In this document: in pieces, positions 1-64,000 of the stretch
Position numbering within the stretch: position 1 is the stretch's first letter
How the letters are laid out: each line of letters begins with the position of its first letter
Assembly (NCBI GenBank): GCA_964497125.1
Contig: CAZCDU010000010.1
Span: forward strand, 2,888 to 66,887
Direction: 5' to 3'
Length of the DNA: 64,000 nucleotides
Source of the DNA: an uncultured Victivallales bacterium
GTDB taxonomy: Bacteria > Verrucomicrobiota > Kiritimatiellia > UBA8416
Notes under the pieces: model-generated
Seen by the model: only the letters and a program-made list of their open reading frames with translations
Databases searched by the model: none
Told to the model about the DNA's origin: nothing
Position numbers and translations under genes: made by a program

Positions 1-168
1 GCACCGGCGTACCGGATGGCGCTTCCGTCACAAACACACCCGCCATGGCCGGCGGCGGAGCAATGTTGATCAGTTCCGGCTCATTACGACTACAGGCTGC
101 TACCAGGCAGACACACCCCAACATCATCACTGTCATCACTTTCATACTTCCTCCTTCGTCATTCTTCA

Positions 169-1320
169 TTATCCCGCCGAGCGTAGTGCACTCGGCAATG
201 GTGGTAACAAGCACCGCAATCCGGGAGGCACGGCACCGAGGACCCCAAGGGCCAATCCGGTACCGAGACCAACGCCCGCAACCTGCGGAGTCACACGCAG
301 CACGAAGCTGCCAATTGAGAACGAAACGGTAATGCCATCCAGGAGCCAAAGCGCTGCCAGCGCTGCAACCAGCGTTCCGCAAAGACAGGCCAACGTCGAC
401 TCCTGCACCAGCGAGAACATGATTGCCCTGCGGCCGTAACCAATGGCCTGTAGTGCAGCAATCTCACGAATCCGTGGTGCGAAGGCAGCGTAAAGCGTAT
501 TCAGCCCCCCCAGAACCGCGCCCGTGGCAATTAGCAGTGCGGTCATCCAGGCCATCCCGCGTACAGGCGCATAGAAGGTCGACAGGCGAGCAAAGTAGTC
601 ACTCTCCCGTAGCGCTGCCAGCTCCAGGTCCAGGCGCTGTTTTGTAAACAGGTCCACGCTGCCGAACTCATCACCTTCCAGCCGCAACACAACACAACTG
701 AGATTCTCGCGCAACGAAAGCGAACGCAGATCGCCGAGCGGCATCCAGATCTCAGACTCCATGACCGTGCCCGGTGCGGCGAAAACTCCCGCAACCTTCA
801 CCGAAGCGTCCTGAACAATGACGTCCTTGCCAAGTTGCAGGTCATCGACTGCAAGTCCGAGGCGGCGCCATGCCAATCGACCCACCATGATCTCACCTGA
901 TTTGGGGAACCGACCTTCCTTCAACACGACCCGTCGATGCACAAGCAGCGAACGGTGCGTCACGCCACGGACAAACGCCTGCCGGCGCTCGGTGCCTTCG
1001 ACAGTAAGAAAGGTCATCTGGTGCACCTCGGGAGACACGGCGCGAACCCCCGCAACGCTCCCCACATGCGATATGGATGATTCGGCAATTCCTGCTGCCC
1101 GCTCAGCGATTTCGCTACGCAGTACGCTTTCCTCACTCCCGGCACCAAGTAGCAGGACGTTGTCGTGCGAACCAGACGCCGAGAGTACGTCGCGCATGCC
1201 GCCATTGATCGCTGCCGCAACCATGACCATCAGGACCACCAGGGCACTGCCAAGCACAGCCTGCAGCAGCCGGGTTGGATCCCGGAACAGGTTTCGTATG
1301 GCATAAGAAATAGGCAACAT
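169..1320 (-). CDS. ABC transporter permease, FtsX/MacB-type (efflux operon gene 4)
   Basis: 383-aa ORF. N-terminal TM helix followed by a large periplasmic region and C-terminal TM helices typical of FtsX-family permeases. Last gene of the HlyD-ATPase-permease-permease operon. Confidence 0.75.
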   Translation of the reverse strand: MLPISYAIRNLFRDPTRLLQAVLGSALVVLMVMVAAAINGGMRDVLSASGSHDNVLLLGAGSEESVLRSEIAERAAGIAESSISHVGSVAGVRAVSPEVHQMTFLTVEGTERRQAFVRGVTHRSLLVHRRVVLKEGRFPKSGEIMVGRLAWRRLGLAVDDLQLGKDVIVQDASVKVAGVFAAPGTVMESEIWMPLGDLRSLSLRENLSCVVLRLEGDEFGSVDLFTKQRLDLELAALRESDYFARLSTFYAPVRGMAWMTALLIATGAVLGGLNTLYAAFAPRIREIAALQAIGYGRRAIMFSLVQESTLACLCGTLVAALAALWLLDGITVSFSIGSFVLRVTPQVAGVGLGTGLALGVLGAVPPGLRCLLPPLPSALRSAG

Positions 1321-1323
1321 GGG

Positions 1324-2475
1324 CTAACTCCTCAGACTTTCTACAATGGGCCTACGCATGGCCACCCATGCCGGCCAAAGGGCTGCCAGCATTCCCAGCA
1401 GCAGCGCCAAACCCAGGCCATTCAGAAAGAGCACCGGATTGGGGATCAGCGATACCGTCTGTCCTTCACTGCCGAAGGTGAAGCTGCGCCAGGAAAGGAA
1501 CAGCGTGGCAAGCCCGGCACCCAAAAGGCTACCGATGAAACCCAACAGGGCGCCCTCCGACACAACAAGAAACCCAACAGCCACGCCGGGGAATCCAACG
1601 GTTTGCAGAACCGCATTCTCACGCACACGCCCACGCACAACCAACAGGACGGCATTGCCGATCAGCCCCAGGACTGCCAGCACGGCACCAAGCCCGATCC
1701 AGCGTGTAAAGCCGATCAGGTCAATCAGCTCCTTTGCCGTCATCGCCAGGAAGGCCTTTTCCGGCTGAGTTGTGGTGGGATCCGTTTCACTACGGAACCG
1801 GGCATCAATAGCTGCCGCGACCGGTTCCAGGTCTTCACTCGAATCAACACGTACGTTGAACTGCGTAACCACCCCTAGCCCGTGGCGCGATGCCTGCTGC
1901 AGGAACGGAAGGTGGACATAAGCCACGCTGTTGTCCTGCGGCAGCGGGGAATCGATGATCCCACAGACCACGACGCGCACACCGACGGCTTCAAACGCAT
2001 CACCTGCCTTCAGGTTGCGCTTAGCCGCGAGATGCTTGCCAACCAGGGCCCCATCATCCCGGGCTTTCCACTTCTCGTAGGAACCTTCGATGACGTTAAT
2101 CTCCGGCGCGTAGCGAGACAGTTGGTCTTGTGGCACCCCACGAAACGTAATCACGTCCAGGCTGGCTCCACAGTTGTTCACGGTGATCTTAATCGGGATC
2201 ACCTCCCGCACTCCGCGAATGCGACGAATTTCATCTTCGTAGAATTGCGGAAGCCGGCTTGTCTCAGGGCAAAACCGGTTCTCCCGGTAGACGACCAGGG
2301 TCGTATCGGCCGCCCGGATGCGCGTGGCTTCATCCAACGAGTGCTGCATGGTCTGAACTGTCGTGTACAGAAACATGCCGGATGCCACCCCACATAGCGT
2401 TAGCAATGTACGCACGCGGTGACGGACCAGCTGCTTGCCGGCCAGCACGATCAGTCTGAATCCCTTGACAAACAT
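1324..2475 (-). CDS. ABC transporter permease, FtsX/MacB-type (efflux operon gene 3)
   Basis: 383-aa paralogue of the downstream permease with the same FtsX-like topology. Only 3 bp separate it from the neighbouring genes. Confidence 0.75.
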   Translation of the reverse strand: MFVKGFRLIVLAGKQLVRHRVRTLLTLCGVASGMFLYTTVQTMQHSLDEATRIRAADTTLVVYRENRFCPETSRLPQFYEDEIRRIRGVREVIPIKITVNNCGASLDVITFRGVPQDQLSRYAPEINVIEGSYEKWKARDDGALVGKHLAAKRNLKAGDAFEAVGVRVVVCGIIDSPLPQDNSVAYVHLPFLQQASRHGLGVVTQFNVRVDSSEDLEPVAAAIDARFRSETDPTTTQPEKAFLAMTAKELIDLIGFTRWIGLGAVLAVLGLIGNAVLLVVRGRVRENAVLQTVGFPGVAVGFLVVSEGALLGFIGSLLGAGLATLFLSWRSFTFGSEGQTVSLIPNPVLFLNGLGLALLLGMLAALWPAWVAMRRPIVESLRS

Positions 2476-2477
2476 GG

Positions 2478-3176
2478 CTAGGCCTCTCCCTGTTCAAGCA
2501 GTCGACCCTTTTCAAGATGCAGAATACGATCCGCGGCTTCAGCCGCGCGTGGATCGTGTGTGACCATGACAATCGTCTTACCATGATCAGACGAGAGCGA
2601 GTGCAGCAACGCCAGCACGGCATCGGCGGCCTCACGGTCCAGGTCACCGGTCGGTTCATCGGCCACCAGCAGTTCCGGGGACCCGACAAGAGCACGGGCA
2701 ATCGCCACCCGTTGCTCTTGTCCGCCTGACAGCTCACGTGGGAAGTGATGCATGCGGTCATCAAGCCCGACCAGCGCCAACGTACTCTCAACCCGCTCAC
2801 GACGCTCTCGCCGCGAGAGGTCATCCAGAAGAAGAGGCAACTCCACGTTCTCAAACGCGGTCAGGACCGGCACCAGGTGGTAGAGCTGAAAAATGTACCC
2901 AACGTGATGCGCACGCCACCGCGCCAATCGACCGCGAGAAAGCTGCGAGATATCCTGCCCACAGACTTCCAATGATCCCTCGCTGGGAGAGTCAATGCCC
3001 GCGATAAGGTTGAGCAACGTCGTCTTCCCCGAACCAGACGGCCCCATCAATGCCAGGTGCTCTCCCACGGACACATGCAGGTCGAGAGCCTGCAACGGAG
3101 TCACAGTCCTTTCCCCTTTTCGGTAGTGCTTGGTAAGCTTATGGCAGCGAATGATACTTCTATTACTCTCGTTCAT
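2478..3176 (-). CDS. ABC transporter ATP-binding protein (MacB/LolD-like)
   Basis: Walker A 'GPSGSGKTT', ABC signature 'LSGGQEQR' and Walker B '[12 protein letters not shown]'. The six-frame ORF runs to 3557, but start was set at the internal ATG for 'MNESNRS' (3174-3176), which overlaps the HlyD stop by 14 bp. The 127 upstream residues have no ABC-like sequence. Confidence 0.85.
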
Positions 3177-4410
3177 GATCTGTCTTTCTCCTGACGCGTC
3201 GACCTTCTGCAAGAGCAGCATCGCCGCCGGTAACCACGGTCTCATTGGCACGCAGCCCATCCAGCACCAGCCGGTAGCCATGAGCGTGAACGTTGGAAAC
3301 TCGAATATCTCGCTTGAGGGCCCGCTGCGAAATCGCATCAACCACCCACACGGTTTGCGCTTCTGCATCACCGCCTCGCAGGGCTGCTTCCGGCACCCAA
3401 AGCCCGTGACGACCGGAGCCCTCCCCGTCGGCGGAGCCAATTTCCGGTTGGTTCCAGAACTCGACGCGACAAAGCACATCCGGCCGTAGGCGCGGATCCG
3501 GGTCGAACACAGCAACCTTGGCCTGGAGCGTGTTGCGTTGGAGATCTGCCTGGCCAACGATACGCGTCACCCGTCCGGTAAAAACCTGCCCAGGCAGCAT
3601 TCCCGTTGAGATGAGCGTGGGCTGCCCCACGAAAAGCCGCCCGGCTTCCGCCAACGGCACATCAACGCGCACTTGCTGGTGCAGCGGGTCAAACAGAGAA
3701 ACGATGCTGGCACTATGAGGGTCATCCATGGCGGCGCGTCGCTTCTGTCCGGGTTCCGCAAAACGTTGCAGCACGACACCATCACGGTCGGCACGGATCA
3801 CCGTCCGGTCGAGCGCCAGCTGAGCGGTCTCAAGTCGCACGCGCGCAGCGGACAGCTCTGCTTCATGCCGGGCAACGGCCTGGCGGGCCGCAATTCGCTC
3901 CGTGGCGGTTGTGTCCCGCTCCGCCAGGGCCGTGATGCGCTGCCACCGATCCTCTGCTTCTTCGACCCGGGCAGCAGCTCCACGCACCTCGGCTTCAGCC
4001 AATCGCGTGGCCAACGTTGCATCAGCGGCATCAAGCCGGGCAAGTACCTGGCCGTTGGTCACGGTCTCGCCTTCTTTCACGAGCACGTCTTCGATAAACC
4101 CGTCTGTCAGAACTGCGATATTGACTGGCCAGGGATCGGGTTCAAGCCAGCCGGAGGCCTGAAAGAGCAATTCCTCGCCACCCGACGATCCAGCCGATGC
4201 GGTGGTCCCTTCCTGTTCCAGCAAGATGACGGTATCCACCTCGACGGGAACTGCTCGACTCAACTGGTCACGAAAGACAAGCGCCAGTACGGCGAGAATG
4301 CCGCCCAAAAGGGCAAGGCTGAAAAGTACCGTCTTCCATTTGCTCCGACTATGCCCGCGTGATTTGCTCGAAAGATGCGCGGGTACATCATCTGATTTTT
4401 CACTGTCCAT
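3163..4410 (-). CDS. HlyD-family periplasmic adaptor (membrane fusion protein) of the efflux pump
   Basis: 415 aa with one N-terminal TM helix, a long Ala/Glu/Arg-rich coiled-coil segment and a beta-barrel/lipoyl-like C-terminal part. It is followed by the ABC ATPase. Confidence 0.75.
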   Translation of the reverse strand: MDSEKSDDVPAHLSSKSRGHSRSKWKTVLFSLALLGGILAVLALVFRDQLSRAVPVEVDTVILLEQEGTTASAGSSGGEELLFQASGWLEPDPWPVNIAVLTDGFIEDVLVKEGETVTNGQVLARLDAADATLATRLAEAEVRGAAARVEEAEDRWQRITALAERDTTATERIAARQAVARHEAELSAARVRLETAQLALDRTVIRADRDGVVLQRFAEPGQKRRAAMDDPHSASIVSLFDPLHQQVRVDVPLAEAGRLFVGQPTLISTGMLPGQVFTGRVTRIVGQADLQRNTLQAKVAVFDPDPRLRPDVLCRVEFWNQPEIGSADGEGSGRHGLWVPEAALRGGDAEAQTVWVVDAISQRALKRDIRVSNVHAHGYRLVLDGLRANETVVTGGDAALAEGRRVRRKTDHERE

Positions 4411-4492
4411 TTCTTGAGATCCTGTGGTTGCTGCGGCGAATGGCGTTATCCACCGCAGTTTTCAAATGAGATACTGAAGGAATGGAGGGGTA

Positions 4493-4933
4493 TCAGACGC
4501 GCAGAACGATACTGCGCTTGGCCACGAGGGCGGCAGAGAGTCGTAGGTCGACTCCTGGAGGCTGGATCATACGAGGTTGCGCATGATCAGGAAGGGAAGA
4601 AACAACGACAGGGCACGTTGCTAACAGATCAGAGACTTGCGTCGCGTTCACAGATTGCTTCTCGAGGATGTATTCAGAAGCGTCCAGAGTAAGCTGGACA
4701 TCAATGCATGTGTCACAGCAATGACAGTTGGTCACACGGACCAACGCTTCAGGTCGTGCGGAGCGTTGTTGCGTACCGTCACGGTCGCCACAGTAACCGT
4801 CATGGGCCACCTCGATAGCGACATGCCCATCGCTGCCAATACACAGCACAACACCAGACAGCCCTGACACCAGAATGGTTACCGCCATCCAGCTCAGAAC
4901 AAGCAGTCTCACTGTTGTCTGTAGTCCCTTCAT
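4493..4933 (-). CDS. hypothetical small secreted Cys-rich protein
   Basis: 146-aa ORF with a signal-peptide-like N-terminus and a 'CHCCDTC' cysteine cluster. No recognisable family, so it may not be a real gene. Confidence 0.3.
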   Translation of the reverse strand: MKGLQTTVRLLVLSWMAVTILVSGLSGVVLCIGSDGHVAIEVAHDGYCGDRDGTQQRSARPEALVRVTNCHCCDTCIDVQLTLDASEYILEKQSVNATQVSDLLATCPVVVSSLPDHAQPRMIQPPGVDLRLSAALVAKRSIVLRV

Positions 4934-5059
4934 CTATACAACGATACCAAGTTATTCTGCTTATAGTCAATACTCCCAACGCGTAGCGTTTTGCGATGCT
5001 ACCATCACGACCCCCAGAACTCAGAGGCCGGCCAACCCCCGGCATCGTACCGCCGCCGG

Positions 5060-5400
5060 ATTATCCACCGGTGAAACTCTCTTCCTTGCTCTCTACTTGC
5101 TCTAGGCATACAGGCGAGACGCCTGTGCCACGGCAGGGGCATCATCGCCCCCAACGCTTCGTCGAGGAGCCAACGTGGCACGGGCGTCCCGCCCGTAAGC
5201 CAAGAGCAAGTTCTGGAGCAAAACAGGTGAGTTCCAGGTCAGCCCCGCCCCCGAGCGCGCTCGGACTAATCAGGGATGAAACTCTCTTCGTAGGCCGGGA
5301 AAGAATTCTCGGCCGTAGGCTGGGGCGGGAGTAGGCGGGAAGAGTTCCCGCCCTACATTCAGAGGTGAAGACCCCAAGAAGACGGGGAAGTTTCAGACCT
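5060..5400. repeat. intergenic repeat cluster A (MITE/REP-like units plus the 138-nt palindromic element)
   Basis: Contains 'GGTGAAACTCTC', 'CTCGGACTAATCAGGGATGAAAC' and 'GGGGAAGTTTCAGACC' motifs shared with 39.1-39.3 kb (inverted) and 47.1-47.7 kb. The GGGCGGGA...TCCCGCCC palindrome is also present. Confidence 0.7.
5088..5225. repeat. 138-nt highly self-complementary element, copy 1 (candidate structured ncRNA or MITE cargo)
   Basis: Outer stem CTTGCTCT(A)GGC / GCCAAGAGCAAG, inner hairpin CAGGCG-AGA-CGCCTG and GTGCCACGG / (CC)GTGGCAC. Nearly identical to 47551-47688 except for the central ~40 nt. Confidence 0.7.
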
Positions 5401-6394
5401 TGATCTCGGCAAATGACTCACGGCTCTGAGGTTCGCAGACAGCTGTCGTGGATGTATCACCCGCAGACAGTTCGACAGTCACGGCAACATCGCCACCACA
5501 GTATGCGGCTATCACCTTGGCCGAGAGGAGGCCATCGCATTCCGCGTCCTTCTGACCACGCAGCAACCCCGATGGCCCGCTAACGCTCACAGGCTCGAGA
5601 CGCACGTCACCGTCGCGCCCCATGCGTTCAAGGTGCTCACACTCCTCCTTGTTGCGACCAAGGACGAGTTTGGCTCCAGAGGGAAGACGGAAATGGCGGC
5701 CGATCTTGAGCAATGCGACATCAGACATCTCAAGCCCACCCGTAAAGTCGATATGCTCGCGAAGTCGCGCAGAGAAATGCTTGTCCGTTAACAGGCAGCC
5801 ACCCGCAGGACAGGGGTAATCGCCAATATGGAGCTTCTCTGCCAGGTCCATCTGGGGCCTGCGGCCACGCCCCTGGATAGCGAGAAGGCTCTCGCGCGGC
5901 ACCCAGCCTTCCTTCTCGGGGATCGTTGGTGGCATATGTTGCGCGCAAAGCGGCCTCACAATCAGACCTTCCAACTCCGTCTCCCGCTCAATGATCTTCA
6001 ACTTGTCACTGAGCTGCGACATCGGCCGCTGCCCGATCACCTCGCCGGTCATGATAAAGGAAGCGCCTTCATCCTCCATCATCTGTTTCGCCTTGCGGAA
6101 CATCATGATGCGACAGTCCAGGCAGGCATTCATGCCGCTGCCACGGCCGTGTTTTGGATCTACTACGATATCCATGTAGGCGGAGCCCAACCCCACGGTT
6201 GAGAATCGGATTCCCAGTTCGTCGGCAATCTTCTGGGCATAGTGGATACAGCCTCCCGAGCCACGATTACACATACAGAAGGGCCCCGTGAAGTGTACAC
6301 CGATGATCTCAATTCCCATGTCGTGGAGCATCCGTACAGCCAAGTTGCTGTCCAGTCCCCCCGACATCAGGGCAATGGCTTTGCGCTGACTCAT
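5393..6394 (-). CDS. PP-loop superfamily ATP pyrophosphatase (ThiI/MnmA-like, probable thiolation enzyme)
   Basis: PP-loop 'ALMSGGLDS' near the N-terminus and a 'TGEVIGQRPMSQ' motif resembling the ThiI 'TGExLGQVASQT' region. Start was set at 'MSQRKAIALMSGG' so that it does not overlap the sulfite reductase stop. Confidence 0.55.
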   Translation of the reverse strand: MSQRKAIALMSGGLDSNLAVRMLHDMGIEIIGVHFTGPFCMCNRGSGGCIHYAQKIADELGIRFSTVGLGSAYMDIVVDPKHGRGSGMNACLDCRIMMFRKAKQMMEDEGASFIMTGEVIGQRPMSQLSDKLKIIERETELEGLIVRPLCAQHMPPTIPEKEGWVPRESLLAIQGRGRRPQMDLAEKLHIGDYPCPAGGCLLTDKHFSARLREHIDFTGGLEMSDVALLKIGRHFRLPSGAKLVLGRNKEECEHLERMGRDGDVRLEPVSVSGPSGLLRGQKDAECDGLLSAKVIAAYCGGDVAVTVELSAGDTSTTAVCEPQSRESFAEIKV

Positions 6395-6434
6395 CTTTTT
6401 CTCCGAACCTTTCCCGTACGCTCTCGGCGCATCC

Positions 6435-8822
6435 CTATTCACTGTTCTTCTTCACAACGATACGCCAATGACCGTCTTCAAGATCCGTCGTCTCGACAAT
6501 CTCCTGCCCCTCCCCTTTCAGGCTCGCCGGTACGTTCTGAACCGGTTCGCCGGCATCCAGCACAATCGCCAGGGAGGACCCCACATCCATGGTCTCAAGC
6601 CTCAGCTTCGCCTTGACGAAATTCATCGGACAAGCAACGCCGCGGAGATCCAGCTCGGGGACGTTGGCCAGCGGCGCCGCTGCCTGCTCGTCATCGACTA
6701 CGGCCTGCCTGCTTGCTTGCGCCGTCTCCGGAGCTTGCAGCATGGGCTGACCGCCGTCGGAATCCTCTGGCGGATGAAACGCCAGGTTGCCATCAAGGGT
6801 CGAGTACAATAGCTCAACGCGTTCGAGCAGGGAGGAAACATAATCCTCATACCCATCAAACGCATCCTGCCACCCTTGTATATAGCCGCGCGCTCGTGTC
6901 AGCAGTGCGCTGAACTCCTCTGCGACAAGCCCCGTATCAACGAACTGCGCCTCGAACTCCCGCAGAACCGAATCCGGATCCTGCACGTCGACGCCGCGTG
7001 TAATCAGCAGTGCCCTGGCGGCAGGCAGAAGTATATCGAAAGGCTCGGTGGCCTTGCGCGCAGCGGCCAAGTCAGCCTGGATAACCTCGAAAACCCCGGA
7101 CCCGCACTCTCCTGCCCCGCGACCGGCCAGCGAGAACTCCTCGTCGGCACCAAAGTCCCGATAGAAGTCAGGCTGCTCATCGTGAGACGGCGTTGCCGCG
7201 TACCCCGCAACGATCTCCCCCAGGTGCGCTTTATCCGTCCGGTCGAAATAGTCGGAAAACGTCTCGTCATTCCGGCGGTTGGCTTCAAAATCCAGAGCAA
7301 ACGCCCGCATCAGATCGGGTAACGCTCGCGCTGGCACCTCGCCCGCCGCGGCGCCAAGTCGCGCACCAGTCACATCGCATCGACCACCAAGCGTAACACG
7401 GTAGGCCGGCACCAGGCGTCCTTCCGATCGCCGTGCAGCGCCAGAGAGACCTATCGGACCAATCGGCTGGTGCCCGCAAGCATTGGGGCATCCATTGATG
7501 TAGACCTCCATCGTGTTGAGCGTATCAGGACTCACGTCACTCGCGTCCAACGCATCGGCACAGGCGCGAGCCGCACCGCGTGCAAGACATAGCCCCAGGC
7601 GACAGGTCGACGCCCCGGCACAAGCCACAAAGCGTTCCAACGCGACCGGCGCGACCACGTCAGTCTCAAGCGTCTGCAGTTCTGCCATCAGCGCCGGAAG
7701 ATCATCAATCTTCACGGAACGGATCACCAGGTTCTGGGAGCGCATCGTGCGTGGGCCTTGCTCCTCGCTGAACTTCGCGGCGATATCACCGATGCGCGCG
7801 AACTCCCCGGCGGGCACAAACCCGAGGGGCAGATGCAACGGAACGGACACGAGCCCATCCTGCCGCTGCCGTACAGCCCATGCATCACCAAACTGTTCCT
7901 TCTGCGGCACGGATGCCGGTGCCGTCTCGGCGGCTTCGTGCAGCATAACATCGCCACACCATTCGGGCACTCCCTCGGCCGTCACGGCGTCCATCAACTC
8001 GGCGAATTGCTGCTTGATGGCCGCCAGCCCGAGGCGCTCGAACACATAACGCAATCGTGCCCGGTTCTTGTTGGTGCGATCTCCATGCTTGTCGAAGAGT
8101 CGTCTGATGGACTCGGCAATGCGAATCACCTGCGTCGCAGGCGTCCACGAGAGCAACTCGTCGCCGACACGGGAGTTGCCGCCCATGCCGCCCCCGGCAA
8201 TCACACGAAAACCGGGCACGCCGTCGCGGACCTCCGCAACGAACCCCAAATCGGACACCTGCGCCAGGGCGCAATCCGCCGCGCAACCACTGAAGGCAAT
8301 CTTGTACTTACGCGGCAGATTGTAGCTCCCAATCAGTGGAATCAGATACTCGGTCACCGCGTGGGCAAATGGCGTGACATCGAAGCTCTCGTGAGGACAG
8401 ATTCCCGCGTAGGGACACGCCGTGATATTCCGCACCGTATTTCCGCCACCGCCCTTGCTGGTAAGTCCAACGGCCATCAGCCGCCGCATAATGGTGGGTG
8501 TGTCTGCAATGGAAATCCCATGCAGCTGAACGTCCTGGCGGGTCGTTACATGCAGCAGGCCGTTGCCGAACTCCGTGCTCAATGCCGCCAGCTCCCGCGC
8601 CTGTTCGTTGGCCAAGGCACCGCCGGCCACGCGGACACGGACCATGTAAGTCCCGTCCTGGCGCTGTTCGTAAACGCCACGAGGCACACGCTTGGCTTTG
8701 AAGACACCAACGGGTATCTCCTCGGCTTCGAAACGTTTAACGTCCTGCGCATAGGTTTCGATGTCGGCGGCAAGATCTTCTGGTAGGTGATAGAAAGGCT
8801 CACTCATCTGTGTGTGCTCCAA
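6435..8822 (-). CDS. siroheme-type sulfite reductase (ferredoxin-nitrite/sulfite reductase family) fused to a C-terminal TusA-like domain
   Basis: 795 aa. Siroheme/4Fe-4S cysteine motifs 'CAGASTCRLGLC' and 'GCPNACG' plus two NiR/SiR ferredoxin-like half-domains. The last ~70 aa, 'LDLRGVACPMNFVKAKLRLE...', match the TusA/SirA CPxP sulfur-carrier motif. Confidence 0.8.
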   Translation of the reverse strand: MEHTQMSEPFYHLPEDLAADIETYAQDVKRFEAEEIPVGVFKAKRVPRGVYEQRQDGTYMVRVRVAGGALANEQARELAALSTEFGNGLLHVTTRQDVQLHGISIADTPTIMRRLMAVGLTSKGGGGNTVRNITACPYAGICPHESFDVTPFAHAVTEYLIPLIGSYNLPRKYKIAFSGCAADCALAQVSDLGFVAEVRDGVPGFRVIAGGGMGGNSRVGDELLSWTPATQVIRIAESIRRLFDKHGDRTNKNRARLRYVFERLGLAAIKQQFAELMDAVTAEGVPEWCGDVMLHEAAETAPASVPQKEQFGDAWAVRQRQDGLVSVPLHLPLGFVPAGEFARIGDIAAKFSEEQGPRTMRSQNLVIRSVKIDDLPALMAELQTLETDVVAPVALERFVACAGASTCRLGLCLARGAARACADALDASDVSPDTLNTMEVYINGCPNACGHQPIGPIGLSGAARRSEGRLVPAYRVTLGGRCDVTGARLGAAAGEVPARALPDLMRAFALDFEANRRNDETFSDYFDRTDKAHLGEIVAGYAATPSHDEQPDFYRDFGADEEFSLAGRGAGECGSGVFEVIQADLAAARKATEPFDILLPAARALLITRGVDVQDPDSVLREFEAQFVDTGLVAEEFSALLTRARGYIQGWQDAFDGYEDYVSSLLERVELLYSTLDGNLAFHPPEDSDGGQPMLQAPETAQASRQAVVDDEQAAAPLANVPELDLRGVACPMNFVKAKLRLETMDVGSSLAIVLDAGEPVQNVPASLKGEGQEIVETTDLEDGHWRIVVKKNSE

Positions 8823-8837
8823 GGGGTCGTCGTCTGT

Positions 8838-9239
8838 TTATACAATCTCAATCTCAACCGGAGTCGGTACTCCGTCAGCAACCGTAAAGCCTTTGATGTC
8901 GGGATTCTCCGGATCAGCCAGCGATACGATCACGTAAACAACATTCGGCGTGTAGGCCATGCGCAAGTCTTCCTCCGACATGCGAGCGGGCGTTACCGGA
9001 TGACTGTGCCAGATCGCCAGCATACGCAGTCCTCTGGAACGCATATCCTTGACGACCGCAAACTGCTCCTCCGGAGCCATGTTGTAGTGCTCGGCGGCCG
9101 CATCGGTATTCACGAGCTCATAGAACTGCTCAACCGCATCGTCCACGCCACCAAGCAGACCACATGCCTCAATCGGCGCTACGGCGCGGGCCGCCGTCAC
9201 CATCGCGTCATACACATCGCGGGGGATCGTCAGTTTCAT
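8838..9239 (-). CDS. JAMM/MPN+ metalloprotease (Mec+/HcyD-like; releases product from the sulfur-carrier protein)
   Basis: 133 aa with the JAMM motif 'HSHPxxxxxxSxxD' ('IWHSHPVTPARMSEED') and an upstream Glu. It overlaps the MoeB-like gene by 4 bp. Confidence 0.8.
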   Translation of the reverse strand: MKLTIPRDVYDAMVTAARAVAPIEACGLLGGVDDAVEQFYELVNTDAAAEHYNMAPEEQFAVVKDMRSRGLRMLAIWHSHPVTPARMSEEDLRMAYTPNVVYVIVSLADPENPDIKGFTVADGVPTPVEIEIV

Positions 9240-10045
9240 CGTCCTGCCAGGTCGCAGACGGCCTGCTCCTCATCCTTCAATTCCGTAATACTGGGATGCT
9301 CCCCGCACAGCGGGCACTTAGCGTTACGCTTCAGCCCCACTTTTCTGAAATTCGTCTTCAGCGCGTTGTAGACCAACAGGCTATCCGTAAGCAGATCGCC
9401 CTTCCCCAGCAGATACTTGACGGCCTCGGTCGCTTGAAGTGTGCCGATAACGCCGGCCAGCACGCCCAACACCCCCGCCTGCGAACAGGAAGGAACCGCG
9501 CCCTTCGGGGGCGGCGCATCAAACACGCAGCGATAGCAAGCGCTCTCGCCCGGAAGCACGCTCATGATCTGCCCGTCGAAGCGGAGAATCCCCGCATGTG
9601 AATACGGCGTGCCAGAGAAATGGCAGGCGTCTGCAACGAGGAATTTCGACGGAAAGTTGTCCGTGCCATCAATGACGAAGTCGTAGTCCGCCAGGATCTC
9701 AAGGGCATTGGCTGCCGTCAGACGGTCATGGTACGTGACCACGTTCACATCCGGGTTGATTGCACGCATCTTCTCCGCAGCCGAATCCACCTTGGGCTGG
9801 CCCAGGTTGGCCGTGAAGTGAATCACCTGCCGCTGCAGGTTCGTCACGTCAACCACGTCGGCATCAATCACGCCGATAGTGCCGATGCCGGCTGCAGCCA
9901 GGTAGAGACCCGCAGGGGATCCCAATCCACCGGCGCCAACCAACAACACCTTGCCCGCAAGCAGCTTCTCCTGGCCCTTGCCGCCGACCTCGGAGAGAAT
10001 GATATGCCGCGAGTACCGTTCAATTTGCGCTTCCGTCAGATTCAC
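9236..10045 (-). CDS. MoeB/ThiF-family E1-like adenylyltransferase (HcyF/MoeZ-like)
   Basis: Rossmann 'VLLVGAGGLGSPAGLYLAAAGIG', the ThiF-family core and a CxxC...CxxC zinc motif ('CYRC...CPLC'). GTG start overlaps the ThiS-like stop. Confidence 0.85.
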   Translation of the reverse strand: MNLTEAQIERYSRHIILSEVGGKGQEKLLAGKVLLVGAGGLGSPAGLYLAAAGIGTIGVIDADVVDVTNLQRQVIHFTANLGQPKVDSAAEKMRAINPDVNVVTYHDRLTAANALEILADYDFVIDGTDNFPSKFLVADACHFSGTPYSHAGILRFDGQIMSVLPGESACYRCVFDAPPPKGAVPSCSQAGVLGVLAGVIGTLQATEAVKYLLGKGDLLTDSLLVYNALKTNFRKVGLKRNAKCPLCGEHPSITELKDEEQAVCDLAGR

Positions 10046-10251
10046 GCTCTGCCACCCCCCATGAAGTAGAGGAACTCCACCTTATCCGCTTCTTTGACCG
10101 TCGTGTCGCCAAAGTCACTGCGACTCAGGATCTCGCCATTCAGTTCAACACTCACCATGTCCGGCTGCTCAACATCGTGCTCAGCCAGCAACGCAGTGAC
10201 CGTGATTTCCCCGCTGATTTCCGCTGCCTCACCATTAATCTGTATCTTCAT
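10042..10251 (-). CDS. ThiS/MoaD-family sulfur-carrier protein with a short C-terminal extension after Gly-Gly (HcyS/CysO-like)
   Basis: 69 aa with a beta-grasp-like sequence ending '...FMGGGRA'. The GG is followed by 2-3 extra residues, as in carrier proteins processed by a JAMM protease. Confidence 0.7.
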   Translation of the reverse strand: MKIQINGEAAEISGEITVTALLAEHDVEQPDMVSVELNGEILSRSDFGDTTVKEADKVEFLYFMGGGRA

Positions 10252-10264
10252 GCTGCTCTCCTTC

Positions 10265-11512
10265 TCATGTCGCCATACGCTTCAGAGCCTGCGTGATGTC
10301 CTCGCGGATATCATCCACATGCTCAATTCCAATTGAAACTCGAACCAAATCGTCTGTGACCCCCATCGCCTCTCTCTCGGCATCGTTAGCCTCGCGACAG
10401 AATGTCGATGCCGGATGAACGATGAGACTCTTGGCATCGCCCAGGTTGGCCAGGTTCTGGGCATGCTTGAGGGCATTGATGAACGTGAAACACCGCTGCT
10501 TTGTGCCCAACCGCAACGTCAGTAGGCCGCCATACATGCCACCAAACTGCCGCGTGGCGACATCGTGGTTCGGATGCGCCTCCAAGCCCGGATAGCCAAC
10601 ATGTTCAACGTTCGAATCCGCATTGAGGTCCTCGGCCACAGCGGCGGCATTGGAACAGTGCCGCTCCATGCGCAACGCCAGCGACTCCATGCCGATCGAC
10701 ATCAGGAACGCATTGAAGGGCGAGAAACAGCAGCCCAGATCACGATGCACGCGATTGCGCAGGCTGGCCACAAAAGCAAACTGCCGCACCCGGTCATAGT
10801 ACTCCTTGAGATGCGTGTATCTTGGGTTATCCCAATCAAAGGTGCCGCAATCCACGATCGTGCCGCCAATAGCATTGCCGTGCCCGTTGATGTACTTCGA
10901 CGTCGAATGGACGACGATATCGGCGCCCAGTTCTTTCGGACGGCACAGCACCGGCGTCGTCACCGTGTTGTCGACCACCAGGACGATCCCGTGCTCTCTG
11001 GCCACCGCCGCAATGGCGCTGATATCCGGCACATCCAGTTTCGGATTGCCGATCGTCTCGACGAAAATCAGTCGCGTCCGGTCCGTGATCGCTTGACGAT
11101 AGGCCTCCACATCGGTCGTTTCGACGAACCGCGTTGTAATGCCATAGCGTGTCAGCGTGTGTGAAAATAGCGAGTACGTGCCACCGAAGATACTGTTGCC
11201 GGAGACAATCTCATCGCCGCTTCCCGCCAGCGCCAACGCCACCGTGCTGATCGCCGCCATGCCCGAGGCACATGCGACCGACGCAAGCCCATCCTCTAAT
11301 GTCGTCATCCGTTTCTCAAAACGGTCAAGTGTGGGGTTGTTAATGCGGCTATAGACAAACCCCGGTGCGCGCCCTGCAAAGACCGCCTCGAGGTCCTCTG
11401 CCGACTCGTAGGCATACGCCGAACTCTGGAAGATCGGTGACACCGTGGCTCCCGTCTTCTCCTCCGGAGCATACGCCCCATGCAGCAGTTTTGTCTCTAA
11501 ATGCACGTACAT
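10265..11512 (-). CDS. metY: O-acetylhomoserine sulfhydrylase (PLP-dependent Cys/Met metabolism enzyme)
   Basis: 415 aa. PLP-lysine region 'VVHSTSKYINGHG' and overall similarity to the MetY/MetZ/CGS family. First gene of the sulfur cluster. Confidence 0.85.
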   Translation of the reverse strand: MYVHLETKLLHGAYAPEEKTGATVSPIFQSSAYAYESAEDLEAVFAGRAPGFVYSRINNPTLDRFEKRMTTLEDGLASVACASGMAAISTVALALAGSGDEIVSGNSIFGGTYSLFSHTLTRYGITTRFVETTDVEAYRQAITDRTRLIFVETIGNPKLDVPDISAIAAVAREHGIVLVVDNTVTTPVLCRPKELGADIVVHSTSKYINGHGNAIGGTIVDCGTFDWDNPRYTHLKEYYDRVRQFAFVASLRNRVHRDLGCCFSPFNAFLMSIGMESLALRMERHCSNAAAVAEDLNADSNVEHVGYPGLEAHPNHDVATRQFGGMYGGLLTLRLGTKQRCFTFINALKHAQNLANLGDAKSLIVHPASTFCREANDAEREAMGVTDDLVRVSIGIEHVDDIREDITQALKRMAT

Positions 11513-11778
11513 CTCCCTTCCCAGGAGGTGAAATCACGCCACAGCCAGCGGCTGCAGAACAACAGATTCAGACCATCACCCGAAAGAAACACAAGAATGG
11601 TGATCGTTTTGCTACTGTATCCATACAGAACCGGCATGTCAATGCTGAGAAGGGAAAATCGCGAGCTTGTTCAGAGTCTCTTCAGCTCACGGCCCGCAAC
11701 GCGCCAGACATCACCCATGGAAGGAATTGTACAACGGCCCTCACAAACCGCCCGAGGCCGCCCGTCAGCTTGCCGCCA

Positions 11779-12462
11779 TCAGAACGCAATCACGTAGTTG
11801 AACTTCACGGTATATACGTCTTCGGCACCGTCTGCGGAGGAAGTAGAGACCCAACCTTCGAACACAAGATCCAACGGCAGTTCGTGCAGCAATCCCGCGC
11901 TGGCAAGCCACTCATCGCCGCCATCGATCTGCCGCACATCAGCTCGCAAAACCAGGCCTCGCGACTGCAATTTGAGAGTCCTATCGAGGCCCGCGAACAG
12001 ACTGTTGTTATCCTTCTGGAAACTATAGCCCAAACTCAAACGCGCAACGCCGAGGTCAAGACCTGAAACCAGATAGGGATCGGCCTCCCCCGCCTCATCT
12101 CGATCATCAGAGACGTTCGCCACGCCAACGAGCATGGCGTAGCAAGGCTCATCGCCCGGCAGAGGCAGTCGCCATTTGGCCTGCCCGGTCAGCGGCCCGC
12201 TATCGCCTGAATCAACTCTCGAGTCGAGTCCGACCTCAACACCTGCCGGCAAGCCGTACTTCAGGCCGGCCACGTACGCGGGCCCCGCGCCGCTCATGTA
12301 ATTACCCCACGTCTGCAGCACCAACACATTTCGCGGTGCTACATCTACAGTCGGGATATTGTTAAGTCCCGATGGCGAGGCCCAGGCCATCCCGCATACC
12401 ATAATGCTCAATCCGCCTGCTGCAACGCCCATCCACTTGTTTCGTCTCACTGTCTTACGCAT
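11779..12462 (-). CDS. putative outer-membrane beta-barrel protein
   Basis: 227 aa with a signal peptide, alternating amphipathic beta-strand pattern and a C-terminal aromatic residue ('...YVIAF'). Confidence 0.45.
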   Translation of the reverse strand: MRKTVRRNKWMGVAAGGLSIMVCGMAWASPSGLNNIPTVDVAPRNVLVLQTWGNYMSGAGPAYVAGLKYGLPAGVEVGLDSRVDSGDSGPLTGQAKWRLPLPGDEPCYAMLVGVANVSDDRDEAGEADPYLVSGLDLGVARLSLGYSFQKDNNSLFAGLDRTLKLQSRGLVLRADVRQIDGGDEWLASAGLLHELPLDLVFEGWVSTSSADGAEDVYTVKFNYVIAF

Positions 12463-12468
12463 ACCGTA

Positions 12469-12657
12469 TCACTCCTTCTCTTGACTGTTGTCTGCTACCT
12501 CGCGCCGGCCTCTCTTAAACTCCGTAAGACTGGCGCCGAGCGAGCGCGCCAGCTCGGGCAGTCTCTTGGCCCCGAACAAAAACACCAGAATCAGCAGTAT
12601 GATTCCGATTTCACCGATTCCCGGCATGCCACCGGTAAAGAATGCGAATACCATCAC
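12469..12657 (-). CDS. tatA: twin-arginine translocase subunit TatA/E
   Basis: 62 aa with an N-terminal TM helix then 'FGAKRLPELARSLGASLTEFKRG', the TatA amphipathic helix signature. Confidence 0.8.
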   Translation of the reverse strand: MMVFAFFTGGMPGIGEIGIILLILVFLFGAKRLPELARSLGASLTEFKRGRREVADNSQEKE

Positions 12658-12746
12658 ACGACCCCCGTTACGTTACGAAGTCCCAGCAGCTCATGCCGGT
12701 TGCTTCAGATGCTTGCCCTCAGCAAAAAGCCCATCATGAGTTGCCT

Positions 12747-13718
12747 CTAGCCCCCAATTGCAGCCATGGAGACAGGCTGCTCAAAATGGATGTCCGATCG
12801 CTTGCACTGTAGTGCCGTCCGCACGGTCGCAGCCAGTGAACCACCGTGACGGCCCTGCAACAGCGGGCGAATGTTGTGCCCTTCCCTGCGAGCCAGGCAT
12901 CCCATCAAGCGACCATCGGCCGTTAGCCGCAGCCTTGAGCAATCAGAGCAGAAGCGGTCGCTGCACGGCGAAATGAATCCAACCACGCCTTCGCTGCCAT
13001 CTTGTCCCCTTACGTGGTAACGCTTAGCCGACGCCCCGGGAACACGCGGAAGGGCTGCGAGTTCGAACGCGGTCGCCAACGTCTGACGCACGGCTGTCGT
13101 TGAAACAAACCTCTGCTCGAACAGTGCCGCGCCGTACCCAATCGGCATGAGCTCAAGGAACCTGACCTCGCAGCCGCGGCGCAAAGCAAACCAGAGTACG
13201 TCACACACTTCGTGATCATTGATCCCCCGCATGACCACCATGTTCAACTTGACCGGGCGCAAGTTAGCCCGGAGAGCGGCGTCGATTCCTCCAATGTTGC
13301 TCCCGACACCATCACGCCGAGTAATACGACGGAACGTATCCCGATTAAGCGAGTCGAGGCTGATGTTCACTCGCTGCAAACCCGCAGCGCTCAGGTCATC
13401 CGCCATTGCCCCCAGCAGTTGCGCATTTGTCGTCATACTGAGGTCGGGGACACCGAGTTCCGAAAGCCGTGCGACCAGATCCACGATGCCCTTGCGAGCC
13501 AACGGATCCCCGCCAGTCAAACGAACCTTCTGGATCGCGTATGACGCCCGAAGCTGGTCCACAAAGGTCCGAATTTCATCAAAACTGAGTACATCCTGAT
13601 GTTTGCAGGATGGCACGCCCTCGGCTGGCATACAATAGCGGCAGCGAAGCTGGCAGCGATCCGTCACCGAGATCCGCAACGAGACAGGGGGCCTGCGGAT
13701 GGGTGCGATCATAGTCAT
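12747..13718 (-). CDS. moaA: GTP 3',8-cyclase MoaA (radical SAM, molybdenum cofactor biosynthesis)
   Basis: 'CQLRCRYC' radical-SAM CxxxCxxC motif and a C-terminal second-cluster Cys triad 'CSDRFCSDCSRLRLTADGRLMGC'. Length 323 aa. Confidence 0.9.
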   Translation of the reverse strand: MTMIAPIRRPPVSLRISVTDRCQLRCRYCMPAEGVPSCKHQDVLSFDEIRTFVDQLRASYAIQKVRLTGGDPLARKGIVDLVARLSELGVPDLSMTTNAQLLGAMADDLSAAGLQRVNISLDSLNRDTFRRITRRDGVGSNIGGIDAALRANLRPVKLNMVVMRGINDHEVCDVLWFALRRGCEVRFLELMPIGYGAALFEQRFVSTTAVRQTLATAFELAALPRVPGASAKRYHVRGQDGSEGVVGFISPCSDRFCSDCSRLRLTADGRLMGCLARREGHNIRPLLQGRHGGSLAATVRTALQCKRSDIHFEQPVSMAAIGG

Positions 13719-13937
13719 CTCCTTTCCAATGCGAGACCACGGACCCTGAATGGCGTGTGGTACTCACGGGAGGTGTGATCATTTCCTTTCACACCCTATC
13801 GGCCCGCACCTCGTAGGCCTGACTCAGGCCGTTAGACGCATGGGCTCGGAGGCTTCTCATTGCGACGACTCTTGCCTCTGACAAATATATCTCAGCAGAT
13901 TTCCCGGGGCCGATACAACCTACCCCGGGATGATCAG

Positions 13938-13966
13938 GACGGGCTGCCAGACGCAGCCCGTCCCGT
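13938..13966 (-). terminator. GC-rich hairpin downstream of the porin gene (candidate intrinsic terminator)
   Basis: GGACGGGCTGC-cagac-GCAGCCCGTCC is a perfect 11-bp stem directly 3' of the porin stop. No strong U-tract follows. Confidence 0.4.
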
Positions 13967-13980
13967 CGCCGACAATGCCT

Positions 13981-15042
13981 TTAGAATTTTGCTCTGACAC
14001 CAAAGAGGATCGAATCCTCAATCGAGTTTTTGGCAACCTTCAGATCCTTGGCGTCCTTCATGTCACCCGAGTTGAAGTTCGAGTACTCCACCATCAGCTC
14101 ATAGTTTTTGGTTGGGCTGTACTTGACCCCCGCAGACCAGAATTCCGTTTCCACGTCGTCTGTCGTGTCTTCGTCGATAATCTCCAGCCGGCCCCATATA
14201 GCCGTCTTCTCAATCGCGTTGCACTCAACACCGAGCGTGACGAGGCTGGGGTCATAACCGGGATAGCCCTTCAGGCTACTGAATGAGATATACTCTGCGT
14301 TGATGTTCCCAATGCCTTTGACCTTGTAGACCGCACCAGCCCCCCAGCGGGTTTCATCTTCCATTGCCGAAACCGTCGTGACGCCAGTATCGTCGTCTGT
14401 AGCCTCGGTATCGGAATACGATTCGGACGCACCCGAAATCTTAACGGTTAGATTCTTGATGAGCTTATCGATCGTGAGTTTTGCGGTGTAGTTGTCGCCA
14501 GCCTCGTTTGTCGCCAGGGTCTCATCGTCATCGGTATGCCGATGCTGATAGGCCGCAGCGGCAATGTTGCCCACGCAGGGAATATCAACGATTCCGTGGA
14601 ATCCCCAGACCTTGTCGATTTCGAACTGATGGGCGACCGAATCGTTCAGGTACTTGTCGTAGTCCAGGCCGAAGGGCATTTCGTCTTTGCCAAAGATCAG
14701 CGTTACGCATGAATCGCCGATGTGCTTCGCCGTGAAGTTCGCTTCTTCAACGGCTTTTGCGCTGACAGTCGTCCCATCGCGCGATTCGATGTCTGCTGCA
14801 TCCAGCTTGAGTTTGGCGGCGAGGTCGTTCTCGAACTTGGCGCCAAAATCAAGATAGAACTGATTCGACTTGAACTTATCATCATCACCCGTGCCGCCAA
14901 CGTTCTTGCTATTCTCGTAAAACAGCTCAAGGTTCGCCTTAAGTGACAATTCCGGGATCTTCGTTTCCTCTGCTGCGTTGGTCATGGAAACGACCATGCA
15001 CAGCACCACACCGATAGCCACAGCTCTTGTTAAACCACTCAT
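13981..15042 (-). CDS. outer-membrane porin (beta-barrel, C-terminal Phe)
   Basis: Start set at 'MSGLTRAVAIGVVLCMVVSMTNAAEE' (signal peptide). Asp/Thr-rich loops and amphipathic strands. It ends '...FGVRAKF' and is the last gene of the Mo-enzyme operon. Confidence 0.55.
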   Translation of the reverse strand: MSGLTRAVAIGVVLCMVVSMTNAAEETKIPELSLKANLELFYENSKNVGGTGDDDKFKSNQFYLDFGAKFENDLAAKLKLDAADIESRDGTTVSAKAVEEANFTAKHIGDSCVTLIFGKDEMPFGLDYDKYLNDSVAHQFEIDKVWGFHGIVDIPCVGNIAAAAYQHRHTDDDETLATNEAGDNYTAKLTIDKLIKNLTVKISGASESYSDTEATDDDTGVTTVSAMEDETRWGAGAVYKVKGIGNINAEYISFSSLKGYPGYDPSLVTLGVECNAIEKTAIWGRLEIIDEDTTDDVETEFWSAGVKYSPTKNYELMVEYSNFNSGDMKDAKDLKVAKNSIEDSILFGVRAKF

Positions 15043-15174
15043 TCGTCTTACCCCCCTCACGTTATTTGGAACACCACAGCAACAGGTTCTGCTCCATGAT
15101 CCAGCATGTCGCAGATGTATCAATTTCCGTTCCTACCCTCCTCCCTGTACTCTTCTTCGCACAGTTGCCAATGT

Positions 15175-15822
15175 TCACCCTTCTTTCTGCAATTGGTGTC
15201 CGTGGCCGATAACGGTCGATGCACAGTCGGCAAGCGCTGAATAGAAGGCGTTGTCTGTGCCATGCCTCATCTTGTCGCAGAACTCAGGGACCCATGGACA
15301 AAGCAGAGCATCTGCAAAAGACCGCTGCTTGGCGGCGTAGGCCGCCGCCGTCTGCGGATCTGAGCTCTCGAGCGCAGCTATCTCCTTACAGATCAGATAG
15401 CTCATAAACTCCAACTCGATAGCAATGTGATCCGGCAGGTCTTTGCAGTCGTCACTCCTGGCGAGCCCCTCCTGCTCATACCATTTGATGACGTCCATCG
15501 TGGAGTCCCCCATGACTCGCCTGCCTTCATCAAGATACACTGACCCATATGGCGCGGCCGCCAGGGCAAAGGGGCCTACGAACAGTTTTGCATAAGCGAT
15601 CTTCAACTGCTCATCGGTGTAGCGCGCCAACCCGCTTTCCATATCATCAACGCACGCCGCCGCCTCCGGGCAAACCGCACTGAGACACTCACGCAAGTTG
15701 TCAAGAACGTCTTCTGCCGCCAGAAGCTCCTTCTCAGGCTCATAGAAACAGGCCGCGAGAAGTCTCAATCCGTTTTCCTGTCGCTTCTTACTGGCGACTT
15801 TCTCGTTCTCTGAATTGCTCAT
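15175..15822 (-). CDS. TorD/DmsD-family redox-enzyme maturation chaperone
   Basis: 215-aa all-helical acidic protein with TorD-like segments ('FYEPEKELL...LxxEYxxLF'). It sits between the FeS subunit and the porin. Confidence 0.65.
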   Translation of the reverse strand: MSNSENEKVASKKRQENGLRLLAACFYEPEKELLAAEDVLDNLRECLSAVCPEAAACVDDMESGLARYTDEQLKIAYAKLFVGPFALAAAPYGSVYLDEGRRVMGDSTMDVIKWYEQEGLARSDDCKDLPDHIAIELEFMSYLICKEIAALESSDPQTAAAYAAKQRSFADALLCPWVPEFCDKMRHGTDNAFYSALADCASTVIGHGHQLQKEG

Positions 15823-15907
15823 ATCGGTGCCTCATCTGAGGCTGGTGACGAGATCTCGTTTCGCCGCTCACCACCAGCCAGCGCTCAGAACGCCCTGTAC
15901 CGCGTCC

Positions 15908-16747
15908 TCAGGCCTTCTTGTAATCCCTGATATAGAAGACATTCGGCCCGGTGCCCTTTTCGCCATCCGCCAGCACGCCGCCCTTGTTGTCTTTCAGCCT
16001 TGTGGCTTTATGCTTCTTGAGGAGCTTACTGACATCACTGTCCGGATCGTTCCTGTCACCAAAAATGCGAGCATTGGCAGGACATGACACCACGCAGTAA
16101 GGATCTTCGCCGTTTCTCACTCGATGGATGCAGAACGTGCACTTCTCAACCCAACCATCCTTACGGACGTCCGCCAGCTTGCCCCGGCCACGCGATTTCT
16201 GCCCCTCCTCAGGCGATTTGCGATCCTTGAACTCATAGGCATGCTTTGACGGCGGGGTGGCTCCCGCTTTCTCTGCGATCTCAGCCCCGGAGCACGTTAC
16301 ACCAGCAATTGCCGCGCTCTGGTCGTGCGAGGCGGCATGTGTCTCGTCACCGACTTCATTGAAGCTTATTACCGTATAGCCGGCGCCGTCCTTCTCAACA
16401 TCTTCAGAGCTGTAGGGACATCCGTCCGCCTTGAAGCACTTCCTGCACTGAATGCAGTACCGTTGATTGTACATGGTAATGCCATCTTCAGTCTTGTACA
16501 GCGCTCTCGGCTCAGGACAGCCCTCAAGGCATTTCGGGTCATCACAGTGATTGCAGAGCACGGGACGATTGACGTATTCGACGTTCGGAAACTTACCTTT
16601 CGCCTCAATACTGAAATCGGCCCAGTTGAAGGTCTGCCCCTTGGCTCTCGCCTGTGTGTTGTTCTCCGTCTTGCAGGCCATGGCGCAGGCACCGCAGCCC
16701 ACGCACTTCTGCAGATCAATTACCATTGCGTATTGTTTCGTAGCCAT
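15908..16747 (-). CDS. 4Fe-4S ferredoxin-type subunit (DmsB/PsrB/ArrB-like) of the molybdoenzyme
   Basis: Four Cys clusters: 'CVGCGACAMAC', 'CNHCDDPKCLEGCP', 'CIQCRKCFKADGCP' and 'CTFCIHR...CVVSCP'. Confidence 0.85.
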   Translation of the reverse strand: MATKQYAMVIDLQKCVGCGACAMACKTENNTQARAKGQTFNWADFSIEAKGKFPNVEYVNRPVLCNHCDDPKCLEGCPEPRALYKTEDGITMYNQRYCIQCRKCFKADGCPYSSEDVEKDGAGYTVISFNEVGDETHAASHDQSAAIAGVTCSGAEIAEKAGATPPSKHAYEFKDRKSPEEGQKSRGRGKLADVRKDGWVEKCTFCIHRVRNGEDPYCVVSCPANARIFGDRNDPDSDVSKLLKKHKATRLKDNKGGVLADGEKGTGPNVFYIRDYKKA

Positions 16748-16766
16748 AATATACAGGTCCTTTCAC

Positions 16767-19298
16767 TTAGATCTTGGCTATTTTGACGCCTGTGAACCCG
16801 CCGTTTCTCACCGTACTGCCACTAAGCCGCTCATAGTCATCAGGCATCAACATATTGTTGTTGCCTCCTCTCGGCAGCGCTTTGCTGAAATCTCCGGCGG
16901 CGACACGACCATATGCCCAGTGTCCCTGCCCGTAGCATTTAGCCACCGTGCCTGGACGGATGCCCTCCCAGAGCTTGGCCTTCACTTCGATGGTCGCATT
17001 GACAGACGTGACCTTGATCGCGTCACCGTCCTTGAGGCCCAGCTTCGCCGCATCATCCGGGTTGATCTGCAACACGTCGTCCCAGCTCTTGTCGCCCACA
17101 TCCAGTTTCTTGAACTCATGGTACCATGGACAGTTCTGGCTTCGCCCCTCCCTGTTCAGTTTGGATTTGAAGTCAATGAACGTGAAGGGGTACTCCTCGA
17201 GACTGCCATGCCGGAAGGGCGACTCGTAGTGCGGCACAAAGGCCTTCTCTCCGCGCGCTTCGTAGTTGGTAATCTCCAGGATATCGTCGACCGTCGTCTC
17301 GTACTTGTCAGCATGAGATGTCAGGGCCTTCTTCAAGGTCTCGGAATAGAACTCGAACTTGTGAGTCGCCGTTTTGAAGTGACCGCCCCAACGTTTCTTG
17401 TATGCGTAGGGCGAGGAATTCCACATCCCCCGCGCCTTGAACGCTTCCCATCCGTCGATCTTGTCACCGCCAACGTCTGCCTTGCCGTCCCACAGAGGCG
17501 CGGTCATGATCTTCAACGAATGCTCCGTGAATTCCAGCCCGTTGGTGGGCTCCTTGCCCGTCTCCGGGTCCTTGAACTCCTTCGTGAAGTAGTCAAGGAG
17601 GTTGGGGAATCCCCTCTCCTTCAGCTTCTCGGCAATCAGCCACGGGATCTCGGTTTCATCCATCTTGGCGTCCCACATGGGCTTGACCACCGGCTGAATC
17701 AGCGTTGCCGTGGCATAGCGGTTCGCCTTGGTTTTGACGAATCCAAGTTTCTCGAACGTGGTGATGCGAGCCGGCAACACAACATCAGCGAACTGAGTCA
17801 TCTCAGATGCATTGCACGTGATATCGGCAAAGAACGGAAGCTGAGCCATCGCCTCTTCCCAACGCTGTGCGCCGGTGTTCGAGAAGACGAAGTTGTTCAT
17901 GTAGGCAATCGCCACCTGGATGTCATACGGATCCTTCGCCAGCATGGCGTTAGCCGTATTGTTGGTGACCACGGCGCTGCCTGGCTTCCCCTTTTTCACG
18001 GCCGGAAACATCTTATACCCACGCTGATCGATCTTCTTCTGCTTGGTATTCGTCTGCGATAGCTCGTCCTGGTACTTGGAATAGCTTGGTATCTTGTTTA
18101 CGGGAATACTCGCACTCGCAAGCACGCCGCCTTCGTGGTCAATACAACCGACGAGGCCATTCAACGCATGTACGGCCATCGCGGAGTAACCACCCCTGAC
18201 GTGCATCGCAGCACCAGGCCCCATCCAGACGATGGCGTTCGGAGCCGCTTTCGCCAGCCCGATTGCCACGCGCACAATCTGCTCGGTGGGTATGAGCGTG
18301 AGCGTCGACGCCCATTCAGGCGTCTTGTCCTTGAGCTCCAAGTTCCACCATTTTACGACGCCATTGGTTTCCTTCTCATCAAAAGCGGTCTCATCAACTT
18401 CGACACCAGCCTTGAAGAGATTCTTCTTGTCCTTGAAGTCGCCAACGAATTCGCGACTCCAGAGGCCATTGACGAGGATGGTGTGGGCCAACGCCGAAGC
18501 GAGTGCCCCGTCTTCGCCGGGTTTAACCGGCAGCCATTCCTGTGCTTTCGTCGAGGACGAACTCAACTTCGGATCCACAACAGCGACCGTAGCCTGGTCG
18601 AGCATGTCGCCGAAACGTTTGATTGTCGCGGGGATCATTCTGTTGCTGCTAACCGGGTCGCAGCCCCAGAATATAGCATACTTTGTCTTGGACAGATCGT
18701 AGTCCCTGTAGCTCCAGTTCCCGGCCGTATAGAACGAGCCGAACTTCTCGGCCTCAGCGCAAATCGCGCTGTGCGATATCCCGTTAGGCGAGCCGAACAC
18801 CTTTGGCAGTGCGCCGTAGAGCGTGTCGCGCATGTAGGAGTACCGGCCACGCAGGAGCAGGAACTTGTGTGTTTCACCACGCTTGCGGAGCGCCATCATT
18901 TTATCTGCAATCGTATCAAGCGCTTCGTCCCAGGAAATTGGAACAAACTTGGGATCGACCCCTTTGCCCTTCTTCGGGTTCGTGCGTTTCATCGGGGTCT
19001 TGATCCTGTCGGGATCGTAGAGCTCCTGCAGTCCAATGTGCGCCTTCGGGCACAGGACTCCCTCATTCTGCTTCGAATGGCGATTTCCCCTGATCTTCAC
19101 GGCTCTGCCATCCTGCACAAAGACCTCAGCCGGGCACCATGTGGTGCATCCCTGGCAGGAGGTCGGCATCCAACTGCCGACAATGTCCGTCGCTCCGCGC
19201 TCAGAAACAGCCAATGCGCTCAGCGCAGGACCATAAACGACAGCTACGCCGCCTGCAGCCGAAGTCAACTTCATGAACCCTCTTCTCGATAGTCTCAT
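16767..19298 (-). CDS. Tat-exported molybdopterin (Mo-bisPGD) oxidoreductase catalytic subunit, Psr/Arr/Ttr-like clade
   Basis: Twin-arginine leader 'SRRGFMKLTSAAGG'. N-terminal [4Fe-4S] motif 'CQGCTTWCP...(27)...CPK'. 'HSAICAEAE' is a candidate Cys Mo-ligand motif. Length 843 aa. Confidence 0.85.
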   Translation of the reverse strand: MRLSRRGFMKLTSAAGGVAVVYGPALSALAVSERGATDIVGSWMPTSCQGCTTWCPAEVFVQDGRAVKIRGNRHSKQNEGVLCPKAHIGLQELYDPDRIKTPMKRTNPKKGKGVDPKFVPISWDEALDTIADKMMALRKRGETHKFLLLRGRYSYMRDTLYGALPKVFGSPNGISHSAICAEAEKFGSFYTAGNWSYRDYDLSKTKYAIFWGCDPVSSNRMIPATIKRFGDMLDQATVAVVDPKLSSSSTKAQEWLPVKPGEDGALASALAHTILVNGLWSREFVGDFKDKKNLFKAGVEVDETAFDEKETNGVVKWWNLELKDKTPEWASTLTLIPTEQIVRVAIGLAKAAPNAIVWMGPGAAMHVRGGYSAMAVHALNGLVGCIDHEGGVLASASIPVNKIPSYSKYQDELSQTNTKQKKIDQRGYKMFPAVKKGKPGSAVVTNNTANAMLAKDPYDIQVAIAYMNNFVFSNTGAQRWEEAMAQLPFFADITCNASEMTQFADVVLPARITTFEKLGFVKTKANRYATATLIQPVVKPMWDAKMDETEIPWLIAEKLKERGFPNLLDYFTKEFKDPETGKEPTNGLEFTEHSLKIMTAPLWDGKADVGGDKIDGWEAFKARGMWNSSPYAYKKRWGGHFKTATHKFEFYSETLKKALTSHADKYETTVDDILEITNYEARGEKAFVPHYESPFRHGSLEEYPFTFIDFKSKLNREGRSQNCPWYHEFKKLDVGDKSWDDVLQINPDDAAKLGLKDGDAIKVTSVNATIEVKAKLWEGIRPGTVAKCYGQGHWAYGRVAAGDFSKALPRGGNNNMLMPDDYERLSGSTVRNGGFTGVKIAKI

Positions 19299-19382
19299 CT
19301 TGCCTTCTCCTTGTGTTTCAGCGTCCGCGCACGCATGTGGCGTCCTGTGCCCCGGAATGCCCGTTCCCAGCCGTCAGTCAAT

Positions 19383-20879
19383 TCACTCCTCCTCGAGTTC
19401 CACAATCGCATCTTCGAAATACTCAATCGCAATATCCAGAAGCAGGGCGGCGTACTTCTTGTTGTGAACCCCGCCGCCGGCACGGACAATCCCAAGATTT
19501 GTCCGTCCATTCTTAATCAACGTTTCAGCCTTCTCGATGGCCGAGGCAGACCGCTTGCCCTTCGCCTGTGCCAGAGCGTCAACGGCTGCGGCTTCATACT
19601 CAACGGCTTCCTCCAGGATCTCCTCCACATCGCTTTTCCACTTCTTGATGAGGGCGCCTTCCTTCTCGGAGTGGCAGTTCACGCAGACACTGGCCGTGGC
19701 GAGCTTCTTCGTTCTGCCCTTGGCATCAAAGGCGTCCACAATGTGACAGGCAAGACACCCCATCTCGACATCGTGGTGCTTGATTGGCATAGGCGTGTCC
19801 AAGCCCTTGCCTCCTGTGCCTGAGATCAGCAACCGCTTGTTTTGATGCGGGGTGGCATGGCACGCCTTACAGTCGCTCAGCGAAGCGTCGAAGTGGTCAA
19901 AGCCCTCAGGAGCCTTGCCGTGTTCGATAATCTCGTGGCAGCTGAAACAGCTGGCCGTCTGGGGCGCTACATGCTTTTCGTGCATCAGCTCTGCGTCACA
20001 AGCGTCCTTCATGATTTCCTGATCGTATTCGTGGCACTCCAGGCAGCGCTGCTCCCGCATTACGCCGGTTCCCCTGACTTGGTGGAGATGGCAACTCGCG
20101 CAGGCGACCCCTCTTTGCTCAAGGATCTTGTGCGTGACAAGCTCCTCGCCGTCCGAAGCATCATCCCTGAAAGGCTTCTCCGGGACCGTGTGGCACAATG
20201 AGCATGCGGCCTGCTCCTCGTTCATCTCCACGTTCTTGAAGTGACACAAATGGCAGGTCTTCGCCGCGACCTCCATGTGGTGATCTGCAGTCTCGTGGCG
20301 GTGACAGATGCTGCAATGCTTCTCCTGACCCGCCATCCAGTTGTCCTCTTTGAAATGTGCTTTATGCACGAATGGGACGGTTGATTCAGACCCGTCCTTT
20401 CGCGTGTAAGAGGCAAATGTGAGCCGATTGGTCATCCACTGCCCTGCTTCGGCGTCCTCGTCAGTGGAATGGCAACCGGATGCCGTGCAGCTGCCATCAT
20501 TGACAAGCGCTGCTTTCTGGACCGTACTCGCGCTGGTCCCAAGGTATGAGAAGAGCTGTCCAAGGCCCTTGAACTTGGCTCTCAACGTATGATGCTCGCC
20601 CGGCGGATAGTGACAATCCACGCACGTCACCCCCTCTTCGGCGTGCTCCGACTTTGCCCACGTCGCATGATAACTGTCCATGATATGACAGCTTCCACAG
20701 AAGGTAGGGCGCGAGGTCGAATACTCAGCCCCGCAAACGAGGATCACCAGGAAGAGGACCACGCCCCCGATGAACAGCAACCAGCGGCGCCGAATTCTGT
20801 CGAGCCATATCACCACCCGACGGCCAACGGGGCCGATGGGCGGCACCTCAACGTTTCTGCTCTGAGAGTCTTTCTTCAT
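19383..20879 (-). CDS. membrane-anchored multiheme cytochrome c, NapC/NirT/NrfH family (about 11-12 hemes)
   Basis: N-terminal TM helix. Eleven CxxCH motifs: CGSCH, CVDCH, CSICH, CHLCH, CSLCH, CASCH, CLECH, CFSCH, CKACH, CLACH, CVNCH. One additional CX4CH, 'CTASGCH'. Confidence 0.85.
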   Translation of the reverse strand: MKKDSQSRNVEVPPIGPVGRRVVIWLDRIRRRWLLFIGGVVLFLVILVCGAEYSTSRPTFCGSCHIMDSYHATWAKSEHAEEGVTCVDCHYPPGEHHTLRAKFKGLGQLFSYLGTSASTVQKAALVNDGSCTASGCHSTDEDAEAGQWMTNRLTFASYTRKDGSESTVPFVHKAHFKEDNWMAGQEKHCSICHRHETADHHMEVAAKTCHLCHFKNVEMNEEQAACSLCHTVPEKPFRDDASDGEELVTHKILEQRGVACASCHLHQVRGTGVMREQRCLECHEYDQEIMKDACDAELMHEKHVAPQTASCFSCHEIIEHGKAPEGFDHFDASLSDCKACHATPHQNKRLLISGTGGKGLDTPMPIKHHDVEMGCLACHIVDAFDAKGRTKKLATASVCVNCHSEKEGALIKKWKSDVEEILEEAVEYEAAAVDALAQAKGKRSASAIEKAETLIKNGRTNLGIVRAGGGVHNKKYAALLLDIAIEYFEDAIVELEEE

Positions 20880-21367
20880 ATCAGTATGACATCCTGTTGC
20901 GTCTGGTTGACGGCGGGAGAGAGCCCTATCCTGCTCCTATGGCAAAACGAAGGTCCGATGGCGTTGTGCAACGCATCCATCAGGCACTCCCAGGAGGCCG
21001 ACCGCTCAATAAAAGTATGTACGGACCTCCACAGCCGGTCCATTCGCGACGCCATGCCGACCCTCAGCCCCATGGCAGTGCCCATTGCGCTGACGACGAT
21101 CACCGGCGTATCCCGCGTTGCCGGGTCGCTTCTCAGTTCGGAAAGAACCTGCAGTCCCTCCGAGCCGCCGGGCTTCATGACGTCGAGTACGATGAGATCG
21201 GGCTTCACATTCTTAGCCGTGCGCACAGCGTCTGCCCCGCACGTCGCCGCAAGCACGGGATACTCCGAGCCAACCGCACGACAAGTCGCTGCGAGCCACT
21301 GCGGGTTACCATCGACAACAAGAACCGTCCGAGGCCGTGGTCTCTGTGGCATGTACGCGGCACTCAT
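20876..21367 (-). CDS. stand-alone response-regulator receiver protein
   Basis: CheY-like pattern 'TVLVVDGNP...DLIVLDVMKPGGSEG...PVIVVSA'. Start set at 'MSAAYMP'. It overlaps the cytochrome gene start by 4 bp. Confidence 0.55.
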   Translation of the reverse strand: MSAAYMPQRPRPRTVLVVDGNPQWLAATCRAVGSEYPVLAATCGADAVRTAKNVKPDLIVLDVMKPGGSEGLQVLSELRSDPATRDTPVIVVSAMGTAMGLRVGMASRMDRLWRSVHTFIERSASWECLMDALHNAIGPSFCHRSRIGLSPAVNQTQQDVILI

Positions 21368-21443
21368 GCGAACCTCCAACATCATATTTGCAGTGACAAC
21401 ACCCTGTCCTATCGTGTCCAATTGTCGCATGGGCTTGGCAAGT

Positions 21444-21500
21444 CCGCATCCGCCTGAAATGCGGGTTTTCTGACAAAACCGCATCCGTACAAAATACGGA
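21444..21500. terminator. cluster of overlapping GC-rich hairpins between narL-like gene and downstream operon (terminator/attenuator candidate)
   Basis: CCGCAT-ccgcctgaa-ATGCGG, ATGCGGGTTTT-ctgac-AAAACCGCAT and CCGTA-caaaa-TACGG share arms, so they form mutually exclusive structures. Confidence 0.4.
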
Positions 21501-21566
21501 CAGGGAGGGAAGGAGGGGGGGGCGGCAACAGGGGCGCACGTGTGGCGGCTAGCAGGAGCGACGGCT

Positions 21567-22226
21567 CTACTGCAAGGGCGTGAACAGCCCGTTCCGCATG
21601 GCGAAGGAAACGAGCTCAGCGCGGCTCGAAACCTGAAGCTTGCCCATAATGTGTTCCCGGTGGGACTGAACCGTTCGCACCGAGATGCTCAGCAGCGTGG
21701 CAATCTCTGCATTCGTGTGCCCGTGGGCAAGCAATCGGCAGACTTCACGCTCCCGCGAGGTGAGAGAGGCCAACTCGGGATCACGATCAAGTTTGCGCTC
21801 GGTACCCGCAAAAGCGGATACCGCGTTCTCAACAACAGCCTTGTCCCAGTAGACGCCGCCATCGCCAACACGCTGAATCGCTTCAAGTAGCTCATCACCG
21901 GTCGATCGCTTGAGAACAAACCCCTTTACACCCAGCCGGATCATGTCCTGCGCGTAATACTCCTCCTGGTGCATGGTCAGGACGATGACCTTGAGATCCG
22001 GTGACTGTTTCAGTGCCTGTCGCGCCACAACGATGCCGGACATGTCAGGTAGGCTGATATCGAGAAGTAGGAGATCAGGGCTGCAGGCACTCAACTGATC
22101 CAGGGTCTCCTCCCCGGTTCCCGCTTCACCAACAATGCTCAAGCCAGGCTGCTGCTCGAGAAAGATGCGCATGGCCTTTCTGAACATCGCGTGGTCATCT
22201 GCCAGAAGTAGCCTTGTGGGGGTCAT
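21567..22226 (-). CDS. NarL/FixJ-family response regulator (receiver + LuxR-type HTH)
   Basis: Receiver 'LLLADDHAMFRKAM...DLLLLDISLPDMSG' and C-terminal HTH 'LTSREREVCRLLAHGHTNAEIATLLSISVRTVQSHREHIMGKL'. Confidence 0.85.
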   Translation of the reverse strand: MTPTRLLLADDHAMFRKAMRIFLEQQPGLSIVGEAGTGEETLDQLSACSPDLLLLDISLPDMSGIVVARQALKQSPDLKVIVLTMHQEEYYAQDMIRLGVKGFVLKRSTGDELLEAIQRVGDGGVYWDKAVVENAVSAFAGTERKLDRDPELASLTSREREVCRLLAHGHTNAEIATLLSISVRTVQSHREHIMGKLQVSSRAELVSFAMRNGLFTPLQ

Positions 22227-23683
22227 GCGTGTTGCTCCGTTTCGCTCAGCAGGGGCACTCGCGCACGTACGGTTGTGCCTTCACCAACATCCGATGTAAT
22301 ATCCAGCTCTCCCCCCAGAAGCGAGCATCTTTCGCTCATGCTCAACAGGCCCAATCCTCGACCGGGAGTCGCCTGATCGGTGCGGAAACCGATCCCATCA
22401 TCTTCAAAAAGCAGCGTGGCCTGCTGCGGATCAATCAGCAGAATCACGCTGACATGCGATGGCTGCGCATGCCGGATGGCATTGGTAATCGCCTCCTGTG
22501 CGATGCGGTAAAAGGCCACCTCCACGGGTTCAGGAAGCCGTTGGCTGCCGTCAGCGCAATTCGTCTCGTAATCGATCCGCACCTGGTGCCTTGCGGCCGT
22601 ATCTTTCACGTAGGCCCGCAATGCCGAGTCCAAACCATAGTCGTCGAGAACCGAAGGATGCATGCCCTTACTAACCTGGCGGACCTCTTCAATGAGGTCG
22701 CCAATCCTCTCCTGGTGGCCCCCGCAGGAATCGCCGCAGTGATCGCCGTTGCTTTGAGATTTCATATCGACCAGAAGGGCCAATAACGATTGGCCAATCT
22801 GATCGTGCAATTCACGCGAGATCACCTTCCGCTCCCGTTCCTGTGCCGTGATGATGCGTTGCACGAGAGCAGCACGAGCATTCTCCTTCTCAAGGATGGT
22901 CCGGTGGTTCTGCGCCAGCGTTTCGGCCATCTCGTTGAATGCGGTTGCCAGGTCGCCAATCTCATCGCCTGAAAACACCGTGGCCCGCGCATCAAGGTTA
23001 TGCTGACTGACTTGTTGTACGGCTTCGTTAAGGCGATGCACCGGGTGCGTGATGGCCAGTGAGAGAAGCAATGCCAGCCCAATGCCAATAGCCGCGCAAA
23101 TCGCCAGGCTGGCAAGAACCGTATTGCGCAGCGAAGCCAACTCTTCAGCGATCATGCGATGACTCCACCCCAATTGCACGTATCCGACGAGTCCCCCCAT
23201 CACGGGACGAAGGGCCTCAAAGATCAGACCATCCTCCTTGGCATCCACCACGCGAAAGGCATCGTTCGGAAACGACTGATATTGGGGCCGCGAAAGCAGG
23301 CCATCAGGGACAGTGCCGTCAAAGGTGTGCGTCAGGATGACACCATCCGAATCCCGTACCAGGATGTAGAGAATATCGGCGTGCCGTGCTCTTGTTTTCG
23401 ACAGGATCTGCCGGACCGCCACAACATCGTGAACGCTGAGCGGGCGGGCGAGATAGTCCGCGAGTGATTCGGTTTCGCTGATGGTCCTCTCCGTCAGCGA
23501 CGCGTTGAGGTTTTCTTGTAGCGTGTCACGCGTCCTAACGAATGTGATGACCCCAAAGCATGCAGCCACGATCGCGCCAATGCCCATCATCTTCACGAGG
23601 ATCGGAACAGACAGAATCGACCATACGGCTCCTCCCGCCGGACGCTGCCCTGTACCCGTTCCGCTCATGGAGCACTGAGCCAT
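22223..23683 (-). CDS. sensor histidine kinase, NarX-like (HAMP + HisKA_3 + HATPase)
   Basis: Two TM segments flank a periplasmic domain. H-box 'ISRELHDQIGQSL' (HisKA_3) and an ATPase-domain G-box 'DDGIGF...GRGLGLLSMSER'. Contains an unusual 'CGDSCGGH' insert. Confidence 0.85.
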   Translation of the reverse strand: MAQCSMSGTGTGQRPAGGAVWSILSVPILVKMMGIGAIVAACFGVITFVRTRDTLQENLNASLTERTISETESLADYLARPLSVHDVVAVRQILSKTRARHADILYILVRDSDGVILTHTFDGTVPDGLLSRPQYQSFPNDAFRVVDAKEDGLIFEALRPVMGGLVGYVQLGWSHRMIAEELASLRNTVLASLAICAAIGIGLALLLSLAITHPVHRLNEAVQQVSQHNLDARATVFSGDEIGDLATAFNEMAETLAQNHRTILEKENARAALVQRIITAQERERKVISRELHDQIGQSLLALLVDMKSQSNGDHCGDSCGGHQERIGDLIEEVRQVSKGMHPSVLDDYGLDSALRAYVKDTAARHQVRIDYETNCADGSQRLPEPVEVAFYRIAQEAITNAIRHAQPSHVSVILLIDPQQATLLFEDDGIGFRTDQATPGRGLGLLSMSERCSLLGGELDITSDVGEGTTVRARVPLLSETEQHA

Positions 23684-24681
23684 GAGGTGTGTAGGTCACG
23701 GACGTAATCGTAATCCTCATCACGCGGCGCAAAGAAAAGATCGAAATCCAGGGCCTCCAGAATGCGCTTACCTTCCGCTTCCGTGTGCATGGCCAGCAGG
23801 ATCTGCTGCAACTCGACAAACCGGTCGTCCGGCAGATCGGTAGGAACGATCAGCGGGGGCATCCCAAAGGGAGGCGAGCGGTGAATGACCTTCAACTTCT
23901 CTCCTAGAGCGGGATCTGAAGCCACCATCTGCTCGTAGACAATACTATCAACCGCGGCGGCGTCCACAACGCCCGCCTTGACTGCAAACACAGATTGATC
24001 GTGACTTCCGCTTATGATGTGCTTTCCGAAGAAGGTTCCCGCATCAAGGCCCTTCTTTTTCAGAAGCGTCATGGGATAGAGCCACCCGGAGGTCGACAGA
24101 ACATCACCGGAGGCAAAACGTTTGCCTCGCAAGTCCGTCAGCGCCGAGATGCTGCTTGAGGACGGAACAATGATTAGCGAATGATAATCACGCCTACCCC
24201 CTATCTCAGGTGCGGCCAGAAGCCGCGCACTGAACGCCGTTTCGGCTAGCACATAGGAATAGGTACACACCATTGCCACATCACACTGCCGCATACGGAT
24301 GAGATCGTTGACCTCGGAGTAGTTCTTCCCACGCATCAGGGACGGCGACAGCTCCATCTTCCCGGCGATATACCCAATCAGGGCGCCATACAACCCGACA
24401 GAGGCCTCCGGCGAAATCACAGGCGCGATGGCAACACGGAGAACGGACTCCGTCCCGCCTCCCATTCGGGGCAACTCAACATGAACACCGTCACGAATAT
24501 GTAAATCCAGCGTTGCCTCAGGCGAAAGCCTCTCCCCATCACGGTCGAGAAAAATAAATGCAACGACCCCAACCGCCAGTACGACAGCCGTAAGGGCCAG
24601 CGCGAAGCAGATCACAGGAGATCGACCGCCGCCAGAATCATCTCTATCTCTCTTCATTCTATAACCTTTGTCCAGATGCAC
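23665..24681 (-). CDS. PhnD-like periplasmic substrate-binding protein (phosphonate/phosphite-binding family) associated with the sensor kinase
   Basis: 338 aa with an N-terminal TM/signal region. The SBP fold resembles PhnD/PtxB ('LRVAIAPVISPE...GYIAGKM...DVAMVCTYSYV'). No ABC transporter partner nearby. It overlaps the kinase start. Confidence 0.6.
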   Translation of the reverse strand: MHLDKGYRMKRDRDDSGGGRSPVICFALALTAVVLAVGVVAFIFLDRDGERLSPEATLDLHIRDGVHVELPRMGGGTESVLRVAIAPVISPEASVGLYGALIGYIAGKMELSPSLMRGKNYSEVNDLIRMRQCDVAMVCTYSYVLAETAFSARLLAAPEIGGRRDYHSLIIVPSSSSISALTDLRGKRFASGDVLSTSGWLYPMTLLKKKGLDAGTFFGKHIISGSHDQSVFAVKAGVVDAAAVDSIVYEQMVASDPALGEKLKVIHRSPPFGMPPLIVPTDLPDDRFVELQQILLAMHTEAEGKRILEALDFDLFFAPRDEDYDYVRDLHTSWLSAP

Positions 24682-24782
24682 CGTGCCCGATCATGGCGAC
24701 AGCCTCGCCCATGTCATCACTCCAGCAGGCACAATGCCACCAACAGACAGGCGATCCAGATCCACGCTCATCTGCCACAGAT

Positions 24783-25169
24783 TCAGCCCTGCATCTTTTG
24801 AATGAGCTCGAGCAGAACTGAAGCATCAACCGGTTTCTCAAGGAACTCCTGCACGGGCATCCAGTCCGAATCGATGTCCTCACCCGAGAAATCCATAGGG
24901 AATTCCTGGTTAACTCCGGTCAGCATAATGATTGGCAGCGCCTCCAGGTCGCGGTTGTGTCTTATCTGCCGGGCAAGATCAAAGCCCGCTGCCGGATTCT
25001 CAGGGAACATGACGTCGAGGATCAGGATGTCCGGTCGATCATCAAGCAACACTTGCACTGCATTCTCCGTCTCGTGCAGAAGACTCACGTCATGGCCTAC
25101 GCTGCTGATAATAGCGGCCGTATTCCGTGCGATCTCGACGTCATCATCTATAATTTTGATCTTTGCCAT
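24783..25169 (-). CDS. stand-alone response-regulator receiver protein
   Basis: CheY-like 'KIKIIDDDVEIAR...DILILDVMFPENPAAGFDLARQI...PIIMLTG'. Start set at 'MAKIKII'. Confidence 0.6.
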   Translation of the reverse strand: MAKIKIIDDDVEIARNTAAIISSVGHDVSLLHETENAVQVLLDDRPDILILDVMFPENPAAGFDLARQIRHNRDLEALPIIMLTGVNQEFPMDFSGEDIDSDWMPVQEFLEKPVDASVLLELIQKMQG

Positions 25170-25243
25170 ACGCCTTGCTCCCATTTTCGTAAAACCCAAC
25201 GCCCCCAAGAAGGAGTGTGTTTCGTTTGCGATCCGTGACTCGT

Positions 25244-25702
25244 CTAGAAGTACTGCATCGCCATCATCTTCTTGATCATGACGATATCACGCTCCTCAAT
25301 GTGCATGAGTGTCTCCACCGCATCACGCGCTTCACCCACTATTACCGATTGATCCAGGACATCTCGATACAGCTCCATCACTTGGGTGTCGTACGTGAGG
25401 GCGTTCTCCAGAAGCATACTGCCGGTTACATCCTCGGGGGGCGTATCGGGAACGTGAGAGCTCTCGTCCGGGGCGAAAGGAATGTCGCGCTCCATCTCAA
25501 TGGCGCGCATCTGCTCCTGCTCAGTCGCACCCAGCCCCGCGAGCCCCTGCTCCTGGTGACGGTGATGGCGGGCCAAGTGGTACGTCAGGAGACGCACCTC
25601 GTTGTCCGCTGCGGAATCCCGGACCGACGCATAGAAATGGACCAGGCGCTCATCAAATGCTGCAGCTCGATCCAACAGCTCACCCAGTGTTACGGTGTCC
25701 AC
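25244..25702 (-). CDS. hypothetical protein (152 aa, acidic, helical)
   Basis: ORF only. Codon usage is consistent with neighbours. No family was recognised. Confidence 0.35.
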   Translation of the reverse strand: MDTVTLGELLDRAAAFDERLVHFYASVRDSAADNEVRLLTYHLARHHRHQEQGLAGLGATEQEQMRAIEMERDIPFAPDESSHVPDTPPEDVTGSMLLENALTYDTQVMELYRDVLDQSVIVGEARDAVETLMHIEERDIVMIKKMMAMQYF

Positions 25703-26005
25703 AAGCCCTCCGTCGACTGACCGCCTGCCAGCCTGAGACTTTCACCGCCAGCCAAACCATCAGGAATAGAATGCATATCCATTGTGACAGTGTACCGGAC
25801 ACCATGGTTGCCGGACAATCAGAAATCCGGTGAATGTTGTGAGCCGCGCACCTTCAGTTTTTTCTTTCAGAATAAGCCCGCCCACGCGATACTTGCCGTC
25901 GCGGAGGAAAAAGGCGACCGATCATAAACTTGGCGCACGCCAAATGCGCAAGCGAAATTGAGCACGCTACGAGTACATTGAGCTCATGAAACCGAGGCAT
26001 GCAAC

Positions 26006-26605
26006 GTGAATACGGGCGAACAACATGCGTGGAATACGCTGAAGGCACTGAACGAGGACGAGGTCTGCGCCCGCACGGGGGCAACCTATGATCCCGCTAC
26101 CGGCCTGTACGGACTGAACCTGTTCAATCAGCACGTGGACGTATCACCCGACTCAGAAACCGTCACCAGCCCGACCCCGGACGGCACCCACCTCGTAACC
26201 GCACTCTCCTATTTCTCGGTGCTCTCGGTACTCTCGTTTTTGATTAACGGAAAGGACACCCCGCCTTCCGGCAACCTGGTAAAACCGGCCGAACTATCCG
26301 GCATGGAGGCCATGGTGCGGGGAAGCCATACCTTGCCGCTGCACAAGCTTACGGCACGCCATGCGAATAACATCGAAGGCTTCCTGCAACGCGGCGCAAC
26401 CTATGGTGGAACTCCTCAATCCTACGGGGACGCCTCCCTGCTCCTGCAGCCGTTCCAAGCGATGCCGGTCGTCTTGATCCTCTGGGCAGCGGACGAGGAG
26501 TTTCCCGCGCGGAGCGATCTTCTGCTTGACCGCTCCAGCGAGAGCCAGGTCCCTGCCGATATCCTGTGGTGCATTATGATGCTCTCGATCCTGGCGATGA
26601 TGTGA
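26006..26605 (+). CDS. hypothetical protein, DUF3786-like (a family I recall as frequently adjacent to CODH/ACS clusters)
   Basis: 199-aa ORF divergent from the acs cluster. The family assignment is from memory and was not verified. Confidence 0.4.
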   Translation: MNTGEQHAWNTLKALNEDEVCARTGATYDPATGLYGLNLFNQHVDVSPDSETVTSPTPDGTHLVTALSYFSVLSVLSFLINGKDTPPSGNLVKPAELSGMEAMVRGSHTLPLHKLTARHANNIEGFLQRGATYGGTPQSYGDASLLLQPFQAMPVVLILWAADEEFPARSDLLLDRSSESQVPADILWCIMMLSILAMM

Positions 26606-26608
26606 GGA

Positions 26609-27412
26609 CTACCGGCTTTGCCGGTAGGCCTGCAGATACGAGTTACTGTAGATGGTCTTGTCCAGTAGCACCTCGGCCGTAATCATCTCGTTCATCAGCA
26701 GCTCGTCCAGCGGATCATGAATAGAGGCGTCGAGCCCATTCGCAATAGCCATTACAAGAAATGCACGGTTGATCAGACCGCGTTCCGTTGCGCCCTGGCT
26801 CAGATTGCTGAGACCGATGACGACATGCGGCGCGGGATCGGAGAGCATCTTGAACTGGGCGATCGTTTCCAGCACCATCCCCGGAGCTTTCTGGTCGCAG
26901 TTGACGGGCAATATAATGGGGTCGAGGTAGAGGCTGTCGATAGGGACGTCGCGCTCAACCGCGGCACCCAGGGCCCGCATGGCAATCTCGAGTTTCGCGT
27001 CGGTTGTCGCGGCCACGCCGTTCTCATCAATCGAGAGACACACAATATCGGCGTCGAACTCCTTCGCCAGGTCCATGAAACCTTCCAGTTTATCCTGCTG
27101 CCCCGTGGTGGAATTGATGATCATCTTGCCACCCTTGCAACCCGCCTCCACGCCCACACGCATGGTAGAAAGCGCCGGATTATCCACGGCCAGCGGTTTG
27201 TCGGTGACCTCTCGGGTGGCCTCAACAAGCCAGCGCATCACGTCGGCACGCTCCGCCTTCGGCACGCGTGTTCCTACATTGATGTCAAGGGCATCCGCGC
27301 CGGCCTCGAGCTGCTTCTCGGCCATCGACTGCACAGGCTTCACATCCTTGTTGGCAATGGCATCCCCAATATCCGTGAACATTCCGTTAATGCGTTCCCC
27401 TATCACAAACAT
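26609..27412 (-). CDS. acsE: methyltetrahydrofolate:corrinoid/iron-sulfur protein methyltransferase
   Basis: 267-aa pterin-binding (DHPS-like) TIM barrel. 'MFVIGERINGMF' start is typical of AcsE/MeTr. Last gene of the Wood-Ljungdahl carbonyl-branch operon. Confidence 0.85.
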   Translation of the reverse strand: MFVIGERINGMFTDIGDAIANKDVKPVQSMAEKQLEAGADALDINVGTRVPKAERADVMRWLVEATREVTDKPLAVDNPALSTMRVGVEAGCKGGKMIINSTTGQQDKLEGFMDLAKEFDADIVCLSIDENGVAATTDAKLEIAMRALGAAVERDVPIDSLYLDPIILPVNCDQKAPGMVLETIAQFKMLSDPAPHVVIGLSNLSQGATERGLINRAFLVMAIANGLDASIHDPLDELLMNEMITAEVLLDKTIYSNSYLQAYRQSR

Positions 27413-27435
27413 GTCGATCGTTCCTTTCTCTGTTT

Positions 27436-28401
27436 TCAGGCTGTAAGTTTGTCAATGTGATTACGAATGGCTCTGACGGCATCAGGATGACGCATGACCA
27501 GGATATCGCTTCCGGCCTGCAACAGCACGCTGGCAGTTGTGAACTCCCAGAAGACACCCCGTGTCTGCTCGTCACCCCAGTCGGGCTGCTCTGCTTGTGT
27601 GGCCTTGGATTCCTTGGCCCGCCAGGCCTCCTGTCCAACCATGCAGATGACCGGCTGGGACATCATCTTATCGCCACTCAGGGCGGCCACCCGTCCACGC
27701 TCCTGGATCGAGTAGGTGTATTCAATGCCGTACCCGAGTGCGCCGGTCGTCTGGTACATGACCACTCGATCCAGCGGAAAGCCCATCTCAGACACAAGGA
27801 TATTGACCTGTTTGGCAATGTTGATGTCAATCGGGCTCAACCCTACCAGCGAATGCCCGTCCGCCAAGCATGAGGCCACGAGCGTCTTGTAGTTGTCCTC
27901 CTTGGCCGTACCAAAAAGGCACTTCTCGCCGGCCGCCGCCTGGCTGCATTTTGGAAGCACCTCGTTGTCCTTCTCGTCATGATCGCTTCCCCAGACCACT
28001 ACCGGAACATCAACGGCCTCCAGCACGGCCTTTACCGTTGCTGCCGCCTCATCCGGTGAACGATCACCGAAATCGGGGTGCGTGCCCACCAGGTTCAGAC
28101 AGATCAGCTCGGCCCCATGCTGCTCGACACAAGCCCTGGCCCATTCGGCCGGCGACTTCACCACGTCCCCGAGGGCGTCCAGGAGGGGTGCCGGCCATTC
28201 AGCTGGCTCACAGTCAAAGATCTCCATGGCTACCGCCGGCTTCCTGGGAGTGTCTCCCTCGCTATTGAAGAACGGCAATGACTTGGCGCCACCCACGGTA
28301 ACAACCGACCCGCGCGTGCCGCCATCTTCAGGCGTCGCCCCAATCGTCAATTCGTGTACCGCGCCCGCCCACTTTTCTTGTGCATCACTAATCATGCTCA
28401 T
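27436..28401 (-). CDS. acsD: corrinoid iron-sulfur protein small subunit
   Basis: 321-aa TIM-barrel-type CFeSP delta subunit lacking the N-terminal FeS motif. Adjacent to acsE and acsF. Confidence 0.8.
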   Translation of the reverse strand: MSMISDAQEKWAGAVHELTIGATPEDGGTRGSVVTVGGAKSLPFFNSEGDTPRKPAVAMEIFDCEPAEWPAPLLDALGDVVKSPAEWARACVEQHGAELICLNLVGTHPDFGDRSPDEAAATVKAVLEAVDVPVVVWGSDHDEKDNEVLPKCSQAAAGEKCLFGTAKEDNYKTLVASCLADGHSLVGLSPIDINIAKQVNILVSEMGFPLDRVVMYQTTGALGYGIEYTYSIQERGRVAALSGDKMMSQPVICMVGQEAWRAKESKATQAEQPDWGDEQTRGVFWEFTTASVLLQAGSDILVMRHPDAVRAIRNHIDKLTA

Positions 28402-29174
28402 TACTCTGACTCCTCTAGAAGTTTGGACACCAAGTCATCCACCACGCTCGCCGCCTTGGAATCCGCCGTTAAATCAAGAAGTGATTTCGACTCCATCTCG
28501 CTATCAAGGACCATTGAATCGGTCGGAACCGTTGCAATCACCTCGAGCCCCGTCTCGTCGAATAGCGCCCTTAGCTCGGCCGGCGGATCCTGGTCACACC
28601 CATTCAACACCAGGTAGGTTTTGCCGATATCGAGACTCAGGCTTTTGATGAGCTCCAGAATCCGCATCGTCGTCCGGGCCCCGATGACGGTCGGCTGGCA
28701 AACCACCAGTAGCACCTCCACGCTCCCGTTAGAGCGGCGACTGAGGTGCTCGAGTCCTGCCTCATTATCAATCACCACGGCCTTGTATTGCTGGCCAATC
28801 TTGTCCAGGCAGGAACGCAACAGGTTATTGATGTAGCAATAACAGTCCGGCCCTTCCTGCCGCCCCATCGTGATCAGGTCAAAGCCCACGGCCTCGGTAA
28901 TCTCTTCATTGATCAGGCGTTCAATCCACTCGGTCTTCGAAATGCCCGCCGGCTTCTTGTCCGGCTCGGCACGCAATTGCTCACGAAGCTCGCCGATGGT
29001 TTCTTCGGGCACAACACCCAGCCGCTCGTGAAGACAGCTATTCGGATCCGCATCAACGGCCAATAGCGGCTTCAGTCCATGGGTCCTGACCAGGCTACGA
29101 CACAACAGGGCAGCAATGGTTGTCTTCCCCGTGCCTCCTTTACCCGCAATTGCAATTCTCATTGGCATCGACAT
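28401..29174 (-). CDS. acsF: CooC/AcsF-type Ni-insertion ATPase (MinD/ParA fold)
   Basis: Deviant Walker A 'AIAGKGGTGKTT' and a 'CYC'-like metal-binding motif 'GPDCYCYIN'. Length 257 aa. Confidence 0.8.
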   Translation of the reverse strand: MSMPMRIAIAGKGGTGKTTIAALLCRSLVRTHGLKPLLAVDADPNSCLHERLGVVPEETIGELREQLRAEPDKKPAGISKTEWIERLINEEITEAVGFDLITMGRQEGPDCYCYINNLLRSCLDKIGQQYKAVVIDNEAGLEHLSRRSNGSVEVLLVVCQPTVIGARTTMRILELIKSLSLDIGKTYLVLNGCDQDPPAELRALFDETGLEVIATVPTDSMVLDSEMESKSLLDLTADSKAASVVDDLVSKLLEESE

Positions 29175-31110
29175 TCTCCCTTTCTATGTTTTGGACTGAT
29201 GGAAATTTCTCAATGCACGTGTGGGGCAGGAAAAGACATGAACTGTACTCATTCATGTAACGGTGGTACGTGCTCAGCTCAATGTGCATCATGATGGCGG
29301 CGATCTTCTCGGTGACGTAGCGAAAAGCGCCGGCCGACAGCAGGCTCATCTTGGCGCCCTGGACGGCGCCATTCCCGACGAAATGAAAACACTCATGATC
29401 CATGTCCGGCAACAGGCCGATGTTGATGGCGCAACGGATATCCAGGTAGTTGCCGAAGCCGCCGGCAATATAGACGTTCTTTACATCGTCGAATGACAGG
29501 CCCATGTAGTCCAACAGGCACTCTGCGCCCATGTAGATCGAGCCCTTGGTGTGAATCAGGTTGTTGATGTCCGCCTCGGAGAGAAAGATGTCGCGACCGA
29601 GGGCGGTCTCCTCACCGGAAAACAGGACAAACTCCGTATCGCCACTCTCGCTGACACGCGTACGCGAACCACACATCTCTTTAACAAACCGCCCCCGGCG
29701 ATCGATACACCCAACCCGCAGCAGTTCTCCCACGGCGTCAATCAGGCCTGACCCGCAAAACGCCAGTGGCTTGCCATCCCCCACCACGCCACACGAGACA
29801 ATGCGTCCCCCCTTGCCAAGCCGAATACGCTCGATGGCGCCTTCGGTGGCCCGCATCCCGCAACTGATACCGCCCCCTTCAAACGCCGGCCCGGCGGAGG
29901 CGGAACAGCATACCAACCAGTCCGAATTCCCGAGTACCAGTTCGCCATTCGTCCCCAAATCAATCAACAGGGAGAGATCCTCCGATGCCATCATGCCCGA
30001 CACGAGCACATCCGCTACAACGTCACCGCCCACATAACTGGCAACTGACGGCAACACAGCCAGCAGCCCGCGCTTGTGAATGCCGATGCCGACTTCCGCC
30101 GCACGGATCACGGGAGGTGCCGTTGCACATGGCACGTACGGGTCGCGCCGTATATGGGCCGGGTCCAAGCCATAGAGAAGGTGGATCATGGTGGTGTTGC
30201 CGGCCCCAACGATGTAGCCTACATCGCTAAGCTTGCCCCCCGCGTCCATCACGAGGGCCGCGATCAGATCATTGATGTCGTCAACCAGCAGCTCTCGCAG
30301 ACCGCGCCGCCGCTCTGCAGAGGAGGCGCACATGATGCGGGCGATGACATCGTCACCAAAGCAGGCCTGCGAATTATACTTGGCCTTGGTGGACAGGGTC
30401 TCAGAGGTGACCAGGTTCACCAGGTGGGCCACAACCGTGGTCGTGCCGATATCGACGGCTACACCCAGGTTGGTGGTCGAGGTGTCGCCCGGCTCGATTT
30501 CGACAACTTCCGTGGTCCCGTTGCGCCACCCCAACACAGCCGTCACACACCAGTTGTTCTCACGTAACAAGTTCGGAAGGCGGCGCAGGACCGAGAGTCC
30601 CGTTTGCATGATGGGGATATCGTGCTGTAGTCGAATTTCCCGGTAGAGGCGCTCTTCATCCGACAGGTTGTCATCAACCGTCGGCGGCGGCAACTGCAAG
30701 GCCAGCTTCATGCATAGCGGCTGGTAAACGAAAGGGGCAACAGCACCATCCGCGCTGGGCATAACCCGCCCGAAGCGAATGGCATCTTCCGAGGCCAGTT
30801 GCGGCACACCGCCGATTCGTGACTCGAGGGGTACCTCGACGACGGCGTCACCATCGACATACGTCTGGCACGCAAGGGCCATGCCGCGCTGAATCTCGCG
30901 GCGAGTCAGGAACATCGTCGGTTGGGCCGTGACCTTACCCGACTTCACCGCCACGCGACATTTACCGCACACGCCCTCCCCACCACATATCGTATTGATA
31001 TGGATCCCCGCAGCCTTGGCTACCTCTAACAGGCTTTTGCCGCGCGCCGCGGGGATCGTCTTCTTTTCGGGAAGGAACGTGATCGAATAGGTTTTCATGC
31101 AGACGGCCAA
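29140..31110 (-). CDS. reductive activator of corrinoid protein (RACo/AcsV-like): N-terminal 2Fe-2S ferredoxin plus ASKHA-fold ATPase
   Basis: N-terminal plant-type ferredoxin motif 'CGGEGVCGKCRV...C'. The remaining ~550 aa have an ASKHA/DUF4445-like sequence ('DIGTTTV', 'DLGTNGE'). Located between acsC and acsF. Confidence 0.75.
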   Translation of the reverse strand: MAVCMKTYSITFLPEKKTIPAARGKSLLEVAKAAGIHINTICGGEGVCGKCRVAVKSGKVTAQPTMFLTRREIQRGMALACQTYVDGDAVVEVPLESRIGGVPQLASEDAIRFGRVMPSADGAVAPFVYQPLCMKLALQLPPPTVDDNLSDEERLYREIRLQHDIPIMQTGLSVLRRLPNLLRENNWCVTAVLGWRNGTTEVVEIEPGDTSTTNLGVAVDIGTTTVVAHLVNLVTSETLSTKAKYNSQACFGDDVIARIMCASSAERRRGLRELLVDDINDLIAALVMDAGGKLSDVGYIVGAGNTTMIHLLYGLDPAHIRRDPYVPCATAPPVIRAAEVGIGIHKRGLLAVLPSVASYVGGDVVADVLVSGMMASEDLSLLIDLGTNGELVLGNSDWLVCCSASAGPAFEGGGISCGMRATEGAIERIRLGKGGRIVSCGVVGDGKPLAFCGSGLIDAVGELLRVGCIDRRGRFVKEMCGSRTRVSESGDTEFVLFSGEETALGRDIFLSEADINNLIHTKGSIYMGAECLLDYMGLSFDDVKNVYIAGGFGNYLDIRCAINIGLLPDMDHECFHFVGNGAVQGAKMSLLSAGAFRYVTEKIAAIMMHIELSTYHRYMNEYSSCLFLPHTCIEKFPSVQNIERENVDANENCNCG

Positions 31111-32435
31111 ACGGTCTTTAGGTATTTCGAGATGCCGCTGGCCTCACGTGGGCCCACCAGGACATCCCAACCAGAGTCTTCCTTCACGGCACCGCTCATC
31201 ACGGAGACGTAGCCCGGAATGATCACCTTCTTGTGTGACACTTTGCTGGTCACGGTATCGGAGTTGAGGAATTCGGCAACGTCGGCCGACGTCAACTTGT
31301 CCGCGGCAAATGCCGTCAAGACCGAGGTGCCCTCCGTGTCGATGACGCCAATATAGGCAGGCACGCGACTCGCTTCGACCTCCCCTTCGACCGTGTAATA
31401 GGTCAGAGAGAAGTTTGTCGTAAGCAGCAGGGGTGAGTCCGCCGTAACGGCTCCCACCTCGTAGAGCTTTGGCTCCACCTGGATCGGCTTGCGTGGATCC
31501 GTGTAGATGTTCTGGCTGACGGTCAGAATCGGCAAGATATGCTCGGGTTTGTACAGACGCGTCAGGACCACGCCGGCATACTTAGCCACGTAGGTGCTGC
31601 ACTCGCCGATGTTGCCGAACACGTCATCATCCGAACAGGTCACCAGGCATGGATACCCAAGGCTACGCAACCCCTTCTTGATCGCAAGCTGCCGCGCAGC
31701 CGTGAGGCTGGCCAGCGAATCAACAATGCCACCGGCCGAAACGTCAAGAACCAGCTCTTCGACACCAGCCGCCTTGGCCTTCTCGGTCAGCTCAGCCAGG
31801 GATTCGAGGCTGTCGCCCGAAACCACCAGCGGACATTTTTTCTCCGCTGCCAGCGCGGCAAATGCGTCGCATGTGTCTGCGGAAGCCCCGTGAACCAAGG
31901 GGCGATCAGCGGCACAGACATCCAGCGCCGCCCCCATATTGGCGGCATCCGTGGCGATCAGCACCAGGGGCAAACCGAGTCCCTGGGCGCTCTCGACCGC
32001 GGCGACAAAGCGATCTTTGTCACCGCTGGCATTCTCAACCCCCACCACGTTGACGCCGATGTCGGTTCCCACGCGGTGGAACTGCAGCTTACCAATCGCA
32101 GCCACGTGTTCCGCCAGCGCCTCGGCATCAAGGTCGTCCGGGATGATGGAGCCGATCCCCGGGGGGTGGTAGAATGACTCGTCATGCCGGAACATGACCG
32201 TTTCATTACCGACTTCCAGTTTCTTAGGCCCACCCCCGATTGTTACGAGCTGAATGGGCGGGGCCGAGGATCCTTCCAGCTCCGCCTTGGACTCATCGCT
32301 GACGTCCGGACAGTCGTCCAGGCTCGCCTGCTTCTGTGCCAGCTTCATGGAGAAGGCCAGACAGGTTGGACTTCCACACTTCTTGCAGTTTGTTTTCGGG
32401 AGCAGTTTAAAGATATCGAGTGCTTTGAGCGCCAT
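31095..32435 (-). CDS. acsC: corrinoid iron-sulfur protein large subunit
   Basis: N-terminal [4Fe-4S] motif 'CKKCGSPTCLAFSMKLA', then a TIM barrel and a C-terminal B12-binding-like domain. Length 446 aa. Confidence 0.85.
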   Translation of the reverse strand: MALKALDIFKLLPKTNCKKCGSPTCLAFSMKLAQKQASLDDCPDVSDESKAELEGSSAPPIQLVTIGGGPKKLEVGNETVMFRHDESFYHPPGIGSIIPDDLDAEALAEHVAAIGKLQFHRVGTDIGVNVVGVENASGDKDRFVAAVESAQGLGLPLVLIATDAANMGAALDVCAADRPLVHGASADTCDAFAALAAEKKCPLVVSGDSLESLAELTEKAKAAGVEELVLDVSAGGIVDSLASLTAARQLAIKKGLRSLGYPCLVTCSDDDVFGNIGECSTYVAKYAGVVLTRLYKPEHILPILTVSQNIYTDPRKPIQVEPKLYEVGAVTADSPLLLTTNFSLTYYTVEGEVEASRVPAYIGVIDTEGTSVLTAFAADKLTSADVAEFLNSDTVTSKVSHKKVIIPGYVSVMSGAVKEDSGWDVLVGPREASGISKYLKTVWPSA

Positions 32436-32528
32436 GATGATCTCCGTTTTGGTTGCGTCCGTGCGTCGCTCATCCCAGGAGCGCGATTCGGACGAAATGC
32501 AGTTCTATCGCCTGGGCCGATATCCTTC

Positions 32529-34706
32529 CTAGAATACAGCTTCCATTTCGAGCGCCGGATGACCGACCTTCGTCAGGAATTCCACGAGTTCCTCGCCGGT
32601 GGTCGCCACCGTCTCATCCGCGATTTTGTCCAACAGATCCGGCACACCTTCCTCCTCGGCACGCTGGACAAATCGCTCGGCAAAGTACTCCTTCAACTCT
32701 TTCGGCATCCAGACCAGGCGCTTCAGGCCACCGTCACCGGAGATGAACTTCCGGCTGAGGGCGTACAACCGCCCCACCCCAAGGAACCCAGGCGTCTGGT
32801 TGCCGCCACCCACACACCCGGCCAGCGTTGAGAACTTCATGCCACAGGGCGTGTCCCCAGGAAATTCCCGGTTCACGAGCATGAATCCGTTGGCTTCGGG
32901 AACCAATGCGAGGACGCACTCAAAACAGCCGCACGAGGTCATCGGCGATTGGATCACCGAGTAGATGCTGACATTGTCAATCGTACGGTTGGTGTTGTTG
33001 TACACGAACTCGTTAATGCCTTCCCAAATCCCCGCAGATTCGTCGATGAGCTTGCCCTTGGCGATGGGCTGATTCCCACCCGCGGGATCAATCTGGTACG
33101 CCGCCTTGCCATCAAGCCAGTTGTAGGCGCCGCAAAGCCCCAGCCGTTCAGGACTGATCACGCAGATGTGGTTCGGGGCAAACGACTGGCACAGCGAACA
33201 GGAATAGAACTCCTCGACGCTTTCGTCCGTCATATCGGAGACCCGCTCATCGCGTTCATCGTATCCCGGCCTCACGGTGGCCAGCATTTCCTTAACCTTC
33301 GCGGGCTCCGAATAGATGGTCACCTGCACCTTGTCGACAATCTTACCGTACACATCGTGAACACGTGCATGCAGGATGTTCCCGAAGTGCTTCAGCCGGA
33401 ATCCGGCTTTGAAGGCATCTTTGCTGATGCGCACCCAGATCAGGTCACGCTGCCCCATGTGGAACGCCCCCATCGCGTAGTTGATGAAGTGGTGCACCTG
33501 CCGCTCAATGATGGATTCGAAATCCTTCTGCATCTGGCGACCGGCAACTTCGATGTAGAGGCCGAGGGCCATGTCGCCCCCGAGCTCAACGCTATCGGCA
33601 TCCGGTCCGATGAGTTCAACTTTGCCATCCTCGATCTCGTCCATTTCCCGCATGTGCACATACTCGAAGGCATCCGAATACTTGCCGCCGAATTGCAGTT
33701 GCATATCTTCCTTGCGGACGCGCTCGCCTTCAAAGGCCGCAGAGAAAGAGACGGGGATATCAATCTCGGACACCGTCACCTTGACCCCGCGCACTTCAAT
33801 ACAACGCGGTACAATATTCATGTGATCCAGCTCGCGTACCACGTGCTCATAGGTGCAAATGCCGGTTGGGAGGATCTCGGGAATCGCGGTGTCGGCAATG
33901 GCGGGGAACCCCATATTGATGGCGCCGGCAGCCGTGGCATACTTCTGGTCATCGACCTCGCCCAGCGCCACGGCGAATGCAAACACGCGGTTCTTGCAGT
34001 ACTCCAGGCATTCCCGCGCCTGGCCGGGCTTCAGGCCGCCAAACGTGAGGGCGCCACGCATGGCCCAGTTAAGAGGATAAATGGTGCTGAGCGTATCGCG
34101 GCCAAAGGGAACAATGTAGCTATCCCATCCCAGTTCGACTTTCGCCTCAACCAGCTGGTCGATGATGCTGACACCATTCGATGACGAGCCGGCAAAGACC
34201 ATGATCTGCCGCTTCTGGAATTCGCGCACAATATGGACCGCCGTTTCGGTATCCGGTGCTGCGCCCAGTATGGCAGCAAAGCCAGGCATGCGCCCGTCAA
34301 CCAACTGAATACCAAGCGTGCGAAGAATCGTATCGCTGAAGAAGCCGTTGCAGCCATCCTGCGGTTCCTGTTCATGCAGGTAGCGCAGAACCATGATGAT
34401 CTCTTCGGCCAGCAACGTGGCAATGCCGGCGTCCAGCGCATTGCCCAGGTAGGGGAACCAGAGATCATCGGCAGGTACCTCGCCCAACAGCTCCCGCATA
34501 TGCTCAAGGATCGGTTTGAGCCCACCGACAGTTGAGACATTCAGGCCCATCAGGGCATGGGACATCGGCAGATAGTAGGCGGTATCGGGGAACCCGATCG
34601 CCGTGTCCTCGCTCTTCTCCTCCCGAGCACGCTCAAACATGGCTTCGGCCTGCCCCACGATATCGTGCGCGCCACGAATGGCTGCGCTGGCAATGATTTT
34701 GGACAT
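32529..34706 (-). CDS. acsB: acetyl-CoA synthase (CO-methylating), A-cluster subunit
   Basis: 725 aa with the A-cluster motif '...SCGCFEC...' (Cys-Gly-Cys bridging the Ni sites) and conserved ACS domains. Confidence 0.9.
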   Translation of the reverse strand: MSKIIASAAIRGAHDIVGQAEAMFERAREEKSEDTAIGFPDTAYYLPMSHALMGLNVSTVGGLKPILEHMRELLGEVPADDLWFPYLGNALDAGIATLLAEEIIMVLRYLHEQEPQDGCNGFFSDTILRTLGIQLVDGRMPGFAAILGAAPDTETAVHIVREFQKRQIMVFAGSSSNGVSIIDQLVEAKVELGWDSYIVPFGRDTLSTIYPLNWAMRGALTFGGLKPGQARECLEYCKNRVFAFAVALGEVDDQKYATAAGAINMGFPAIADTAIPEILPTGICTYEHVVRELDHMNIVPRCIEVRGVKVTVSEIDIPVSFSAAFEGERVRKEDMQLQFGGKYSDAFEYVHMREMDEIEDGKVELIGPDADSVELGGDMALGLYIEVAGRQMQKDFESIIERQVHHFINYAMGAFHMGQRDLIWVRISKDAFKAGFRLKHFGNILHARVHDVYGKIVDKVQVTIYSEPAKVKEMLATVRPGYDERDERVSDMTDESVEEFYSCSLCQSFAPNHICVISPERLGLCGAYNWLDGKAAYQIDPAGGNQPIAKGKLIDESAGIWEGINEFVYNNTNRTIDNVSIYSVIQSPMTSCGCFECVLALVPEANGFMLVNREFPGDTPCGMKFSTLAGCVGGGNQTPGFLGVGRLYALSRKFISGDGGLKRLVWMPKELKEYFAERFVQRAEEEGVPDLLDKIADETVATTGEELVEFLTKVGHPALEMEAVF

Positions 34707-34760
34707 AATCTTTCCTCCCTAAAACGGATCGCCCTCGGTCGTTGGTCGTTGTGAATGGAC

Positions 34761-36791
34761 TTAAGGGCGCTTTCCGCCACAGTGATGACTCGGGGGCAAT
34801 CCCCCAAATTCGTCCTTGTCCGCCGGCTGCGCAACCATGTTCGCACGATGCGTTGCCGGCTCCTTCTCTTCCGCCTTCAGAAACGGTTCGTCGTACATCA
34901 GCGGACGCAGTTTCAGAGCGGCTCGCTTCGTCTCCATATGTTCCATCATCAGGCGCGCAGCCTTCACCGGATCCTCTTCAAAGCTGAACTTTCCTCCGGT
35001 AATGGCCTCGACATCTTCCGTGAGGAAGCGGGTTACATCTTCACTGCCCTCGATGCGCATGACCGGCGCGTAATTCACGAAGGCGCCCGAGGCCACGCAG
35101 TAGAACCCGATGGCAATCGCCTTCTCGCACATGGCCTCCGGCGCGGCGCCGGCGATGGGAAGATCCGACAGTTTCTCGCCGAGTCCGCCTTCCTTAATCA
35201 TCTCACACAGCGCCACAAGAATACGGCTGTTGTCCACGCACGATCCGAAGTGCAGAACAGGCGGAATACCCACCGCCTCACAGATCTCCTGCAGCCCCTT
35301 GCCGGCATACTCCTTTGCCGCTTCCGGTTGCAGAAGCCCAACCTTGGCGCAGGCGGTAGCCGCACACCCGGTCATGATCACCAGCACATCGTGTTTGAGA
35401 AACTCCTTCACCATCTTGAGGTGACTGTCGTCCTGTGTCTTCTTGACCGTGTTGCACCCGATCACGGCCGCCACGCCACGTAGCCGGCCCGAAATGATGC
35501 CATCATTCAGGGGGCGGAAGCTCGATCGGTACCTGCCCCCCAGGTGGGTGAAGGTGTTGGCGACGGTAAACCCGGCCACCAGGTCGTTCTTGTGTTCCGG
35601 AATATCAACGGGCCCGCGGTTCGGGTAGTTGTCGATAGCGCGTCGCACGATATCCTTGGCGATATCAAAGGCCTTGTCTTCCTCGAACTGTACATGTTCG
35701 GCACCGGGGATATGCGCTTTCTTGCTCGTCGTGACGACCTTGGTGTGAAAGCGGGAGGCGTGCTCGATCACAGCGGGAATGATACACTGCACGTCAACCA
35801 GCATCATGTCCACGGCACCCGTTGCAATGGCCAGTTCCTGGTGCAGGAAATTGCCGACAACCGGGGCGCCTTGGCGCATCAGGATCTCGTTCGCGGTACA
35901 ACAGATGCCGCCGACCAGGATGCCTTCCGCCCCCTTGCTCTTGGCCAGTTCGAGAAGCTCGGGATCGCGACTGGCGGCCACGACCATCTCCGAGAGCGTC
36001 GGCTCATGCCCATGCACAACGATATTGACCTCGTTCGACTTGAGAACGCCCAGATTCACCTCGCTGCGCACCGGTTCGGGAACACCGAAAAGGATATCAC
36101 CTATGTCCGTGGCCAGCATGGCGCCGGCCCAGCCGTCCCCCATCGAGGTGCGCAGACCATGCTTCAAAATGTTGACGTAGTCGGCATCCACACCCTCATG
36201 CGTGCGGTGCAGGGTCTCTACAATCTCATGTTCCACCCCGACCGGGATCAGGTCATGCTTGCGCCAGTTCTTCACGGTCGCTTCCGGTGCCCGGGCCGCC
36301 GGGTAGTGGAGCTCCCCATCAAGGTTATTGAATTGAGCCAGGGCCGCGAGCGCGAGCTCCTCGGCGATCTCCTCCTTGGTCCGGTCCTGGGTCTCGATAT
36401 CCCACTCTTTAGCGATCTCATGCAGACGACGCTCGCTTTTGATCTGGTAACCCTGGGCCTCGCCACGAGCGGTCATGAGCAAGGTCTTTACGATGTCATG
36501 TCCGTGATCGGCATGGGCTGCGGTACCCGCGGCCACCTGGCGAATCAGGTGTCGCGATGCCACGGTTGCAGCATTGGCGCCACAGATTCCGCGCGGGTTC
36601 TTCTTTGAAATTCGACAGGGACCCATTTCACAGATTCGGCAACAGACGCCCTTTTCCCCGAAGGGACAACGCTTGCCCTGTGCCTCGTGCCGGTCATAGG
36701 CGGTTCCAATCTCACCCTCGCCGGCTTTCGCCATCATGGCTTCAGCCGCCGGATCAACCGTTCTTTTCGATTCCGTACTCATAACGTGCAT
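34761..36791 (-). CDS. acsA: anaerobic Ni,Fe carbon monoxide dehydrogenase catalytic subunit
   Basis: 676 aa. N-terminal B/D-cluster cysteines 'CPFGEKGVCCRICEMGPCR' and C-cluster motifs typical of CooS/AcsA. Confidence 0.9.
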   Translation of the reverse strand: MHVMSTESKRTVDPAAEAMMAKAGEGEIGTAYDRHEAQGKRCPFGEKGVCCRICEMGPCRISKKNPRGICGANAATVASRHLIRQVAAGTAAHADHGHDIVKTLLMTARGEAQGYQIKSERRLHEIAKEWDIETQDRTKEEIAEELALAALAQFNNLDGELHYPAARAPEATVKNWRKHDLIPVGVEHEIVETLHRTHEGVDADYVNILKHGLRTSMGDGWAGAMLATDIGDILFGVPEPVRSEVNLGVLKSNEVNIVVHGHEPTLSEMVVAASRDPELLELAKSKGAEGILVGGICCTANEILMRQGAPVVGNFLHQELAIATGAVDMMLVDVQCIIPAVIEHASRFHTKVVTTSKKAHIPGAEHVQFEEDKAFDIAKDIVRRAIDNYPNRGPVDIPEHKNDLVAGFTVANTFTHLGGRYRSSFRPLNDGIISGRLRGVAAVIGCNTVKKTQDDSHLKMVKEFLKHDVLVIMTGCAATACAKVGLLQPEAAKEYAGKGLQEICEAVGIPPVLHFGSCVDNSRILVALCEMIKEGGLGEKLSDLPIAGAAPEAMCEKAIAIGFYCVASGAFVNYAPVMRIEGSEDVTRFLTEDVEAITGGKFSFEEDPVKAARLMMEHMETKRAALKLRPLMYDEPFLKAEEKEPATHRANMVAQPADKDEFGGLPPSHHCGGKRP

Positions 36792-36797
36792 CCACTC

Positions 36798-37583
36798 CTA
36801 ACTCTGGCTCTGCTCCGCCGTTTTGGTCTCCAGAAGACTCACACACCCGCAAATAACATCCTGCACTACATCACTCGCCGAAAAAGGAGGCACCCCATTC
36901 CTTTCAGCATCGCGAATCGAATCCTCAAACGGCAACATCGCCACGAAATCAATGCCCGGCAACGCCTCCCGCATGAAAGCCTCATCCCGGTCCGAACGCA
37001 CCATGTTCCCAATGGTCACAAGCTTGGTGAGGCCAATCTCGCCGGCCATCTGCTTGATGCGCAGGGCCGTTTCGATGCTTCTGCGGCCAGGATTCACGAC
37101 CACAACCAACGCATCAACGCTGCCAACAGTCCCGCGCCCCAGATGTTCAACGCCGGCCTCCATATCGAGCACCAAGTCGGAGTTCGGATTCAGGAGGACG
37201 TGGGAAACCAGCGCACGCAACAGAGTGTTTTCGGGACAGTAGCACCCCGTCCCACCCTTCTTGACGGCACCGGCCACCAGGACCCTGACACCATCGATGT
37301 CAACGCCGTAACTGTCGGGAATATCGGAGACATCGGGATTCAACCGGAACATGCCCCCTGTCGTGCCGGGCTTAACCCCCGTCCGCTCTTCAATCAGGCT
37401 CTTGAGCTCGACAAGGGGACGAATGCGATCCCAACCCGCATATCCCAGGCAGGCAGCCAGATTGGAGTCAGGGTCGGCATCAATACAGAAGACCTCGCGG
37501 CCACGGTTGTGAAGGGCTCGCGCCAGCAACGCCGATACCGTCGTCTTGCCAACACCGCCTTTTCCAGTGACCGCCAGCTTCAT
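36798..37583 (-). CDS. cooC: CooC-type CODH Ni-insertion ATPase
   Basis: Deviant Walker A 'AVTGKGGVGKTT' and 'GCYC' metal motif. First gene of the acs operon. Confidence 0.85.
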   Translation of the reverse strand: MKLAVTGKGGVGKTTVSALLARALHNRGREVFCIDADPDSNLAACLGYAGWDRIRPLVELKSLIEERTGVKPGTTGGMFRLNPDVSDIPDSYGVDIDGVRVLVAGAVKKGGTGCYCPENTLLRALVSHVLLNPNSDLVLDMEAGVEHLGRGTVGSVDALVVVVNPGRRSIETALRIKQMAGEIGLTKLVTIGNMVRSDRDEAFMREALPGIDFVAMLPFEDSIRDAERNGVPPFSASDVVQDVICGCVSLLETKTAEQSQS

Positions 37584-37792
37584 ACGCGCCCTACTCCAGC
37601 CTCGTCACCGCTAATGTGGGCATAGGCCTCAGACAGCCAACCGTCATGCCTGCAACAGCAACGATCGTGGCGGCCCGCTCGAAAACCGCACTGGACACTG
37701 ATGCATTGAGTGACGTAATATTTCAACTCGCCCATAAAGGAATATATTCCACCACAACGTGGTGGTCAAGAAGTTTGTCACCGCCCGGGGTG

Positions 37793-37827
37793 CCCCCCTT
37801 TGCCCCCCCCGGTACCAGGGGGGGGGG
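37793..37827. promoter_or_regulatory. homopolymer palindrome C6..C8-GGTACCA-G10 immediately 5' of the regulator start codon
   Basis: C-run 37793-37798, C8 at 37803-37810, loop GGTACCA, G10 at 37818-37827, then ATG at 37830. It could fold as an 8-bp all-GC hairpin and overlaps any ribosome-binding site. Confidence 0.5.
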
Positions 37828-37829
37828 AC

Positions 37830-38306
37830 ATGGAGAATGCAAGTAGTATGAGTCATTCAGATCATGACGGAGAGAAGCCGGCCGGCAAGAAGGCAGAGCC
37901 TGATTCGCGCCACGCCGATACAATCAAGCGGATCCGCACAATGCAGGGGCGAACGCAAGCCGAACTAGCTAATGCTCTCGGCATTTCGGAGAAGGCGGTT
38001 CAGAGCTATGAGCAGGGCTGGCGCACGGTACCGACACGCGTTATGATCCAGTTACTCGTACTGCTGGCCCTGTACCGCAAGCAGACCCTCGATGATATCC
38101 CGTGCTGGGAAATACGGAAATGCCCAACAGACCAACGTGAGCGATGCGCCAGTTTCACTGTCGGTCGCGGGCAATTCTGCTGGTTCATCGGCGACAAAGA
38201 CTGTCGCCCGCCTACATCGAAGACGTCCGACGCCATCCTTCCGTGCATGGACTGCCCGGTCATACAGCGCTTGCTGACGGGCCGCCGAGAAGATACTGCC
38301 GATTGA
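37830..38306 (+). CDS. XRE-family HTH transcriptional regulator with C-terminal 8-Cys domain
   Basis: HTH 'RTQAELANALGISEKAVQSYEQG' followed by 'CWEIRKC...C...FCW...C...CMDC'. ATG chosen at 'MENASSM'. The six-frame ORF starts at an upstream TTG inside the poly-C tract. Confidence 0.55.
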   Translation: MENASSMSHSDHDGEKPAGKKAEPDSRHADTIKRIRTMQGRTQAELANALGISEKAVQSYEQGWRTVPTRVMIQLLVLLALYRKQTLDDIPCWEIRKCPTDQRERCASFTVGRGQFCWFIGDKDCRPPTSKTSDAILPCMDCPVIQRLLTGRREDTAD

Positions 38307-38372
38307 CGCCCACCGTCACTCAGTGGTAGGCTAGCACACGAGGAAAAGCGCACCGCGAAGGAGGAGTCAAGA

Positions 38373-38957
38373 ATGGGGTTTAAGCGATGTCCAGGGAGTT
38401 CGACGTTTGCGCAACCCAAGATTGATTTGGTGAAGTGCCCCGGCTGTGGCGAAGACGTAGAGGTCTGGAGCGATGAGCCAACCGGGCAGTGCACGAATTG
38501 CGGTCGGACAGCGACGCGCTCATCGACACAGTCCTGCATGGACTGGTGTAAACATGCTCAAGAGTGCCTTGGCGACGAGAAGTACAAACAGTACCAGGAC
38601 ATGAAATCCGCCATACGCAAGGAGGCCCTTGTCAAGGCAACGGCGGACCAATACCAATGGCGCAAACACCAACTGGGGTTAGCCTGGGACGCGCTATCGC
38701 GGGCAGAACAGCTGCTGAGCAGCCGCCCCGAAGCCGATCCCAACGTCGTCATCGCCGCCGTCGTCCTGCGCCTCGCGCATCAGCACGCACCCCAGACAGC
38801 CGACGCCGACCGCCTCGCGGTGGCACGGACCATTCTCAAGGGGTTGGACTATCCGGACGATTTCGTGCAGCAGGTTGGCGGATTGCTCGAATTGCCGGAA
38901 CCGCGAGACGAGAACGCAACCAACGTAGCAACCGTCCTCGACGCGCTGGCCCACTAG
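38373..38957 (+). CDS. hypothetical zinc-ribbon protein
   Basis: 194 aa with an N-terminal 'CPGCG...CTNCG' zinc ribbon and a further Cys pair, then a helical C-terminal region. No family assignment. Confidence 0.4.
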   Translation: MGFKRCPGSSTFAQPKIDLVKCPGCGEDVEVWSDEPTGQCTNCGRTATRSSTQSCMDWCKHAQECLGDEKYKQYQDMKSAIRKEALVKATADQYQWRKHQLGLAWDALSRAEQLLSSRPEADPNVVIAAVVLRLAHQHAPQTADADRLAVARTILKGLDYPDDFVQQVGGLLELPEPRDENATNVATVLDALAH

Positions 38958-39099
38958 CCTGAAGCTTGGCCGTCTTCTTCAGGTCCTTGCTCCCTCGCTC
39001 GCCAGAGCGTGGATGAGCAAGAATGGAGCATGTGAGAGACCAAGAGAGGAGCAGGCGCTCTCCTTTTGGTCTATCTATCCACTCTTCTTGCGCGATCCA

Positions 39100-39330
39100 C
39101 CGTCTGGCGGCGGAGGCTACAAGCGTTTCACCCCTGCTTAATCCGAGTCCACTCGGCCGGGGGCGAAACTAACCTGAAACTTAACCTGTTTCCTAGTGTT
39201 TTAGACTCTTCCGTAGGGCGGGAAATCTTCCCGCCCACTCCCTTCTGTCGAACGTCCAGGAAGGGTTCCCGGCCTACATAAGAGCGTTTCACCCCTGAAT
39301 AGTCCGAGTCCTCTCGGCGGCTTCGTTGAC
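39100..39330. repeat. intergenic repeat cluster C (two direct ~36-nt units, inverted relative to clusters A/B)
   Basis: 'GCGTTTCACCCCTGCTTAATCCGAGTCCACTCGGCC' (39120s) and 'GCGTTTCACCCCTGAATAGTCCGAGTCCTCTCGGCGG' (39280s), 159 bp apart. Also a 'GGGCGGGAAATCTTCCCGCCC' palindrome and 'CTGAAACTTAAC'. Confidence 0.7.
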
Positions 39331-39428
39331 CTCCGACTCCCCTCCCTCCCTTTAGCCTTGCCGAACGTCAACCCCCACCGGTAAAGTGGTTGACGTTTGA
39401 CTTATTGCCGCCGAAGAAAGGGAACCCG

Positions 39429-40439
39429 ATGATTGATGCCATTATAGAGCAGGCCTATGCCGTATTGGACGGCACGCCGCTGGATCGCGAGACCGCACTG
39501 AAGCTTTGCGCCCTCGAGGGAGAAGCCATCCTGGATGTCGTCTCGCTCGCCAACAAGGTCCGCAATCGCCACGCCCGGGAGGGCCACGTTTGCACCATCA
39601 TGAACGCCAAATCAGGCGCGTGTGGCGAAAACTGCCGCTTCTGCGCGCAGTCTGCGCATCATGATGCGGAGATTGAAGTCTATCCGCTGCAGACCGTTGA
39701 GTCCATGGTTGCCGAGGCCCGTACGGCCTACGAGACCGGAGTGCGTAGCTTTGGACTCGTCACCAGCGGCACGGGATTCCAGGAGGTCGACGAGAGCTTC
39801 CAGACGATTCTCGATGGTATCGATGCCATCCACGAGGCCCTGCCGGACATGAACGTGTGTGCCTCGCTGGGCATTCTGAGCGAGACCACCGCCACGGAAC
39901 TCGCAAAGCATGGGATTCAGCACTACAACATCAACCTGCAGACCGATCCCGCCCGCTATGGCGAGCTGGTCGCCACCACGCACGGCATCGACGCGCGGAT
40001 CGAAACGGTGCGCCGTCTCCAGGCCGTCGGCATCGGCGTGTGTTGCGGCGGCATCCTGGGACTGGGCGAGAGCATGCAGGACCGTGTCTCGATGGCCTAT
40101 GCGCTGAAGGACCTGGACGTCGACGTGATTCCGCTCAACGTGCTCGTCCCCATTGCCGAGACACCGTTGGCCACATCGCCCAGCATTGAGCCTGCGGAAG
40201 CGGCGCTGACGTTTGCCCTGTTCCGGCTCATCAACCCGACCAAGATCATCAAGTTCGCCGCCGGCCGCGAAAGCCGTATGAGCGATTTCCAGGGGTTACT
40301 GATGTTGGCAGGAGTCAACGGGATGCTGGTCGGCGGTTACCTAACCACCCGCGGCCGTGACGTCGATGATGATGGCGTGTTCTCACAGCAGCTTCAGGCG
40401 TTCAGCAATGGGACCGATCCTCTATGGAAACCAAGTTGA
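39429..40439 (+). CDS. bioB: biotin synthase (radical SAM)
   Basis: 'CGENCRFC' radical-SAM motif and BioB 2Fe-2S ligand context. Start set at 'MIDAIIEQ'. First gene of the bio operon. Confidence 0.85.
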
Positions 40440-41743
40440 CCGACGCCGGGAGCGTGGCGGATCTTCAGGCATTTGACGCCGCCCATCTCTGGCATCCTTA
40501 CACCTCCATGACGAATCCCGTGCCGGCCTATCCCGTAACATCAGCCGCCGGGGTGCGGCTGCGCCTGGCCGATGGTCGCGAGCTGGTCGACGGCATGTCG
40601 TCCTGGTGGGCCGCCATTCATGGCTACAACCATCCGGTACTCAACGCCGCCCTCTCAGATCAGGCGGCACGGATGGCTCACGTGATGTTCGGTGGGCTGA
40701 CGCATCAACCCGCGGTCGACCTGGCTCAGCTCCTGGTTGAACTTGCGCCCGGCGATCTCGACAAGGTGTTTCTGTGTGACTCAGGGTCGGTCGCCGTCGA
40801 GGTCGCCATGAAGATGGCCCTGCAGTACTGGCATGCCAACGGACAACCCGGTCGGGATCGCTTTCTAACTGTGCGATCCGGCTACCACGGCGACACCTTT
40901 CACGCCATGTCGGTCTGCGATCCCGTGACGGGCATGCATTCACTATTCGAAGGTGCGCTGCCGAAGCAGTTCTTCGCTGAGGCCCCAGCCTGTGCCTATG
41001 GCGCAACATGGGATCCCGCCGCCCTCAAACCATTTGAGCAACAGCTGATCGATCATGGACACCAAATCGCCGCAGCCATTCTCGAGCCCATCGTTCAGGG
41101 AGCCGGCGGCATGCGATTCTACGCGCCGGAGTATCTCGCCGGCGTGCGGGAGCTGTGCAATCGCCACGGTGTGCTGCTGATTCTTGATGAGATCGCCACC
41201 GGCTTCGGGCGTACGGGACGCCTGTTCGGCTGCAACCATGCTGACGTCGTGCCGGACATCATGTGCCTGGGCAAGGCGCTGACCGGAGGGTACCTGACAC
41301 TGGCGGCCACGCTCACGACAAAGGCCGTCGCCGAGGGCATCAGCCGTGATGGCGGTGTCTTCATGCACGGCCCCACGTTCATGGGCAATCCGCTGGCCTG
41401 TGCCGTCGCATGCGCGAGCATCCGTCTGCTGCTGGAGAGTCCCTGGCAGGAGCGTGTGGCGCGAATTGAGGAGCGGCTTGAGAACGGGCTGGCCCCGTGC
41501 CGCGGCATGACCGGGGTGCGCGATGTGCGCGTGCTGGGCGCCATCGGTGTGATCGAATTGGATCAACCGCTTGACGTCGCCGCCGTTCAGCGCGTGGTGA
41601 TGTCACACGGTGTCTGGCTGCGCCCCTTCGGCAAACTGCTCTACACGATGCCTCCTTTTGTGATTGAAGATGATGATCTGGACTTGATTACGGCAGCCAT
41701 GCGGGCAGCCGTCACCGACCTGGCAACGGAGGATGCATCATGA
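40424..41743 (+). CDS. bioA: adenosylmethionine-8-amino-7-oxononanoate aminotransferase
   Basis: Class-III aminotransferase with PLP-lysine context '[13 protein letters not shown]' and a 'WHPYT' N-terminal motif. Confidence 0.85.
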
Positions 41744-42930
41744 CCTCCCCTTCCCCGCTGCTATCCGATATCCGCCATGAGCTGGACGCACTGGAGGCCA
41801 AGTCACGGCTTCGCCGCCTGCGACCAACCACTCCGCTGGCCGGCCCCTACATTGAAGTAGACGGCCGCCGCATGCTCGATCTCTCCTCTAATGACTATCT
41901 CGGACTGGCTTCCGATCCCGCAGCCCTTGCCGAGTTCTATGAAGGTGTTGCCGCGGTACCGGACCTTGCAAGGAGATCCGGGGGCGCAACCGCCTCTCGC
42001 CTCCTTTCCGGCAACCGCGCCGTCTGCGGTGAGCTTGAGGAGGCGCTCAGTGCAGCCTACGGTCAGGCGGCGCTGGTGTTCAACAGTGGCTACCACGCGA
42101 ACATCGGCATCATTCCTGCCCTGGCGGACCGAAAGGATCTGGTGCTGCTGGATCGCCTGTGTCACGCCAGCATCATTGATGGCGTCCGCCTGTCAGGCGC
42201 CAACTGGCTGCGCTATCGCCACGGCGACATGGATCACCTCGAGCAGCTGTTACGGGACAAAGGCTCCGATGCCCGGCGGATCTTCATCGTGAGCGAATCC
42301 GTGTTCAGCATGGATGGTGATTGCATTGATGTGGCGGCGCTAGTGGACATAAAGACACGCTACGGCGCGACGCTCGTGCTCGACGAAGCCCATGCGGTCG
42401 GCGTCTTGGGTGACCGGGGACTGGGCGCAGCCGAAGCCGCCGGCGTTCTGGATCGCGTTGATATCCTGGTCGGGACGTTGGGTAAGGCATACGGGTCAAT
42501 GGGCGCCTTTGTTGTGGCGGAGGAGGACCTCTGCAGCTACCTGGTGAACCACGCGCGCTCGTTCATCTTCAGTACGGGACTGCCGCCCAGTGTGCATGCC
42601 TGGAGCGTGGCGGCATTTCGAAACGCGCTGGTCGCGACCGCGGAACGCAATCACCTGGCCACGCTTGCTGCACGCTTTCGCGCTGCACTCGAGGAGGCCG
42701 GACTGCAGACGTGCGGCAACAGCCAGATTGTTCCCGTGATTCTGGGCAATGATGCGGCGGCCGTGGCTGCCGCGGAAGCGTTACAGGCGGCGGGGTATTG
42801 GAGTCTTCCCATTCGCCCTCCAACCGTGCCGTCCAATACGGCGCGGCTGCGATTCTCGCTGTGCGCCAACATGACGTGGGATGATCTCGCGGGGGTGATT
42901 CCTGTGCTTCAGAGGGCGGTGAGTGCATGA
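41740..42930 (+). CDS. bioF: 8-amino-7-oxononanoate synthase
   Basis: Alpha-oxoamine synthase family with PLP lysine in '[12 protein letters not shown]'. 4-bp overlap with bioA. Confidence 0.85.
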
Positions 42931-43598
42931 AGCATGAATGGCTGATCCACGAGGGACGCGAGCGCCTGATTCTGTTCTTTGCGGGATGGGGTATGGATGC
43001 GCGCCCGTTCAGAAGCATCACGGCAACGTCATCGGATGTCCTCGTGCTCTTCAGTTATCACGAGCCGTCCGACGCTACAGTGCTCACAGACGTCTGCGCC
43101 GGCTATGCGCGCAGTGATGTGTTGGCATGGTCGCTAGGCGTTGTGATGGCCGGACACTGGCGTGCGGGAACCGACACCCCGGTCGCGCATGCCGTTGCAT
43201 TGAACGGCACCCCCTACCCCGCACACGACTCCAAAGGAATCCCCACCGATCGGTTTAACGGCACCCTCGACCAGCTATCGCAGGCCAGCCTCCAGCAATT
43301 CTACCGCAGGATGTGCGGGCGACCCGCCGCGTTGAAAGACTTCCTGGCGTCCGCACCCGCGCGCGACATCGATGATCTCCGGCTTGAGCTGGCGTTCTTG
43401 AGAGATCAATCGCCTTGCCCGGAAGCCGTCTTTGATGGCGCCGTGGTTAGTTCACGTGACCGCATCGTCCCGTCCGCAAATCAGCGGAATTGCTGGGGTG
43501 AAGCAGACACGCCATACCACGATATCGACGGGCCACATTTTCTATTTAGTTCGATCACGCATTGGGAGGAGCTGCTGGATGCCGGCAATGGAGCATAG
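42927..43598 (+). CDS. bioG: pimeloyl-ACP methyl ester esterase BioG (DUF452)
   Basis: Motifs 'LILFFAGWGMD', 'VLAWSLGVVMA', 'ALNGTPYP' and 'VSSRDRIVPSANQ' match the BioG/DUF452 family as I recall it from Haemophilus BioG. Confidence 0.7.
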   Translation: MKHEWLIHEGRERLILFFAGWGMDARPFRSITATSSDVLVLFSYHEPSDATVLTDVCAGYARSDVLAWSLGVVMAGHWRAGTDTPVAHAVALNGTPYPAHDSKGIPTDRFNGTLDQLSQASLQQFYRRMCGRPAALKDFLASAPARDIDDLRLELAFLRDQSPCPEAVFDGAVVSSRDRIVPSANQRNCWGEADTPYHDIDGPHFLFSSITHWEELLDAGNGA

Positions 43599-44361
43599 AA
43601 AAGAGTTGATTGGAGAGCGGTTCAGCCGCCGGATTGCGAGCTACGACAATGCAGCCGTGGTCCAGCGGGGAATGGCCCAGCTCCTGGTTGAGCAACTGGC
43701 GCACGTGCTGAACTCTCGCACGTGCGGCAAGACCCTCGAGCTGGGCTGCGGAACTGGTGCGCTGACAAGAGCGATCTTGAAATCATTCAAGATGAAGTAT
43801 CTGATCGCCAATGATCTGACGTCTGCATATGACGTGCGGATCCGTAGGATCGTTGACGCGTTTGATGTTCCCCACTACGAGTTTCTTGCAGGAGACATGG
43901 AGCAGATCGCCCTGCCAAGGGACATTGATCTGATTCTCTCCAACGCGGCCTTTCAGTGGTTAACGAATCCGGGCGCCTTCCTGCATCACGTCGTTGACTG
44001 TCTTGTGCCGGGAGGGATACTGGCCTTTGCGACATTTGGTCCGGACCAGTACATTGAAATCGCCACGCTCACCGGCGATCGATTACCGTATCTCACGCTC
44101 GACGCATGCCGCGGTGCTCTCGAACCGCACGGCACCGTCCTCTACGCCGACGAAGACCACATCCCGATGGTATTCGACTCGCCGGCCGGGGTTCTGGGCC
44201 ACATCCGGGATACCGGCGTCAACGCGGTACGGCGACGCTTCTGGACGCGGGGGGACCAGCGACGCTTTATAGAGCAGTACCGGGAGCAGTTCCCGCACAA
44301 ATCAGGTGTCCGGCTCACCTACAACCCAATCTACCTCATCTTCAGAAAGGCAGACGGATGA
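43579..44361 (+). CDS. bioC: malonyl-ACP O-methyltransferase
   Basis: SAM-MTase motif I 'LELGCGTGALT'. BioC-like length with the start set at 'MPAMEH', which overlaps the bioG stop. The long upstream extension in the six-frame ORF lies in a different frame from bioG. Confidence 0.7.
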   Translation: MPAMEHRKELIGERFSRRIASYDNAAVVQRGMAQLLVEQLAHVLNSRTCGKTLELGCGTGALTRAILKSFKMKYLIANDLTSAYDVRIRRIVDAFDVPHYEFLAGDMEQIALPRDIDLILSNAAFQWLTNPGAFLHHVVDCLVPGGILAFATFGPDQYIEIATLTGDRLPYLTLDACRGALEPHGTVLYADEDHIPMVFDSPAGVLGHIRDTGVNAVRRRFWTRGDQRRFIEQYREQFPHKSGVRLTYNPIYLIFRKADG

Positions 44362-45035
44362 TCCTCTTTGTTACGGCAATTGATACCGGAGTCGGCAAGA
44401 CTTACGCGACAGGGCTTCTCGGACGCTATCTTCGTCAGATAACGCCATCCGTAATCACCATGAAGCTTGCCCAGACCGGGTGCGAAGGACTTTCAGAAGA
44501 CATCATCGAGCATCGACGACTGATGGCGATCGACCTCATGCCCGAAGATCGCGAGGGATCCACATGCCCGTACGTCTTCCCATTCCCGGCATCGCCGCAC
44601 CTGGCCGCACGGGAGGCGGGCACGTCAATCTCGCCGGAACGGCTACAGCGCGCCATTCACGATCTTGCCGAACGCTACGAACACGTCGTGATTGAGGGGG
44701 TCGGCGGTCTGTGCGTGCCGCTGACCGAAACCGTAACCATCCTTGATCTTCTGACCGAGGGCCGTTACCCGACGCTTGTAGTGAGCACACCGAAACTGGG
44801 CAGCATCAACCATACGTTGCTGACACTGGAAGCGCTCCGGTCACGTGATATCCCCATCGCGGGCATCCTCTACAACCGCCACATCAAAGCCCCCGAGCCC
44901 ATCACGAAGGACTCCCGCGTCATCTTCCAGGACTGGCTGAAGCATCACAACACCCCCGACACCATCATCGACCTGCCCCACGTCAGTGCCGACGCCATTC
45001 CCGACGTCAGTTTCGAGGAACTGATGCGTTCTTAG
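44358..45035 (+). CDS. bioD: dethiobiotin synthetase
   Basis: P-loop 'AIDTGVGKTY' near the N-terminus. Start at 'MILFVTAIDTG' overlaps the bioC stop (ATGA). Confidence 0.8.
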   Translation: MILFVTAIDTGVGKTYATGLLGRYLRQITPSVITMKLAQTGCEGLSEDIIEHRRLMAIDLMPEDREGSTCPYVFPFPASPHLAAREAGTSISPERLQRAIHDLAERYEHVVIEGVGGLCVPLTETVTILDLLTEGRYPTLVVSTPKLGSINHTLLTLEALRSRDIPIAGILYNRHIKAPEPITKDSRVIFQDWLKHHNTPDTIIDLPHVSADAIPDVSFEELMRS

Positions 45036-47032
45036 GGTTGTTGGTTGCCTGCGGTTGCGTGGCATGCACTCACCGCCTCCATCACCGTGCCAAACCGCAT
45101 ATGCGAGAATCGCCCGAACCGGGGATCGCGGGTCAGTTTCGCCCGCGAGGCAGATGGGGATGGCAGCCCGCAGAGAAAGCGTGTCAGTTGTCGTGGTGAT
45201 GCCAGGGCAGCATGGTCTTCACTCAACAGATCGTCAATAACCGCGAGGCCGGTCGTGGTAATCGACGCATCCCGCATGGGCGGCATCGGGAAACGCGCCT
45301 CACCCATACAGCGGTCACAGTGGCCGCAGTCCCCCTCCAGAGACTCTCCGAAATAGCCAAGCACCTCTCGCACGGTACAGGACTCCAGTTCGGCCAGGGC
45401 CACGACCTGACGGATACGCTCAAGGTCTCGCGCTTCAGATGTCTGGAAACGGGCATGGATCGCGTGGGCGAGCTTGCCGGCAGCGGACGGCCGCTGCACG
45501 AAGCGATACCCATGCCGCAGCCCGGCGACTTTCAGCGTCAGATCGCCCTGCTCCTCGAGGTGATTCAAGGCAGACACAAGGTCTACGCGCGGCGCCCCCA
45601 GCGCGGCCGCTGCGGCGCCGATGTCAACCGTGAACCAGATCCTGCCCTTTCTGGCCCTCCTGAACATCGCGCGGAGCAGCTGCACCCGCTCGGCATCAAG
45701 CCCTGCCAGCATCTCTGCCGAGCTGCGGTTGGGCTGGAACTTGTACTCATTGTAGAGCGGCCCCGTGGAGGCGATGATCCCCTCCAGCTCCAGATATGTT
45801 AGCAGCGTCGAAATCACCAGCGTGCGCATATCATACGCCGTAGACAGCTCGTAGACCGAAACATCAAAATGGTCCGGCTGGTCGAGAATATGCCCGATCA
45901 CTCCCGCCACGGCCGCAGCCGTCGGGGTATCGCCATAGGAGAAGTTCTCCAACGTGGCAACATCGTCAGGACAAACCAGGAGGTCACAGAAGGCGGTCTC
46001 CCCATCACGCCCCGCACGCCCCGTTTCCTGCATGTAATTCTCCAGCGACTTGGGCATGTTGTAGTGATAGACGTAACGAATGTCCGCCTTGTCAATTCCC
46101 ATGCCAAAGGCAATCGTCGCGACCACGACGGCTTTTGGGGACGCCATAAACCAATCCTGTACCGCATGACGCACATCACCATCCATACCGGCATGATACG
46201 CCCTGGCCTCAACGCCGTTGGTTTCGAGAAATGCGGCCACCTGTTCTGCGGTCTTCTGCAGCGTCACATACACAATTGTCGCCCCGCGCGGCCGCGACTT
46301 CAGATGCGAAAGCAGCAGCTTGTCGCGCGCCGGCGCCGCGCACGGCACGGCCCGCATCGTCAGGTTTGGGCGATGAAACCCCGTATTGATGTAGGCCTCA
46401 GGCGAGATCGAAAAACTGCGGCAAATATCCGCTGCCACAGACGGCGTCGCGGTTGCCGTCAACGCCAGGACCCGGGACACCTTCAGATCGCGAGACAGCG
46501 CAGCAAGCTTCAGGTAATCCGGTCGGAAGTTGTGCCCCCACTCGGAGATGCAATGCGCCTCGTCAATCACCATCAGGCTGATGGATGAGCGGCGCAACCG
46601 TTGCACGAAACGTTCACTTGCAAACCGTTCGGGCGCGACATAGAGGATCTTCAGATTCCCATTCCAGAGGTCATCCCAGACTTGGCGCGATTCCTCGGCT
46701 GACAGGCTCGAATCAAGACGCGCCGCACGCACGCCCTTGCTCACCAGGAAATCGATCTGGTCCTTCATCAACGCAATCAACGGCGATACTACCAGCGTCA
46801 TCCCCTCCAACATCAGCGCCGGAAGCTGGAAGCAGAGACTCTTGCCACCGCCCGTTGGAAACACGGCCAGGGCCGAGTTCCCGGCCAATAGCTGCTCAAC
46901 GATCTCCCGCTGGCCCCCACGAAAGGAGTCAAACCCAAACACATCCATCAAAACGCGATCAACATCCATATCGTCACCTGCCTTCTGCCTCTCCATCCCG
47001 CCCACTATACCTGAAGGACACCTTTCCTCCAC
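45032..47032 (-). CDS. recQ: RecQ-family ATP-dependent DNA helicase
   Basis: 'FGFDSFRGGQ', Walker A 'PTGGGKSLCFQLPAL', 'DEAH' box, RecQ-C zinc motif 'CGHCDRC' and a C-terminal HRDC-like region. The true start is probably an internal Met (M13 or M22). Confidence 0.85.
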   Translation of the reverse strand: MEERCPSGIVGGMERQKAGDDMDVDRVLMDVFGFDSFRGGQREIVEQLLAGNSALAVFPTGGGKSLCFQLPALMLEGMTLVVSPLIALMKDQIDFLVSKGVRAARLDSSLSAEESRQVWDDLWNGNLKILYVAPERFASERFVQRLRRSSISLMVIDEAHCISEWGHNFRPDYLKLAALSRDLKVSRVLALTATATPSVAADICRSFSISPEAYINTGFHRPNLTMRAVPCAAPARDKLLLSHLKSRPRGATIVYVTLQKTAEQVAAFLETNGVEARAYHAGMDGDVRHAVQDWFMASPKAVVVATIAFGMGIDKADIRYVYHYNMPKSLENYMQETGRAGRDGETAFCDLLVCPDDVATLENFSYGDTPTAAAVAGVIGHILDQPDHFDVSVYELSTAYDMRTLVISTLLTYLELEGIIASTGPLYNEYKFQPNRSSAEMLAGLDAERVQLLRAMFRRARKGRIWFTVDIGAAAAALGAPRVDLVSALNHLEEQGDLTLKVAGLRHGYRFVQRPSAAGKLAHAIHARFQTSEARDLERIRQVVALAELESCTVREVLGYFGESLEGDCGHCDRCMGEARFPMPPMRDASITTTGLAVIDDLLSEDHAALASPRQLTRFLCGLPSPSASRAKLTRDPRFGRFSHMRFGTVMEAVSACHATAGNQQP

Positions 47033-47099
47033 ACTATAGAAGAGGCAGATCCGGAAAATTCCGAAGAAAGTTGAGACTTTCTTTTCTCATCCCGTCGTT

Positions 47100-47733
47100 T
47101 TTACCACGTGACAGGCAGGCGGGCGGGCTGCCGAGCGGGCCCGGATTAATCAGGAGTGAAACATGCAGTCGCTATGTACGGCCTAAAGGCCGAACTACAA
47201 ACGGGTTGCTACATGAATCCGGCGTTTGTAGTCCGGGCTTTAGCCCGTAAACCGGCGGTGAAGTTTCAGACTAGTGCAGCCGCCGAGTGGACTCGGACCA
47301 TTCAAAGTTGAAACTTGAGAATTAACACTGAGGACCTCAAGAGCGGCGGGAAGGACTCGGAGACTCGCCCGTTCCCGCCCTACAATTGGGCCCTGCATTA
47401 CAGGGGGCGTAGTCTTATGTGGCCTCCCGCCGTCTCCCGATGCAACGCGCGGCTCTTGGTTAACGGGTCGTTCGAATTGAAGTTTCAGGTCAGTTTCGCC
47501 CCCGGCGTCGTACCTCCTCCGGAATAATCAGGGTGGAAACTTCACTTATTGCTCTCTACTTGCTCTTGGCATACAGGCGAGACGCCTGTGCCACGGCATG
47601 CGCATAGTAGCGAGCAATGCTTCGGCGAGAGGCCAAAGTGGCACGGGCGTCCCCGCCCGTAAGCCAAGAGCAAGTTCTGGAGCAAAACGATGAAGTTTCA
47701 GATCAGCCCGCGTGACACTCGCCTATTCAGGGA
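47100..47733. repeat. intergenic repeat cluster B (three tandem MITE/REP-like units, the last carrying the 138-nt palindromic element)
   Basis: Units end in '...TAATCAGGAGTGAAAC', '...AAAGTTGAAAC' and '...TAATCAGGGTGGAAACTTCAC'. The partner inverted motif 'GTGAAGTTTCAGAC' recurs at about 47259, 47479 and 47692, with spacing of about 215 bp. Confidence 0.7.
47551..47688. repeat. 138-nt highly self-complementary element, copy 2
   Basis: Flanks are nearly identical to 5088-5225, while the central ~40 nt are only about 60% identical. The same stems are preserved. Confidence 0.7.
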
Positions 47734-49326
47734 CTAGCGTCCCCCGGTGCCCGAGCCTTGCTGCTTCGGGGCAACGACGGCAGTGGTCAGAGGGAAATCA
47801 TCCGTGCGGAAAGGCGTCACGGGGAGGCCCGTCCGGTTCTGGAGGTTGCAGACGGGATTCTGTGCCCATGCGTAACGCACGGCAATGGGATCGGCAACGG
47901 TATCACACCAAACCTGCACCTTGTCGCGTCCCTGGAGCTGCGCTTTCGCATTGTGCCAGACCTTGTCTTCACCGCAAATGGCAAAGCCCAGGGGTTCCCG
48001 CACATCGAACGTATCCAACCCCGGCCCCACGTGATCAAACGCCACCACGATCTTGTTGCCCTGCTTCTCCATGGAGCGGTACTCGGGGCTGCGACAGACG
48101 ATATCCAAGCCGTAGTCTTTCGCGAGCGCCAGGCGAGCCAGGCGTTTGGCTACGCCTTGCTTATTCCTGGGATGAATGTCATGGGCCTCGCCAAGGTCGG
48201 TAATCACGGCCTGTCCCGTGTTGGGAAGACTCAGCGTCAGCGTCTGTGACTCGCGCAACTCCGCCCAATTGCTGTCCGTAGGCTGATCGACCTCATCCTG
48301 GAAATCAGCCAGCTGGACCCAGTAGAACGGGAAGTCGCCCTGCCCCCACTGTTCACGCCAATGCGTGATCATCAGGGGGAAGAGCTTGCGGTAATTCCAC
48401 GCCCGGCCGGCATTGCTCTCGCCCTGGTACCAGATGGTCCCACGGATGCCGTAGCCGATGATGGGATGAAGGACACCGGCATAGAGATTGCCCGGACGAT
48501 GCTGTCCCCGCATGTCATGCTCGGGGTGACGCGGCTTGCGTGGGCCCCTCTTGCCCGCAGCCTTGGCTGCGGCGGTTTCCTGTTGCCATTTCGCAAGGTT
48601 GGCATCGTACAGCTTCTGCGACTTTCCGGATTCCATGTCGGCTTCCTTCTGCTCCCACATCTCAATGTAGGTGTCACAGTCGCCAGAGGCCTCAAGAACA
48701 TCGCGTCTGACCCATGCTTCGGCCGAGGAACCACCCCATGCGTTATTAATCAAGCCAATCGGCACATCAAGCGTCTGATGCAGCTGCCGACCAAAGAAGT
48801 AACCAACGGCTGAAAAGTGCTTCACCGTTTCAGGCGTACAGAGATTCCACTGCCCCCTGAAATCATTCTGCGGCTCCTGAGTCCCCACCTGGGGAACACT
48901 AATGAAACGGATCTTGGAATACTTAGCGGTCAAGCTCTCAAGGTCAGGATCGTCGGAGTTCTGTAGCGACCACTGCATGTTCGACTGTCCCGAGCAAAGC
49001 CACACTTCACCAACAAGGACATTATCGAAGCGCTGGGTTGTGGAGCCGGTTACGACAAGCGCTCTCCCCTCGGCAGACGTCTTGAGCGCATCAAGCACGA
49101 CCTCCCAACGGCCATCGTCTGCCGCCACGGCCGACTTCGTCTGCCCCGCGAATTCCACGGTCACGCTCTTGCCGGCATCATCCCATCCCCAGACCTTCAC
49201 AGGCATATCGCGCTGCAACACCATGCGGCTGCCGAATATGGCCGGCATCTTGGTTTCAGCCGATGCGGTCAAACCACCCAGAACGATGAAACCAACAAGA
49301 ATGGCAAGCGTGAGACGATCTTTCAT
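47734..49326 (-). CDS. sialate O-acetylesterase-like carbohydrate esterase (SASA/DUF303 family)
   Basis: Signal peptide starting at 'MKDRLTLAILVGFIVLGG'. 'GEVWLCSGQSNM' GDS(L)-like serine motif and two SASA-like domains. Confidence 0.65.
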   Translation of the reverse strand: MKDRLTLAILVGFIVLGGLTASAETKMPAIFGSRMVLQRDMPVKVWGWDDAGKSVTVEFAGQTKSAVAADDGRWEVVLDALKTSAEGRALVVTGSTTQRFDNVLVGEVWLCSGQSNMQWSLQNSDDPDLESLTAKYSKIRFISVPQVGTQEPQNDFRGQWNLCTPETVKHFSAVGYFFGRQLHQTLDVPIGLINNAWGGSSAEAWVRRDVLEASGDCDTYIEMWEQKEADMESGKSQKLYDANLAKWQQETAAAKAAGKRGPRKPRHPEHDMRGQHRPGNLYAGVLHPIIGYGIRGTIWYQGESNAGRAWNYRKLFPLMITHWREQWGQGDFPFYWVQLADFQDEVDQPTDSNWAELRESQTLTLSLPNTGQAVITDLGEAHDIHPRNKQGVAKRLARLALAKDYGLDIVCRSPEYRSMEKQGNKIVVAFDHVGPGLDTFDVREPLGFAICGEDKVWHNAKAQLQGRDKVQVWCDTVADPIAVRYAWAQNPVCNLQNRTGLPVTPFRTDDFPLTTAVVAPKQQGSGTGGR

Positions 49327-49396
49327 AACGTGTCCTTCTACTGATGGAGTTAGCAAGAGGAGGAGTCTAGTGTAGTGAGGATAGCGTCGGCAACCG

Positions 49397-52300
49397 CTAA
49401 TCGTCATCAATGCTGAGGCGATAGAAAACACTCTTCGCATCACATATGCCGGTCGTATAGACATTGACTGGCGGCGTGGCCGGGATCGCCGAGTTGGTGA
49501 GCGTGAACTCACCTGAGACCAGGTTCGTGCTGATCCACAGCGAGTAGAACTTGCCGGTCGCGCTCAACCACGAGAACACACAGCCTGAAGTCTGCCCTAC
49601 ATCGGTCAGCGCAAAGACGGATTCCGCATCAGTCGGATCGGTGCCGGCGCGCCACTCGTCATAGTTCGTCGCCCCGTCCTCATCCCAATCCTCATCCGCC
49701 CCACCGTCCACGGCATTGGTGTTCCCAAAATAGTCGATCTCCCAACTATCCGGCATCCCGTCGCCATCGTGGTCGTCGAGCACCTGTTCTGCTGAGCCCG
49801 GCGATGGGCTTGCATCCGCAACCCAGTTGGTAGCGTCGTTCGGGTAGGCGGCCACATCGACACGTGCCAGCGATGATCCAAGTCCATCAGCCGCCAGCGG
49901 CCAGGGCGCGGCATCGTTGTAGTCGACGAGCTCGACGACAATATAGGGAACTTCTCCCGTCAGTGCCTCCGGTTCACCCGGCCGGGTCAGCGTCAGATCC
50001 TCGCCATCATTGTTGAGCGCGCCCTCGTATGGACCGAGTACTGTGACACCTGCATCCACCGTGTAGTAGCTGCGGAACGCCGCCTCATTCGTTTCAGTAA
50101 CTAACAGGCATTCACCGGCGGAAAGCACAATGCCGGTCGGGAAGCTGAACGTCACCGCACCTTCAAGCTTCCAGGTGTTGGTGGGATTAGCCAAGTCGTA
50201 GAGCGGGGCATTCGAAGCGCTACGGTTGCAGATCTCGACGAACTCAAAGCCATTGCTGTCAGCCGGATGATAGACGAACTCGGTAATGACCACCGAATCG
50301 ACCAGCGGATAGGCGTTGCTTGCGCCCGAGGTCTGCGAGCTCTGCGCCGTGAAGTCGGCCGTACCATCGCTCTTGATGTGTCGCCCAAACGTCACATCGC
50401 GCTCAGCCGCGCCGAAAACCGCCTCAACCCGGTAACCGGTCAGTTCCCCACCCTCGCTTGAAGAGAGGTAGACGCCCTCACCCAGCTCACTGAGAGCAAA
50501 GCCGTTCACCCCTGCCGCGGCGGCGCCGAAATGATCATGCTCGGTCAAGACCTGGTACCCGCCGGGGGCAATGGCTGCAATTCCACTGAGCACAACCTTT
50601 GTCAGGTTGGTATCGTCGTCACTCAGGTACCACCCATTGATGTCAATCGTGTTGGTAGAGTTGTTGAACAGCTCAATCCAATCACCTGGATCATCCTGAT
50701 CCTGGTGCGTCAGCACTTCATTGATGACTAGATCATCAGGATCAAGGAACGCGAACGGCCCGCTACCGGGGGTGCCGCCAACATACTTACTTGGACGCCA
50801 CGCTGTGCTTTCGTTCCAGGCATTGGTGTCGGCAGCGGGATCAATCAACGTCAGCGAATACCCATCACCATCCGTGATCGCGTACCAATCGTCATATTCA
50901 AAATCAAGGATCGTGCGGCCGAGACCATCAATCAACGCAACCTGCTCCCCGGAATTGGCAAGGGCCGCATCTTGAATGTAGAACTGTCCATAATACTCAC
51001 CTGCGATGTTGATGTTTGCCCAATTGGTGTAGCGTGCGGCGAAGGCATCCAGATCGTTCACAAGCACAACGTACTCACCGGGATCAAGCGTCGTCACATC
51101 ACCATCCGTGAAGTCGAAACGGACACCCTCGCTGAATGCGGTTCCGGCCAGGCCGACCGTGCCCGTGCCGGTGTTGAGCAGTTCAATAAACTCAAACCCC
51201 GATGCTGCATAGTTCGTCTCCGCTCCCGACACCGGGTCAATCGGATGATACATGACCTCGGTGACGCGCAGGGGCGAGACCTCGCTCAGCACGAAGATGG
51301 CCTCTGTCAACGCGCTCCACGTTCCGCCGCTCAGAACACGGGCCTTCACCTGCGTCGATCGCGTCAGCGTGACGGCATTGCTATAGGCCGCACCCGCGAC
51401 ACTACCGCCAACCGCGCGGGGATCAGAACCGTCGGTCGTATAGTAGATCTGGCTGTCGCCGCTGATGACAAGCGCGTATCCAGACGTGAGGCTGCCACCG
51501 TGCTGGCTGAATGACGGGGCATCCACGGCGGGGTACCACCCCACGCTCTCAAGCTGGCCAACGACCACATCTCTGCGGGTGTTGGGTGATGCCTGCAGGT
51601 AGTCGTCGAGAATGCTATTGACCGCGGGCAGCCAGTCGTCGTCCCTGGTTCGCGGCGTCGCTGTGATGTAGTCCCCCCACCGGGCGGACTCGGCGATGAT
51701 CGCCAGCTCCATCTCTGTCTTGCGATCGTTCAGAAGTGCTACCGCGTTGTCGGGAGTCAGGACGCCATCATTGAAAAGATGGCGGTGAACGCGGTCGGCA
51801 AAACGCAGCTTGTACTCATCGTTGTCGACGAGTTGGAGATGCAGCCACCACGGGTTAAAGCACTCCATGGTACCCAGCGTCGAGCTGGCAGCGACCGTTG
51901 CCGAACGCGTGCTGACGATATCGTAGTCAACCTCCTCTGTTAAGTGATAGCCGAGGGCATGTTCCGCATCGTGTGCGATGAACTTGAACCCCTCCGGGCT
52001 CACCCGGTTGTACAGCGCGAACAAGTTGTTCGGTATCGATCCGGTGTTCGGCGGCCCCAGTGGCGAATCGCGATTGCCCACGTAGAACACCGTCAGCATG
52101 TAATCAGCCAGGTTATCCACATCCAACAACTGCGTGTAGCTCTCGTTCCTTGACCCATCGGCATTCATGCCCTGGATAAAGAAGTAGTCGACGTTGGCAA
52201 CGACCCCGGAATTGGCGGCCGACCACAGCGACTGGTAGTCATCGATTACGCCGTCAGTTGCCTCTATCTGCCCCCTGTTATCACCGGCCTTCACAATATC

Positions 52301-54310
52301 GTAGTCGTCACTGTCATCACCATAGTACGACTCCCCGTAGCGTGCATCAGGCCGCTCTTCCGTCTGGTACAGTCCCCAGTACTGTCCATTGAGGTAAAGG
52401 TGATAGAAGCGCCCCCTTGTATAGGGCTGCCCCATCTCGCGGTGGGCATCGCGCACAAAGATGTCATAGAGCCATGTGCTTACGGCCCCGCTATTCCCGA
52501 GGTGCCAGGAGAAGTTCTGACCCGTCCGCAAATCAATACGTTTATAGCTGTCAGCCCCCTCGTCCCCGAACAGGTCGTAGTTCAGACGTGCCGTGCCATA
52601 CTCCGACCGGAAGAAGAGCCGGAATGAGTGCTTCGGATTCCGAGCCTGCCGGCTCATACCGCCCCGTATGCGAACGCCACCGTTGATCTGAAACCCCTGC
52701 GTCCCGTCCGGATTAATCAGCTCTACGGAAGTCTCACGCTCCCACAGCGCGCCATCGTCCAGGGCATTCACGTAAATCCCACTGGCGGCATCGAACAGGT
52801 TGTCAGGGTCAGTCACGATTGAGACGGAAGGAATATCCAGGAGCGCATCGTCAATCAGATCCGCGTAATCAGGATCGTTCACGACATCAGGATCCATTGC
52901 GTAGTCGAACACCTGTCCATTGACCGGCCCAGATGGCCAATCGGGCTCGAGCGGACTGGCATCCGCCGCTTGTGTCACGATGTCACTCAAGAAGATATAG
53001 GTCTGGGTGTCAACATCGCTGGGCTGATAGCCATCCACGAATGCGGCCGCCCGCAGGACGGTGGTCGTCCCAATCGTGATGGGCCCGGTGTAGAGCGTAC
53101 CGTTGTTCGTCGCCGGTGAAGTAGCGTCAACGGTGTAGTAGATCGCGGCGTTCGTGGTATCACAGCTGATTGCCACCTCGAAGGCGTTGGTGTAGAAGCC
53201 GCGATCGACGGTGAACTTCGTATCCTCTACATAGCCCAGGAATCCGGCTACATTCGCGCGCCCGGGCGTAGCCGCGGAGAGGTAGCTCAACGTGTTCGAC
53301 TGCATACTTCCCGCCACAGCGGCGTTCAACTCGGCGATGACCAACATATCGGAACTATGAAGCGGCACATTGACGCCCTGAATAGCCAGTATGTTGGTCC
53401 CATCCTGCAGGGCTCCGACGTGGTCACTGGCATCGAAATCCACGTAGGCGTTCAGGTCCGCATCGTGTGAGGCCGTGGCCATTGAATTCCACGCCAGGGG
53501 ATCCGGGGCGTTGGCGGTTGCGATTTGGGTGCCGTTCAGGAATGCGGTGAACCCATCGTCGTACTTTGTACGCAAAGAGAGGGCGCCGATTGCGTCAGCG
53601 TCACTGACGTCGAAAGCAATCCGTATGTAGACCGATCCATTCTGGAACCGCATGGACTGCACATCCAACCCGATCAGGCTCTCGTAGCCCGAGCTGGCCT
53701 CGTACCCTACCCCCTGGTGCCCCGTCAGCCACCCGGTCTCGTTGTAGCCCACGTAATGCCAGTTCGTTGATGCGGCATCGCTTGTGGGCACAAGGGCTTT
53801 CGCATCCTCATCGGCCGCAACCAGCGTGGTATACGTCGAATCCCATGGAATACCGTAGGCGACATCATCAGACTGGACGGGATAGTCAACGATCTCATCT
53901 TCGACCGTCACCCCGTCTGCCCGCGTAAGCACAACGCTCTCGCCATCCCCGCTGAGTTTGAACGTGGTGTGGAGATAGCCGAGGCTATCGACGTAGTCCT
54001 CTACATCCTGGCCACTGGCAAACACAACCAGGAAACCACCGGCGGCTATGTTGGTAGCGGGAAAGGACCACTTCTGAAGGTCGTTCGTCTCGTCGCTGAG
54101 GTACCAGCCCGTAAGATCAACGGCATTCGTCCCGCTATTGTGGAGCTCCAGCCAGTCAGAGTAGTTCCCGTCACCGTCGATGAGCGTATCATCGTTCTTG
54201 GCGACGAACTCACTGATCACAACCTGGGCTTCGCAACGCTCCGCAACGCCTCCGGCAAGCCCCAACACCAGGGCCACCGCCAGCCACGATTTCCCAGCAA
54301 CATTCCTCAT
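49397..54310 (-). CDS. giant secreted protein with multiple lamin-tail (LTD) domains and a CotH-like domain
   Basis: 1637 aa with a signal peptide. Repeated LTD signatures ('VISEFVAKND...DWLELHN', 'LRVTEVMYHP...EFIELLN', 'LVINEVL...DWIELFN', 'VVITEFVYHP...EFVEICN'). Central CotH-like region. C-terminal 'DHDGDGMPDSWE' calcium-binding-like motif. Confidence 0.65.
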   Translation of the reverse strand: MRNVAGKSWLAVALVLGLAGGVAERCEAQVVISEFVAKNDDTLIDGDGNYSDWLELHNSGTNAVDLTGWYLSDETNDLQKWSFPATNIAAGGFLVVFASGQDVEDYVDSLGYLHTTFKLSGDGESVVLTRADGVTVEDEIVDYPVQSDDVAYGIPWDSTYTTLVAADEDAKALVPTSDAASTNWHYVGYNETGWLTGHQGVGYEASSGYESLIGLDVQSMRFQNGSVYIRIAFDVSDADAIGALSLRTKYDDGFTAFLNGTQIATANAPDPLAWNSMATASHDADLNAYVDFDASDHVGALQDGTNILAIQGVNVPLHSSDMLVIAELNAAVAGSMQSNTLSYLSAATPGRANVAGFLGYVEDTKFTVDRGFYTNAFEVAISCDTTNAAIYYTVDATSPATNNGTLYTGPITIGTTTVLRAAAFVDGYQPSDVDTQTYIFLSDIVTQAADASPLEPDWPSGPVNGQVFDYAMDPDVVNDPDYADLIDDALLDIPSVSIVTDPDNLFDAASGIYVNALDDGALWERETSVELINPDGTQGFQINGGVRIRGGMSRQARNPKHSFRLFFRSEYGTARLNYDLFGDEGADSYKRIDLRTGQNFSWHLGNSGAVSTWLYDIFVRDAHREMGQPYTRGRFYHLYLNGQYWGLYQTEERPDARYGESYYGDDSDDYDIVKAGDNRGQIEATDGVIDDYQSLWSAANSGVVANVDYFFIQGMNADGSRNESYTQLLDVDNLADYMLTVFYVGNRDSPLGPPNTGSIPNNLFALYNRVSPEGFKFIAHDAEHALGYHLTEEVDYDIVSTRSATVAASSTLGTMECFNPWWLHLQLVDNDEYKLRFADRVHRHLFNDGVLTPDNAVALLNDRKTEMELAIIAESARWGDYITATPRTRDDDWLPAVNSILDDYLQASPNTRRDVVVGQLESVGWYPAVDAPSFSQHGGSLTSGYALVISGDSQIYYTTDGSDPRAVGGSVAGAAYSNAVTLTRSTQVKARVLSGGTWSALTEAIFVLSEVSPLRVTEVMYHPIDPVSGAETNYAASGFEFIELLNTGTGTVGLAGTAFSEGVRFDFTDGDVTTLDPGEYVVLVNDLDAFAARYTNWANINIAGEYYGQFYIQDAALANSGEQVALIDGLGRTILDFEYDDWYAITDGDGYSLTLIDPAADTNAWNESTAWRPSKYVGGTPGSGPFAFLDPDDLVINEVLTHQDQDDPGDWIELFNNSTNTIDINGWYLSDDDTNLTKVVLSGIAAIAPGGYQVLTEHDHFGAAAAGVNGFALSELGEGVYLSSSEGGELTGYRVEAVFGAAERDVTFGRHIKSDGTADFTAQSSQTSGASNAYPLVDSVVITEFVYHPADSNGFEFVEICNRSASNAPLYDLANPTNTWKLEGAVTFSFPTGIVLSAGECLLVTETNEAAFRSYYTVDAGVTVLGPYEGALNNDGEDLTLTRPGEPEALTGEVPYIVVELVDYNDAAPWPLAADGLGSSLARVDVAAYPNDATNWVADASPSPGSAEQVLDDHDGDGMPDSWEIDYFGNTNAVDGGADEDWDEDGATNYDEWRAGTDPTDAESVFALTDVGQTSGCVFSWLSATGKFYSLWISTNLVSGEFTLTNSAIPATPPVNVYTTGICDAKSVFYRLSIDDD

Positions 54311-54473
54311 CGGCCAATCCTACATCTAGTGCCCGCTCTGGCGCAACGGATCAATCATGCTCTCAGGCACAATCACATTGCACATACACGGGGCGTCTAG
54401 CTGGTGTTACGTAGGACGCGAGAGAATCTTGCAAAGGCTATCGCCGATTCCACCTTTCCTGGGCCGACAGGAC

Positions 54474-57400
54474 CTACCTGAACATGAAGATTGAGCCAGA
54501 CGGTTCGAATACCCGAATGCTACCATCGGTGGCTAGGCCGCCGGTATCCCAGGTCAACTCTCCAGTCAACGCAGGCAGGTTCATTGCTGAGAACGATCCG
54601 CTGAACGAATCCGCATCGAACAGATCGAACGTGGCACCGGCCGCCAGTGTTCCAGCCAGCAGGGTGACGTTCAGCGTGCCGCCGTACGTAATGGTTCCCG
54701 CCTGGGAATTGGCTGTCATATTCACGGTATCGTTGGACGCCACACTACCGGCATAGCCGATATCGAACGCATGCGTGCCGCTACCCAGCGTGAGATCAAC
54801 CCTGTCAGCGGTATCATTAGCGAACGTTCCGATTCCGACACTGGAGAGCGCCGTTCCCGGGTTGACCGAGTTAATGCTTACATCTAGTTCTGTAGCACTA
54901 CTGTTACGAATCGCCGTCGAGCCGTTGAGTGCACCTAACACGACATCATTCTGTCGGAAATCAACAACGTTGCCCTTCATATTAAGGGTCAGGTCTGTAG
55001 CATCGGTCGAAGCCGAGATCCACCACTGCACGTCACCATTACCATCATCACTCGTGATCGTCGTACCCGGGGCAAAGGTCAAACCGCGGACGAACTGTAG
55101 ACGACTGACGTCGGCAACCGTGATATCACCTCCGACGGTACCGCCGGCGTCGTTTCCGCCCACACCGACCTGCCTGCCTGAAGCATCGATCGCACCGGTG
55201 ATTGTCAGTGAGTCTGACGCAGACTGCGGTTCCAACACCAATTGACCGCTGGTCATGCCCGTAGCCGTGATGTTGTTTACTGTGATTGCGCCACTCACGT
55301 TGGCCTGCGGGGCATCGCCTACCACGTATGCATTCACCCCATTGGACCAGGTCCGGTAGGTGCCGCCGGCGCTGTTATCCGGCAGCCATAGCGTCGACGT
55401 CGTATCCCAGGCCCGTGTTCCCGTCGTCACGATCGGCTTCGTGGCACCGTCTCCCAGGTAGAAGTCGATGTTCTTGGTGGAGATCGTGCCGTCAACCAAC
55501 AGTTGCGACGTATCCCATTCGAGAGCGTACGCACTGATGTCGGGCAGGTTGGTTGCGCTGAACGAACCCACCAGGGTGTCCGAAAGCAGGTCAAAGCTGT
55601 CCCCTGCCACCAACGCCTCACTACCCGCGAGCAGGGACACGTTGAGCGTGCCACCCAAGGTGAGCGGCTGCGACGCCCACTGCACGTTGATCCAGTCAGC
55701 GGACGGGGTCCCGCCGCTCTTGCTGATATCCAATTCGGTAACCGCTGAGCCCGCCAACGTGAGCTCACTCCCCCACCCAAGGCGGAGCTCCTCACCGGCT
55801 GCACTGTTGGTCAACACAACACCGGTGCTGTTAATCGTCACCGCGGTAAGGCTTGAACCACCTTCCTTGATGATGATCCCGGCGCCGATCAGCTGGCCCA
55901 ACGTTGCCGTGCCACTGAGATCGCCCGTGAAGCGCAGCTGGTTGCTGTCCGTAAATTTGAAACTCGCGTCCGCGTCAACTCTACCGAGCGAGTTAACGTG
56001 TATGTACCCATTCGAAATCGTACAGATGCCATCAATCTTGGGAGAGCCGTCCATCAGCTTCATCACACCGGCCCCAGCCTTCGTAAAATCATTGCTGAAC
56101 GTGATATCCCAATGGACGGGAACGTCAACGGAGTTCTCAAAGACCGCGCCGGAAGACCACGTGAGCACCTCAACACCACCGCCAGCCTTCTGCAAGCGTT
56201 CAACCGTGGGCGATCCACTCTCCACATCCGTTATGATTCCGCCCAGAGGTGTACCCGCAAAGTTCTCCCAGTCGAAGCGCACGTTTCCCGTGCCGCTCAG
56301 CTCGAAGTGGGCTCTGTCACCAGAGACCAACGACGCGATAAACCCGCCACTACCGCCGGTCGCGTCGCTGTTCCATGTAACCGCCGTGGGATCGACCGTG
56401 ACGGGGCTAGCCGCATTGTCGATCCCAAATCCCACCGCCGTGCCATTCAGATCAAGGTACATATCCTGTGCACCCGCCGTACGAACAATCGAAATCGTCC
56501 CGTCCGTGGTCAGCGATGAAGTATCCCAACCAAGCCCACTGGTAAGCGTCGGCAGGTTGATGGTAGCGAAGGACCCCCCAAAGGAGGCTGCGTCGAACAG
56601 GTCATACGTCTGTCCCTCCGAGACCGAGCCACCAGTCAACGTCACGGTTAGCGTTCCGCCATAGGTTACCGAACCGTTCGCAAGATCAAGTTTATCGGCA
56701 GAACTGGGCGCCGAGACATCGAATGCGTGCGTGCCAGTTCCCAGCGTCACGTTAATCGTATCCCCGGCATCCTCGGTAAACGAGCCGATCCCTGAACTGG
56801 TCGCGCCACTCCCGGGACTCAGAGACTGGATCGTCACATTTGCCATGCCATTGTCATTGTCCAGAAATTCGGCATTCCCGTTGATAGCGCCGAAGTTCAA
56901 CGCATCTTCTCGTAGGTTCAGCGTATCGCCCTGGCCGTTCATGTTGATGGTCAGGCCCGTCATATCGGTCGATACGATGTTATTCCAGAAGTCGACCGAC
57001 GCCAGGCTGGCCGGATCATCCAGCGTAATCACCGTCCCGGGATCAAAGGCCACGCTTCCAACGAGCTGGAAGTACAGTACATCCGAGATATCCATCGTGC
57101 CGGCAATCCCGCCGCCAAACTTGAACCACTGCGGGTTGCCCGTGGTGATTGACCCATTAATGGTTACCGTGCTCGCGGAATTCCCCACCTGCAACCCGTT
57201 CGCAGCGCCACTCCAATAGATGTCGCCTACGGAGATACTCTCGGTGGCCGTGAATGTCTGTCCACCACCACCATAGAAGACAGCATCCTTGCCGTTCACC
57301 CATGTGGTGTAGCTGCCGGAACCACTATTGGTCGGCATCCAGAAGGAGCTGGTTGTATCCCAGTTGCGAGTCCCCGTTACCGTAATGGGGTTCTCGCTGC

Positions 57401-58475
57401 CATTGCCGAAATGCATCGTGTCGGTCGCCACAACCGTGCTGAGCGTGCCATCTACACCGAGTTGTGATGTGTCCCATGAAAGGCCGTAGCTACTGATGTC
57501 CGGCAGACTGGTCGATGAAAACGAACCGGAGATCGAAGACGCATCGAAGAGATCAAAGGTCTTGCCGGCAGCAAGCTCTCCACCCAGCAGAGCCACACTC
57601 AGCGTCCCTCCCAGTGTGATCGTCCCTGACACGTTTCCAACAACATCCAGGAGGTCGTTAGAGACAACCCCGCCAACAGCACCAACATCGAAACTGTGCG
57701 TTCCGGAGCCCAACGTCACGTTGATGGTGTCATCTGCGTCGGTCGTGAAAGATCCTATACCTGCACTCGAAGCCCCAATGCCGGGATTCAGGGAGTTGAT
57801 CGTGACCGTCGACGAAGCGTCGTGACCATCCGACAGCACTGCGTTTCCATTCAGGGCGCCAAACGTGAGTCCATTCTGTCGCAGATTCAGCAAGACGCCA
57901 GAACCGTTCATGTTCAGCGTAAGGTCGCTCATATCAGGGGTACTGATGTTGTTCCAGAAATCCACGTGGGTCAGGTTGGTCGGATCGTTGAGCGTGATCT
58001 CTGTGCTGGCGGCCGGATTCGCGTCATTGATGAACTGCAGGTGTGCGACACCTGACAGCACGTCAAAGCTGCCGCCGAAGTTGCCGGCGAACTTGAACCA
58101 TCGCGGACTGCCTGCGTAGTCAACCACGATGGAGCCGTTCACGGAAAGGGTCTTGTCGGCAGAGGAGTCAAATGTCAGAGCGGAGGCCGCATTACTCCAG
58201 GTAATGTTGTTTGCGGAGATATTCTCGGTTGCGGTGATAGTCATTGCGCCGCCATGGAATACCGCATCATTGCTGTCAACCCAAGTGGTCCATGGCGCTC
58301 CGTTCGTGTTGTTGTCCAGCCACAGAGAGGACGTGGCATCCCAGTTACGGTCGCCAGTGGTAGTGACAGGAGTTGTAGCACCATCTCCCATGTGCTGTGT
58401 CGCGGCGAATGCAGCGCTTGTAAGAGCCAAGCATATGACTGCCTGGACGATGCCTATCGTGGTCCGTGTTCTCAT
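54474..58475 (-). CDS. large secreted repeat protein (autotransporter-associated beta-strand/PATR-type repeats)
   Basis: 1333 aa with a signal peptide. About four ~330-aa internal repeats, each ending '...G.TFDLFDA.S..GSF....LP.L..GL.WDTS.L..DG...'. Confidence 0.55.
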   Translation of the reverse strand: MRTRTTIGIVQAVICLALTSAAFAATQHMGDGATTPVTTTGDRNWDATSSLWLDNNTNGAPWTTWVDSNDAVFHGGAMTITATENISANNITWSNAASALTFDSSADKTLSVNGSIVVDYAGSPRWFKFAGNFGGSFDVLSGVAHLQFINDANPAASTEITLNDPTNLTHVDFWNNISTPDMSDLTLNMNGSGVLLNLRQNGLTFGALNGNAVLSDGHDASSTVTINSLNPGIGASSAGIGSFTTDADDTINVTLGSGTHSFDVGAVGGVVSNDLLDVVGNVSGTITLGGTLSVALLGGELAAGKTFDLFDASSISGSFSSTSLPDISSYGLSWDTSQLGVDGTLSTVVATDTMHFGNGSENPITVTGTRNWDTTSSFWMPTNSGSGSYTTWVNGKDAVFYGGGGQTFTATESISVGDIYWSGAANGLQVGNSASTVTINGSITTGNPQWFKFGGGIAGTMDISDVLYFQLVGSVAFDPGTVITLDDPASLASVDFWNNIVSTDMTGLTINMNGQGDTLNLREDALNFGAINGNAEFLDNDNGMANVTIQSLSPGSGATSSGIGSFTEDAGDTINVTLGTGTHAFDVSAPSSADKLDLANGSVTYGGTLTVTLTGGSVSEGQTYDLFDAASFGGSFATINLPTLTSGLGWDTSSLTTDGTISIVRTAGAQDMYLDLNGTAVGFGIDNAASPVTVDPTAVTWNSDATGGSGGFIASLVSGDRAHFELSGTGNVRFDWENFAGTPLGGIITDVESGSPTVERLQKAGGGVEVLTWSSGAVFENSVDVPVHWDITFSNDFTKAGAGVMKLMDGSPKIDGICTISNGYIHVNSLGRVDADASFKFTDSNQLRFTGDLSGTATLGQLIGAGIIIKEGGSSLTAVTINSTGVVLTNSAAGEELRLGWGSELTLAGSAVTELDISKSGGTPSADWINVQWASQPLTLGGTLNVSLLAGSEALVAGDSFDLLSDTLVGSFSATNLPDISAYALEWDTSQLLVDGTISTKNIDFYLGDGATKPIVTTGTRAWDTTSTLWLPDNSAGGTYRTWSNGVNAYVVGDAPQANVSGAITVNNITATGMTSGQLVLEPQSASDSLTITGAIDASGRQVGVGGNDAGGTVGGDITVADVSRLQFVRGLTFAPGTTITSDDGNGDVQWWISASTDATDLTLNMKGNVVDFRQNDVVLGALNGSTAIRNSSATELDVSINSVNPGTALSSVGIGTFANDTADRVDLTLGSGTHAFDIGYAGSVASNDTVNMTANSQAGTITYGGTLNVTLLAGTLAAGATFDLFDADSFSGSFSAMNLPALTGELTWDTGGLATDGSIRVFEPSGSIFMFR

Positions 58476-58497
58476 GGTATCTTCCTCCGTTCGCTTC

Positions 58498-60663
58498 TTA
58501 TCGAATCACAAAAACAAACCCCTTCAGTTTCTCTACTGAAATCACGCCATCGGTTTCGAGTGCCTTGGTATTCCAGAACAGGGGTGTTCCACTCAGGTCA
58601 GGCAAGGTGACCGAGCTGAAGGAACCAAGAATCGTTCCGGCATCCAGGATTTTGAATGAATCTCCCCCCTCAAGCGGATCGGACCCGCCGACGAGTGACA
58701 CGTCGAGACCGCCGAAGACGGCGAGTGTCTTGTCCGGCCAGTCAATCCGGATCACGTCCTGTGTTGTACTGCCGCCGGACTTCGCGATATCGAGCTTGCT
58801 GGTTGCGCTGGAGCCCAACGTCAGACTCAACCCCCAACCGGCCAGGATCTCATCGGTGGCATCGCCGTCGGACATATCAATGCCGCCCTCCAGCACGAGG
58901 ACGGTGTTGGTCAAGGCCACGCCGCCACTATTGATGATGTTGCCGGACCCACTCAGCTTTCCGATACTCTTCGTTGCGTCCCTGAACGTCCCCGCATTTG
59001 AAGCATGGGCATGGAGCGCAAGCGCCCCCCCGGCCAGGTGGAAACTTGAGGTCTCGTCCACCGTCCCGGCCCTGTTCAGTCGCACCTCACCACCACTGAT
59101 GCTGAGCGTGCCGCTCAGCTTTCGGTCACCATCACCGAACTCTAGCTGCCTCGCCCCCACCTTCGTGTAGTCATTCGTGGTTCCCAGGTTCCACCAGAAC
59201 CCGAAATCGAGAATGGAAGCATCCACAACCGCACCCGGTGCCCACTCGATGATCGCAGATCCGATCCCCTCGTTGTCATGCTGGAACCGGTTGACCGATG
59301 CTGTACTTCCTGATTCACGCGAAACCTGGATCCCGCCAAGCTGTACACCACTGCCGGTGACGGAGGAGAGAAGCTCGAAAAGCACCCCGCCGTTACCACT
59401 CAAACGGAAGTGCGCGACCTCGCCGCTGGTGAGCGCCCCGTGCCCACTGACCCCGGTGGGGTCGGTTGTCCATGCCCACGACGCTCCCTGGGTGTAGTCG
59501 AACTGCACCTCATTGGCGGAATCGCCATTACCCGTGGTGCTGGAGATTCCGAAGCCGGGAGCCGTACCGTTAATATCGAGGTATTTCGGTGCAGCCGTGA
59601 CTCTCAAAGTGCCATCCACACCAAGCTGCGTGGTATCCCAACCCAGACCACTGCTGCTGATATTGGGCAGGTCGAACTCCGTGAACCCGCCTGCCAGGTC
59701 ACTTGCTTCAAGCAACCGGAAGCTGTCACTCATCGCAAGCGCATCACCGGGCAGCAGGCGGACGGTGAGCTTGCCATCAACTGTAATCGACCTTCCCGTC
59801 CCGGTCACAACAACCATGTCCTGCGTGGTAACCCCGGCAGTCTTCACGATGTCGAAGGCACTTTCTGAGCTCGCCGACAGAACGAGCGAGGCGCGATCCT
59901 CGATCGACAGTAAGCTACCCGCCGCGTTATTCGTTAGCACCACGCCTGTCGTATTGACGACAACGCCCGTGAGACCGTCGCTGCCAGCACCGTCGTTGAT
60001 AATGCTTCCACTGCCGATAAGTCTGCCCAGCGTCGCGGGACCAACCAGTCCAGGCCTGATTCTAAGTTGATTGTCAGCGGTGAACTCGAAGCTGGAACTG
60101 GAATCCACGGTAACAAGTTCGTTGATGACAACGTACCCGTTCGAAATCGTGCATAACCCGTCGATCTTAGCGCTGTTGTCACCTAGCTTGAGCCAACTTG
60201 AACCCGTCTTGGTGAAGTCATTGCTGGTTGCGAAATGCCACCAGAATCCGTTACCGACGTCATCGGTCTGGACGGTTGCCCCGGGAGAGAAGCCCAAGAT
60301 TTCCAAGCCCCCACCCGGCTTCTGGAAACGCTGGATTGTAGCCGTGCTGCCTCCTGTTCTGTAGGTATGCAGGCCGCCTACACTGACGCCGCCGTAGTTT
60401 GCCCAGTTGAACAGGTTGCCGCCAGTGCCTTCGAGACCGAAATGCAGAACGTCGCCATTCGAAACGGTGGTCAGCGTACCACCGGCGCCACCGGTCGAGT
60501 CCGTGTTCCATGTCGTCGCCGTTGGATCGACCACGAACGTGCTCGCAGCACCAATCCCAAACCCTGCCGCCGTTCCGTTGTTGTCGAAGTAGAGATCGGC
60601 AGCCTGAACGGCAGCCCCAAGTAACATCATCACCACCAGTACAAGAATTCTGCGTGTTTGCAA
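58498..60663 (-). CDS. large secreted repeat protein, paralogue of the upstream PATR-type protein
   Basis: 721 aa with a signal peptide. Same repeat module ('...SFKILDAGTILGSFSSVTLPDLSGTPLFWNTKALETDGVISV'). Confidence 0.55.
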   Translation of the reverse strand: MQTRRILVLVVMMLLGAAVQAADLYFDNNGTAAGFGIGAASTFVVDPTATTWNTDSTGGAGGTLTTVSNGDVLHFGLEGTGGNLFNWANYGGVSVGGLHTYRTGGSTATIQRFQKPGGGLEILGFSPGATVQTDDVGNGFWWHFATSNDFTKTGSSWLKLGDNSAKIDGLCTISNGYVVINELVTVDSSSSFEFTADNQLRIRPGLVGPATLGRLIGSGSIINDGAGSDGLTGVVVNTTGVVLTNNAAGSLLSIEDRASLVLSASSESAFDIVKTAGVTTQDMVVVTGTGRSITVDGKLTVRLLPGDALAMSDSFRLLEASDLAGGFTEFDLPNISSSGLGWDTTQLGVDGTLRVTAAPKYLDINGTAPGFGISSTTGNGDSANEVQFDYTQGASWAWTTDPTGVSGHGALTSGEVAHFRLSGNGGVLFELLSSVTGSGVQLGGIQVSRESGSTASVNRFQHDNEGIGSAIIEWAPGAVVDASILDFGFWWNLGTTNDYTKVGARQLEFGDGDRKLSGTLSISGGEVRLNRAGTVDETSSFHLAGGALALHAHASNAGTFRDATKSIGKLSGSGNIINSGGVALTNTVLVLEGGIDMSDGDATDEILAGWGLSLTLGSSATSKLDIAKSGGSTTQDVIRIDWPDKTLAVFGGLDVSLVGGSDPLEGGDSFKILDAGTILGSFSSVTLPDLSGTPLFWNTKALETDGVISVEKLKGFVFVIR

Positions 60664-60915
60664 TGTGCGCTCCCTTCTGTCGCGGCGACCGCGAAATAAG
60701 CTGTATTACCGGCCAGCGTCTAGACCTCTTCAAATGAAAACGGTTACATTATGGCACGGCGCTCGTCTTTCGTCAACCAGAAATCTGAAGATTTCATACC
60801 CCCCGGCAATCTGCCTGCGACCGGGGGCACGCCCATTGTCATCGCTTACACTAATGTGCAGCACATGACATTCCTCAAGTGCAAAGATCTGTTAATCGAC
60901 GACGACGCCCAAGGC

Positions 60916-62208
60916 TCATGGCTCCCTGGCGGCGGGCAGTACGTTGAGCGTCTCGGTCTCCCCGTCGATGGTCACGGCATGCGTCCCGTAGAACACACGG
61001 ATGTCGCAGATTCCCTCCGAATCAAACTCCCCGTCAAAGTCGGTCCACCACCGTCCAAAGACCAAGTCGCGATAGGATCTTGAAACAAGCGTTTCTGACC
61101 AGTCCCGCCGCCATAGTGCTGCCTTGGGACGCCAGTGAGCGCCCTCCCAGAACCCCCACATGGTGATACTGACAACAGACGGATGCGCAAAAGCACGCGA
61201 GTAGAGAGTCGCCAGGGCCAAGGCGCGGACGTGCTCATCGGCCACGTTGACATCAAATTCCGTTATCGCTATTGGCAGACCGAACTGCGCCAGGCGGTCA
61301 AGGCGCTGACTCAAGACCTCTGCATCGACCATACGGGTGTAGTGCCCCTGCACCCCTACCCCGCCAACGGGCAACCCAGCATCCAGGAAGCCCCTAATCT
61401 GTTTCTCATAGCGTGACAGATCGCCGCCAGTCAGAATGCCGTAGTCATTCACGTAGAGCACAGCGTCAGGATCATGCTGGCGACACCATCTGAACATCTG
61501 GGGCCAGATTGCCTCGCCCAACCGGTCGCGGTAGTATGTGCAGTGCACCATCTCGTTGTTCACATCATACTCAGGAATGCGGCCGCGATAGCGAGTCATC
61601 ACGTCGCGAGCCCGGTCCGCCAGACTGAGTCGCAGCGCATCGTCACCCAGCGCCTTCTGCCATGCCGGCACAAGCTTGTCACGCCCCCAGTACACACAGT
61701 GCCCCCGCATCGCCAAACCATGCGATTCGCACCAGGCCAGGGCATCGTCCGCCACTCGGAAATCGATCTTCCCTGGGCGCCTCTCCGTCGAGTACCACTT
61801 CAGCGCATTCTCATGCACCGCGGCGTTGAAGTTCTGTTCGAGGACTGCCAGGTACTGCTCGCGATCGTCTTGAGCCATCCTGCCGTCAAAGGCCGCATTC
61901 GATATCGCCGTCCCGAACCGAAACGCATGCCGCTGCTGACGCACACGCACACGGGCCCCGGGCTTCCCCCGCAGGCGCACGATGCGGGTGCGATGCTTCA
62001 AGATACCGGGCATGCAGGAATCCACGATAGCATCGAGCTTGGCCCCAAAGTCTGCTGCCCGATCTTGCTTCGCCGTCTCGTGGCGAACAGCGCCAGGAGA
62101 TTCCTGTGAAGGCAACAGAATCACTGTCGCCAAGCCTAAACTCAATCCCAATCGCACGTCGTACTCCTTCTGTCTTGATAGCCACACGGCAGGAAGATCA
62201 TACCACAA
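60916..62208 (-). CDS. glycoside hydrolase family 10 (endo-1,4-beta-xylanase-like)
   Basis: GH10 signatures 'ENALKWY', acid/base 'YDVNNEM' and nucleophile 'AITEFDV'. Length 430 aa. Confidence 0.7.
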   Translation of the reverse strand: MWYDLPAVWLSRQKEYDVRLGLSLGLATVILLPSQESPGAVRHETAKQDRAADFGAKLDAIVDSCMPGILKHRTRIVRLRGKPGARVRVRQQRHAFRFGTAISNAAFDGRMAQDDREQYLAVLEQNFNAAVHENALKWYSTERRPGKIDFRVADDALAWCESHGLAMRGHCVYWGRDKLVPAWQKALGDDALRLSLADRARDVMTRYRGRIPEYDVNNEMVHCTYYRDRLGEAIWPQMFRWCRQHDPDAVLYVNDYGILTGGDLSRYEKQIRGFLDAGLPVGGVGVQGHYTRMVDAEVLSQRLDRLAQFGLPIAITEFDVNVADEHVRALALATLYSRAFAHPSVVSITMWGFWEGAHWRPKAALWRRDWSETLVSRSYRDLVFGRWWTDFDGEFDSEGICDIRVFYGTHAVTIDGETETLNVLPAAREP

Positions 62209-62222
62209 CTGAGAGCAGAGGG

Positions 62223-63416
62223 CTACTTCGCCACGCCATTTCCCTGGCGAGTGAACGCCTGGACAATTCGGACCGGTGCAGTTCTGAGCATGTTGCCCAT
62301 GCCCTTGTTGTGGGCTGTGATGACGATGACCAGATCAAGTTCCGGCAGCATGAGAATGAACTGGCCGCCGGCGCCGCGGCCGGATTTGCAGACATAGGTA
62401 CGGTCGCCGACTTCGGCATCGGCTTGCCACCAGAAGAAGCCATAGGAGGTCCCCTTTGGATTGGTGTGAAGGCGGTCGGTGGCGCGTTCGATGAACGCGG
62501 CGGGGATCAGCGTCTCGCCATTCCACTTGCCTTGCTGCATCACCAGCAGCCCGAACTTGAGCATGTCGCGGGATCGGATACTGGAGCCGGCAGCTGACTT
62601 CGGCAGGCCGCTGACGTCATCCTGCCAGCCGTAGTTGGTGATGCCCAGCCTTCCGAGCAGCTCCGTCTTGATGAACTGCTTCGCCGATCCGGGAACGACA
62701 ACATCGAGCACCTGCATCGTCATGCATGGATCCGCGCCCTGGTACTTGAACTCGCGGGGTGACGGCGGAATCGACGCACTGTGTTCCAGATACGCCTGGA
62801 TCTGCCCCTGCCCGTTCAGTCGGTCGGGCTGCCTCATCAGCTCCCTGGCCTTTGCCTTGTCGATACGGATGCCGGAGCGCATGTTCATCGCTTCGGCTAG
62901 CGTGATGGCAGATGCGCCATCCACGAGTTTCTGCGGATCAAGGTCTTGGAGGAAGTCGACGACCGACGTGTCGAGATCGTCCATTGCGAGGTGCCCCAGC
63001 TGAATGGCACGGCCGATAGCCAACGTCGTGTAGGACTTCGTAATGGACATCTGGTAATGCGGGTAGTTCGCGCGTCCGCGACGATAGTAGGATTCAAACA
63101 GCAGCTTCCCCCGGTGCGAGATGAGCAGGCTATCGACCTCGCCATGCTGCCCATCGGCAATCTCGCGGGCAAACACCAGAATGATCTTCCTGGCATCGTT
63201 GTTCAGTTCGCCTACCGCAATCCCGTCACCCAGCTCCCGTGGCGAAGCGTCGATGAATGGCTCCGCCAGGTCAGGGATGCTCTTCTCCTTGGCATAGGAG
63301 ACGTCGGCCGCATTGAGATCAGTAATCTCCGGGGCCAGCCCGTTGCTTTCACTCCCGTGAAGAGCCGTGACCAGCAAAAGGAATGCAAGGCAGGTTAAGT
63401 GACGTCTTCCACCCAT
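62223..63416 (-). CDS. beta-lactamase-fold serine hydrolase (class C/PBP4*-like esterase)
   Basis: Signal peptide. Active-site 'S-x-x-K' in 'QMSITKSYT'. Length 397 aa. Confidence 0.65.
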   Translation of the reverse strand: MGGRRHLTCLAFLLLVTALHGSESNGLAPEITDLNAADVSYAKEKSIPDLAEPFIDASPRELGDGIAVGELNNDARKIILVFAREIADGQHGEVDSLLISHRGKLLFESYYRRGRANYPHYQMSITKSYTTLAIGRAIQLGHLAMDDLDTSVVDFLQDLDPQKLVDGASAITLAEAMNMRSGIRIDKAKARELMRQPDRLNGQGQIQAYLEHSASIPPSPREFKYQGADPCMTMQVLDVVVPGSAKQFIKTELLGRLGITNYGWQDDVSGLPKSAAGSSIRSRDMLKFGLLVMQQGKWNGETLIPAAFIERATDRLHTNPKGTSYGFFWWQADAEVGDRTYVCKSGRGAGGQFILMLPELDLVIVITAHNKGMGNMLRTAPVRIVQAFTRQGNGVAK

Positions 63417-63423
63417 ATGAAAA

Positions 63424-64000
63424 TCACTCCTCGCCTCTCATGTGAACAGATTCAAAGGCCCCCTCCAACACCCGCCTGATTCGCTTCTGTTGCGGATTGA
63501 GATGCTGGATCGGATCCGTTTCCAAACAATCTCGTTTCACGTCATAGAAGCGCCCATCGTCATAGAGCTTGAAGCGGCGGTTTCTGACGAACTCCTGCGC
63601 GCCCTGTTTCTGTCGGCCGTTCTGCCAGTAATGCAGGAAGACCCAGTCACGCGGCGTGCCCTTCTCGCCCTTTAACTGGGGGAGGAACGAAACGCCGTCG
63701 ATGACGCGGTCGGATGGCAACGTTGCGCCGGCTGCCTCGGCCAACGTCGGTAAGAAATCGCTGAAGTCTATGAGATCGCGACTCACGATTCCCGGTTTGG
63801 TTGTTCCGGGGTGATACGCGACCAGCGGTACATGCGTGCCGCCATCCGTCATAAGTGCCTTGCCGCCCTGCACCGGTCCATCCTTGGTGTCGGTCATCAC
63901 GCGCTTGTCGGTGCCGTTGTCGCCGGTGAAGAGGATGATCGTGTTGTCGGCCACGCCGTGCTTCTCCAGGGAGGAACGAATGCGACCAACAATCCTATCC
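63424..64000 (-). CDS. sulfatase (arylsulfatase A family), C-terminal portion; gene continues beyond window end
   Basis: 'ADNTIILFTGDNG' and 'GGTHVPL' sulfatase motifs. The reading frame stays open to position 64000, so the ORF-table Met at 63954 is internal. Confidence 0.7.
   Translation of the reverse strand, partial: DRIVGRIRSSLEKHGVADNTIILFTGDNGTDKRVMTDTKDGPVQGGKALMTDGGTHVPLVAYHPGTTKPGIVSRDLIDFSDFLPTLAEAAGATLPSDRVIDGVSFLPQLKGEKGTPRDWVFLHYWQNGRQKQGAQEFVRNRRFKLYDDGRFYDVKRDCLETDPIQHLNPQQKRIRRVLEGAFESVHMRGEE

Follow-up and report, generated by a model that had tools for sequence, protein, structure and literature searches.

A 138-nt palindromic repeat, probably of the REP/BIME/REPIN kind, in mosaic intergenic arrays of an uncultured Victivallales bacterium

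Introduction

Two closely similar and strongly self-complementary sequences of 138 nt lie in the 64,000-nt stretch of DNA analysed here (the window), raising the question of what kind of element they represent. An initial sequence-only reading of the window had suggested two possibilities, namely a structured RNA and a mobile element that forms hairpins. Here, we present evidence that the element is most likely a non-coding, non-autonomous palindromic repeat of the REP/BIME/REPIN kind. The mobile-element half of the initial proposal was supported by the REP-family arms, the repetition of the unit and its dispersal, and the structured-RNA half gained no specific support. The class itself has been known for forty years; what is new is one composite REP doublet from an uncultured PVC-type bacterium.

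Results

The two copies occupy the positions originally assigned to them:

5088-5225, no strand assigned: copy 1 of the 138-nt palindromic element (REP tail-to-tail doublet with outer arms); the outermost stem may begin at 5085.
47551-47688, no strand assigned: copy 2 of the 138-nt palindromic element.

When the two 138-mers were aligned with MAFFT, the result agreed with the earlier estimate of about 97% identity over roughly 50 nt on each side, with 47 of 48 columns identical on the left (97.9%) and 47 of 49 on the right (95.9%, including one 1-nt indel). The divergence of the centre was also confirmed; its identity is 69% (29 of 42 columns), not about 60% as first estimated. Similarity between the copies extends past the limits given earlier, to 5036-5245 and 47499-47709, and blastn aligned these extended regions with 84.6% identity over 214 nt (E about 2e-54). 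A coding element was rejected, since an ORF (4996-5334) spans copy 1 and not copy 2, and a 1-nt indel distinguishes the two copies; the 138-nt element is thus non-coding.

We then compared the stems with those described in the sequence-only reading. The outer stem (ACTTGCTCT.GGC / GCCAAGAGCAAGT) was found in both copies, the inner hairpin CAGGCG-AGA-CGCCTG was found as described, and the central hairpin GGGGC-ATCATC-GCCCC was present in copy 1 only. A GTGCCAC / GTGGCAC pairing also exists, with a right arm that reads ACGTGGCAC in copy 1 and AAGTGGCAC in copy 2 and not, as had been written, CCGTGGCAC. In addition, the right arm contains a fourth hairpin, CGGGCG-TCC(C)-CGCCCG, which had been overlooked. 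Each copy folds as a single long hairpin, with predicted energies of −87.7 (copy 1) and −83.1 kcal/mol (copy 2) on the plus strand (z = −10.3 and −8.7 against dinucleotide shuffles) and of −86.6 and −82.7 kcal/mol on the minus strand (z = −9.0 and −8.5). The native energies were not reached by any of 200 shuffles, and folding was equally good on both strands.

Inspection of the arms revealed that each holds one 22-nt REP unit of the form GTGG + CACnGGCG-TCY-CGCCnGT with a G+C-rich stem of 7-8 bp, reading GTGG-CACAGGCG-TCT-CGCCTGT on the minus strand of the left arm and GTGG-CACGGGCG-TCC(C)-CGCCCGT on the plus strand of the right arm. The units form an inverted pair with 43 nt between their inward-facing GTGG tags, and thus a tail-to-tail (TT) heterodimer:

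5110-5131, minus strand: left REP unit of copy 1, reading GTGGCACAGGCGTCTCGCCTGT, with a GTGG tag, a 7-bp stem and a TCT loop.
5132-5174, no strand assigned: variable spacer of copy 1, 43 nt between the inward GTGG tags, containing two small hairpins.
5175-5196, plus strand: right REP unit of copy 1, reading GTGGCACGGGCGTCCCGCCCGT, with a compensated A-T to G-C stem pair relative to the left unit and a TCC loop.
47573-47594, minus strand: left REP unit of copy 2, with the same sequence as the left unit of copy 1.
47595-47637, no strand assigned: variable spacer of copy 2, 43 nt.
47638-47660, plus strand: right REP unit of copy 2, reading GTGGCACGGGCGTCCCCGCCCGT, with a loop longer by one C.

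These are the only four core REP units in the 64-kb window, and all four consist of a short stem-loop with a terminal GT(A/G)G tag, the feature by which the GTAG superfamily, with stem-loops of 20-40 bp, is recognised. Outward of the REP units, the arms share a further 22-28 nt of complementarity (ACTTGCTCT.GGCATA / TAAGCCAAGAGCAAGT, plus GCTC / GAGC). The A-T to G-C difference between the two units of the element is compensated inside each small hairpin; in the long hairpin, the same difference produces A:C and U:G positions, and the local hairpins remain perfect. Since the pair is compensated within the small hairpins and mismatched in the long one, these observations suggest that the small REP hairpins are the conserved objects of the element.

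To our search of GTDB genomes, the core 21-mer CAGGCGAGACGCCTGTGCCAC of the left-arm unit returned at least 120 loci; by our estimate, chance alone would give fewer than one match to a 21-mer in 596 Gb. The record names among the matches listed include seven phyla (Planctomycetota, Verrucomicrobiota, Desulfobacterota, Cyanobacteria, Chloroflexi, Armatimonadota and Acidobacteriota), and the outer arms of the 138-nt element were present at none of the other-genome core loci among these matches. We also counted neighbouring units, taking GTGGCAC sites within 170 nt of the listed core matches and leaving out the seed's own tag. Among the matches listed, a hairpin followed 34 of 41 such sites, and its loop was TCC or TCT in 33 of these 34 units. 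The neighbouring stems varied in a complementary manner (CGGGCG, CCGGCG, CCGCCG, CAGGCC and others), with 32 compensated cells at four stem positions across the 34 units listed. Core units occurred elsewhere as singletons and as inverted doublets in both orientations, with up to five REP units per 8 kb in some of the other genomes listed. Among the inverted doublets of the listed matches and the window together, 30 had their tags outside and five had them inside, three of the latter five being the 138-nt element itself (the two window copies and the copy on contig L121, described below). In a crude test on the matches listed, a stop-free stretch of at least 600 nt spanned 59% of the other-genome REP sites versus 87% of random sites.

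The units could be placed in a described family through the peptides that they encode. In its three forward frames GTGGCACGGGCGTCCCGCCCGT translates to VARASRP, WHGRPAR and GTGVPPV, and its complement to HGRDARAT and TGGTPVP. Additional file 3 of PMC3733652 gives GTGVPPV, GTGVSPV, WHGRPAR, WHGRLAR, VARASRP, HGRDARAT and TGGTPVP as intragenic GTAG-19 peptides of Opitutus terrae. These peptides are what GTGGCACGGGCGTC(C/T)CGCCCGTG, the right-arm unit, encodes in its three forward frames and in reverse, and GTGVSPV fits the left-arm unit. The match was thus made via peptides, which fix nearly every base, and not against a consensus sequence. By these translations, the units belong to a described GTAG-tagged REP family of O. 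terrae; its number (GTAG-19) is uncertain because the main text gives the GTGG tag under 'GTAG-20', but the agreement in sequence is firm.

According to PMC3733652, the GTAG-tagged REP superfamily occurs in Proteobacteria, Cyanobacteria, Chloroflexi and the PVC superphylum, with tag variants that include GTGG in Opitutus terrae. The same paper reports that the spacers of TT dimers tend to vary, that heterodimers with unlike stems are known, that some dimer spacers hold small stem-loops, that REP clusters take flanking DNA along, and that REPs are found chiefly downstream of ORFs, where the two adjoining ORFs are unidirectional or convergent. Each of these traits, as described there, fits the present element. 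A literature search with the core sequence returned unrelated primers only, and RepRanger (2025) does not mention it.

Next, we examined the surroundings of the two copies. As first noted, both are intergenic, each lying between two minus-strand genes: copy 1 between a ThiI/NFACT-R-type gene (5393-6442) and a 146-aa ORF (4493-4933), and copy 2 between a sialate-esterase-like gene (47734-49512) and a RecQ-like helicase gene (45032-47032). The short inverted GAAAC / GTTTC motifs said to bracket the copies are real, and they are the ends of adjacent linker repeats of 60-70 nt, termed A units here. Read in the plus orientation, an A unit of arrays 1 and 2 consists of GTTTCAGGTCAG, an internal hairpin and ATCAGGGnTGAAAC, in this order. 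The linkers flanking the copies, and the mosaic arrays to which they belong, are as follows:

5017-5084, plus strand: A unit of the long-loop subtype abutting copy 1; it ends in GGTGAAACTCTCTTC, the left bracket of the sequence-only reading.
5226-5289, plus strand: A unit on the far side of copy 1, with GGTGAGTTCCAGGTCAG, the right bracket of that reading, at its start and CAGGGATGAAACTCTCTTC at its end.
47478-47545, plus strand: A unit of the long-loop subtype abutting copy 2.
47689-47733, plus strand: truncated A unit that separates copy 2 from the stop codon (47734-47736) of the sialate-esterase-like gene upstream.
4934-5392, no strand assigned: mosaic array 1, comprising an A unit, the 138-nt element, an A unit, GTAG-tagged hairpins (5290-5356) and an A-unit remnant overlapping the stop codon at 5393-5395.
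47033-47733, no strand assigned: mosaic array 2, made of four A units and three long hairpins in alternation; the hairpins are the 138-nt element, the one at 47338-47458 and a TT doublet with GTAG tags (47177-47249).
38958-39389, no strand assigned: mosaic array 3, of the same family and without the 138-nt element, inverted along with its flanking genes.

A fourth array was found just beyond the window, between convergent genes (L140:19228-19368). The array hairpins are of several kinds, including the GTAG-tagged TT doublet and GTAGGGCGGGAA...TTCCCGCCCTAC units, and the arrays thus have a mosaic architecture of the BIME type. Arrays 1 and 2, which carry the element, sit between co-directional genes, and each begins at the stop codon of the upstream gene, which is contained in GTTTCA (5390-5395) at array 1 and adjoins an A unit (47734-47736) at array 2. 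Every copy of the 138-nt element has an A unit of the long-loop subtype beside it, indicating that the duplicated unit measures about 210-230 nt. A units were present in none of the 120 listed REP loci from other taxa, and RNAalifold on ten linker units gave no consensus structure because of indels.

Two other identities for these repeats were considered and rejected. A hammerhead-like linker (CUGAUUA ... CGAAAC) was discarded since the core varies (CUGAUUA / CUGCUUA / CUGAAUA; GAAAC to GGGGC) and has no Rfam match. A CRISPR array, an integron attC site and a group II intron were discarded since the 'repeats' are variable units of 60-70 nt, the 'spacers' are repeated palindromes, and there is no R''/R' core.

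The stability of the folds raises the possibility that the element is a structured non-coding RNA, either an sRNA gene family or a cis element in a 3' UTR or between cistrons, selected for its fold and repeated only secondarily. Such a reading would account for the extreme z-scores (about −9 to −10) and for the common orientation, relative to the flanking genes, of the three window arrays and the L121 array, and REPs are generally thought to be RNA-active once transcribed (PMC3733652). In RNAalifold on the three versions of the element, three pairs changed on both sides on the plus strand and two on the minus strand, several one-sided changes were retained as G:U on the plus strand, and the covariation term was −0.99 on the plus strand versus +1.34 on the minus strand. 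However, three sequences are too small a sample to weigh. Of the three compensated plus-strand pairs, one falls in the centre and the other two belong to the flanking linker motif, and the 50-odd pairs of the main stems give no covariation signal because they are invariant across the three versions. Moreover, the better-covarying plus strand is antisense to the flanking genes, the two strands fold equally well, and the core, a REP unit, is found elsewhere in either orientation and also within coding sequence.

Searches for RNA-gene features also spoke against a structured RNA. The earlier judgement that the element is not a known ncRNA family was upheld by an Rfam 15 scan of the three arrays at gathering and permissive thresholds, which returned nothing relevant: no family matched the element at E up to 10, array 2 had no match, and the best local scores were 18-21 bits against thresholds of 41-99 (microRNA and sRNA models). 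The sole Rfam match in the window was a Moco riboswitch away from the element, and searches for tRNA and tmRNA were negative. No terminator was detected in the region of either copy, where the hairpin is followed by AAAAC on the plus strand and by GGAAGAG on the minus strand. The single promoter-like site (4970-4941, minus strand) was assigned to the downstream gene, leaving neither copy with a promoter-like or terminator-like site. Together, these results make a structured RNA quite unlikely.

We also considered a classical MITE, that is, a deletion derivative of an insertion sequence whose 48-nt arms would be terminal inverted repeats for a DDE transposase. The near-perfect long inverted arms around a variable centre, the dispersal of the copies and a size close to that of known bacterial MITEs all suit such an element. 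Nevertheless, the copies lack a target-site duplication, since each of the flanking GTTTCAG... sequences opens an independent linker unit, and such units are also present apart from the element. The arms are made of a REP unit that stands alone elsewhere, no transposase-like neighbour or parent insertion sequence was found, and plasmid and phage records gave no match; a MITE is therefore very improbable.

The sequence-only reading had held that an absence of further copies would argue for a recent local duplication. A metagenome scan with the outer arm recovered a third copy, on contig L121, which shares 87-88% identity with each window copy (over 207-230 nt) and is flanked by genes unlike those at the window copies. 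Three versions of the 138-nt element were thus recovered in full, and a fourth probably exists. Every recovered copy consists of the complete doublet with the common arms and the adjacent linker. No further 138-nt copy was found in the window and about 19 kb of flanking sequence (about 10 kb on each side), and no copy was found in viral contigs, plasmids or phages. At least three genomic contexts are known for this dispersed repeat. A single event of local or segmental duplication, neither mobile nor functional, would fit the finding of no more than two copies within 64 kb and of none in the flanks, but it has next to no likelihood given that the copies are 42 kb apart, confined to about 210 nt and set in unrelated gene contexts, that assemblies break and cross over at the repeats, and that the third context in another metagenome largely refutes it.

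The behaviour of metagenome assemblies was informative on copy number. DNA of this organism (100% identical) is present in many JGI and ENA assemblies, among them JGI samples 3300009314/-320/-329 and the ENA SUTE22-1 assemblies, and its contigs repeatedly end at the arrays: L127, L128 and L130 at the boundary of copy 2, L133 and L135 inside copy 2, L131 and L132 deeper in array 2, and L143 at 4883, beside array 1. Contig L129 is exact through copy 2, then shows four A-unit mismatches and continues into an unrelated locus; L134 likewise joins the array to another locus, further along than L129. These joins represent either rearrangements or assembly cross-overs via extra copies, and both imply that the genome contains more copies. 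The arrays thus explain the assembly fragmentation and occasional mis-joins seen here in the metagenomes of this organism. In the contigs of sampled relatives (88%, 81% and 75% protein identity), neither the element nor the array motifs were found. No clean pair of filled and empty orthologous sites was found among them either, because synteny is lost in the nearest relatives, and the neighbouring genes differ at both loci.

Discussion

The element is best compared with three described systems. It resembles the GTAG-19 REPs of O. terrae (Di Nocera, De Gregorio & Rocco 2013, PMC3733652) in its GT(A/G)G-type tag, its short G+C stem with a 3-nt TCY loop, its compensatory sub-families and inverted dimers, and its place in the PVC superphylum. 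It differs from them in the spacing of the units, which is 43 nt here versus 1-2 bp in the GTAG-19 TT dimers described in that paper, in the 22-28 nt of extra outer complementarity and in the lineage-specific linkers on either side. The host differs as well, being an uncultured bacterium whose nearest named homologues are in Lentisphaerae, Planctomycetaceae and Verrucomicrobiales MAGs. The same paper describes long inverted repeats of Pseudomonas in which a degenerate GTAG-1 unit is joined to an unrelated stem-loop; these share with the present element the fusion of a REP unit to an unrelated palindrome and its repetition in the genome, whereas their sequences are different and some of them flank a tyrosine transposase gene, none of which was seen at the loci studied here. 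The outer arms and linker units of the element have no described counterpart.

Like the REPINs (Bertels & Rainey 2011, PMC3116915, PMC3337134), the element is a hairpin-forming REP doublet that is intergenic and dispersed, with REP parts better conserved than the spacer. REPINs are described from Pseudomonas and enterobacteria, as vertically inherited, with a cognate RAYT that typically has the same REPs on its flanks, and with the doublet rather than the single REP as the replicating unit of a within-genome population of tens to hundreds; in contrast, the core studied here stands under seven phylum names among the matches listed, and three versions of the element plus one presumed version were recovered. 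Finally, as in the BIMEs of E. coli (Ton-Hoang et al. 2012, PMC3333891), REP hairpins alternate with specific short linkers between same-direction genes, near the 3' end of the upstream gene. Unlike in E. coli, where the REP and linker sequences are unrelated to ours, the linkers here are far longer (60-70 nt) and are themselves hairpin-containing repeats. A further hallmark of BIMEs is that IHF, DNA gyrase or Pol I binds the cluster.

If the element is of the REP kind, the literature on REPs, RAYTs and REPINs (PMC3116915, PMC3337134, PMC3333891 and PMC3733652) offers a mechanism for its spread. The REP units would be recognised as single-stranded DNA hairpins and cut beside the GT(A/G)G tag by a RAYT, a Y1 HUH transposase with a single-copy gene at another place in the genome, whose action would copy the doublet into new intergenic sites; the spacer between the inward tags would thereby be free to vary. 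When transcribed in the 3' region of the upstream gene, the hairpin would probably impede 3' exonucleases or read-through and thus stabilise or delimit the mRNA. We infer both the RAYT-driven mobilisation and any such effect on mRNA by analogy with the described systems. No RAYT gene was found by tblastn with E. coli RayT, whose best match across the window plus about 0.8 Mb of REP loci had an E of 0.39; for a gene that evolves fast and is present in single copy, such a search has little power. For annotation, a REP-type identity means that these hairpins should not be recorded as RNA genes.

Two observations stand unexplained, namely the lineage-specificity of the linker units and the occurrence of an identical REP core under seven phylum names among the matches listed.

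On a more speculative note, the arrays could constitute a modular system of transcript punctuation or insulation, acting at the RNA level and derived from domesticated REPs, in view of their alternating linkers and REP-doublet hairpins, their start at stop codons and their common orientation; separately, the seven-phylum core could mark a horizontally travelling REP/RAYT system. We regard these ideas as unlikely. The latter, if true, would contradict the strict vertical inheritance of such systems, and the wide spread of the GTGGCAC core offers a lead on REP/RAYT movement between lineages. In other genomes, the ORFs between neighbouring doublets appeared ordinary, being ClpS-like, amidase and aminodeoxychorismate synthase-like by our reading of their translations.

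Linker repeats and palindromic modules in the arrays

Every long hairpin in the mosaic arrays was flanked by A units, linker repeats of 60-70 nt that form one family; their ends were conserved (GTTTCAG / TGAAAC), and their internal hairpin varied in both stem and loop. These units had no match in Rfam and were not found in the 120 loci from other taxa that carry the REP core.

A units in the window
5017-5084, A unit
5226-5289, A unit
about 47105-47165, A unit
about 47255-47320, A unit
47478-47545, A unit
47689-47733, A unit
39120-39190, minus strand, A unit
39280-39340, minus strand, A unit

Beside the 138-nt element, the arrays also held further palindromic modules, one of them a GTAG-tagged TT doublet (two inverted units with tags inward) and others GTAGGGCGGGAA...TTCCCGCCCTAC hairpins. 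The two units of the GTAG-tagged doublet differed by one compensated stem pair, as in the 138-nt element.

Other palindromic modules
Window 5290-5356
Window 47177-47249
Window 47338-47458
Window 38986-39123
L140:19228-19368 (array just outside the window)

Array boundaries and assembly breaks

The arrays began where the upstream gene ended, at its stop codon (window 5390-5395 and 47728-47736), which in array 1 lay within a GTTTCA motif (5390-5395). Among contigs of the same organism from independent assemblies, L127, L128, L130, L131-L133, L135 and L143 stopped at a repeat array or within one; the break points include the boundary of copy 2 of the 138-nt element and window position 4883. Two others (L129:7175-7765 and L134:2228-3031) shared the sialate-esterase-like gene and copy 2 and then, after a few mismatches in the linker unit, departed into different loci; these joins reflect a genuine rearrangement or else chimeric assembly via further repeat copies.

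Spread of the REP core

The 21-mer core of the GTGG-tagged REP unit in the arms of the element was found, identical, in metagenome-assembled genomes and isolates named for at least seven phyla in GTDB, including the cultured cyanobacteria Dulcicalothrix, Calothrix, Tychonema and Microcoleus. The count of at least 120 loci is a lower bound, the true spread being larger. Such identity across seven phyla does not fit a strictly vertical mode of inheritance for REP/RAYT systems. A passage in the main text of PMC3733652 assigns the GTGG tag to O. terrae "GTAG-20", and entries in its Additional file 3 label peptides matching GTGGCAC units GTAG-19; the family numbering may be shifted between the two.

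Other features of the window

A molybdenum/tungsten cofactor riboswitch (RF01055; 13703-13863, minus strand; 50.1 bits, gathering score 36) was located upstream of an ORF at 12747-13718 (minus strand). Upstream of copy 1, a conserved sulfur-relay cluster (6435-11320) comprising ThiS, ThiF, a JAB peptidase, a sulfite-reductase-TusA fusion and a ThiI/NFACT-R protein was syntenic in L124, a contig of a relative with 80% DNA identity.

Follow-up and report, generated by a model that had tools for sequence, protein, structure and literature searches.

What do five close-packed genes on the minus strand, at positions 6435-11512, make together? We address this in the window, by which we mean the whole 64-kb stretch of DNA analysed here. 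The original prediction described a minus-strand operon encoding MetY, a ThiS-like carrier, an E1, a JAMM protease and a siroheme reductase fused to TusA, and assigned it to homocysteine synthesis through a protein thiocarboxylate. All five ORFs and their domains were found there (Table 1), and every family named for HMM checking was matched (ThiS, ThiF, JAB/MPN, NIR_SIR, TusA, Cys_Met_Meta_PP). The junctions between the genes are -4, -4, +13 and +15 nt, an operon-like arrangement. The carrier fold family, the GG end, the JAMM zinc site, the E1 motifs, the PLP lysine and the siroheme/[4Fe-4S] cysteines are all present. The pathway assignment came through every sequence-level test that was run, and the cassette is syntenic with a Wolinella sp. 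genome. We consider it probable, with good confidence, that the window holds an HcyS-type protein-thiocarboxylate operon that takes sulfite sulfur to homocysteine, the methionine precursor. It is an intact, widely conserved operon and a fresh member of a pathway type already demonstrated in Wolinella, not a new system.

Table 1. Coordinates of the cassette and its neighbouring features in the window
Feature	Position	Strand	Basis
ThiI-like PP-loop ATPase + NFACT-R_2 (DUF814)	5393..6442	-	PF18297 52 bits, PF02568 47 bits, both above cutoff
TusA domain, aa 720-792	6447..6665	-	PF01206 E = 9.2e-19; invariant motif GVACPMNFVK; C731 codon 6630-6632
Helical domain X, aa 545-690	6753..7190	-	invariant motif FSLxGRGxGEC(G/S)xG; C573 codon 7104-7106
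Siroheme/[4Fe-4S] sulfite reductase core, aa 1-540, NirA/SiR fold	7203..8822	-	NIR_SIR and two NIR_SIR_ferr
Canonical cofactor motif C401-X5-C407-X37-C445-X3-C449	7476..7622	-	four cysteines invariant in 79 sequences
Second motif, same spacing, C136-X5-C142-X37-C180-X3-C184	8271..8417	-	N-terminal half; clade-specific
JAMM/MPN+ metalloprotease, HcyD/Mec+-like, 133 aa	8838..9239	-	Prok-JAB PF14464 E = 4.6e-24
ThiF/MoeB-type E1 adenylyltransferase, 269 aa	9236..10045	-	ThiF PF00899 E = 3e-80
ThiS-like sulfur carrier, HcyS-type, 69 aa	10042..10251	-	ThiS PF02597 E = 4.6e-14; ends ...EFLYFMGGG-RA
MetY-type O-acetylhomoserine sulfhydrylase, 415 aa	10265..11512	-	Cys_Met_Meta_PP PF01053 E = 9e-125
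Promoter-like site TTGACA-17-TACAGT	11614..11642	-	upstream of metY; consensus scan, 10/12 matches; weak evidence

Carrier protein and MetY

The small ORF is indeed a ThiS/MoaD-type protein with a C-terminal GG, as the pathway demands in the original prediction; besides its PF02597 match and its GGG, it scores 67.6 bits against the NCBIfam ThiS equivalog TIGR01683 (cutoff 37.45). Of 58 relatives compared, nearly all share the motif (D/E)FLYFMGGG, after which the tail varies. Thus, the family alignment bears out the predicted GG-plus-extension end, but the extension is RA and not GRA, because the FMGGG motif is conserved and the ThiS profile ends at G67. RA is the predicted removable C-terminal dipeptide.

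MetY keeps its PLP lysine: K206 shows conservation of 95% or more across 48 homologues. The protein reaches 479.6 bits against TIGR01326, slightly below the cutoff of 495; this model includes bifunctional O-acetylhomoserine/O-acetylserine enzymes. Among PDB entries, it scores higher against the sulfide-using T. maritima MetY (7kb0, 386 bits) than against W. succinogenes MetY (3ri6, 311 bits), so that a preference for the thiocarboxylate is only putative.

Conservation of the cassette

In 60 related loci with enough flanking sequence, the same-strand genes directly upstream of the reductase include ThiF (51), JAB (48), ThiS (46) and MetY (44), and all four partners are there in 42. Two gene orders dominate, and in roughly one locus in four ThiS-ThiF-JAB-Sir stands with no MetY next to it. 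The loci span Kiritimatiellia, Lentisphaerae, Verrucomicrobiota, Planctomycetota, Omnitrophota, Bacteroidota, Spirochaetota, Acidobacteriota, Fibrobacterota, Desulfobacterales and Campylobacterota; in the last of these the cassette is placed within sulfate-assimilation operons, beside CysH/CysD/CysN. No ThiG, ThiH or CysM-type gene was found among the scanned ORFs of the window. Its 64 kb also yielded no genes for sulfate activation, siroheme synthesis or homoserine acyl transfer, which counts against the homocysteine reading. Upstream of metY, the TTGACA element and a downstream CGATCAnCAT box are partially conserved in two loci (L001 and L026).

The five-gene content stood, but the original prediction had missed a sixth gene, ThiI+DUF814, and a third, helical part of the reductase. 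The sixth gene probably starts with the ATG at 6394, which has a GGAG before it and lies 40 nt past the reductase stop, and the motifs SGGLDS, CLDC and GRGRRPQ can be read in its product. This family is a predicted TusA-dependent tRNA 4-thiouridine synthase (Burroughs & Aravind 2014, PMC4075521). A relative adjoins the cassette in L001 and lies at most 8 kb away in seven other loci, and in all eight the TusA fused to Sir is the sole TusA detected. Adjacency is kept only in close relatives. From the literature prediction and the gene adjacency seen here, we suggest that ThiI+DUF814 probably draws on the TusA domain of the reductase for tRNA 4-thiouridine.

These data bear on a different reading, in which the carrier thiocarboxylate supplies sulfur more generally and MetY is only one user, the others perhaps being CysO/CysM-like cysteine synthesis, the thiamin thiazole or tRNA thiolation via ThiI+DUF814, or in which MetY is a bifunctional O-acetylserine/O-acetylhomoserine sulfhydrylase. 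We regard it as unlikely. The carrier does pass the ThiS equivalog cutoff, TIGR01326 does admit bifunctional enzymes, and both the ThiI+DUF814 gene, here and near the cassette in the eight other loci, and the loci without adjacent MetY are in its favour. However, no biosynthetic partner other than MetY (44 of 60 loci) is conserved in the cassette, the window ORFs scanned offer neither the thiazole genes nor a CysM-type gene, and an obligatory carrier tail together with a JAMM enzyme fits the logic of HcyS/CysO and not that of thiamin ThiS.

Activating enzyme and protease

Domain search found no rhodanese domain in the E1. It contains two zinc pairs of the CxxC type, and C141, C187 and, in the tail, C264 are conserved; at least 95% conserved are G37xG39G40xG42, R72, K85, D129, C170/C173, C244/C247, C187 and C264. 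Its scores against the NCBIfam MoeB/UbaA/ThiF models are mostly under cutoff, and PRK05690 (MoeB subfamily) is barely reached (266.8 vs 266). The JAMM protein has the HxH...D zinc site on which the pathway assignment had been made to depend (H78, H80, D91), within a complete motif, E24...H78-x-H80-x7-S88-x2-D91, with conservation of 95% or more at each of these residues across 65 homologues. That the carrier, E1 and JAMM serve SAMP/TtuB-type ubiquitin-like conjugation, with the JAMM enzyme removing the carrier from targets and sulfur metabolism secondary, is very improbable: the best NCBIfam matches are "SAMP-activating enzyme E1 UbaA" for the E1 (332 bits) and "desampylase" for the JAMM protein (71 bits), but both are well under their cutoffs (450 and 130 bits), and the cassette is tied to MetY and sulfite reductase across phyla and embedded in the sulfate-assimilation operons of Campylobacterota.

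The reductase fusion

The reductase (6435-8822, 795 aa) matches NIR_SIR (1.3e-42), NIR_SIR_ferr (2.1e-32, two matches) and TusA. It consists of three parts: the core, a helical domain without annotation, which we call X, and TusA. For the core, the AF2 model has a pLDDT of 90.6 and Foldseek aligns it to 3b0h, 1zj8 and 5h8y with TM 0.7-0.8, and C401, C407, C445 and C449 align with the cysteines that hold the cluster in tobacco nitrite reductase. The second cysteine motif is near all-or-none: 33 of the 79 sequences have all four cysteines and the others have none, except for L071, which keeps one. The clade that has it comprises the Kiritimatiellia/Lentisphaerae/Verrucomicrobiota relatives, Planctomycetota, one Nitrospiraceae locus and one Hydrogenedentota locus; it was not found in plant nitrite reductase by alignment.

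Among solved structures, nitrite reductases are closest to the reductase, which is under cutoff for every NCBIfam sulfite or nitrite reductase model. The top matches in PDB and NCBIfam, to ferredoxin-nitrite reductases or "NirA family", favour a reading as nitrite reductase (NirA), or as some other siroheme enzyme that lies near the carrier genes incidentally. We nevertheless judge this reading highly doubtful: another top match, M. tuberculosis "NirA" (1zj8), is a sulfite reductase by the title of its paper, TusA is fused to the protein, its linkage to ThiS/ThiF/JAB/MetY is invariant, CysH/CysD/CysN adjoin it in Campylobacterota, and its names at NCBI and JGI are TusA-family protein or sulfite reductase.

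Domain X is a five-helix bundle in the AF2 model, with no Pfam match at E up to 10, no PDB sequence match and no significant Foldseek match. Only 265 representatives among 1.84 billion match it, the full-length ones at about residues 540-700 of 770-800-aa proteins, and it is confined to the reductase-X-TusA architecture. Its C573 is invariant (79/79), as is C731 of TusA in the reductase alignment. The TusA domain superposes on 3hz7 and 3lvj_C with TM 0.85, and its best Foldseek match is YeeD/TsuB (8j4c). The fusion of TusA to sulfite reductase had been called less common; on the contrary, the reductase of this cassette normally comes in fused form, and does so in many phyla. Scanning genomes returned 521 matching stretches, and protein listings gave more than 230 distinct full-length fusions.

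Sulfur channelling through TusA, as proposed from the fusion, is plausible from the sequence. The idea is strengthened because C573 and C731 are invariant, X-TusA is missing where no carrier genes are nearby, and JAB-Sir-TusA triple fusions exist (P0089, P0111, P0358, P0362). The tail-less cases are Helicobacter homologues of 52-54% identity with no ThiS/ThiF/JAB nearby, one in a MetY-Sir-CysG-...-HTS cluster and the other in Sir-CysG with no MetY called. The confinement of domain X to its one architecture and the lack of rhodanese in the E1, remarked on already in 2006, also speak for a role of the tail. In the Wolinella study, free bisulfide produced by Sir was reportedly sufficient in vitro; the known chemistry can therefore do without a cysteine relay.

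Proposed pathway

We suggest the following cycle. The JAMM enzyme would trim RA off the 69-aa carrier and expose Gly66-Gly67, as the GGG-plus-tail motif and the Wolinella precedent imply. The rhodanese-less E1, judging by its family and its intact ATP and zinc motifs, would then adenylate the C-terminal glycine. Sulfite would be reduced by the siroheme/[4Fe-4S] reductase, and the reduced sulfur would turn the carrier acyl-adenylate into the thiocarboxylate; C573 and C731 likely join this handover as a persulfide relay, replacing the missing rhodanese. MetY would combine O-acetylhomoserine with the thiocarboxylate to give a carrier-homocysteine adduct, and the same JAMM enzyme would hydrolyse the adduct to homocysteine and free carrier, both steps following the Wolinella precedent.

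Comparison with known systems

The HcyS/HcyF/HcyD/MetY/Sir methionine pathway was reported biochemically in Wolinella succinogenes (Krishnamoorthy & Begley 2011; MetY structure 3RI6). The locus of Wolinella sp. reads CysH-CysD-CysN-ThiS-ThiF-JAB-Sir-X-TusA-CysG, with identities to the window proteins of 44% (ThiS), 55% (ThiF), 42% (JAB) and 37% (Sir). Its carrier ends in FMGGGA, in agreement with the published "HcyS-Ala" (Krishnamoorthy & Begley 2011, JACS). Both systems share the five protein types, a Sir-X-TusA protein (764 aa in Wolinella sp.), FMGGG with a tail and an E1 without rhodanese. They differ in that the window operon is led by metY with no cysH/cysD/cysN/cysG attached, has RA instead of A as the carrier tail and has ThiI+DUF814 appended. 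The second CX5CX37CX3C motif of the window reductase is missing in a Campylobacteraceae sequence (L078), the Wolinella locus being outside the alignment.

Mycobacterium tuberculosis CysO/CysM/Mec+/MoeZ also uses a ThiS-like thiocarboxylate, a PLP enzyme making a carrier-amino acid adduct and a JAMM hydrolase. The window cassette follows the same logic, whereas the mycobacterial pathway makes cysteine via CysM and O-phosphoserine, has a MoeZ with rhodanese and lacks a sulfite reductase-TusA fusion. DsrAB-DsrC likewise pairs a siroheme sulfite reductase with a cysteine-bearing sulfur-acceptor module, an analogy for the putative sulfur acceptance by C573/C731. However, DsrC is TusE-like and a protein of its own, and by fold DsrAB is a distant match (Foldseek E ~1e-6 to 1e-7).

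The Streptomyces MetO/MetM/Mec/MoeZ pathway, as relayed by the GapMind 2026 preprint (Hasebe et al. 2024), also makes homocysteine with a carrier thiocarboxylate as sulfur donor and a JAMM-matured carrier, but in that account a threonine-synthase-like MetM with O-phosphohomoserine takes the place of MetY, and MoeZ carries a rhodanese domain. The ThiI+DUF814/TusA system (PMC4075521) shares the ThiI PP-loop, CxxC, GRxRxxQ and NFACT-R_2 with the sixth gene, beside a TusA domain; here the TusA partner is the C-terminus of a sulfite reductase and not stand-alone. Domain X, its invariant cysteine and the second cysteine motif are not described in the sections at hand of Iyer, Burroughs & Aravind 2006 (PMC1779556). 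The same sections report neighbourhoods in which SirA/TusA and a rhodanese-less E1 are always present, and the window cassette is exactly the class of row 4e of their Table 1 (ThiS/MoaD+JAB+E1+SirA(TusA)+sulfite reductase+O-acetylhomoserine sulfhydrylase).

Composition of the operon and its probable assignment to a homocysteine pathway

The five ORFs of the operon (Table below) lie in the same direction with gene junctions of +13, -4, -4 and +15 nt, in order from MetY to the reductase. The operon is real, intact and well conserved, and the Pfam and NCBIfam assignments of its five proteins are far above chance.

Features of the window and tail-less reductase homologues (positions in the window, except for the last three rows, which give positions in the named related loci)
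Feature	Position	Strand	Details
ORF flanking the operon	4493-4933	-	146 aa, cysteine-rich, hydrophobic N-terminus; no Pfam/NCBIfam match
ThiI-like PP-loop + NFACT-R_2/DUF814	5393-6442	-	PF02568 47 bits, PF18297 52 bits, both above cutoff
Five-gene operon	6435-11512	-	MetY, carrier, E1, JAMM protein, reductase
Reductase	6435-8822	-	795 aa; NIR_SIR, two NIR_SIR_ferr stretches, TusA (Pfam)
Second cysteine motif of reductase	8271-8417	-	aa 136-184
JAMM protein	8838-9239	-	133 aa; Prok-JAB E = 4.6e-24
E1	9236-10045	-	269 aa; ThiF PF00899 E = 3e-80; rhodanese-less
Carrier	10042-10251	-	69 aa, C-terminus ...EFLYFMGGGRA; ThiS PF02597 E = 4.6e-14
MetY	10265-11512	-	415 aa; Cys_Met_Meta_PP PF01053 (Pfam) E = 9e-125
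Promoter-like sequence and box	11560-11650	-	TTGACA-17-TACAGT, then CGATCAnCAT
ORF flanking the operon	11779-12462	-	227 aa, N-terminus signal-peptide-like; no Pfam/NCBIfam match
TatA-like ORF	12469-12657		62 aa
Riboswitch and MoaA region	12747-13863	-	MoaA: TIGR02666, 313 bits
Moco riboswitch RF01055	13703-13863	-	50 bits, E = 8e-10; directly upstream of MoaA
Porin gene	13981-15123		Precedes the molybdopterin oxidoreductase operon
Molybdopterin oxidoreductase operon	15175-20879	-	843-aa catalytic subunit, 4Fe-4S subunit, NarJ-like chaperone, NapC/NirT-type multihaem cytochrome
CODH/acetyl-CoA synthase (Wood-Ljungdahl) cluster	26609-37583	-	Complete-looking; pterin-binding methyltransferase, two CdhD-type corrinoid Fe-S subunits, RACo activator, ACS, prismane-family CODH, two CooC-like ATPases
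Biotin synthesis operon	39390-45035	+	BioB-like radical SAM, BioA, BioF, BioG, BioD-like
Tail-less reductase homologue, L083	7001-8740		Named Helicobacter sp. isolate
Tail-less reductase homologue, L087	6060-7784
Tail-less reductase homologue, L085	176-1897

The small ORF was predicted to encode a ThiS-like carrier ending in Gly-Gly and the extension GRA. It is indeed a ThiS-family protein with a run of glycines at its C-terminus (PF02597 and TIGR01683), and it passes the NCBIfam model TIGR01683 with 67.6 bits (cutoff 37.45). In nearly all 58 carrier relatives from related loci the block (D/E)FLYFMGGG is conserved and a tail that varies, mostly of 1-15 residues, comes after it; the ThiS profile match of the carrier stops at G67. 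Thus, the diglycine is G66-G67; the Gly-Gly with an extension stands, and the extension is RA rather than GRA. The predicted JAMM zinc site is complete, comprising E24, H78-x-H80, S88 and D91, and each of these residues of the motif E...HxHx7Sx2D is at least 95% conserved among 65 homologues. The E1 consists in Pfam of a ThiF domain alone, with no second domain. It has a conserved Gly-rich loop, R72, K85, D129 and two CxxC pairs, and also keeps the conserved cysteines C141, C187 and, at the C-terminus, C264. In MetY the PLP lysine K206 is conserved, and this protein is nearer to the sulfide-using MetY of T. maritima than to the Wolinella MetY 3RI6.

The carrier, its Gly-Gly and extension, the JAMM site, a rhodanese-less E1, MetY and the reductase with its X-TusA tail (Sir-X-TusA) are therefore all present, and the assignment to the HcyS-type pathway withstands every refuting check named in the original prediction. 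We are confident, though short of certain, that these proteins follow the HcyS-type protein-thiocarboxylate scheme for homocysteine, all steps of which are drawn from orthology and motifs. The JAMM protein would cut RA off the carrier, the E1 would adenylate G67, and reduced sulfur from the siroheme reductase would turn the adenylate into a thiocarboxylate. MetY would then add O-acetylhomoserine to give carrier-homocysteine, from which the JAMM protein would free homocysteine. Two other readings of the small proteins receive low weight from us: that the carrier is a multi-purpose sulfur donor, and that the carrier, E1 and JAMM protein form a SAMP-like conjugation system. Against the latter, the E1 reaches only 332 bits against UbaA (cutoff 450) and the JAMM protein 71 bits against desampylase (cutoff 130) in NCBIfam.

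Reductase core and a second cysteine motif

We aligned the 79 fusion proteins encoded in the window and in related loci. Four cysteines with the spacing CX5CX37CX3C (C401, C407, C445 and C449) are invariant in this alignment, where they make up the canonical siroheme-[4Fe-4S] site, and they align to the cofactor ligands of plant nitrite reductase. A confident AlphaFold2 model of the reductase, made with 102 homologues (pLDDT 90.6, pTM 0.85), has four parts: a NirA/SiR-like core, a five-helix bundle, a disordered linker (689-715) and a TusA domain. The core has a two-fold pseudo-symmetric fold with Foldseek TM values of 0.7-0.8 to 3b0h, 1zj8 and 5h8y. That the 795-aa protein is instead a nitrite reductase is a reading of low weight. 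Its best NCBIfam equivalogs are the NirA and nitrite reductase models, all equivalogs being below cutoff, and sulfite is favoured over nitrite as the substrate by genomic context alone.

The N-terminal half of the reductase carries a second motif, C136-X5-C142-X37-C180-X3-C184, spaced exactly like the canonical site. Among the 79 sequences this motif is all-or-none: 33 of them have the four cysteines and the others have none, except for one locus (L071) that keeps a single cysteine. The motif is found in Kiritimatiellia, Lentisphaerae and Verrucomicrobiota relatives, in Planctomycetota, and in one Nitrospiraceae and one Hydrogenedentota locus. A Campylobacteraceae homologue (L078) has none of the four, the Wolinella locus being left out of the 79-sequence alignment. 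All four cysteines are invariant in a 102-sequence alignment of close relatives, and in plant nitrite reductase none of the four positions is a cysteine. We suggest that the second motif may hold an additional metal centre in the pseudo-symmetric position. We know of no two-centre variant among monomeric assimilatory reductases.

Domain X and the TusA tail

Two further cysteines, C573 and C731, are invariant in the 79-protein alignment. C731 belongs to the motif GVACPMNFVK of the TusA domain (PF01206, E = 9.2e-19; Foldseek TM 0.85 to 3hz7 and 3lvj_C), which adopts the TusA fold, its conserved active cysteine lying at the start of helix 1. C573 lies within the motif FSLxGRGxGEC(G/S)xG, in the stretch of about 150 residues (aa ~545-690) that we call domain X, and sits in the AlphaFold2 model just ahead of the first helix of the five-helix bundle. 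Domain X has no match in Pfam up to E = 10 and none among PDB sequences, and the tail (X-TusA), when modelled separately, has no significant structural relative by Foldseek. The only lead, the HEPN protein 2hsb, is not significant (E = 0.12). When 1.84 billion representative proteins were scanned with HMMER in profile-free mode, only 265 matched domain X, and the full-length ones are essentially only proteins of 770-800 aa with the domain at residues ~540-700. Thus, domain X is specific to the Sir-TusA fusion. Shorter matches, which might have been stand-alone forms or other architectures, look like contig fragments; one of them (P0121) is on a 1.4-kb contig and is uninformative on a stand-alone form.

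Some Campylobacterota homologues lack the tail. They have 573-579 aa, end after the core and are 52-54% identical to the Campylobacteraceae fusion. Since L085 ends at a contig edge, only two loci are informative, which is a small sample. No ThiS, ThiF or JAB gene is near the reductase in either of these, L083 and L087, both of which have upstream sequence. The gene order is MetY-Sir-CysG-...-HTS (homoserine acyltransferase) in L083 and Sir-CysG, with no MetY called, in L087. In four database proteins of 906-917 aa (P0089, P0111, P0358 and P0362) JAB is fused to the N-terminus of Sir-TusA, and these natural triple fusions indicate a tight functional link between protease and reductase. Together, the tail-less homologues without carrier genes, the triple fusions and the E1, which always lacks rhodanese but keeps its conserved cysteines, support the view that the X-TusA tail helps to deliver sulfur to the carrier/E1 pair, while falling short of proof of channelling. 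A persulfide relay through C573 and C731 is one way in which this could occur, which we put forward tentatively and rate as somewhat doubtful. Chemically, free sulfide is enough for attack on an acyl-adenylate.

A ThiI+DUF814 gene downstream

A sixth gene, absent from the original prediction, lies downstream of the reductase, and its probable start is the ATG at 6394, after GGAG and 40 nt past the reductase stop. The ThiI+DUF814 family is defined by an SGGxDS PP-loop, a ThiI-type CxxC, a GRxRxxQ insert, NFACT-R_2 and a TusA neighbour (PMC4075521). Burroughs and Aravind 2014 (PMC4075521) predicted that it acts as an alternative synthase of tRNA 4-thiouridine and found a TusA gene as its sole conserved neighbour. 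The window protein, with the motifs SGGLDS, CLDC and GRGRRPQ and a C-terminal NFACT-R_2, belongs to this family, TusA neighbour included; here that neighbour is the C-terminal part of the reductase. A relative of the gene adjoins the cassette in the closest locus (L001) and lies within 8 kb of it in seven others, one of them from Omnitrophota. The Sir-fused TusA is the sole TusA domain detected in these eight loci. The link between ThiI+DUF814 and the Sir-fused TusA is suggestive and is not kept across the whole family.

These features can be read jointly, with Sir-X-TusA as a self-contained 'sulfite-to-persulfide' machine that is two-centre in the window clade and whose TusA also feeds ThiI+DUF814. 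C573 and C731 would take sulfur from the siroheme site in a DsrC-like role, and the adenylated carrier on the rhodanese-less E1 would receive it directly from them, with no free sulfide released. The second CX5CX37CX3C site would bind an extra cluster or cofactor in the window clade, and the same TusA would supply the adjoining tRNA thiolase. We consider this joint reading unlikely as a whole. If true, the reductase would be more than a sulfide-releasing enzyme with a passive appendage.

Upstream region and genomic setting

An Rfam search of window positions 4000-14000 up to E = 1 gave no riboswitch upstream of metY, and the only hit was the unrelated Moco riboswitch. The 103-nt metY leader folds no better than shuffled sequences (z = -0.12). 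The CGATCAnCAT box that follows the promoter-like sequence is partly conserved, being common to L001 and L026 upstream of metY, and could be an operator for some regulator. No cysD, cysN, cysH, cysG, metX or metA gene is present within the window, so the sources of sulfite and O-acylhomoserine must be elsewhere in the genome. A CODH/acetyl-CoA synthase cluster is uncommon in Kiritimatiellia/Lentisphaerae-like genomes, and its presence here suggests an anaerobic host.

Distribution, significance and comparison with known systems

The nearest relatives of the reductase are 50-81% identical and are found in Kiritimatiellia/Victivallales-type genomes; the window itself probably belongs to an organism of that kind. 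A 503-aa fragment from ENA (P0031, on a 4577-bp contig) matches the last 63% of the window reductase at 100% identity, so this organism, or one almost identical to it, is represented in a public ENA metagenome. The fusion spans Kiritimatiellia, Lentisphaerae/Victivallales, Verrucomicrobiota, Planctomycetota, Omnitrophota, Bacteroidota, Spirochaetota, Acidobacteriota (including the cultured Telmatobacter bradus), Fibrobacterota, Desulfobacterales, Nitrospiraceae and Campylobacterota. We searched 80 loci with the window proteins by tblastn and counted the 60 in which the sequence ahead of the reductase reaches 3.6 kb or more. Directly upstream and on the same strand, ThiF is present in 51 of the 60, JAB in 48, ThiS in 46 and MetY in 44, and the commonest orders are ThiS-MetY-ThiF-JAB (25 loci) and MetY-ThiS-ThiF-JAB (17 loci). 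A second TusA-like match occurs beside the Sir-fused TusA in L037, L038, L042, L046, L055-L057, L059, L060, L065, L066, L068 and L080, several of which have a gap of 0.7-1 kb between ThiF and JAB. The cassette of these mostly Bacteroidota loci may thus contain an inserted gene with an additional TusA.

This operon is a complete example of the protein-thiocarboxylate homocysteine route from the Planctomycetota-Verrucomicrobiota-Chlamydiota (PVC) group, in a host that appears to be an anaerobe carrying CODH/ACS. In 2017 the route was reported to be missing from KEGG and MetaCyc and its proteins to be misannotated in UniProt (Price et al.), and the NCBI name for the reductase is just 'sulfurtransferase TusA family protein'. 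Spotting the cassette prevents false calls of methionine auxotrophy in metagenome-assembled genomes. In addition, C573, C731 and the second cysteine motif are targets for mutagenesis of sulfur transfer from sulfite reductase to carrier, and the tail-less natural variants give a further handle on this step.

The operon belongs to a known, biochemically characterised pathway type. Iyer, Burroughs and Aravind 2006 (PMC1779556) described exactly this neighbourhood class, composed of ThiS/MoaD, JAB, an E1 without rhodanese, SirA/TusA, sulfite reductase and O-acetylhomoserine sulfhydrylase, included Wolinella in it, and proposed that SirA replaces the rhodanese. The W. succinogenes pathway has since been reconstituted, according to citing papers. 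Thus, the gene set and its TusA were already known. Our literature search on reductase-TusA fusions gave nothing specific. The novelty here is modest: a helical domain with an invariant cysteine, its absence in homologues without carrier genes, a second, clade-specific cysteine motif and the ThiI+DUF814 gene that follows the reductase.

The fusion of TusA to the reductase had been described in the original prediction as less common, which we correct. With over 120 full-length clusters of at least 50% identity, and relatives of the reductase encoded in 521 stretches in a scan of one genome per species, it is the standard form for this pathway and is present in Wolinella sp. itself. In one Campylobacteraceae and one Wolinella sp. 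locus the cassette is inside a sulfate-assimilation operon, in the order (sulfate ABC transporter)-CysH-CysD-CysN-ThiS-ThiF-JAB-Sir-TusA-CysG. The Wolinella sp. reductase is a 764-aa Sir-X-TusA protein, 37% identical to that of the window over residues 11-792, and the identities are 44% for the carrier, 55% for the E1, 42% for the JAMM protein and 40% for a nearby MetY. Krishnamoorthy and Begley are said to have described in 2011 an 'HcyS-Ala' whose C-terminal alanine is taken off by HcyD. The Wolinella sp. carrier, which ends in FMGGGA where that of the window ends in FMGGG-RA, matches this form.

Follow-up and report, generated by a model that had tools for sequence, protein, structure and literature searches.

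A predicted arsenate-respiration gene cluster with an ArrXSR-type sensor and a 12-haem cytochrome in an uncultured Kiritimatiellae-like bacterium

We analysed a 64-kb stretch of DNA (the window) of an uncultured Kiritimatiellae-like bacterium and identified in it, by homology, a cluster of arsenate-respiration (Arr) genes together with the known arsenate sensor system, ArrXSR. It is very probable that these genes specify an arsenate-inducible respiratory arsenate reductase system of a Kiritimatiellae/PVC-type anaerobe, both activity and induction being predictions. The arr cassette and its flanking genes lie within positions 11779–25702. All the open reading frames of a preliminary description of this DNA were confirmed at the same coordinates, co-directional on the minus strand, to which all the positions given below refer, and its domain calls were reproduced by Pfam and NCBIfam searches.

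The system appears to be an already-known one with a variant electron-input module. The preliminary description had reasoned that the operon would be a routine one if the catalytic subunit fell into a well-characterised clade whose usual accessory genes explain all the components. This is so in most respects, as the subunit falls in the ArrA clade, but the usual accessory genes do not account for three departures: a 12-haem membrane cytochrome, an outer-membrane porin and two extra receiver proteins. The whole cassette was found again in five PVC-type loci (including the window), which indicates that the grouping of these genes is not due to chance.

The catalytic subunit and its partners

The gene at 16767–19298 encodes a Tat-exported Mo-bisPGD catalytic subunit of 843 aa, which PDB matches, NCBIfam profiles and motifs place squarely within the ArrA clade, with arsenate as its predicted substrate. 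It aligned with the crystallised ArrA of Shewanella sp. ANA-3 (PDB 6cz7_A) at 952 bits and 51% identity, as against only 145 bits for Thermus PsrA, and it is 60% identical to ArrA of Geobacter sp. OR-1, an arsenate-respiring isolate (PMC4319506). Among the NCBIfam profiles, ArrA matched over the full length with 1096 bits, about four times the score of PhsA (276 bits). The two window subunits stay below the equivalog cut-offs, ArrA with 1096 bits against 1600 and ArrB with 202 against 450; the bona fide ArrA of OR-1 is also below the cut-off, with just 1010 bits on the same ArrA model. As a negative control, the Psr-like enzymes that accompany other members of the window cytochrome's family gave only 178–211 bits on this model and lacked the ArrA motifs described next.

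The subunit carries an SRRGFMK Tat motif, an N-terminal CX2CX3CX27C iron–sulphur motif and the ‘HSAICAEAE’ segment, which holds the Mo-ligand cysteine, C180. Residues R150-G-R-Y153, H176, S177, C180, K185 and Y197 are identical in the Shewanella and OR-1 enzymes, and this RGRY, H, S, C, K and Y set is identical in 41 of the 44 ArrAs compared. The arsenate-contacting residues of Shewanella ArrA were reportedly numbered by Glasser et al. in 2018; on this numbering, whose sole corroboration is that the 6cz7 sequence is shifted from it by a constant +40, all the known contacts appear to be kept in the 843-aa subunit. The score gap between ArrA and PsrA, taken together with the RGRY motif, the Cys ligand and the arsenate-binding residues, makes the substrate assignable from sequence. 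The preliminary description had correctly placed this respiratory Mo-bisPGD enzyme in the periplasm and in the Psr/Arr branch and had named arsenate as a possibility, but its view that the substrate could not be assigned in this way does not hold.

ArrB (15908–16747) is a four-[4Fe-4S] electron-transfer subunit without a signal peptide; its best PDB match is ArrB (6cz7_B, E=2e-47, full length), NCBIfam ArrB is its top family, and its 16 cysteines are arranged as four cluster motifs. ArrD (15175–15822; Pfam Nitrate_red_del, 119 bits) is a maturation chaperone of the TorD/NarJ family; among the 39 genome loci that extend far enough, 38 have arrD after arrB. From what is known of these families, ArrD would hold apo-ArrA until Mo-bisPGD is inserted, and ArrA would carry the signal-less ArrB through the Tat system.

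The order arrA-arrB-arrD is shared with Geobacter sp. OR-1, where ArrB is 56% and ArrD 41% identical to the window proteins (PMC4319506). The OR-1 arr genes, however, are adjoined by ars resistance genes and ArsR, whereas no ars resistance genes were found within the 64-kb window, which counts against the arsenate reading; OR-1 also has a ferredoxin-like 311-aa gene after arrD and is without ArrXSR, the linked cytochrome and the porin. The ArrAB–CymA system of Shewanella sp. ANA-3 (6CZ7–6CZA) has in common with the window the Tat signal, the FeS motif, the Mo-Cys, RGRY and the arsenate-binding residues of ArrA, an ArrB that aligns over its full length, and the absence of ArrC.

The 12-haem cytochrome

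The gene at 19383–20879, which lies 84 nt upstream of arrA, encodes a membrane-anchored NrfH/NapC-type cytochrome c of 498 aa (Pfam Cytochrom_NNT, 38.9 bits, above the cut-off). The haem number, formerly given as 11 or 12, was settled as 12 (11 CXXCH and one CX4CH), and all 12 sites are invariant across 44 homologues. A single N-terminal TM helix (residues 29–56) follows a basic N-terminus, so that by the positive-inside rule the haem domain would face the periplasm, in agreement with the topology assumed earlier. The N-terminus aligns with Desulfovibrio vulgaris NrfH, including the first two haem motifs and CXXCHxM. Compared to the tetrahaem quinol dehydrogenases NrfH, NapC and CymA, on the other hand, the protein has three times the haems, only ~90 alignable residues and a C-terminal three-helix region with an invariant GGGVHNKK motif; the NCBIfam NrfH profile gave 55 bits against a cut-off of 134. 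The C-terminus is faintly similar to NrfA/octahaem reductases. No description of this 12-haem family was found in the literature searched.

We propose, from its sequence features, that the cytochrome serves as the quinol dehydrogenase and electron wire of ArrAB. The cluster has no ArrC and no other NrfD-type polytopic protein; the lack of an NrfD-type subunit had also been observed in the preliminary description, which suggested quinol entry through a NapC/NrfH-type multihaem cytochrome. In Shewanella too, electrons enter ArrAB via a NapC/NirT-family membrane cytochrome, the tetrahaem CymA, which is its known quinol dehydrogenase (PMC2762525, PMC2500031); CymA, unlike the window protein, is a four-haem, shared hub that is unlinked to the arr genes. 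Quinol would be oxidised at the NrfH-like N-terminal module, standing in for ArrC or for CymA acting in trans. From there the electrons would move from haem to haem into ArrB with its four [4Fe-4S] clusters, and on to the [4Fe-4S] cluster of ArrA and the Cys180-ligated Mo, where As(V) would be reduced to As(III).

It is conceivable, but unlikely, that the cytochrome is instead a catalytic reductase of the NrfH–NrfA/octahaem type or a general periplasmic hub, and that ArrAB is fed by an unlinked quinol dehydrogenase. Pfam Cytochrom_C552 matched residues 396–496 (20.6 bits, under the cut-off of 24.1), and the top Foldseek matches of the structure model were octahaem and pentahaem nitrite reductases (E ~3e-3); the confidence of that model, however, is low (pLDDT 60.5). 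The protein lacks CXXCK and any other atypical haem motif of a catalytic kind, many distal His are invariant in the family, and the N-terminus, with its TM anchor and CXXCHxM, corresponds to the quinol-oxidising part of NrfH. The family is widespread in metagenomes, usually beside Arr- or Psr-like molybdoenzyme genes, and is not Arr-specific. Seven of 42 genome loci and 14 of 46 informative metagenome loci have the gene directly upstream of a true arrA; among the latter, 17 have a different Psr-like enzyme and seven have no detected molybdoenzyme, whereas 39 of the 46 place the gene next to A/B/D molybdoenzyme genes without an NrfD subunit. Metagenomic contigs with the order cytochrome-arrA-arrB-arrD include those of PVC, Nitrospirota and Desulfobacteria, among others.

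Arsenate sensing, substrate and direction of the reaction

Upstream of the structural genes are those for a predicted membrane-tethered periplasmic arsenate-binding sensor of the PhnD fold, ArrX (23665–24681; Pfam Phosphonate-bd, 196 bits), a sensor histidine kinase, ArrS (22223–23683; two TM segments, periplasmic sCache_3_2, HAMP, HisKA_3 and HATPase), and a NarL/FixJ-type regulator, ArrR (21567–22226; receiver and GerE HTH). arrS overlaps both its neighbours by a few bases, and sCache_3_2 kinases of the same kind follow ArrX-like genes in loci L046, L047 and L128. The pairing of a PhnD-like protein with a NarX-like kinase had been considered unusual; the trio corresponds to the published ArrXSR/ArrTSR arsenate-sensing system (PMC5908839, PMC5492636), with which we identify it on sequence grounds. 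The best solved relative of the sensor is ArrX of Chrysiogenes arsenatis (6X6B, 6XL2; E=3e-46 for 6x6b, 37% identity), ahead of PhnD/PtxB (3e-24) and AioX (4e-22). All seven AioX/ArrX pocket residues (Y121, C139, Y166, S196, S198, H227 and D245) are kept. The Kd of ArrX for arsenate is ~1 uM. The ArrR proteins of Chrysiogenes and Firmicutes are described as CitB/FixJ-like and lack an AAA+ domain, and the window regulator is of this type; Badilla et al. did not find arrXSR in gammaproteobacterial arsenate respirers (PMC5908839).

The window differs from C. arsenatis arrAB-arrXSR in the single N-terminal hydrophobic, anchor-like segment of ArrX, in the added cytochrome and porin, and in two additional receiver-only proteins. 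The first of these, RRa (24783–25208; 141 aa), is a single-domain CheY-like receiver (Pfam Response_reg, 51 bits); L002/L128 have an orthologue of 64% identity, also upstream of arrX, whereas L129 has no counterpart. The second, RRb (20876–21484; probable start Met40, ~21367), is degenerate: Response_reg (40.6 bits) covers just 82 of 111 positions, the DD pair is down to D-G, and the conserved Lys is replaced. Its orthologues are 47% (L128) and 39% (L129) identical, and decayed in L003. Upstream of RRa, a conserved hypothetical protein (25244–25702; 152 aa as listed) gave no match in a Pfam search and is 50% identical to a 167-aa gene at the equivalent position of the Kiritimatiellae locus L128; it is a possible member of the cluster.

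Between arrR and the structural genes lies an intergenic block (21431–21502) that four PVC loci have kept, unlike the divergent intergenic DNA on either side of it. The hairpin cluster noticed earlier after arrR is real (21479–21502) and represents a sequence-conserved palindrome, TCCGTA-N5-TACGGA, common to the window and three related loci. In the window this perfect palindrome, TCCGTATTTTGTACGGA, is at 21484–21500 and has only one exact copy; a CGGATGCGG box is at 21444–21453. The block is a candidate for the operator/promoter through which ArrR would control the structural operon. The palindrome also scored as terminator-like, and the block may possibly double as the arrXSR terminator. C. 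arsenatis likewise has a palindromic candidate operator upstream of its structural genes, of a different sequence (tcaggtttttccctga). By homology, periplasmic arsenate would bind ArrX tethered to the inner membrane, ArrX would signal to the sCache/HAMP kinase ArrS, and ArrS would phosphorylate ArrR, which at TCCGTA-N5-TACGGA would turn on the operon for the degenerate receiver, cytochrome, ArrA, ArrB, ArrD and porin.

Arr enzymes can work in either direction in vitro, and that of the window might run oxidatively as an Arx-like anaerobic arsenite oxidase, with arsenite electrons flowing through ArrB and the 12-haem cytochrome to the quinone pool or other periplasmic acceptors; we consider this very unlikely. 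Arx, the sister clade of Arr, is equipped with a binding protein–kinase–regulator sensing module of the same kind as the window (PMC6549141, PMC5908839). The 12-haem chain exceeds the needs of a simple quinol-to-ArrB link, and CODH/ACS is encoded next to the arr cluster, so that the host may be autotrophic. However, the window enzyme has RGRY, the motif that sets ArrA apart from ArxA (XGRGWG; PMC6549141), and shares 51–60% identity with the ArrAs of organisms proven to respire arsenate. Its sensor is nearer to arsenate-binding ArrX (161 bits) than to arsenite-binding AioX (82 bits), and the membrane subunit ArxC, ArxB2 and the sigma54/AtoC-type ArxR of arxB2ABCD-arxXSR are all absent from the cluster.

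It is likewise very unlikely that, along the lines of the preliminary description, the molybdoenzyme acts on another oxyanion (thiosulfate, polysulfide, tetrathionate, selenate, antimonate or an unknown one) to which the PhnD-like sensor is tuned: ArrXSR-like genes do adjoin non-Arr enzymes, such as SreA in Methanoperedens elements (PMC13444090), ‘Ttr’ in Melioribacter (PMC5492636) and the Psr-like sister cassette seen here, and the subunit scores under the NCBIfam cut-off for ArrA, but the enzymes of that sister cassette are 24–27% identical, have different motifs and match PhsA best, whereas the window subunit favours the ArrA model over PhsA and appears to keep all the known arsenate contacts.

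The porin and the cofactor and export genes

The arsenate-respiration operon ends with an outer-membrane porin (13981–15123; probable start Met28, ~15042), confirmed by Pfam matches to Porin_4 (38.4 bits) and the phosphate-selective OprO-P family (Porin_O_P, 30 bits), each over its cut-off. It has a signal peptide and a C-terminal Phe. In each of the five PVC loci arrD is followed by a porin gene: the window, L004, L128 (73% identical), and L003 and L129 (Porin_O_P type); none is reported in Shewanella. The porin may admit a phosphate-like anion through the outer membrane, a selectivity suggested by its family.

Beyond the porin are MoaA (12747–13718; Pfam Radical_SAM and Mob_synth_C), a radical SAM protein of Moco biosynthesis, and TatA (12469–12657; Pfam TatA_B_E, 61 bits), which would aid cofactor supply and export. 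Moco genes also come after the arr cassette in L003, L004, L047, L128 and L129. Two features were additional to the preliminary description. One is a Moco riboswitch upstream of moaA (13703–13863), a full-length match to Rfam RF01055 (50.1 bits, gathering score 36; E=1.3e-9). The other is a small OMP-like protein of 227 aa (11779–12462) with a signal peptide and a C-terminal Phe, for which a Pfam search gave no match. Its gene is arr-linked in PVC loci, with orthologues of 70% identity beside the porin in L003 and of 53% between arrR and the cytochrome gene in L129.

Arsenate reductase subunits and substrate assignment

The interval 11779–25208 of the window holds thirteen ORFs, all co-directional on the minus strand. 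Pfam and NCBIfam analyses bore out every domain call of the preliminary description, which had regarded the substrate of the encoded molybdoenzyme as not assignable from sequence. The 843-aa Mo-bisPGD subunit (ArrA; 16767–19298) carries a Tat motif (SRRGFMK, residues 4–10) and an N-terminal [4Fe-4S] motif, CX2CX3CX27C (C48, C51, C55 and C83), which is matched by Pfam Molybdop_Fe4S4. Its top match among all PDB sequences is the ArrA of Shewanella sp. ANA-3 (6cz7_A; 952 bits over residues 40–833), and the second-ranked match, the Thermus polysulfide/thiosulfate reductase (PsrA), scores 145 bits. The window ArrA is 51% identical to the ANA-3 protein and 60% identical to the ArrA of Geobacter sp. 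OR-1, an isolate respiring arsenate (PMC4319506). From these bit scores and identities, it is confidently predicted to group with the experimentally proven ArrAs, and not with the Psr, Phs or Ttr enzymes.

The NCBIfam model of ArrA (NF041714) matched the window protein end-to-end with 1096 bits, compared to 276 bits for the PhsA model. The equivalog cut-off of NF041714 is 1600 bits, and the window ArrA as well as that of Geobacter OR-1 (1010 bits) score below it. As the ArrA of the arsenate-respiring OR-1 also falls short, this cut-off is narrower than the functional family.

We also compared the local motifs. PMC6549141, citing Glasser 2018, gives (R/K)GRY as the mark of ArrA and XGRGWG as that of ArxA, the anaerobic arsenite oxidase. 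The window ArrA has RGRY at R150-G-R-Y153 (local sequence RGRYSY), and arxB2 and arxC, the partners of ArxA, are both absent from the cluster. Alignment of the 'HSAIC' stretch, singled out in the preliminary description as the probable Mo-ligand context, placed Cys180 on C193 of the ANA-3 protein (6cz7_A). We take the arsenate-contacting residues and Mo-ligand site of ANA-3 ArrA to be R165, Y166, H189, S190, C193, K198 and Y210, a list that agrees with 6cz7 at a constant offset of +40. In the 6cz7_A alignment, the window residues R152, Y153, H176, S177, C180, K185 and Y197 are identical to these sites. A nine-residue ArrA pattern is identical in 41 of the 44 ArrAs compared. As a negative control, Psr-like enzymes sharing the cytochrome family of this cluster scored 178–211 bits on the ArrA model, with 24–27% identity and different motifs. 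The ANA-3 match, the RGRY motif and Cys180 thus point to arsenate as the substrate, contrary to the earlier view that none could be assigned.

The ArrB gene (15908–16747) lies directly after arrA. Its product has 16 Cys in four motifs, which correspond to four [4Fe-4S] clusters, and no signal peptide; the best PDB match is 6cz7_B (E = 2e-47, full length), and the best NCBIfam family is ArrB (202 bits, below the 450 cut-off). ArrD (15175–15822), of the TorD/NarJ type, is best matched by TorD/DmsD-type chaperones. Judged by sequence, the system is securely identified as a respiratory arsenate reductase with an ArrXSR sensor, which is of a known kind; its activity and induction are expected on this ground. 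Nothing sets the locus apart from ordinary arr operons except the cytochrome, the electron input and related points.

For microbial arsenic mobilisation, arrA is the marker in standard use. The window locus shows that genuine arr systems, each with a sensor and an electron-input module of its own, stand behind the close ArrA relatives that carry no annotation beyond 'molybdopterin-dependent oxidoreductase' in MAGs of PVC, Nitrospirota, SAR324 and other groups.

The ArrXSR sensor and regulatory DNA

The arrX (23665–24681), arrS (22223–23683) and arrR (21567–22226) genes overlap or abut and are located beside the molybdoenzyme genes. They encode a Phosphonate-bd binding protein, an sCache_3_2/HAMP/HisKA_3 kinase and a NarL-type regulator, respectively. 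Among solved structures, the binding protein is closest to ArrX of Chrysiogenes arsenatis (E = 3e-46, compared to 3e-24 for PtxB/PhnD and 4e-22 for AioX); it scores 161 bits to ArrX vs 82 bits to AioX and is 37% identical to ArrX. The seven-residue pocket listed for AioX, ArrX and ArxX (PMC5908839) was located by alignment against 6esk and ArrX 6x6b. Y88, C106, Y131, S161, S163, H192 and D210 of AioX correspond to Y121, C139, Y166, S196, S198, H227 and D245 of the window protein, so that all seven are kept, including the Cys that is absent from PhnD. ArrX binds arsenate with a Kd of about 1 uM, and the pocket residues by themselves do not set the specificity (Badilla et al., PMC5908839). As the window protein is nearest to ArrX by sequence, arsenate rather than arsenite is the predicted ligand. 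No PhnC/PhnE-type ABC transporter genes were found in the cluster by Pfam annotation.

ArrR (219 aa) consists of Response_reg and GerE domains without an AAA+ sigma54 domain. It has the same architecture as the ArrR of Chrysiogenes and Firmicutes, a CitB/FixJ-type regulator with no AAA+ domain (PMC5908839). The trio was earlier named ArrTSR (PMC5492636). Coupling of a PhnD-like protein to a NarX-like kinase had been considered unusual in the preliminary description; given the ArrX match, the pocket and the published trio, it is therefore the arsenate sensor ArrXSR that is already known (PMC5908839). Among the reference-genome arr loci, an ArrX-like gene adjoins arrA in about 22 of 42, with a single case in which it is not upstream. 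Because ArrXSR-like modules also accompany non-Arr enzymes, including that of the sister cassette described below, the presence of the sensor would be insufficient by itself to assign the substrate.

The cluster has two receiver-only proteins, the single-domain RRa (24783–25208) and the partial receiver RRb (20876–21484). RRb lacks the acidic pair and the conserved Lys, and its gene is decaying in the PVC-type locus L003. Between arrR and the next gene, a perfect palindrome, TCCGTATTTTGTACGGA, is present at 21484–21500, followed by a CGGATGCGG box; the hairpin cluster noticed earlier is therefore real and equals this palindrome. A palindrome block of ∼70 nt is kept in four PVC loci, whose neighboring intergenic DNA is not conserved, and the single arm change, in the PVC-type locus L004, is uncompensated. 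The palindrome also matches a terminator pattern. Conservation of the block amid diverged DNA and the uncompensated arm change favour a protein-binding site, and the palindrome is thus a candidate for such a site, with ArrR as the obvious candidate binder. We also searched for the palindrome upstream of arrX and found no further copy there.

A Moco riboswitch (13703–13863, minus strand; Rfam RF01055, 50.1 bits, E = 1.3e-9) is located immediately upstream of moaA (12747–13718). Its position before moaA suggests that moaA, tatA (12469–12657) and the gene of the 227-aa OMP-like protein (OMP227; 11779–12462) form a separate cofactor-controlled unit downstream of the arr operon. OMP227 and a conserved 152-aa hypothetical protein are both arr-linked in PVC relatives.

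The 12-haem cytochrome and proposed electron input

The cytochrome gene (19383–20879) is 84 nt upstream of arrA. The 498-aa product, which has a NapC/NirT N-terminus, carries 11 CXXCH and one CX4CH motifs behind a single N-terminal TM helix (29–56). The dedicated NapC-type cytochrome with 11–12 haems proposed earlier thus has 12 sites and is TM-anchored with a periplasmic haem domain. Over its first ∼70 residues in the periplasm, it can be aligned with Desulfovibrio vulgaris NrfH, including the haem-1 motif CXXCHxM (CGSCHIM at 61–67), the Met67 of which is present in 34 of the 44 homologues. Among these 44, which go down to 40% identity, no variation was seen in the 12 haem sites, in many of the distal His or in a C-terminal GGGVHNKK. 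Pfam Cytochrom_NNT scores 38.9 bits vs a cut-off of 24.1, and NCBIfam NrfH scores 55 bits vs a cut-off of 134. Canonical NrfH, NapC, NirT and CymA proteins, in contrast, are tetrahaem and about 140–200 aa long. We conclude that the N-terminus would act in an NrfH-like manner and that the whole protein is, on its motifs and length, a non-canonical member of the NrfH/NapC/NirT/CymA family. The AlphaFold2 model built from the 44-sequence alignment was poor (pLDDT 60.5, pTM 0.32); its Foldseek matches to NrfA/ONR and NrfH were weak (E at or above 3e-3, TM about 0.2) and are only a hint of putative NrfA-like C-terminal helices.

An NrfD/PsrC-type subunit (8 or more TM) is absent from the cluster, as had been stated earlier, because none of its proteins is polytopic: no ORF of the cluster has more than two predicted TM helices, and none gave an NrfD Pfam match. 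The architecture is a variant one, in which a dedicated 12-haem NrfH-type cytochrome stands in place of ArrC/CymA and a porin is added; electrons would presumably pass through this cytochrome.

The cyt-arrA-arrB-arrD order was observed in seven genome loci, three of them PVC-type (L002–L004) and four from Nitrospirota (L005, L012, L035 and L040), and also in three of the four distant homologues examined. Scanning of metagenome contigs with the cytochrome family alignment gave 46 informative loci. The neighbor of the cytochrome was a true ArrA in 14 of these and another Mo-bisPGD enzyme in 17; only B/D-like genes were found in eight, and none was detected in seven. Pairing with another, Psr-like, enzyme in those 17 rules out that the family is Arr-specific. 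From the neighbor counts, it seems to be a general subunit for electron input to periplasmic Arr/Psr-type enzymes without NrfD. We see its probable role as analogous to that of the tetrahaem CymA of Shewanella, which serves ArrAB (PMC2762525, PMC2500031). How ArrAB is supplied with electrons in organisms with neither ArrC nor CymA could be explained by the linked cytochrome, an idea that is open to testing.

A sister cassette (L100:8417–10972, L119:7469–10000, L126:8493–11015 and about 14 more metagenome loci among L074–L127) has the order PhnD-like binding protein, kinase, 12-haem cytochrome, FeS subunit, Mo subunit and chaperone. Its Mo subunit (∼840–850 aa) has a Tat signal and the motifs HYGRxKxS and HTSICEGxKW, is 24–27% identical to ArrA, and is best matched by PhsA/PsrA below cut-off. 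The Psr-like enzyme of this cassette is a genuine case of an unknown substrate, combined with cytochrome and sensor types that match those of the window, and is a better candidate of that kind than the window enzyme.

Other arr loci differ in their electron input. Five gamma- or alphaproteobacterial loci (L021, L022, L028, L029 and L030; about 7.5–9.9 kb) have a 9-haem Cytochrome_cB and a 4-TM cytochrome b561 directly upstream of arrA, a pair that is another ArrC-less solution. Polytopic proteins encoded upstream of arrA elsewhere were considered as ArrC; the one tested, in L015, is an Acr3/SBF arsenite carrier.

Porin, host and genomic surroundings

The co-encoded porin of the preliminary description (13981–15123) was found directly after arrD. 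It exceeds the Pfam thresholds of both Porin_4 and Porin_O_P. The latter match (30 bits, cut-off 20.9) covers only profile positions 4–193 of 370, and Porin_4 scores higher. In each of the five PVC-type loci (the window, L003, L004, L128 and L129), arrD is followed by a porin gene. The porins of L004 and of the Kiritimatiellae locus L128 are of the window's type (73% identical in L128), and those of L003 and L129 are full-length Porin_O_P proteins. As the family includes phosphate porins, the protein could reasonably serve as an entry route for arsenate.

L001, a near-identical ENA scaffold, differs from the window by an indel of ∼7 nt near the 3′ end of the porin gene (8599–8720 vs window 13981–14100). 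The indel splits the porin of L001 into calls of 313 and 37 aa; the window copy is intact and has the usual C-terminal Phe. Assembly or strain variation is the likely cause. A gene of ∼310–330 aa after arrD in delta- and gammaproteobacterial loci was ruled out as a porin, as it encodes a ferredoxin-like Fe-S protein. This protein, with multiple 4Fe-4S motifs, is found at L018:14097–15032 and at the equivalent position in about 20 loci, including those of Geobacter, Desulfobulbaceae and gammaproteobacteria, and is absent from the window.

Besides the near-identical ENA metagenome scaffold, the genomes closest to the window are MAGs of Kiritimatiellae, Victivallales and Verrucomicrobia (ArrA 87–89% identical). 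Kiritimatiellae-type PVC bacteria are known polysaccharide fermenters, and the host lineage is not known for arsenate respiration. In the searchable literature, neither an arr-linked multihaem cytochrome of the NapC type nor arr genes in Kiritimatiellae turned up in our searches, an absence that does not prove novelty. We consider it possible, at slightly less than an even chance, that the 12-haem NrfH/NapC cytochromes are an unrecognised, widespread quinol-dehydrogenase/electron-wire family that replaces the NrfD anchors of Arr- and Psr-like molybdoenzymes in the periplasm, so that a third type of Arr complex would exist next to ArrABC and ArrAB with CymA, and that Kiritimatiellae-type PVC bacteria respire arsenate in anoxic waters by means of an arsenate-adapted OprO/P-like porin.

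No ars resistance genes were found within the 64-kb window. The region 14000–20000, containing arrABD, the cytochrome and the porin, has a G+C of 0.54–0.57 compared to about 0.58–0.61 in the flanks, and a negative AT skew that is inverted relative to the flanks; both features are compatible with horizontal acquisition of the cassette. L128 has the same flanks, with the CODH/ACS delta subunit, a pterin-binding protein and DUF3786 on one side and sulfite reductase-TusA on the other.

Directly adjoining the arr cluster is a Wood-Ljungdahl carbonyl-branch cluster (26609–37583, minus strand), comprising CODH (Prismane), the ACS beta subunit, two CdhD-like corrinoid Fe-S subunits, a pterin-binding methyltransferase, a RACo activator and two CooC-like ATPases; its presence in a Kiritimatiellae-like genome is notable. 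A sulfur-carrier-type Cys/Met biosynthesis set (5393–11512, minus strand) encodes a Cys/Met PLP enzyme, ThiS, ThiF, a JAB deubiquitinase-like protein, a ∼790-aa sulfite reductase-TusA fusion and a ThiI-like protein. The sulfite reductase-TusA gene of this set also flanks the arr cassette in L128.

Follow-up and report, generated by a model that had tools for sequence, protein, structure and literature searches.

The open reading frame at 37830-38306 (plus strand) of the window, which is the whole stretch of 64,000 nucleotides analyzed here, starts with ATG and encodes a protein of 158 amino acid residues, with an XRE-type helix-turn-helix (HTH) followed by a Cys-rich C-terminal half. According to the earlier note on this DNA, the gene diverges from cooC-acsA with about 250 bp in between; the cooC and carbon monoxide dehydrogenase (CODH) genes were indeed found on the minus strand, and the gap is 246 bp. 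The features of the locus are as follows, with the evidence for each in brackets.

26609-37583, minus strand: predicted target operon, consisting of cooC, acsA (CODH), acsB, acsC, RACo, a second cooC-like ATPase gene, acsD and acsE (Pfam, NCBIfam)
34761-36791, minus strand: gene of the CODH catalytic subunit (TIGR01702, 657 bits)
36798-37583, minus strand: cooC, separated from the regulator gene by the 246 bp at 37584-37829 (Pfam/NCBIfam)
37692-37721, plus strand: predicted promoter of the regulator gene, TGGACA-N18-TAATAT (promoter scan with 9/12 matches, partly by eye)
37741-37769, minus strand: predicted sigma70-type cooC-acs promoter (promoter scan, 10/12 consensus matches)
37749-37765, no strand assigned: predicted operator O1, palindrome CCACCAC-AAC-GTGGTGG (family consensus CTACCAC-N3-GTGGTAG)
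37791-37827, plus strand: inverted poly-C / poly-G runs (C6, C8, GGTACCA, G10), just 5' of the start codon (repeat finder)
37830-38306, plus strand: regulator gene, encoding an XRE-HTH / two-CW one-component regulator (open reading frame, 313 homologues, identical call on independent metagenome contigs)
37905-38090, plus strand: XRE/Cro-C1 HTH domain, residues 26-87 (Pfam HTH_3, AF2, PDB profile search, invariant columns)
38100-38270, plus strand: two-CW domain, residues 91-147, with 7 Cys and 2 Trp, a predicted signal-input module (NF045718, phmmer, invariant motif)
38303-38332, plus strand: predicted promoter of the partner gene, TTGACG-N18-TAGGCT, with O2 in its spacer and -10 box (by eye)
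38313-38329, no strand assigned: predicted, degenerate operator O2, CCGTCAC-TCA-GTGGTAG (15-mer search, 3 mismatches)
38373-38957, plus strand: downstream partner gene, encoding a Zn-ribbon/HD-like protein of 194 amino acid residues (synteny, 45 homologues, Pfam HD in the longer ones)

A chance open reading frame at 37830-38306 was ruled out by the 313 homologues retrieved at E<=1e-3, many of which share 60-80% identity across about 120 residues. The identical gene pair was also present in independent metagenome assemblies. An alternative TTG start at 37800 (168 residues) was considered unlikely, given that the poly-C/G tract would then be translated and that the N-termini of the homologues are not conserved there.

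The HTH reading of the earlier note was borne out by Pfam HTH_3 (PF01381), which matched residues 32-76 with 33.2 bits (cutoff 23); HTH_31 was above threshold as well (29.2 versus 27). The AF2 model was confident over residues 31-80 (pLDDT 86-96) and showed a compact HTH fold with helices at 26-39, 43-50, 54-61 and 69-87. In a profile search of the PDB, XRE-type chains only were retrieved, among them 434 Cro, 434 repressor, C proteins and HigA. The recognition helix, SEKAVQSYEQGWR, was invariant among the orthologues, and in the alignment of 26 sequences the invariant positions of this region were S53, K55, Q58-Q62, W64 and R65.

The regulator contains seven cysteines (C92, C98, C106, C117, C125, C139 and C142), spaced as C-W-x4-C-x7-C-x10-C-W-x6-C-x13-C-x2-C. 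Eight had been claimed, in a note whose own motif string also shows seven, and the gaps given there as x10, x7 and x14 were each off by 1-3 residues. Loss of the cysteines in homologues had been named in advance as an observation that would speak against a sensor, and they were found to be conserved: in the 26-sequence alignment, C125 was kept in at least 90% of the sequences, and the other six cysteines, together with both tryptophans that follow a cysteine, were invariant. In the domain-only alignment, all seven cysteines and both tryptophans were invariant across stand-alone, HTH-fused, chemoreceptor-fused and kinase-fused members.

The combination of an XRE HTH with a Cys-rich module beside a CODH/ACS operon had not been assigned to a characterized regulator family in the earlier note. 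Residues 91-147 matched the NCBIfam two-CW model NF045718 with 24.1 bits (E 3.6e-5; profile positions 2-76 of 80), which does not reach the curated cutoff of 35 bits. The model was matched by 23/26 orthologues at E<=0.01, the best at 3.2e-7. When 1.84 billion representative proteins were scanned by HMMER with the 74-residue domain of the window, 93 relatives were obtained, the majority being HTH fusions of 120-200 residues; some stand alone (70-100 residues), and several are cytoplasmic methyl-accepting chemotaxis proteins (MCPs) or PAS-histidine kinases in which the domain is terminal. Such fused chemoreceptors and kinases were retrieved directly by phmmer with the window domain (P0135, P0162, P0186, P0193, P0210 and P0147; E 6e-9 to 8e-4) and scored 48-93 bits on NF045718, the MCP P0135 giving both the E value of 6e-9 and the 93 bits. 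Within 30 aligned sequences, MCP- and kinase-fused members included, domain positions C8, W9, C14, C22, C33, W34, C41, C55 and C58 were invariant. Judged by the invariant seven cysteines and two tryptophans and by the direct homology to members above the cutoff, the C-terminal domain of the regulator is a divergent but genuine two-CW domain. The module can thus be assigned; no paper on it and no solved structure were found. The literature search returned no publication on the two-CW domain or NF045718, its function, structure or ligand, and searches on XRE with Fe-S, on Cys-rich chemoreceptor domains and on CODH with XRE gave nothing on the regulator family.

In the full-length AF2 model, which is confident for the HTH, the pLDDT of the C-terminal domain was below 50. 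A prediction for the domain alone from an alignment of 82 sequences reached a moderate pLDDT of 67.8 and gave a small helical domain, for which Foldseek found no match in the PDB; a PDB profile search with the domain-only alignment found nothing at E<=10. The fusion to MCP signaling domains and PAS-histidine kinases points to the two-CW domain as a signal-input module, and on balance we favor the view that it is a metal- or thiol-based sensor.

The genomic setting was analyzed by a scan of one genome per species (80 loci; all MAG or metagenome contigs). Members at 45% identity or more were found in MAGs of Kiritimatiellia, Victivallales/Lentisphaerae and Verrucomicrobiota and in one Latescibacterota MAG. 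In 17 close loci, cooC and the CODH gene (followed by acsB, acsC, RACo and so on) lie upstream of the regulator on the opposite strand; where the gap between cooC and the regulator is 2-4 kb, it holds metF (methylene-THF reductase, PF02219 and PF12225) and fhs (formate-THF ligase, PF01268) on the acs strand, and fhs is directly divergent from the regulator in L011, L016 and L023. Overall, of the 24 close loci with enough upstream flank, 20 have the regulator divergent from a Wood-Ljungdahl operon whose first gene is fhs, metF or cooC, so that the linkage of homologues to acs/coo genes, on which the idea of a dedicated sensor had been made to depend, was confirmed by co-occurrence. Wood-Ljungdahl genes were absent next to the regulator in the four close loci L010, L020, L021 and L022, and L020 is a second copy, the other regulator gene of the same MAG (L019) being acs-linked. 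Control of the downstream bio operon was considered and rejected, as bio genes adjoin the regulator only in L022, on the opposite strand, and there is no operator before bioB.

In front of the regulator gene, a 17-bp palindrome, CTACCAC-N3-GTGGTAG, was found throughout the family; by its conservation and position it is a newly found predicted operator. The copy in the window (O1) reads CCACCACAACGTGGTGG at 37749-37765, and its core (37751-37763) is the only exact ACCAC-N3-GTGGT within the 64 kb; the palindrome recurs at the same place in the orthologous loci. In a count of exact cores across the 80 loci, the 450-nt windows upstream of the gene, 35 kb in all, contained 22 against 0.21 expected, and the other 1.15 Mb contained seven, at least four of which are sites of the O2 type just 3' of the regulator, before the partner gene or, in L031, before NiFe-hydrogenase genes. 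An upstream site with at most one mismatch was present in 21/26 close and 23/52 distant loci; in L024 the sole site is degenerate and about 675 nt upstream. The same operator precedes distant members in cultured Desulfobulbus and Desulfogranum strains (L055, L077 and L080). When metagenome collections were scanned for the exact palindrome, none of the 80 loci fetched encoded the regulator or a Wood-Ljungdahl protein, and these matches are chance matches. Since such chance palindromes occur in large metagenome collections, the motif alone is not diagnostic, and only its positional association carries weight. The family-wide palindrome, with its invariant half-site, is in keeping with the invariant recognition helix, and the XRE HTH most likely binds this operator as a dimer, as far as sequence conservation can tell.

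The predicted cooC-acs promoter consists of the -35 hexamer TTGACC (37764-37769), a 17-nt spacer and the -10 hexamer TATATT (37741-37746). This spacer is taken up by the core of O1, which borders directly on the -35 hexamer. Among 22 further loci with the palindrome that were examined, 14 share the register of the window, TTGACx or TTGCAT standing immediately beside the core and a TAnnnT box following 17-18 nt downstream. Random 61-nt segments of the same loci scored at least 9 in 0.3% of cases. The promoter calls are based on matches to the consensus, and little work has been done on promoters of this phylum.

The promoter of the regulator gene itself is the weakest part of the model. A plus-strand promoter is predicted upstream of O1, so that the acs and regulator promoters appear to lie face to face. 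Orthologous loci likewise have a CTGGAC box and a -10-like box 5' of O1. With this promoter, O1 would be located at about +22 to +38 of the regulator transcript. Runs of C and G similar to those before the start codon were seen in most high-GC orthologous loci. The G run of the window, at 37818-37827, differs in length between assemblies. Folding of the predicted 5' UTR with these runs was no more stable than that of shuffled sequence (z = -0.85, not significant), and an Rfam scan of 37400-39500 at E<=1 found no RNA families.

As a rival reading, the gene could encode a generic XRE antitoxin or mobile-element repressor and stand beside the acs operon by chance, and weak sub-threshold matches to antitoxin models (MqsA, HipB and HigA) and to a phage-repressor model (RstR) were indeed obtained. 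These matches were confined to the HTH and were far under the cutoffs (TIGR03830 31.4 versus 61.8, over profile positions 64-118 only; MqsA_antitoxin 20.5 versus 30). Moreover, the neighbors are cooC and the Zn-ribbon/HD-like gene, with no toxin-like gene among them; the Wood-Ljungdahl synteny is found in about 20 independent MAGs of the PVC group, and the operator lies in the promoter of the pathway. A toxin-antitoxin or prophage repressor was rejected on the HTH-only, sub-cutoff matches and the missing toxin gene, and we regard the chance-neighbor reading as highly improbable. With a conserved predicted operator lying within the acs promoter, a dedicated role in regulation is likely, and the regulator probably controls the cooC-acs operon through the O1-type operator.

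An operator in a promoter spacer is also the arrangement of MerR-type activators. The regulator might thus activate the Wood-Ljungdahl promoter, for instance by a MerR-like distortion of the spacer, or both activate and repress it, and positive control is plausible for a pathway needed under anoxia. The acs-side spacers are 17-18 nt long, against the 19-20 nt typical of MerR-dependent promoters, and the -35 hexamers are near consensus (TTGACC, TTGACT and TTGCAT), which argues that no activator is needed. XRE/Cro-type proteins at such a position classically repress, and in L028 the palindrome lies downstream of the -10-like box, adjoining the cooC start codon. Activation therefore appears improbable. 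Near-consensus hexamers, optimal spacing and an operator within the spacer together predict repression by occlusion and negative autoregulation, and the regulator is accordingly expected, with fair confidence, to act as a repressor.

Between the stop codon of the regulator and the Zn-ribbon/HD-like gene lies O2, the degenerate second site. Palindromes with 0-2 core mismatches occupy this position in L001, L002, L003, L004, L007, L011, L013, L014, L018 and L031, and the design TTGAC(C/G)-N5-palindrome-TAnnnT recurs in L001, L003, L007 and L018; the -10 box of the partner-gene promoter in the window was too weak to be reported by the promoter scan. The partner gene directly follows the regulator in 13 loci and is nearby in two others. 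Its product has an N-terminal Zn-ribbon-like region with eight cysteines, of which C22, C25, C40, C43, C55, C59 and C65 were invariant and C6 nearly so, followed by a degenerate HD domain. Among its 45 homologues, the longer ones match Pfam HD; the HD residues are lost in the copy of the window, and the HD domain is intact in few homologues.

This partner bears on a serious rival, in which the cysteines of the regulator bind structural zinc only, for folding or dimerization, and the protein either is an ordinary repressor with autoregulation or is governed by a partner, for example the Zn-ribbon/HD-like protein, with no redox or metal sensing of its own. Seven cysteines including a CxxC pair are compatible with Zn sites, the conserved partner gene with its own predicted operator follows the regulator in those 13 loci, and the small helical domain of the structure prediction has no recognizable Fe-S fold. 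On the other hand, the two-CW domain is found at the ends of cytoplasmic chemoreceptors and sensor kinases and also on its own, which is the behavior of an input domain and not of a dimerization scaffold; a total of seven cysteines fits poorly with two Zn(Cys)4 sites; and the partner gene is absent from the distant regulator subfamilies. We therefore hold a purely structural role of the cysteines to be unlikely, and a sensory role of the two-CW domain is preferred.

With regard to the signal, the earlier note had raised CO and Ni beside the redox state. The regulator and operator would be the same if the two-CW domain sensed CO or nickel specifically, as a functional analogue of CooA/RcoM or NikR. 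In the window and its orthologues the regulator directly adjoins the genes for cooC, a Ni-insertion ATPase, and CODH/ACS, and Cys-rich sites can bind Ni or a CO-reactive Fe-S cluster. Against this stand the contexts in which the same HTH, domain and operator are found near genes unrelated to CO. About 20 Desulfobulbaceae loci of distant members lie beside mnmA, a gene for an MtaB/MiaB-like radical-SAM enzyme, cinA and recA; L048 adjoins nadA; and L020 has mnmA, O-acetylhomoserine sulfhydrylase, cysK and thiF as neighbors, that is, genes of cysteine metabolism among others. In addition, L031 is next to a NiFe hydrogenase, with the palindrome in front of the hydrogenase genes, and L022 adjoins the gene for a GltD-like Fe-S flavoprotein (an oxidoreductase). 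The two-CW domain is also fused to chemoreceptors and kinases of diverse anaerobes, and no conserved histidine-rich Ni motif was found in the regulator or two-CW alignments. A CO- or Ni-specific sensor is accordingly not favored and appears rather improbable. What the family contexts have in common is a requirement of the encoded enzymes for Fe-S, Ni or sulfur, and the named host lineages of the regulator family and of its two-CW relatives are known mainly as anaerobes. Because the contexts extend beyond CO genes to NiFe hydrogenase, mnmA-mtaB-cinA-recA, nadA and cysteine metabolism, sensing of redox or Fe-S status is favored over CO-specific sensing; the signal is tentatively taken to be redox, O2 or Fe-S status, and not CO or Ni, at slightly less than even chances.

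Taken together, the regulator is reasonably likely to repress both the pathway and its own gene, with a metal or thiol centre that determines its binding to DNA. In the proposed mechanism, the HTH dimer would bind the 17-bp palindrome CTACCAC-N3-GTGGTAG. Occupancy of O1 would block RNA polymerase at the cooC-acsABCD promoter and thereby repress the pathway operon, and, with O1 in the early transcribed region of the regulator gene, the regulator would also repress itself; the weaker O2 in the partner promoter would allow repression of the Zn-ribbon/HD-like gene as well. The two-CW domain would serve as the signal input, its seven invariant cysteines most likely holding an Fe-S cluster or a Zn/thiol centre, and the state of this centre (assembled or lost, reduced or oxidized) would switch DNA binding. 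Expression of an Fe-S- and Ni-rich, oxygen-sensitive pathway may thus be tied to cellular redox or Fe-S status. As for the sign of this response, the recA/cinA context is in line with a holo-repressor, the acs and hydrogenase contexts with an apo-repressor. The protein is a strong candidate for a dedicated switch of the acetyl-CoA pathway in anaerobic Kiritimatiellia and their Lentisphaerae relatives. More speculatively, and with more doubt than confidence on our part, the two-CW domain could be a previously unrecognized Cys-ligated (probably Fe-S) sensory module of transcription factors, chemoreceptors and histidine kinases of anaerobes, the XRE form of which would use a defined operator to make CODH/ACS expression depend on Fe-S, redox or gas (CO/O2) status.

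The gain from this analysis is a regulator, a precise operator, a predicted repression and a target promoter, conserved across about 20 genomes of uncultured PVC-group bacteria, and this conservation makes the prediction a directly testable question. Given the same operator in cultured Desulfobulbus/Desulfogranum members, experiments can be carried out independently of the uncultured organisms. A first functional handle is also provided on the two-CW domain, a module of the chemoreceptors, kinases and regulators of anaerobes; if it is truly an Fe-S or thiol sensor, it would be a new input domain for bacterial signal transduction.

As a kind, the protein is a known one, a one-component repressor with a Cys-rich sensor; its sensor domain, its operator and the link to a Wood-Ljungdahl operon appear to be undescribed so far. 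With the proteins of NF045718 it shares the pattern C-W-x4-C-x7-C-x10-C-W-x6-C-x13-16-C-x2-C, but its output is an XRE HTH instead of an MCP or kinase module, and its score lies below the cutoff (24.1 versus 35). Cro/CI and the C proteins of restriction-modification systems have the same HTH fold, a palindromic operator that overlaps the promoter, and autoregulation; they lack a sensor domain, whereas the regulator adds a Cys-rich C-terminal module of 60 residues and has a central metabolic operon as its target.

In Fe-S sensors, the state of a Cys-ligated cluster switches operator binding, often together with autoregulation. The proposed switch of a small dimeric DNA-binding protein by the state of its cluster would be shared with the Rrf2 family (IscR, NsrR and RsrR), FNR, WhiB-like proteins and SoxR. 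The regulator differs from these in its XRE fold, as opposed to their winged-helix, CRP or MerR folds, and in its seven conserved cysteines, as opposed to their three or four, and it had no Pfam/NCBIfam match to Rrf2, FNR, WhiB or SoxR at E<=1. By analogy, the proposed mode resembles that of an Fe-S repressor such as NsrR or RsrR placed on a DNA-binding chassis of the Cro/C-protein type.

Among CO-responsive regulators, CooA belongs to the CRP/FNR family and carries haem, and RcoM combines a haem-PAS domain with a LytTR domain. They resemble the regulator of the window in that the gene lies beside a CODH gene cluster that it presumably controls; both are activators, whereas the operator position of the window regulator predicts repression. 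No cNMP_binding or Crp match (Pfam/NCBIfam) and no PAS or LytTR match (Pfam) was obtained, only XRE-type HTH models matching; neither domain set being present, the regulator is unrelated to both proteins, in agreement with the different architecture recognized earlier.

To our knowledge, little is understood of how the Wood-Ljungdahl pathway is regulated, and almost all studies have dealt with acetogens of the Firmicutes; a literature search on Kiritimatiellae with this pathway gave nothing relevant. In Firmicute acetogens, Rex, which senses NADH/NAD+, is a proposed regulator of the pathway. CAETHG_0459, of the TetR family, is described as an activator of Wood-Ljungdahl genes in these acetogens (PMC6873888). 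Like the regulator of the window, both are transcription factors proposed to act on Wood-Ljungdahl genes; they differ from it in protein family and in motif, and neither is known from an XRE/two-CW architecture or from these phyla. If the two-CW domain is indeed a new Cys-ligated sensory module, its fusion to an XRE HTH in Kiritimatiellia, Lentisphaerae and Victivallales would represent the first dedicated transcriptional switch of the Wood-Ljungdahl pathway to be described outside the Firmicutes.

In the upstream flanks of loci L001-L028 (L numbers denote loci with homologues of the regulator), which belong to Kiritimatiellia, Victivallales and Verrucomicrobiota MAGs, a compact cluster was found in the order fhs-metF(+DUF5981)-cooC-acsA-acsB-acsC-RACo-cooC-acsD. 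This cluster is a full carbonyl branch accompanied by methyl-branch genes in PVC-group bacteria. Two further features were recognized in the window between the regulator gene and the cooC-acs operon:

37686-37700, conserved box, about 55-60 nt upstream of the palindrome predicted to be the operator
37791-37827, inverted poly-C/poly-G runs, TGCCCCCC-TT-TGCCCCCCCC-GGTACCA-G10, directly upstream of the regulator ATG

The box reads GCACTGGACA in the window and GATGCTGGAC in many other loci, and it was found also in L001, L004, L006, L009, L011 and L020. Since its conservation exceeds what a -35 hexamer alone would need, the box could also serve as a site for a second factor. Comparable C-runs and G-runs were observed in most of the high-GC orthologous loci, but were missing from the lower-GC ones. 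The G-run upstream of the regulator has ten residues (G10) in the window and also in L081 and L084, and eleven (G11) in L083; L082, at a contig end, likewise deviates at this tract. The runs could sequester the Shine-Dalgarno sequence, could form a slippage-prone stretch or could be assembly noise.

The putatively co-regulated partner protein encoded downstream of the regulator (38373-38957) has eight conserved cysteines at its N-terminus, arranged as a Zn-ribbon-like part and then C-x3-C-x5-C. The H-D and HHHH residues of its HD domain are gone in the subfamily to which the window's protein belongs, whereas they are retained in a few partner homologues (the single proteins P0235 and P0257, and the copy at L010). 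Within the 432 nt that separate the partner gene from bioB (38958-39389), a single terminator-like hairpin was located at 39048-39061; no plausibly coding ORF of at least 60 aa and no Rfam match were found in this interval. Elsewhere in the window, two other gene groups were recorded:

12747-24681, minus strand, gene set of probable respiratory function
49397-58475, minus strand, two very large tandem ORFs (1637 aa and 1333 aa)

The first group encodes MoaA, a porin, a NarJ-like chaperone, a 4Fe-4S subunit, an 843-aa molybdopterin oxidoreductase, a NapC/NirT-type multihaem cytochrome, a HAMP histidine kinase and a phosphonate-type binding protein, and it also contains two response-regulator genes. 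These genes probably form a regulated locus for a respiratory reductase.

Members of the regulator family were also found beside other genes. One Victivallales MAG carries both an acs-linked copy (L019) and a second copy (L020). Around the second copy, the region 1698-6996 holds mnmA, a ThiF/MoeB-like gene and the genes for O-acetylhomoserine sulfhydrylase and cysteine synthase; this difference in gene setting suggests that the two paralogues have different regulons. In a Kiritimatiellae MAG (L031, 10001-12983), a perfect palindrome, CTACCACGTTGTGGTAC, lies downstream of a distant family member (35% identity), and next come the genes for the small and large subunits of a NiFe hydrogenase. In Desulfobulbaceae (L041, L047, L052-L055, L059 and L063-L080), the order regulator-mnmA-MtaB/MiaB-like radical-SAM gene-cinA-recA was kept in about 20 loci, and a half-degenerate palindrome precedes the regulator by about 60 nt. 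Three cultured strains have this arrangement: Desulfobulbus alkaliphilus DSM 24258, D. rhabdoformis DSM 8777 and Desulfogranum marinum DSM 2058.
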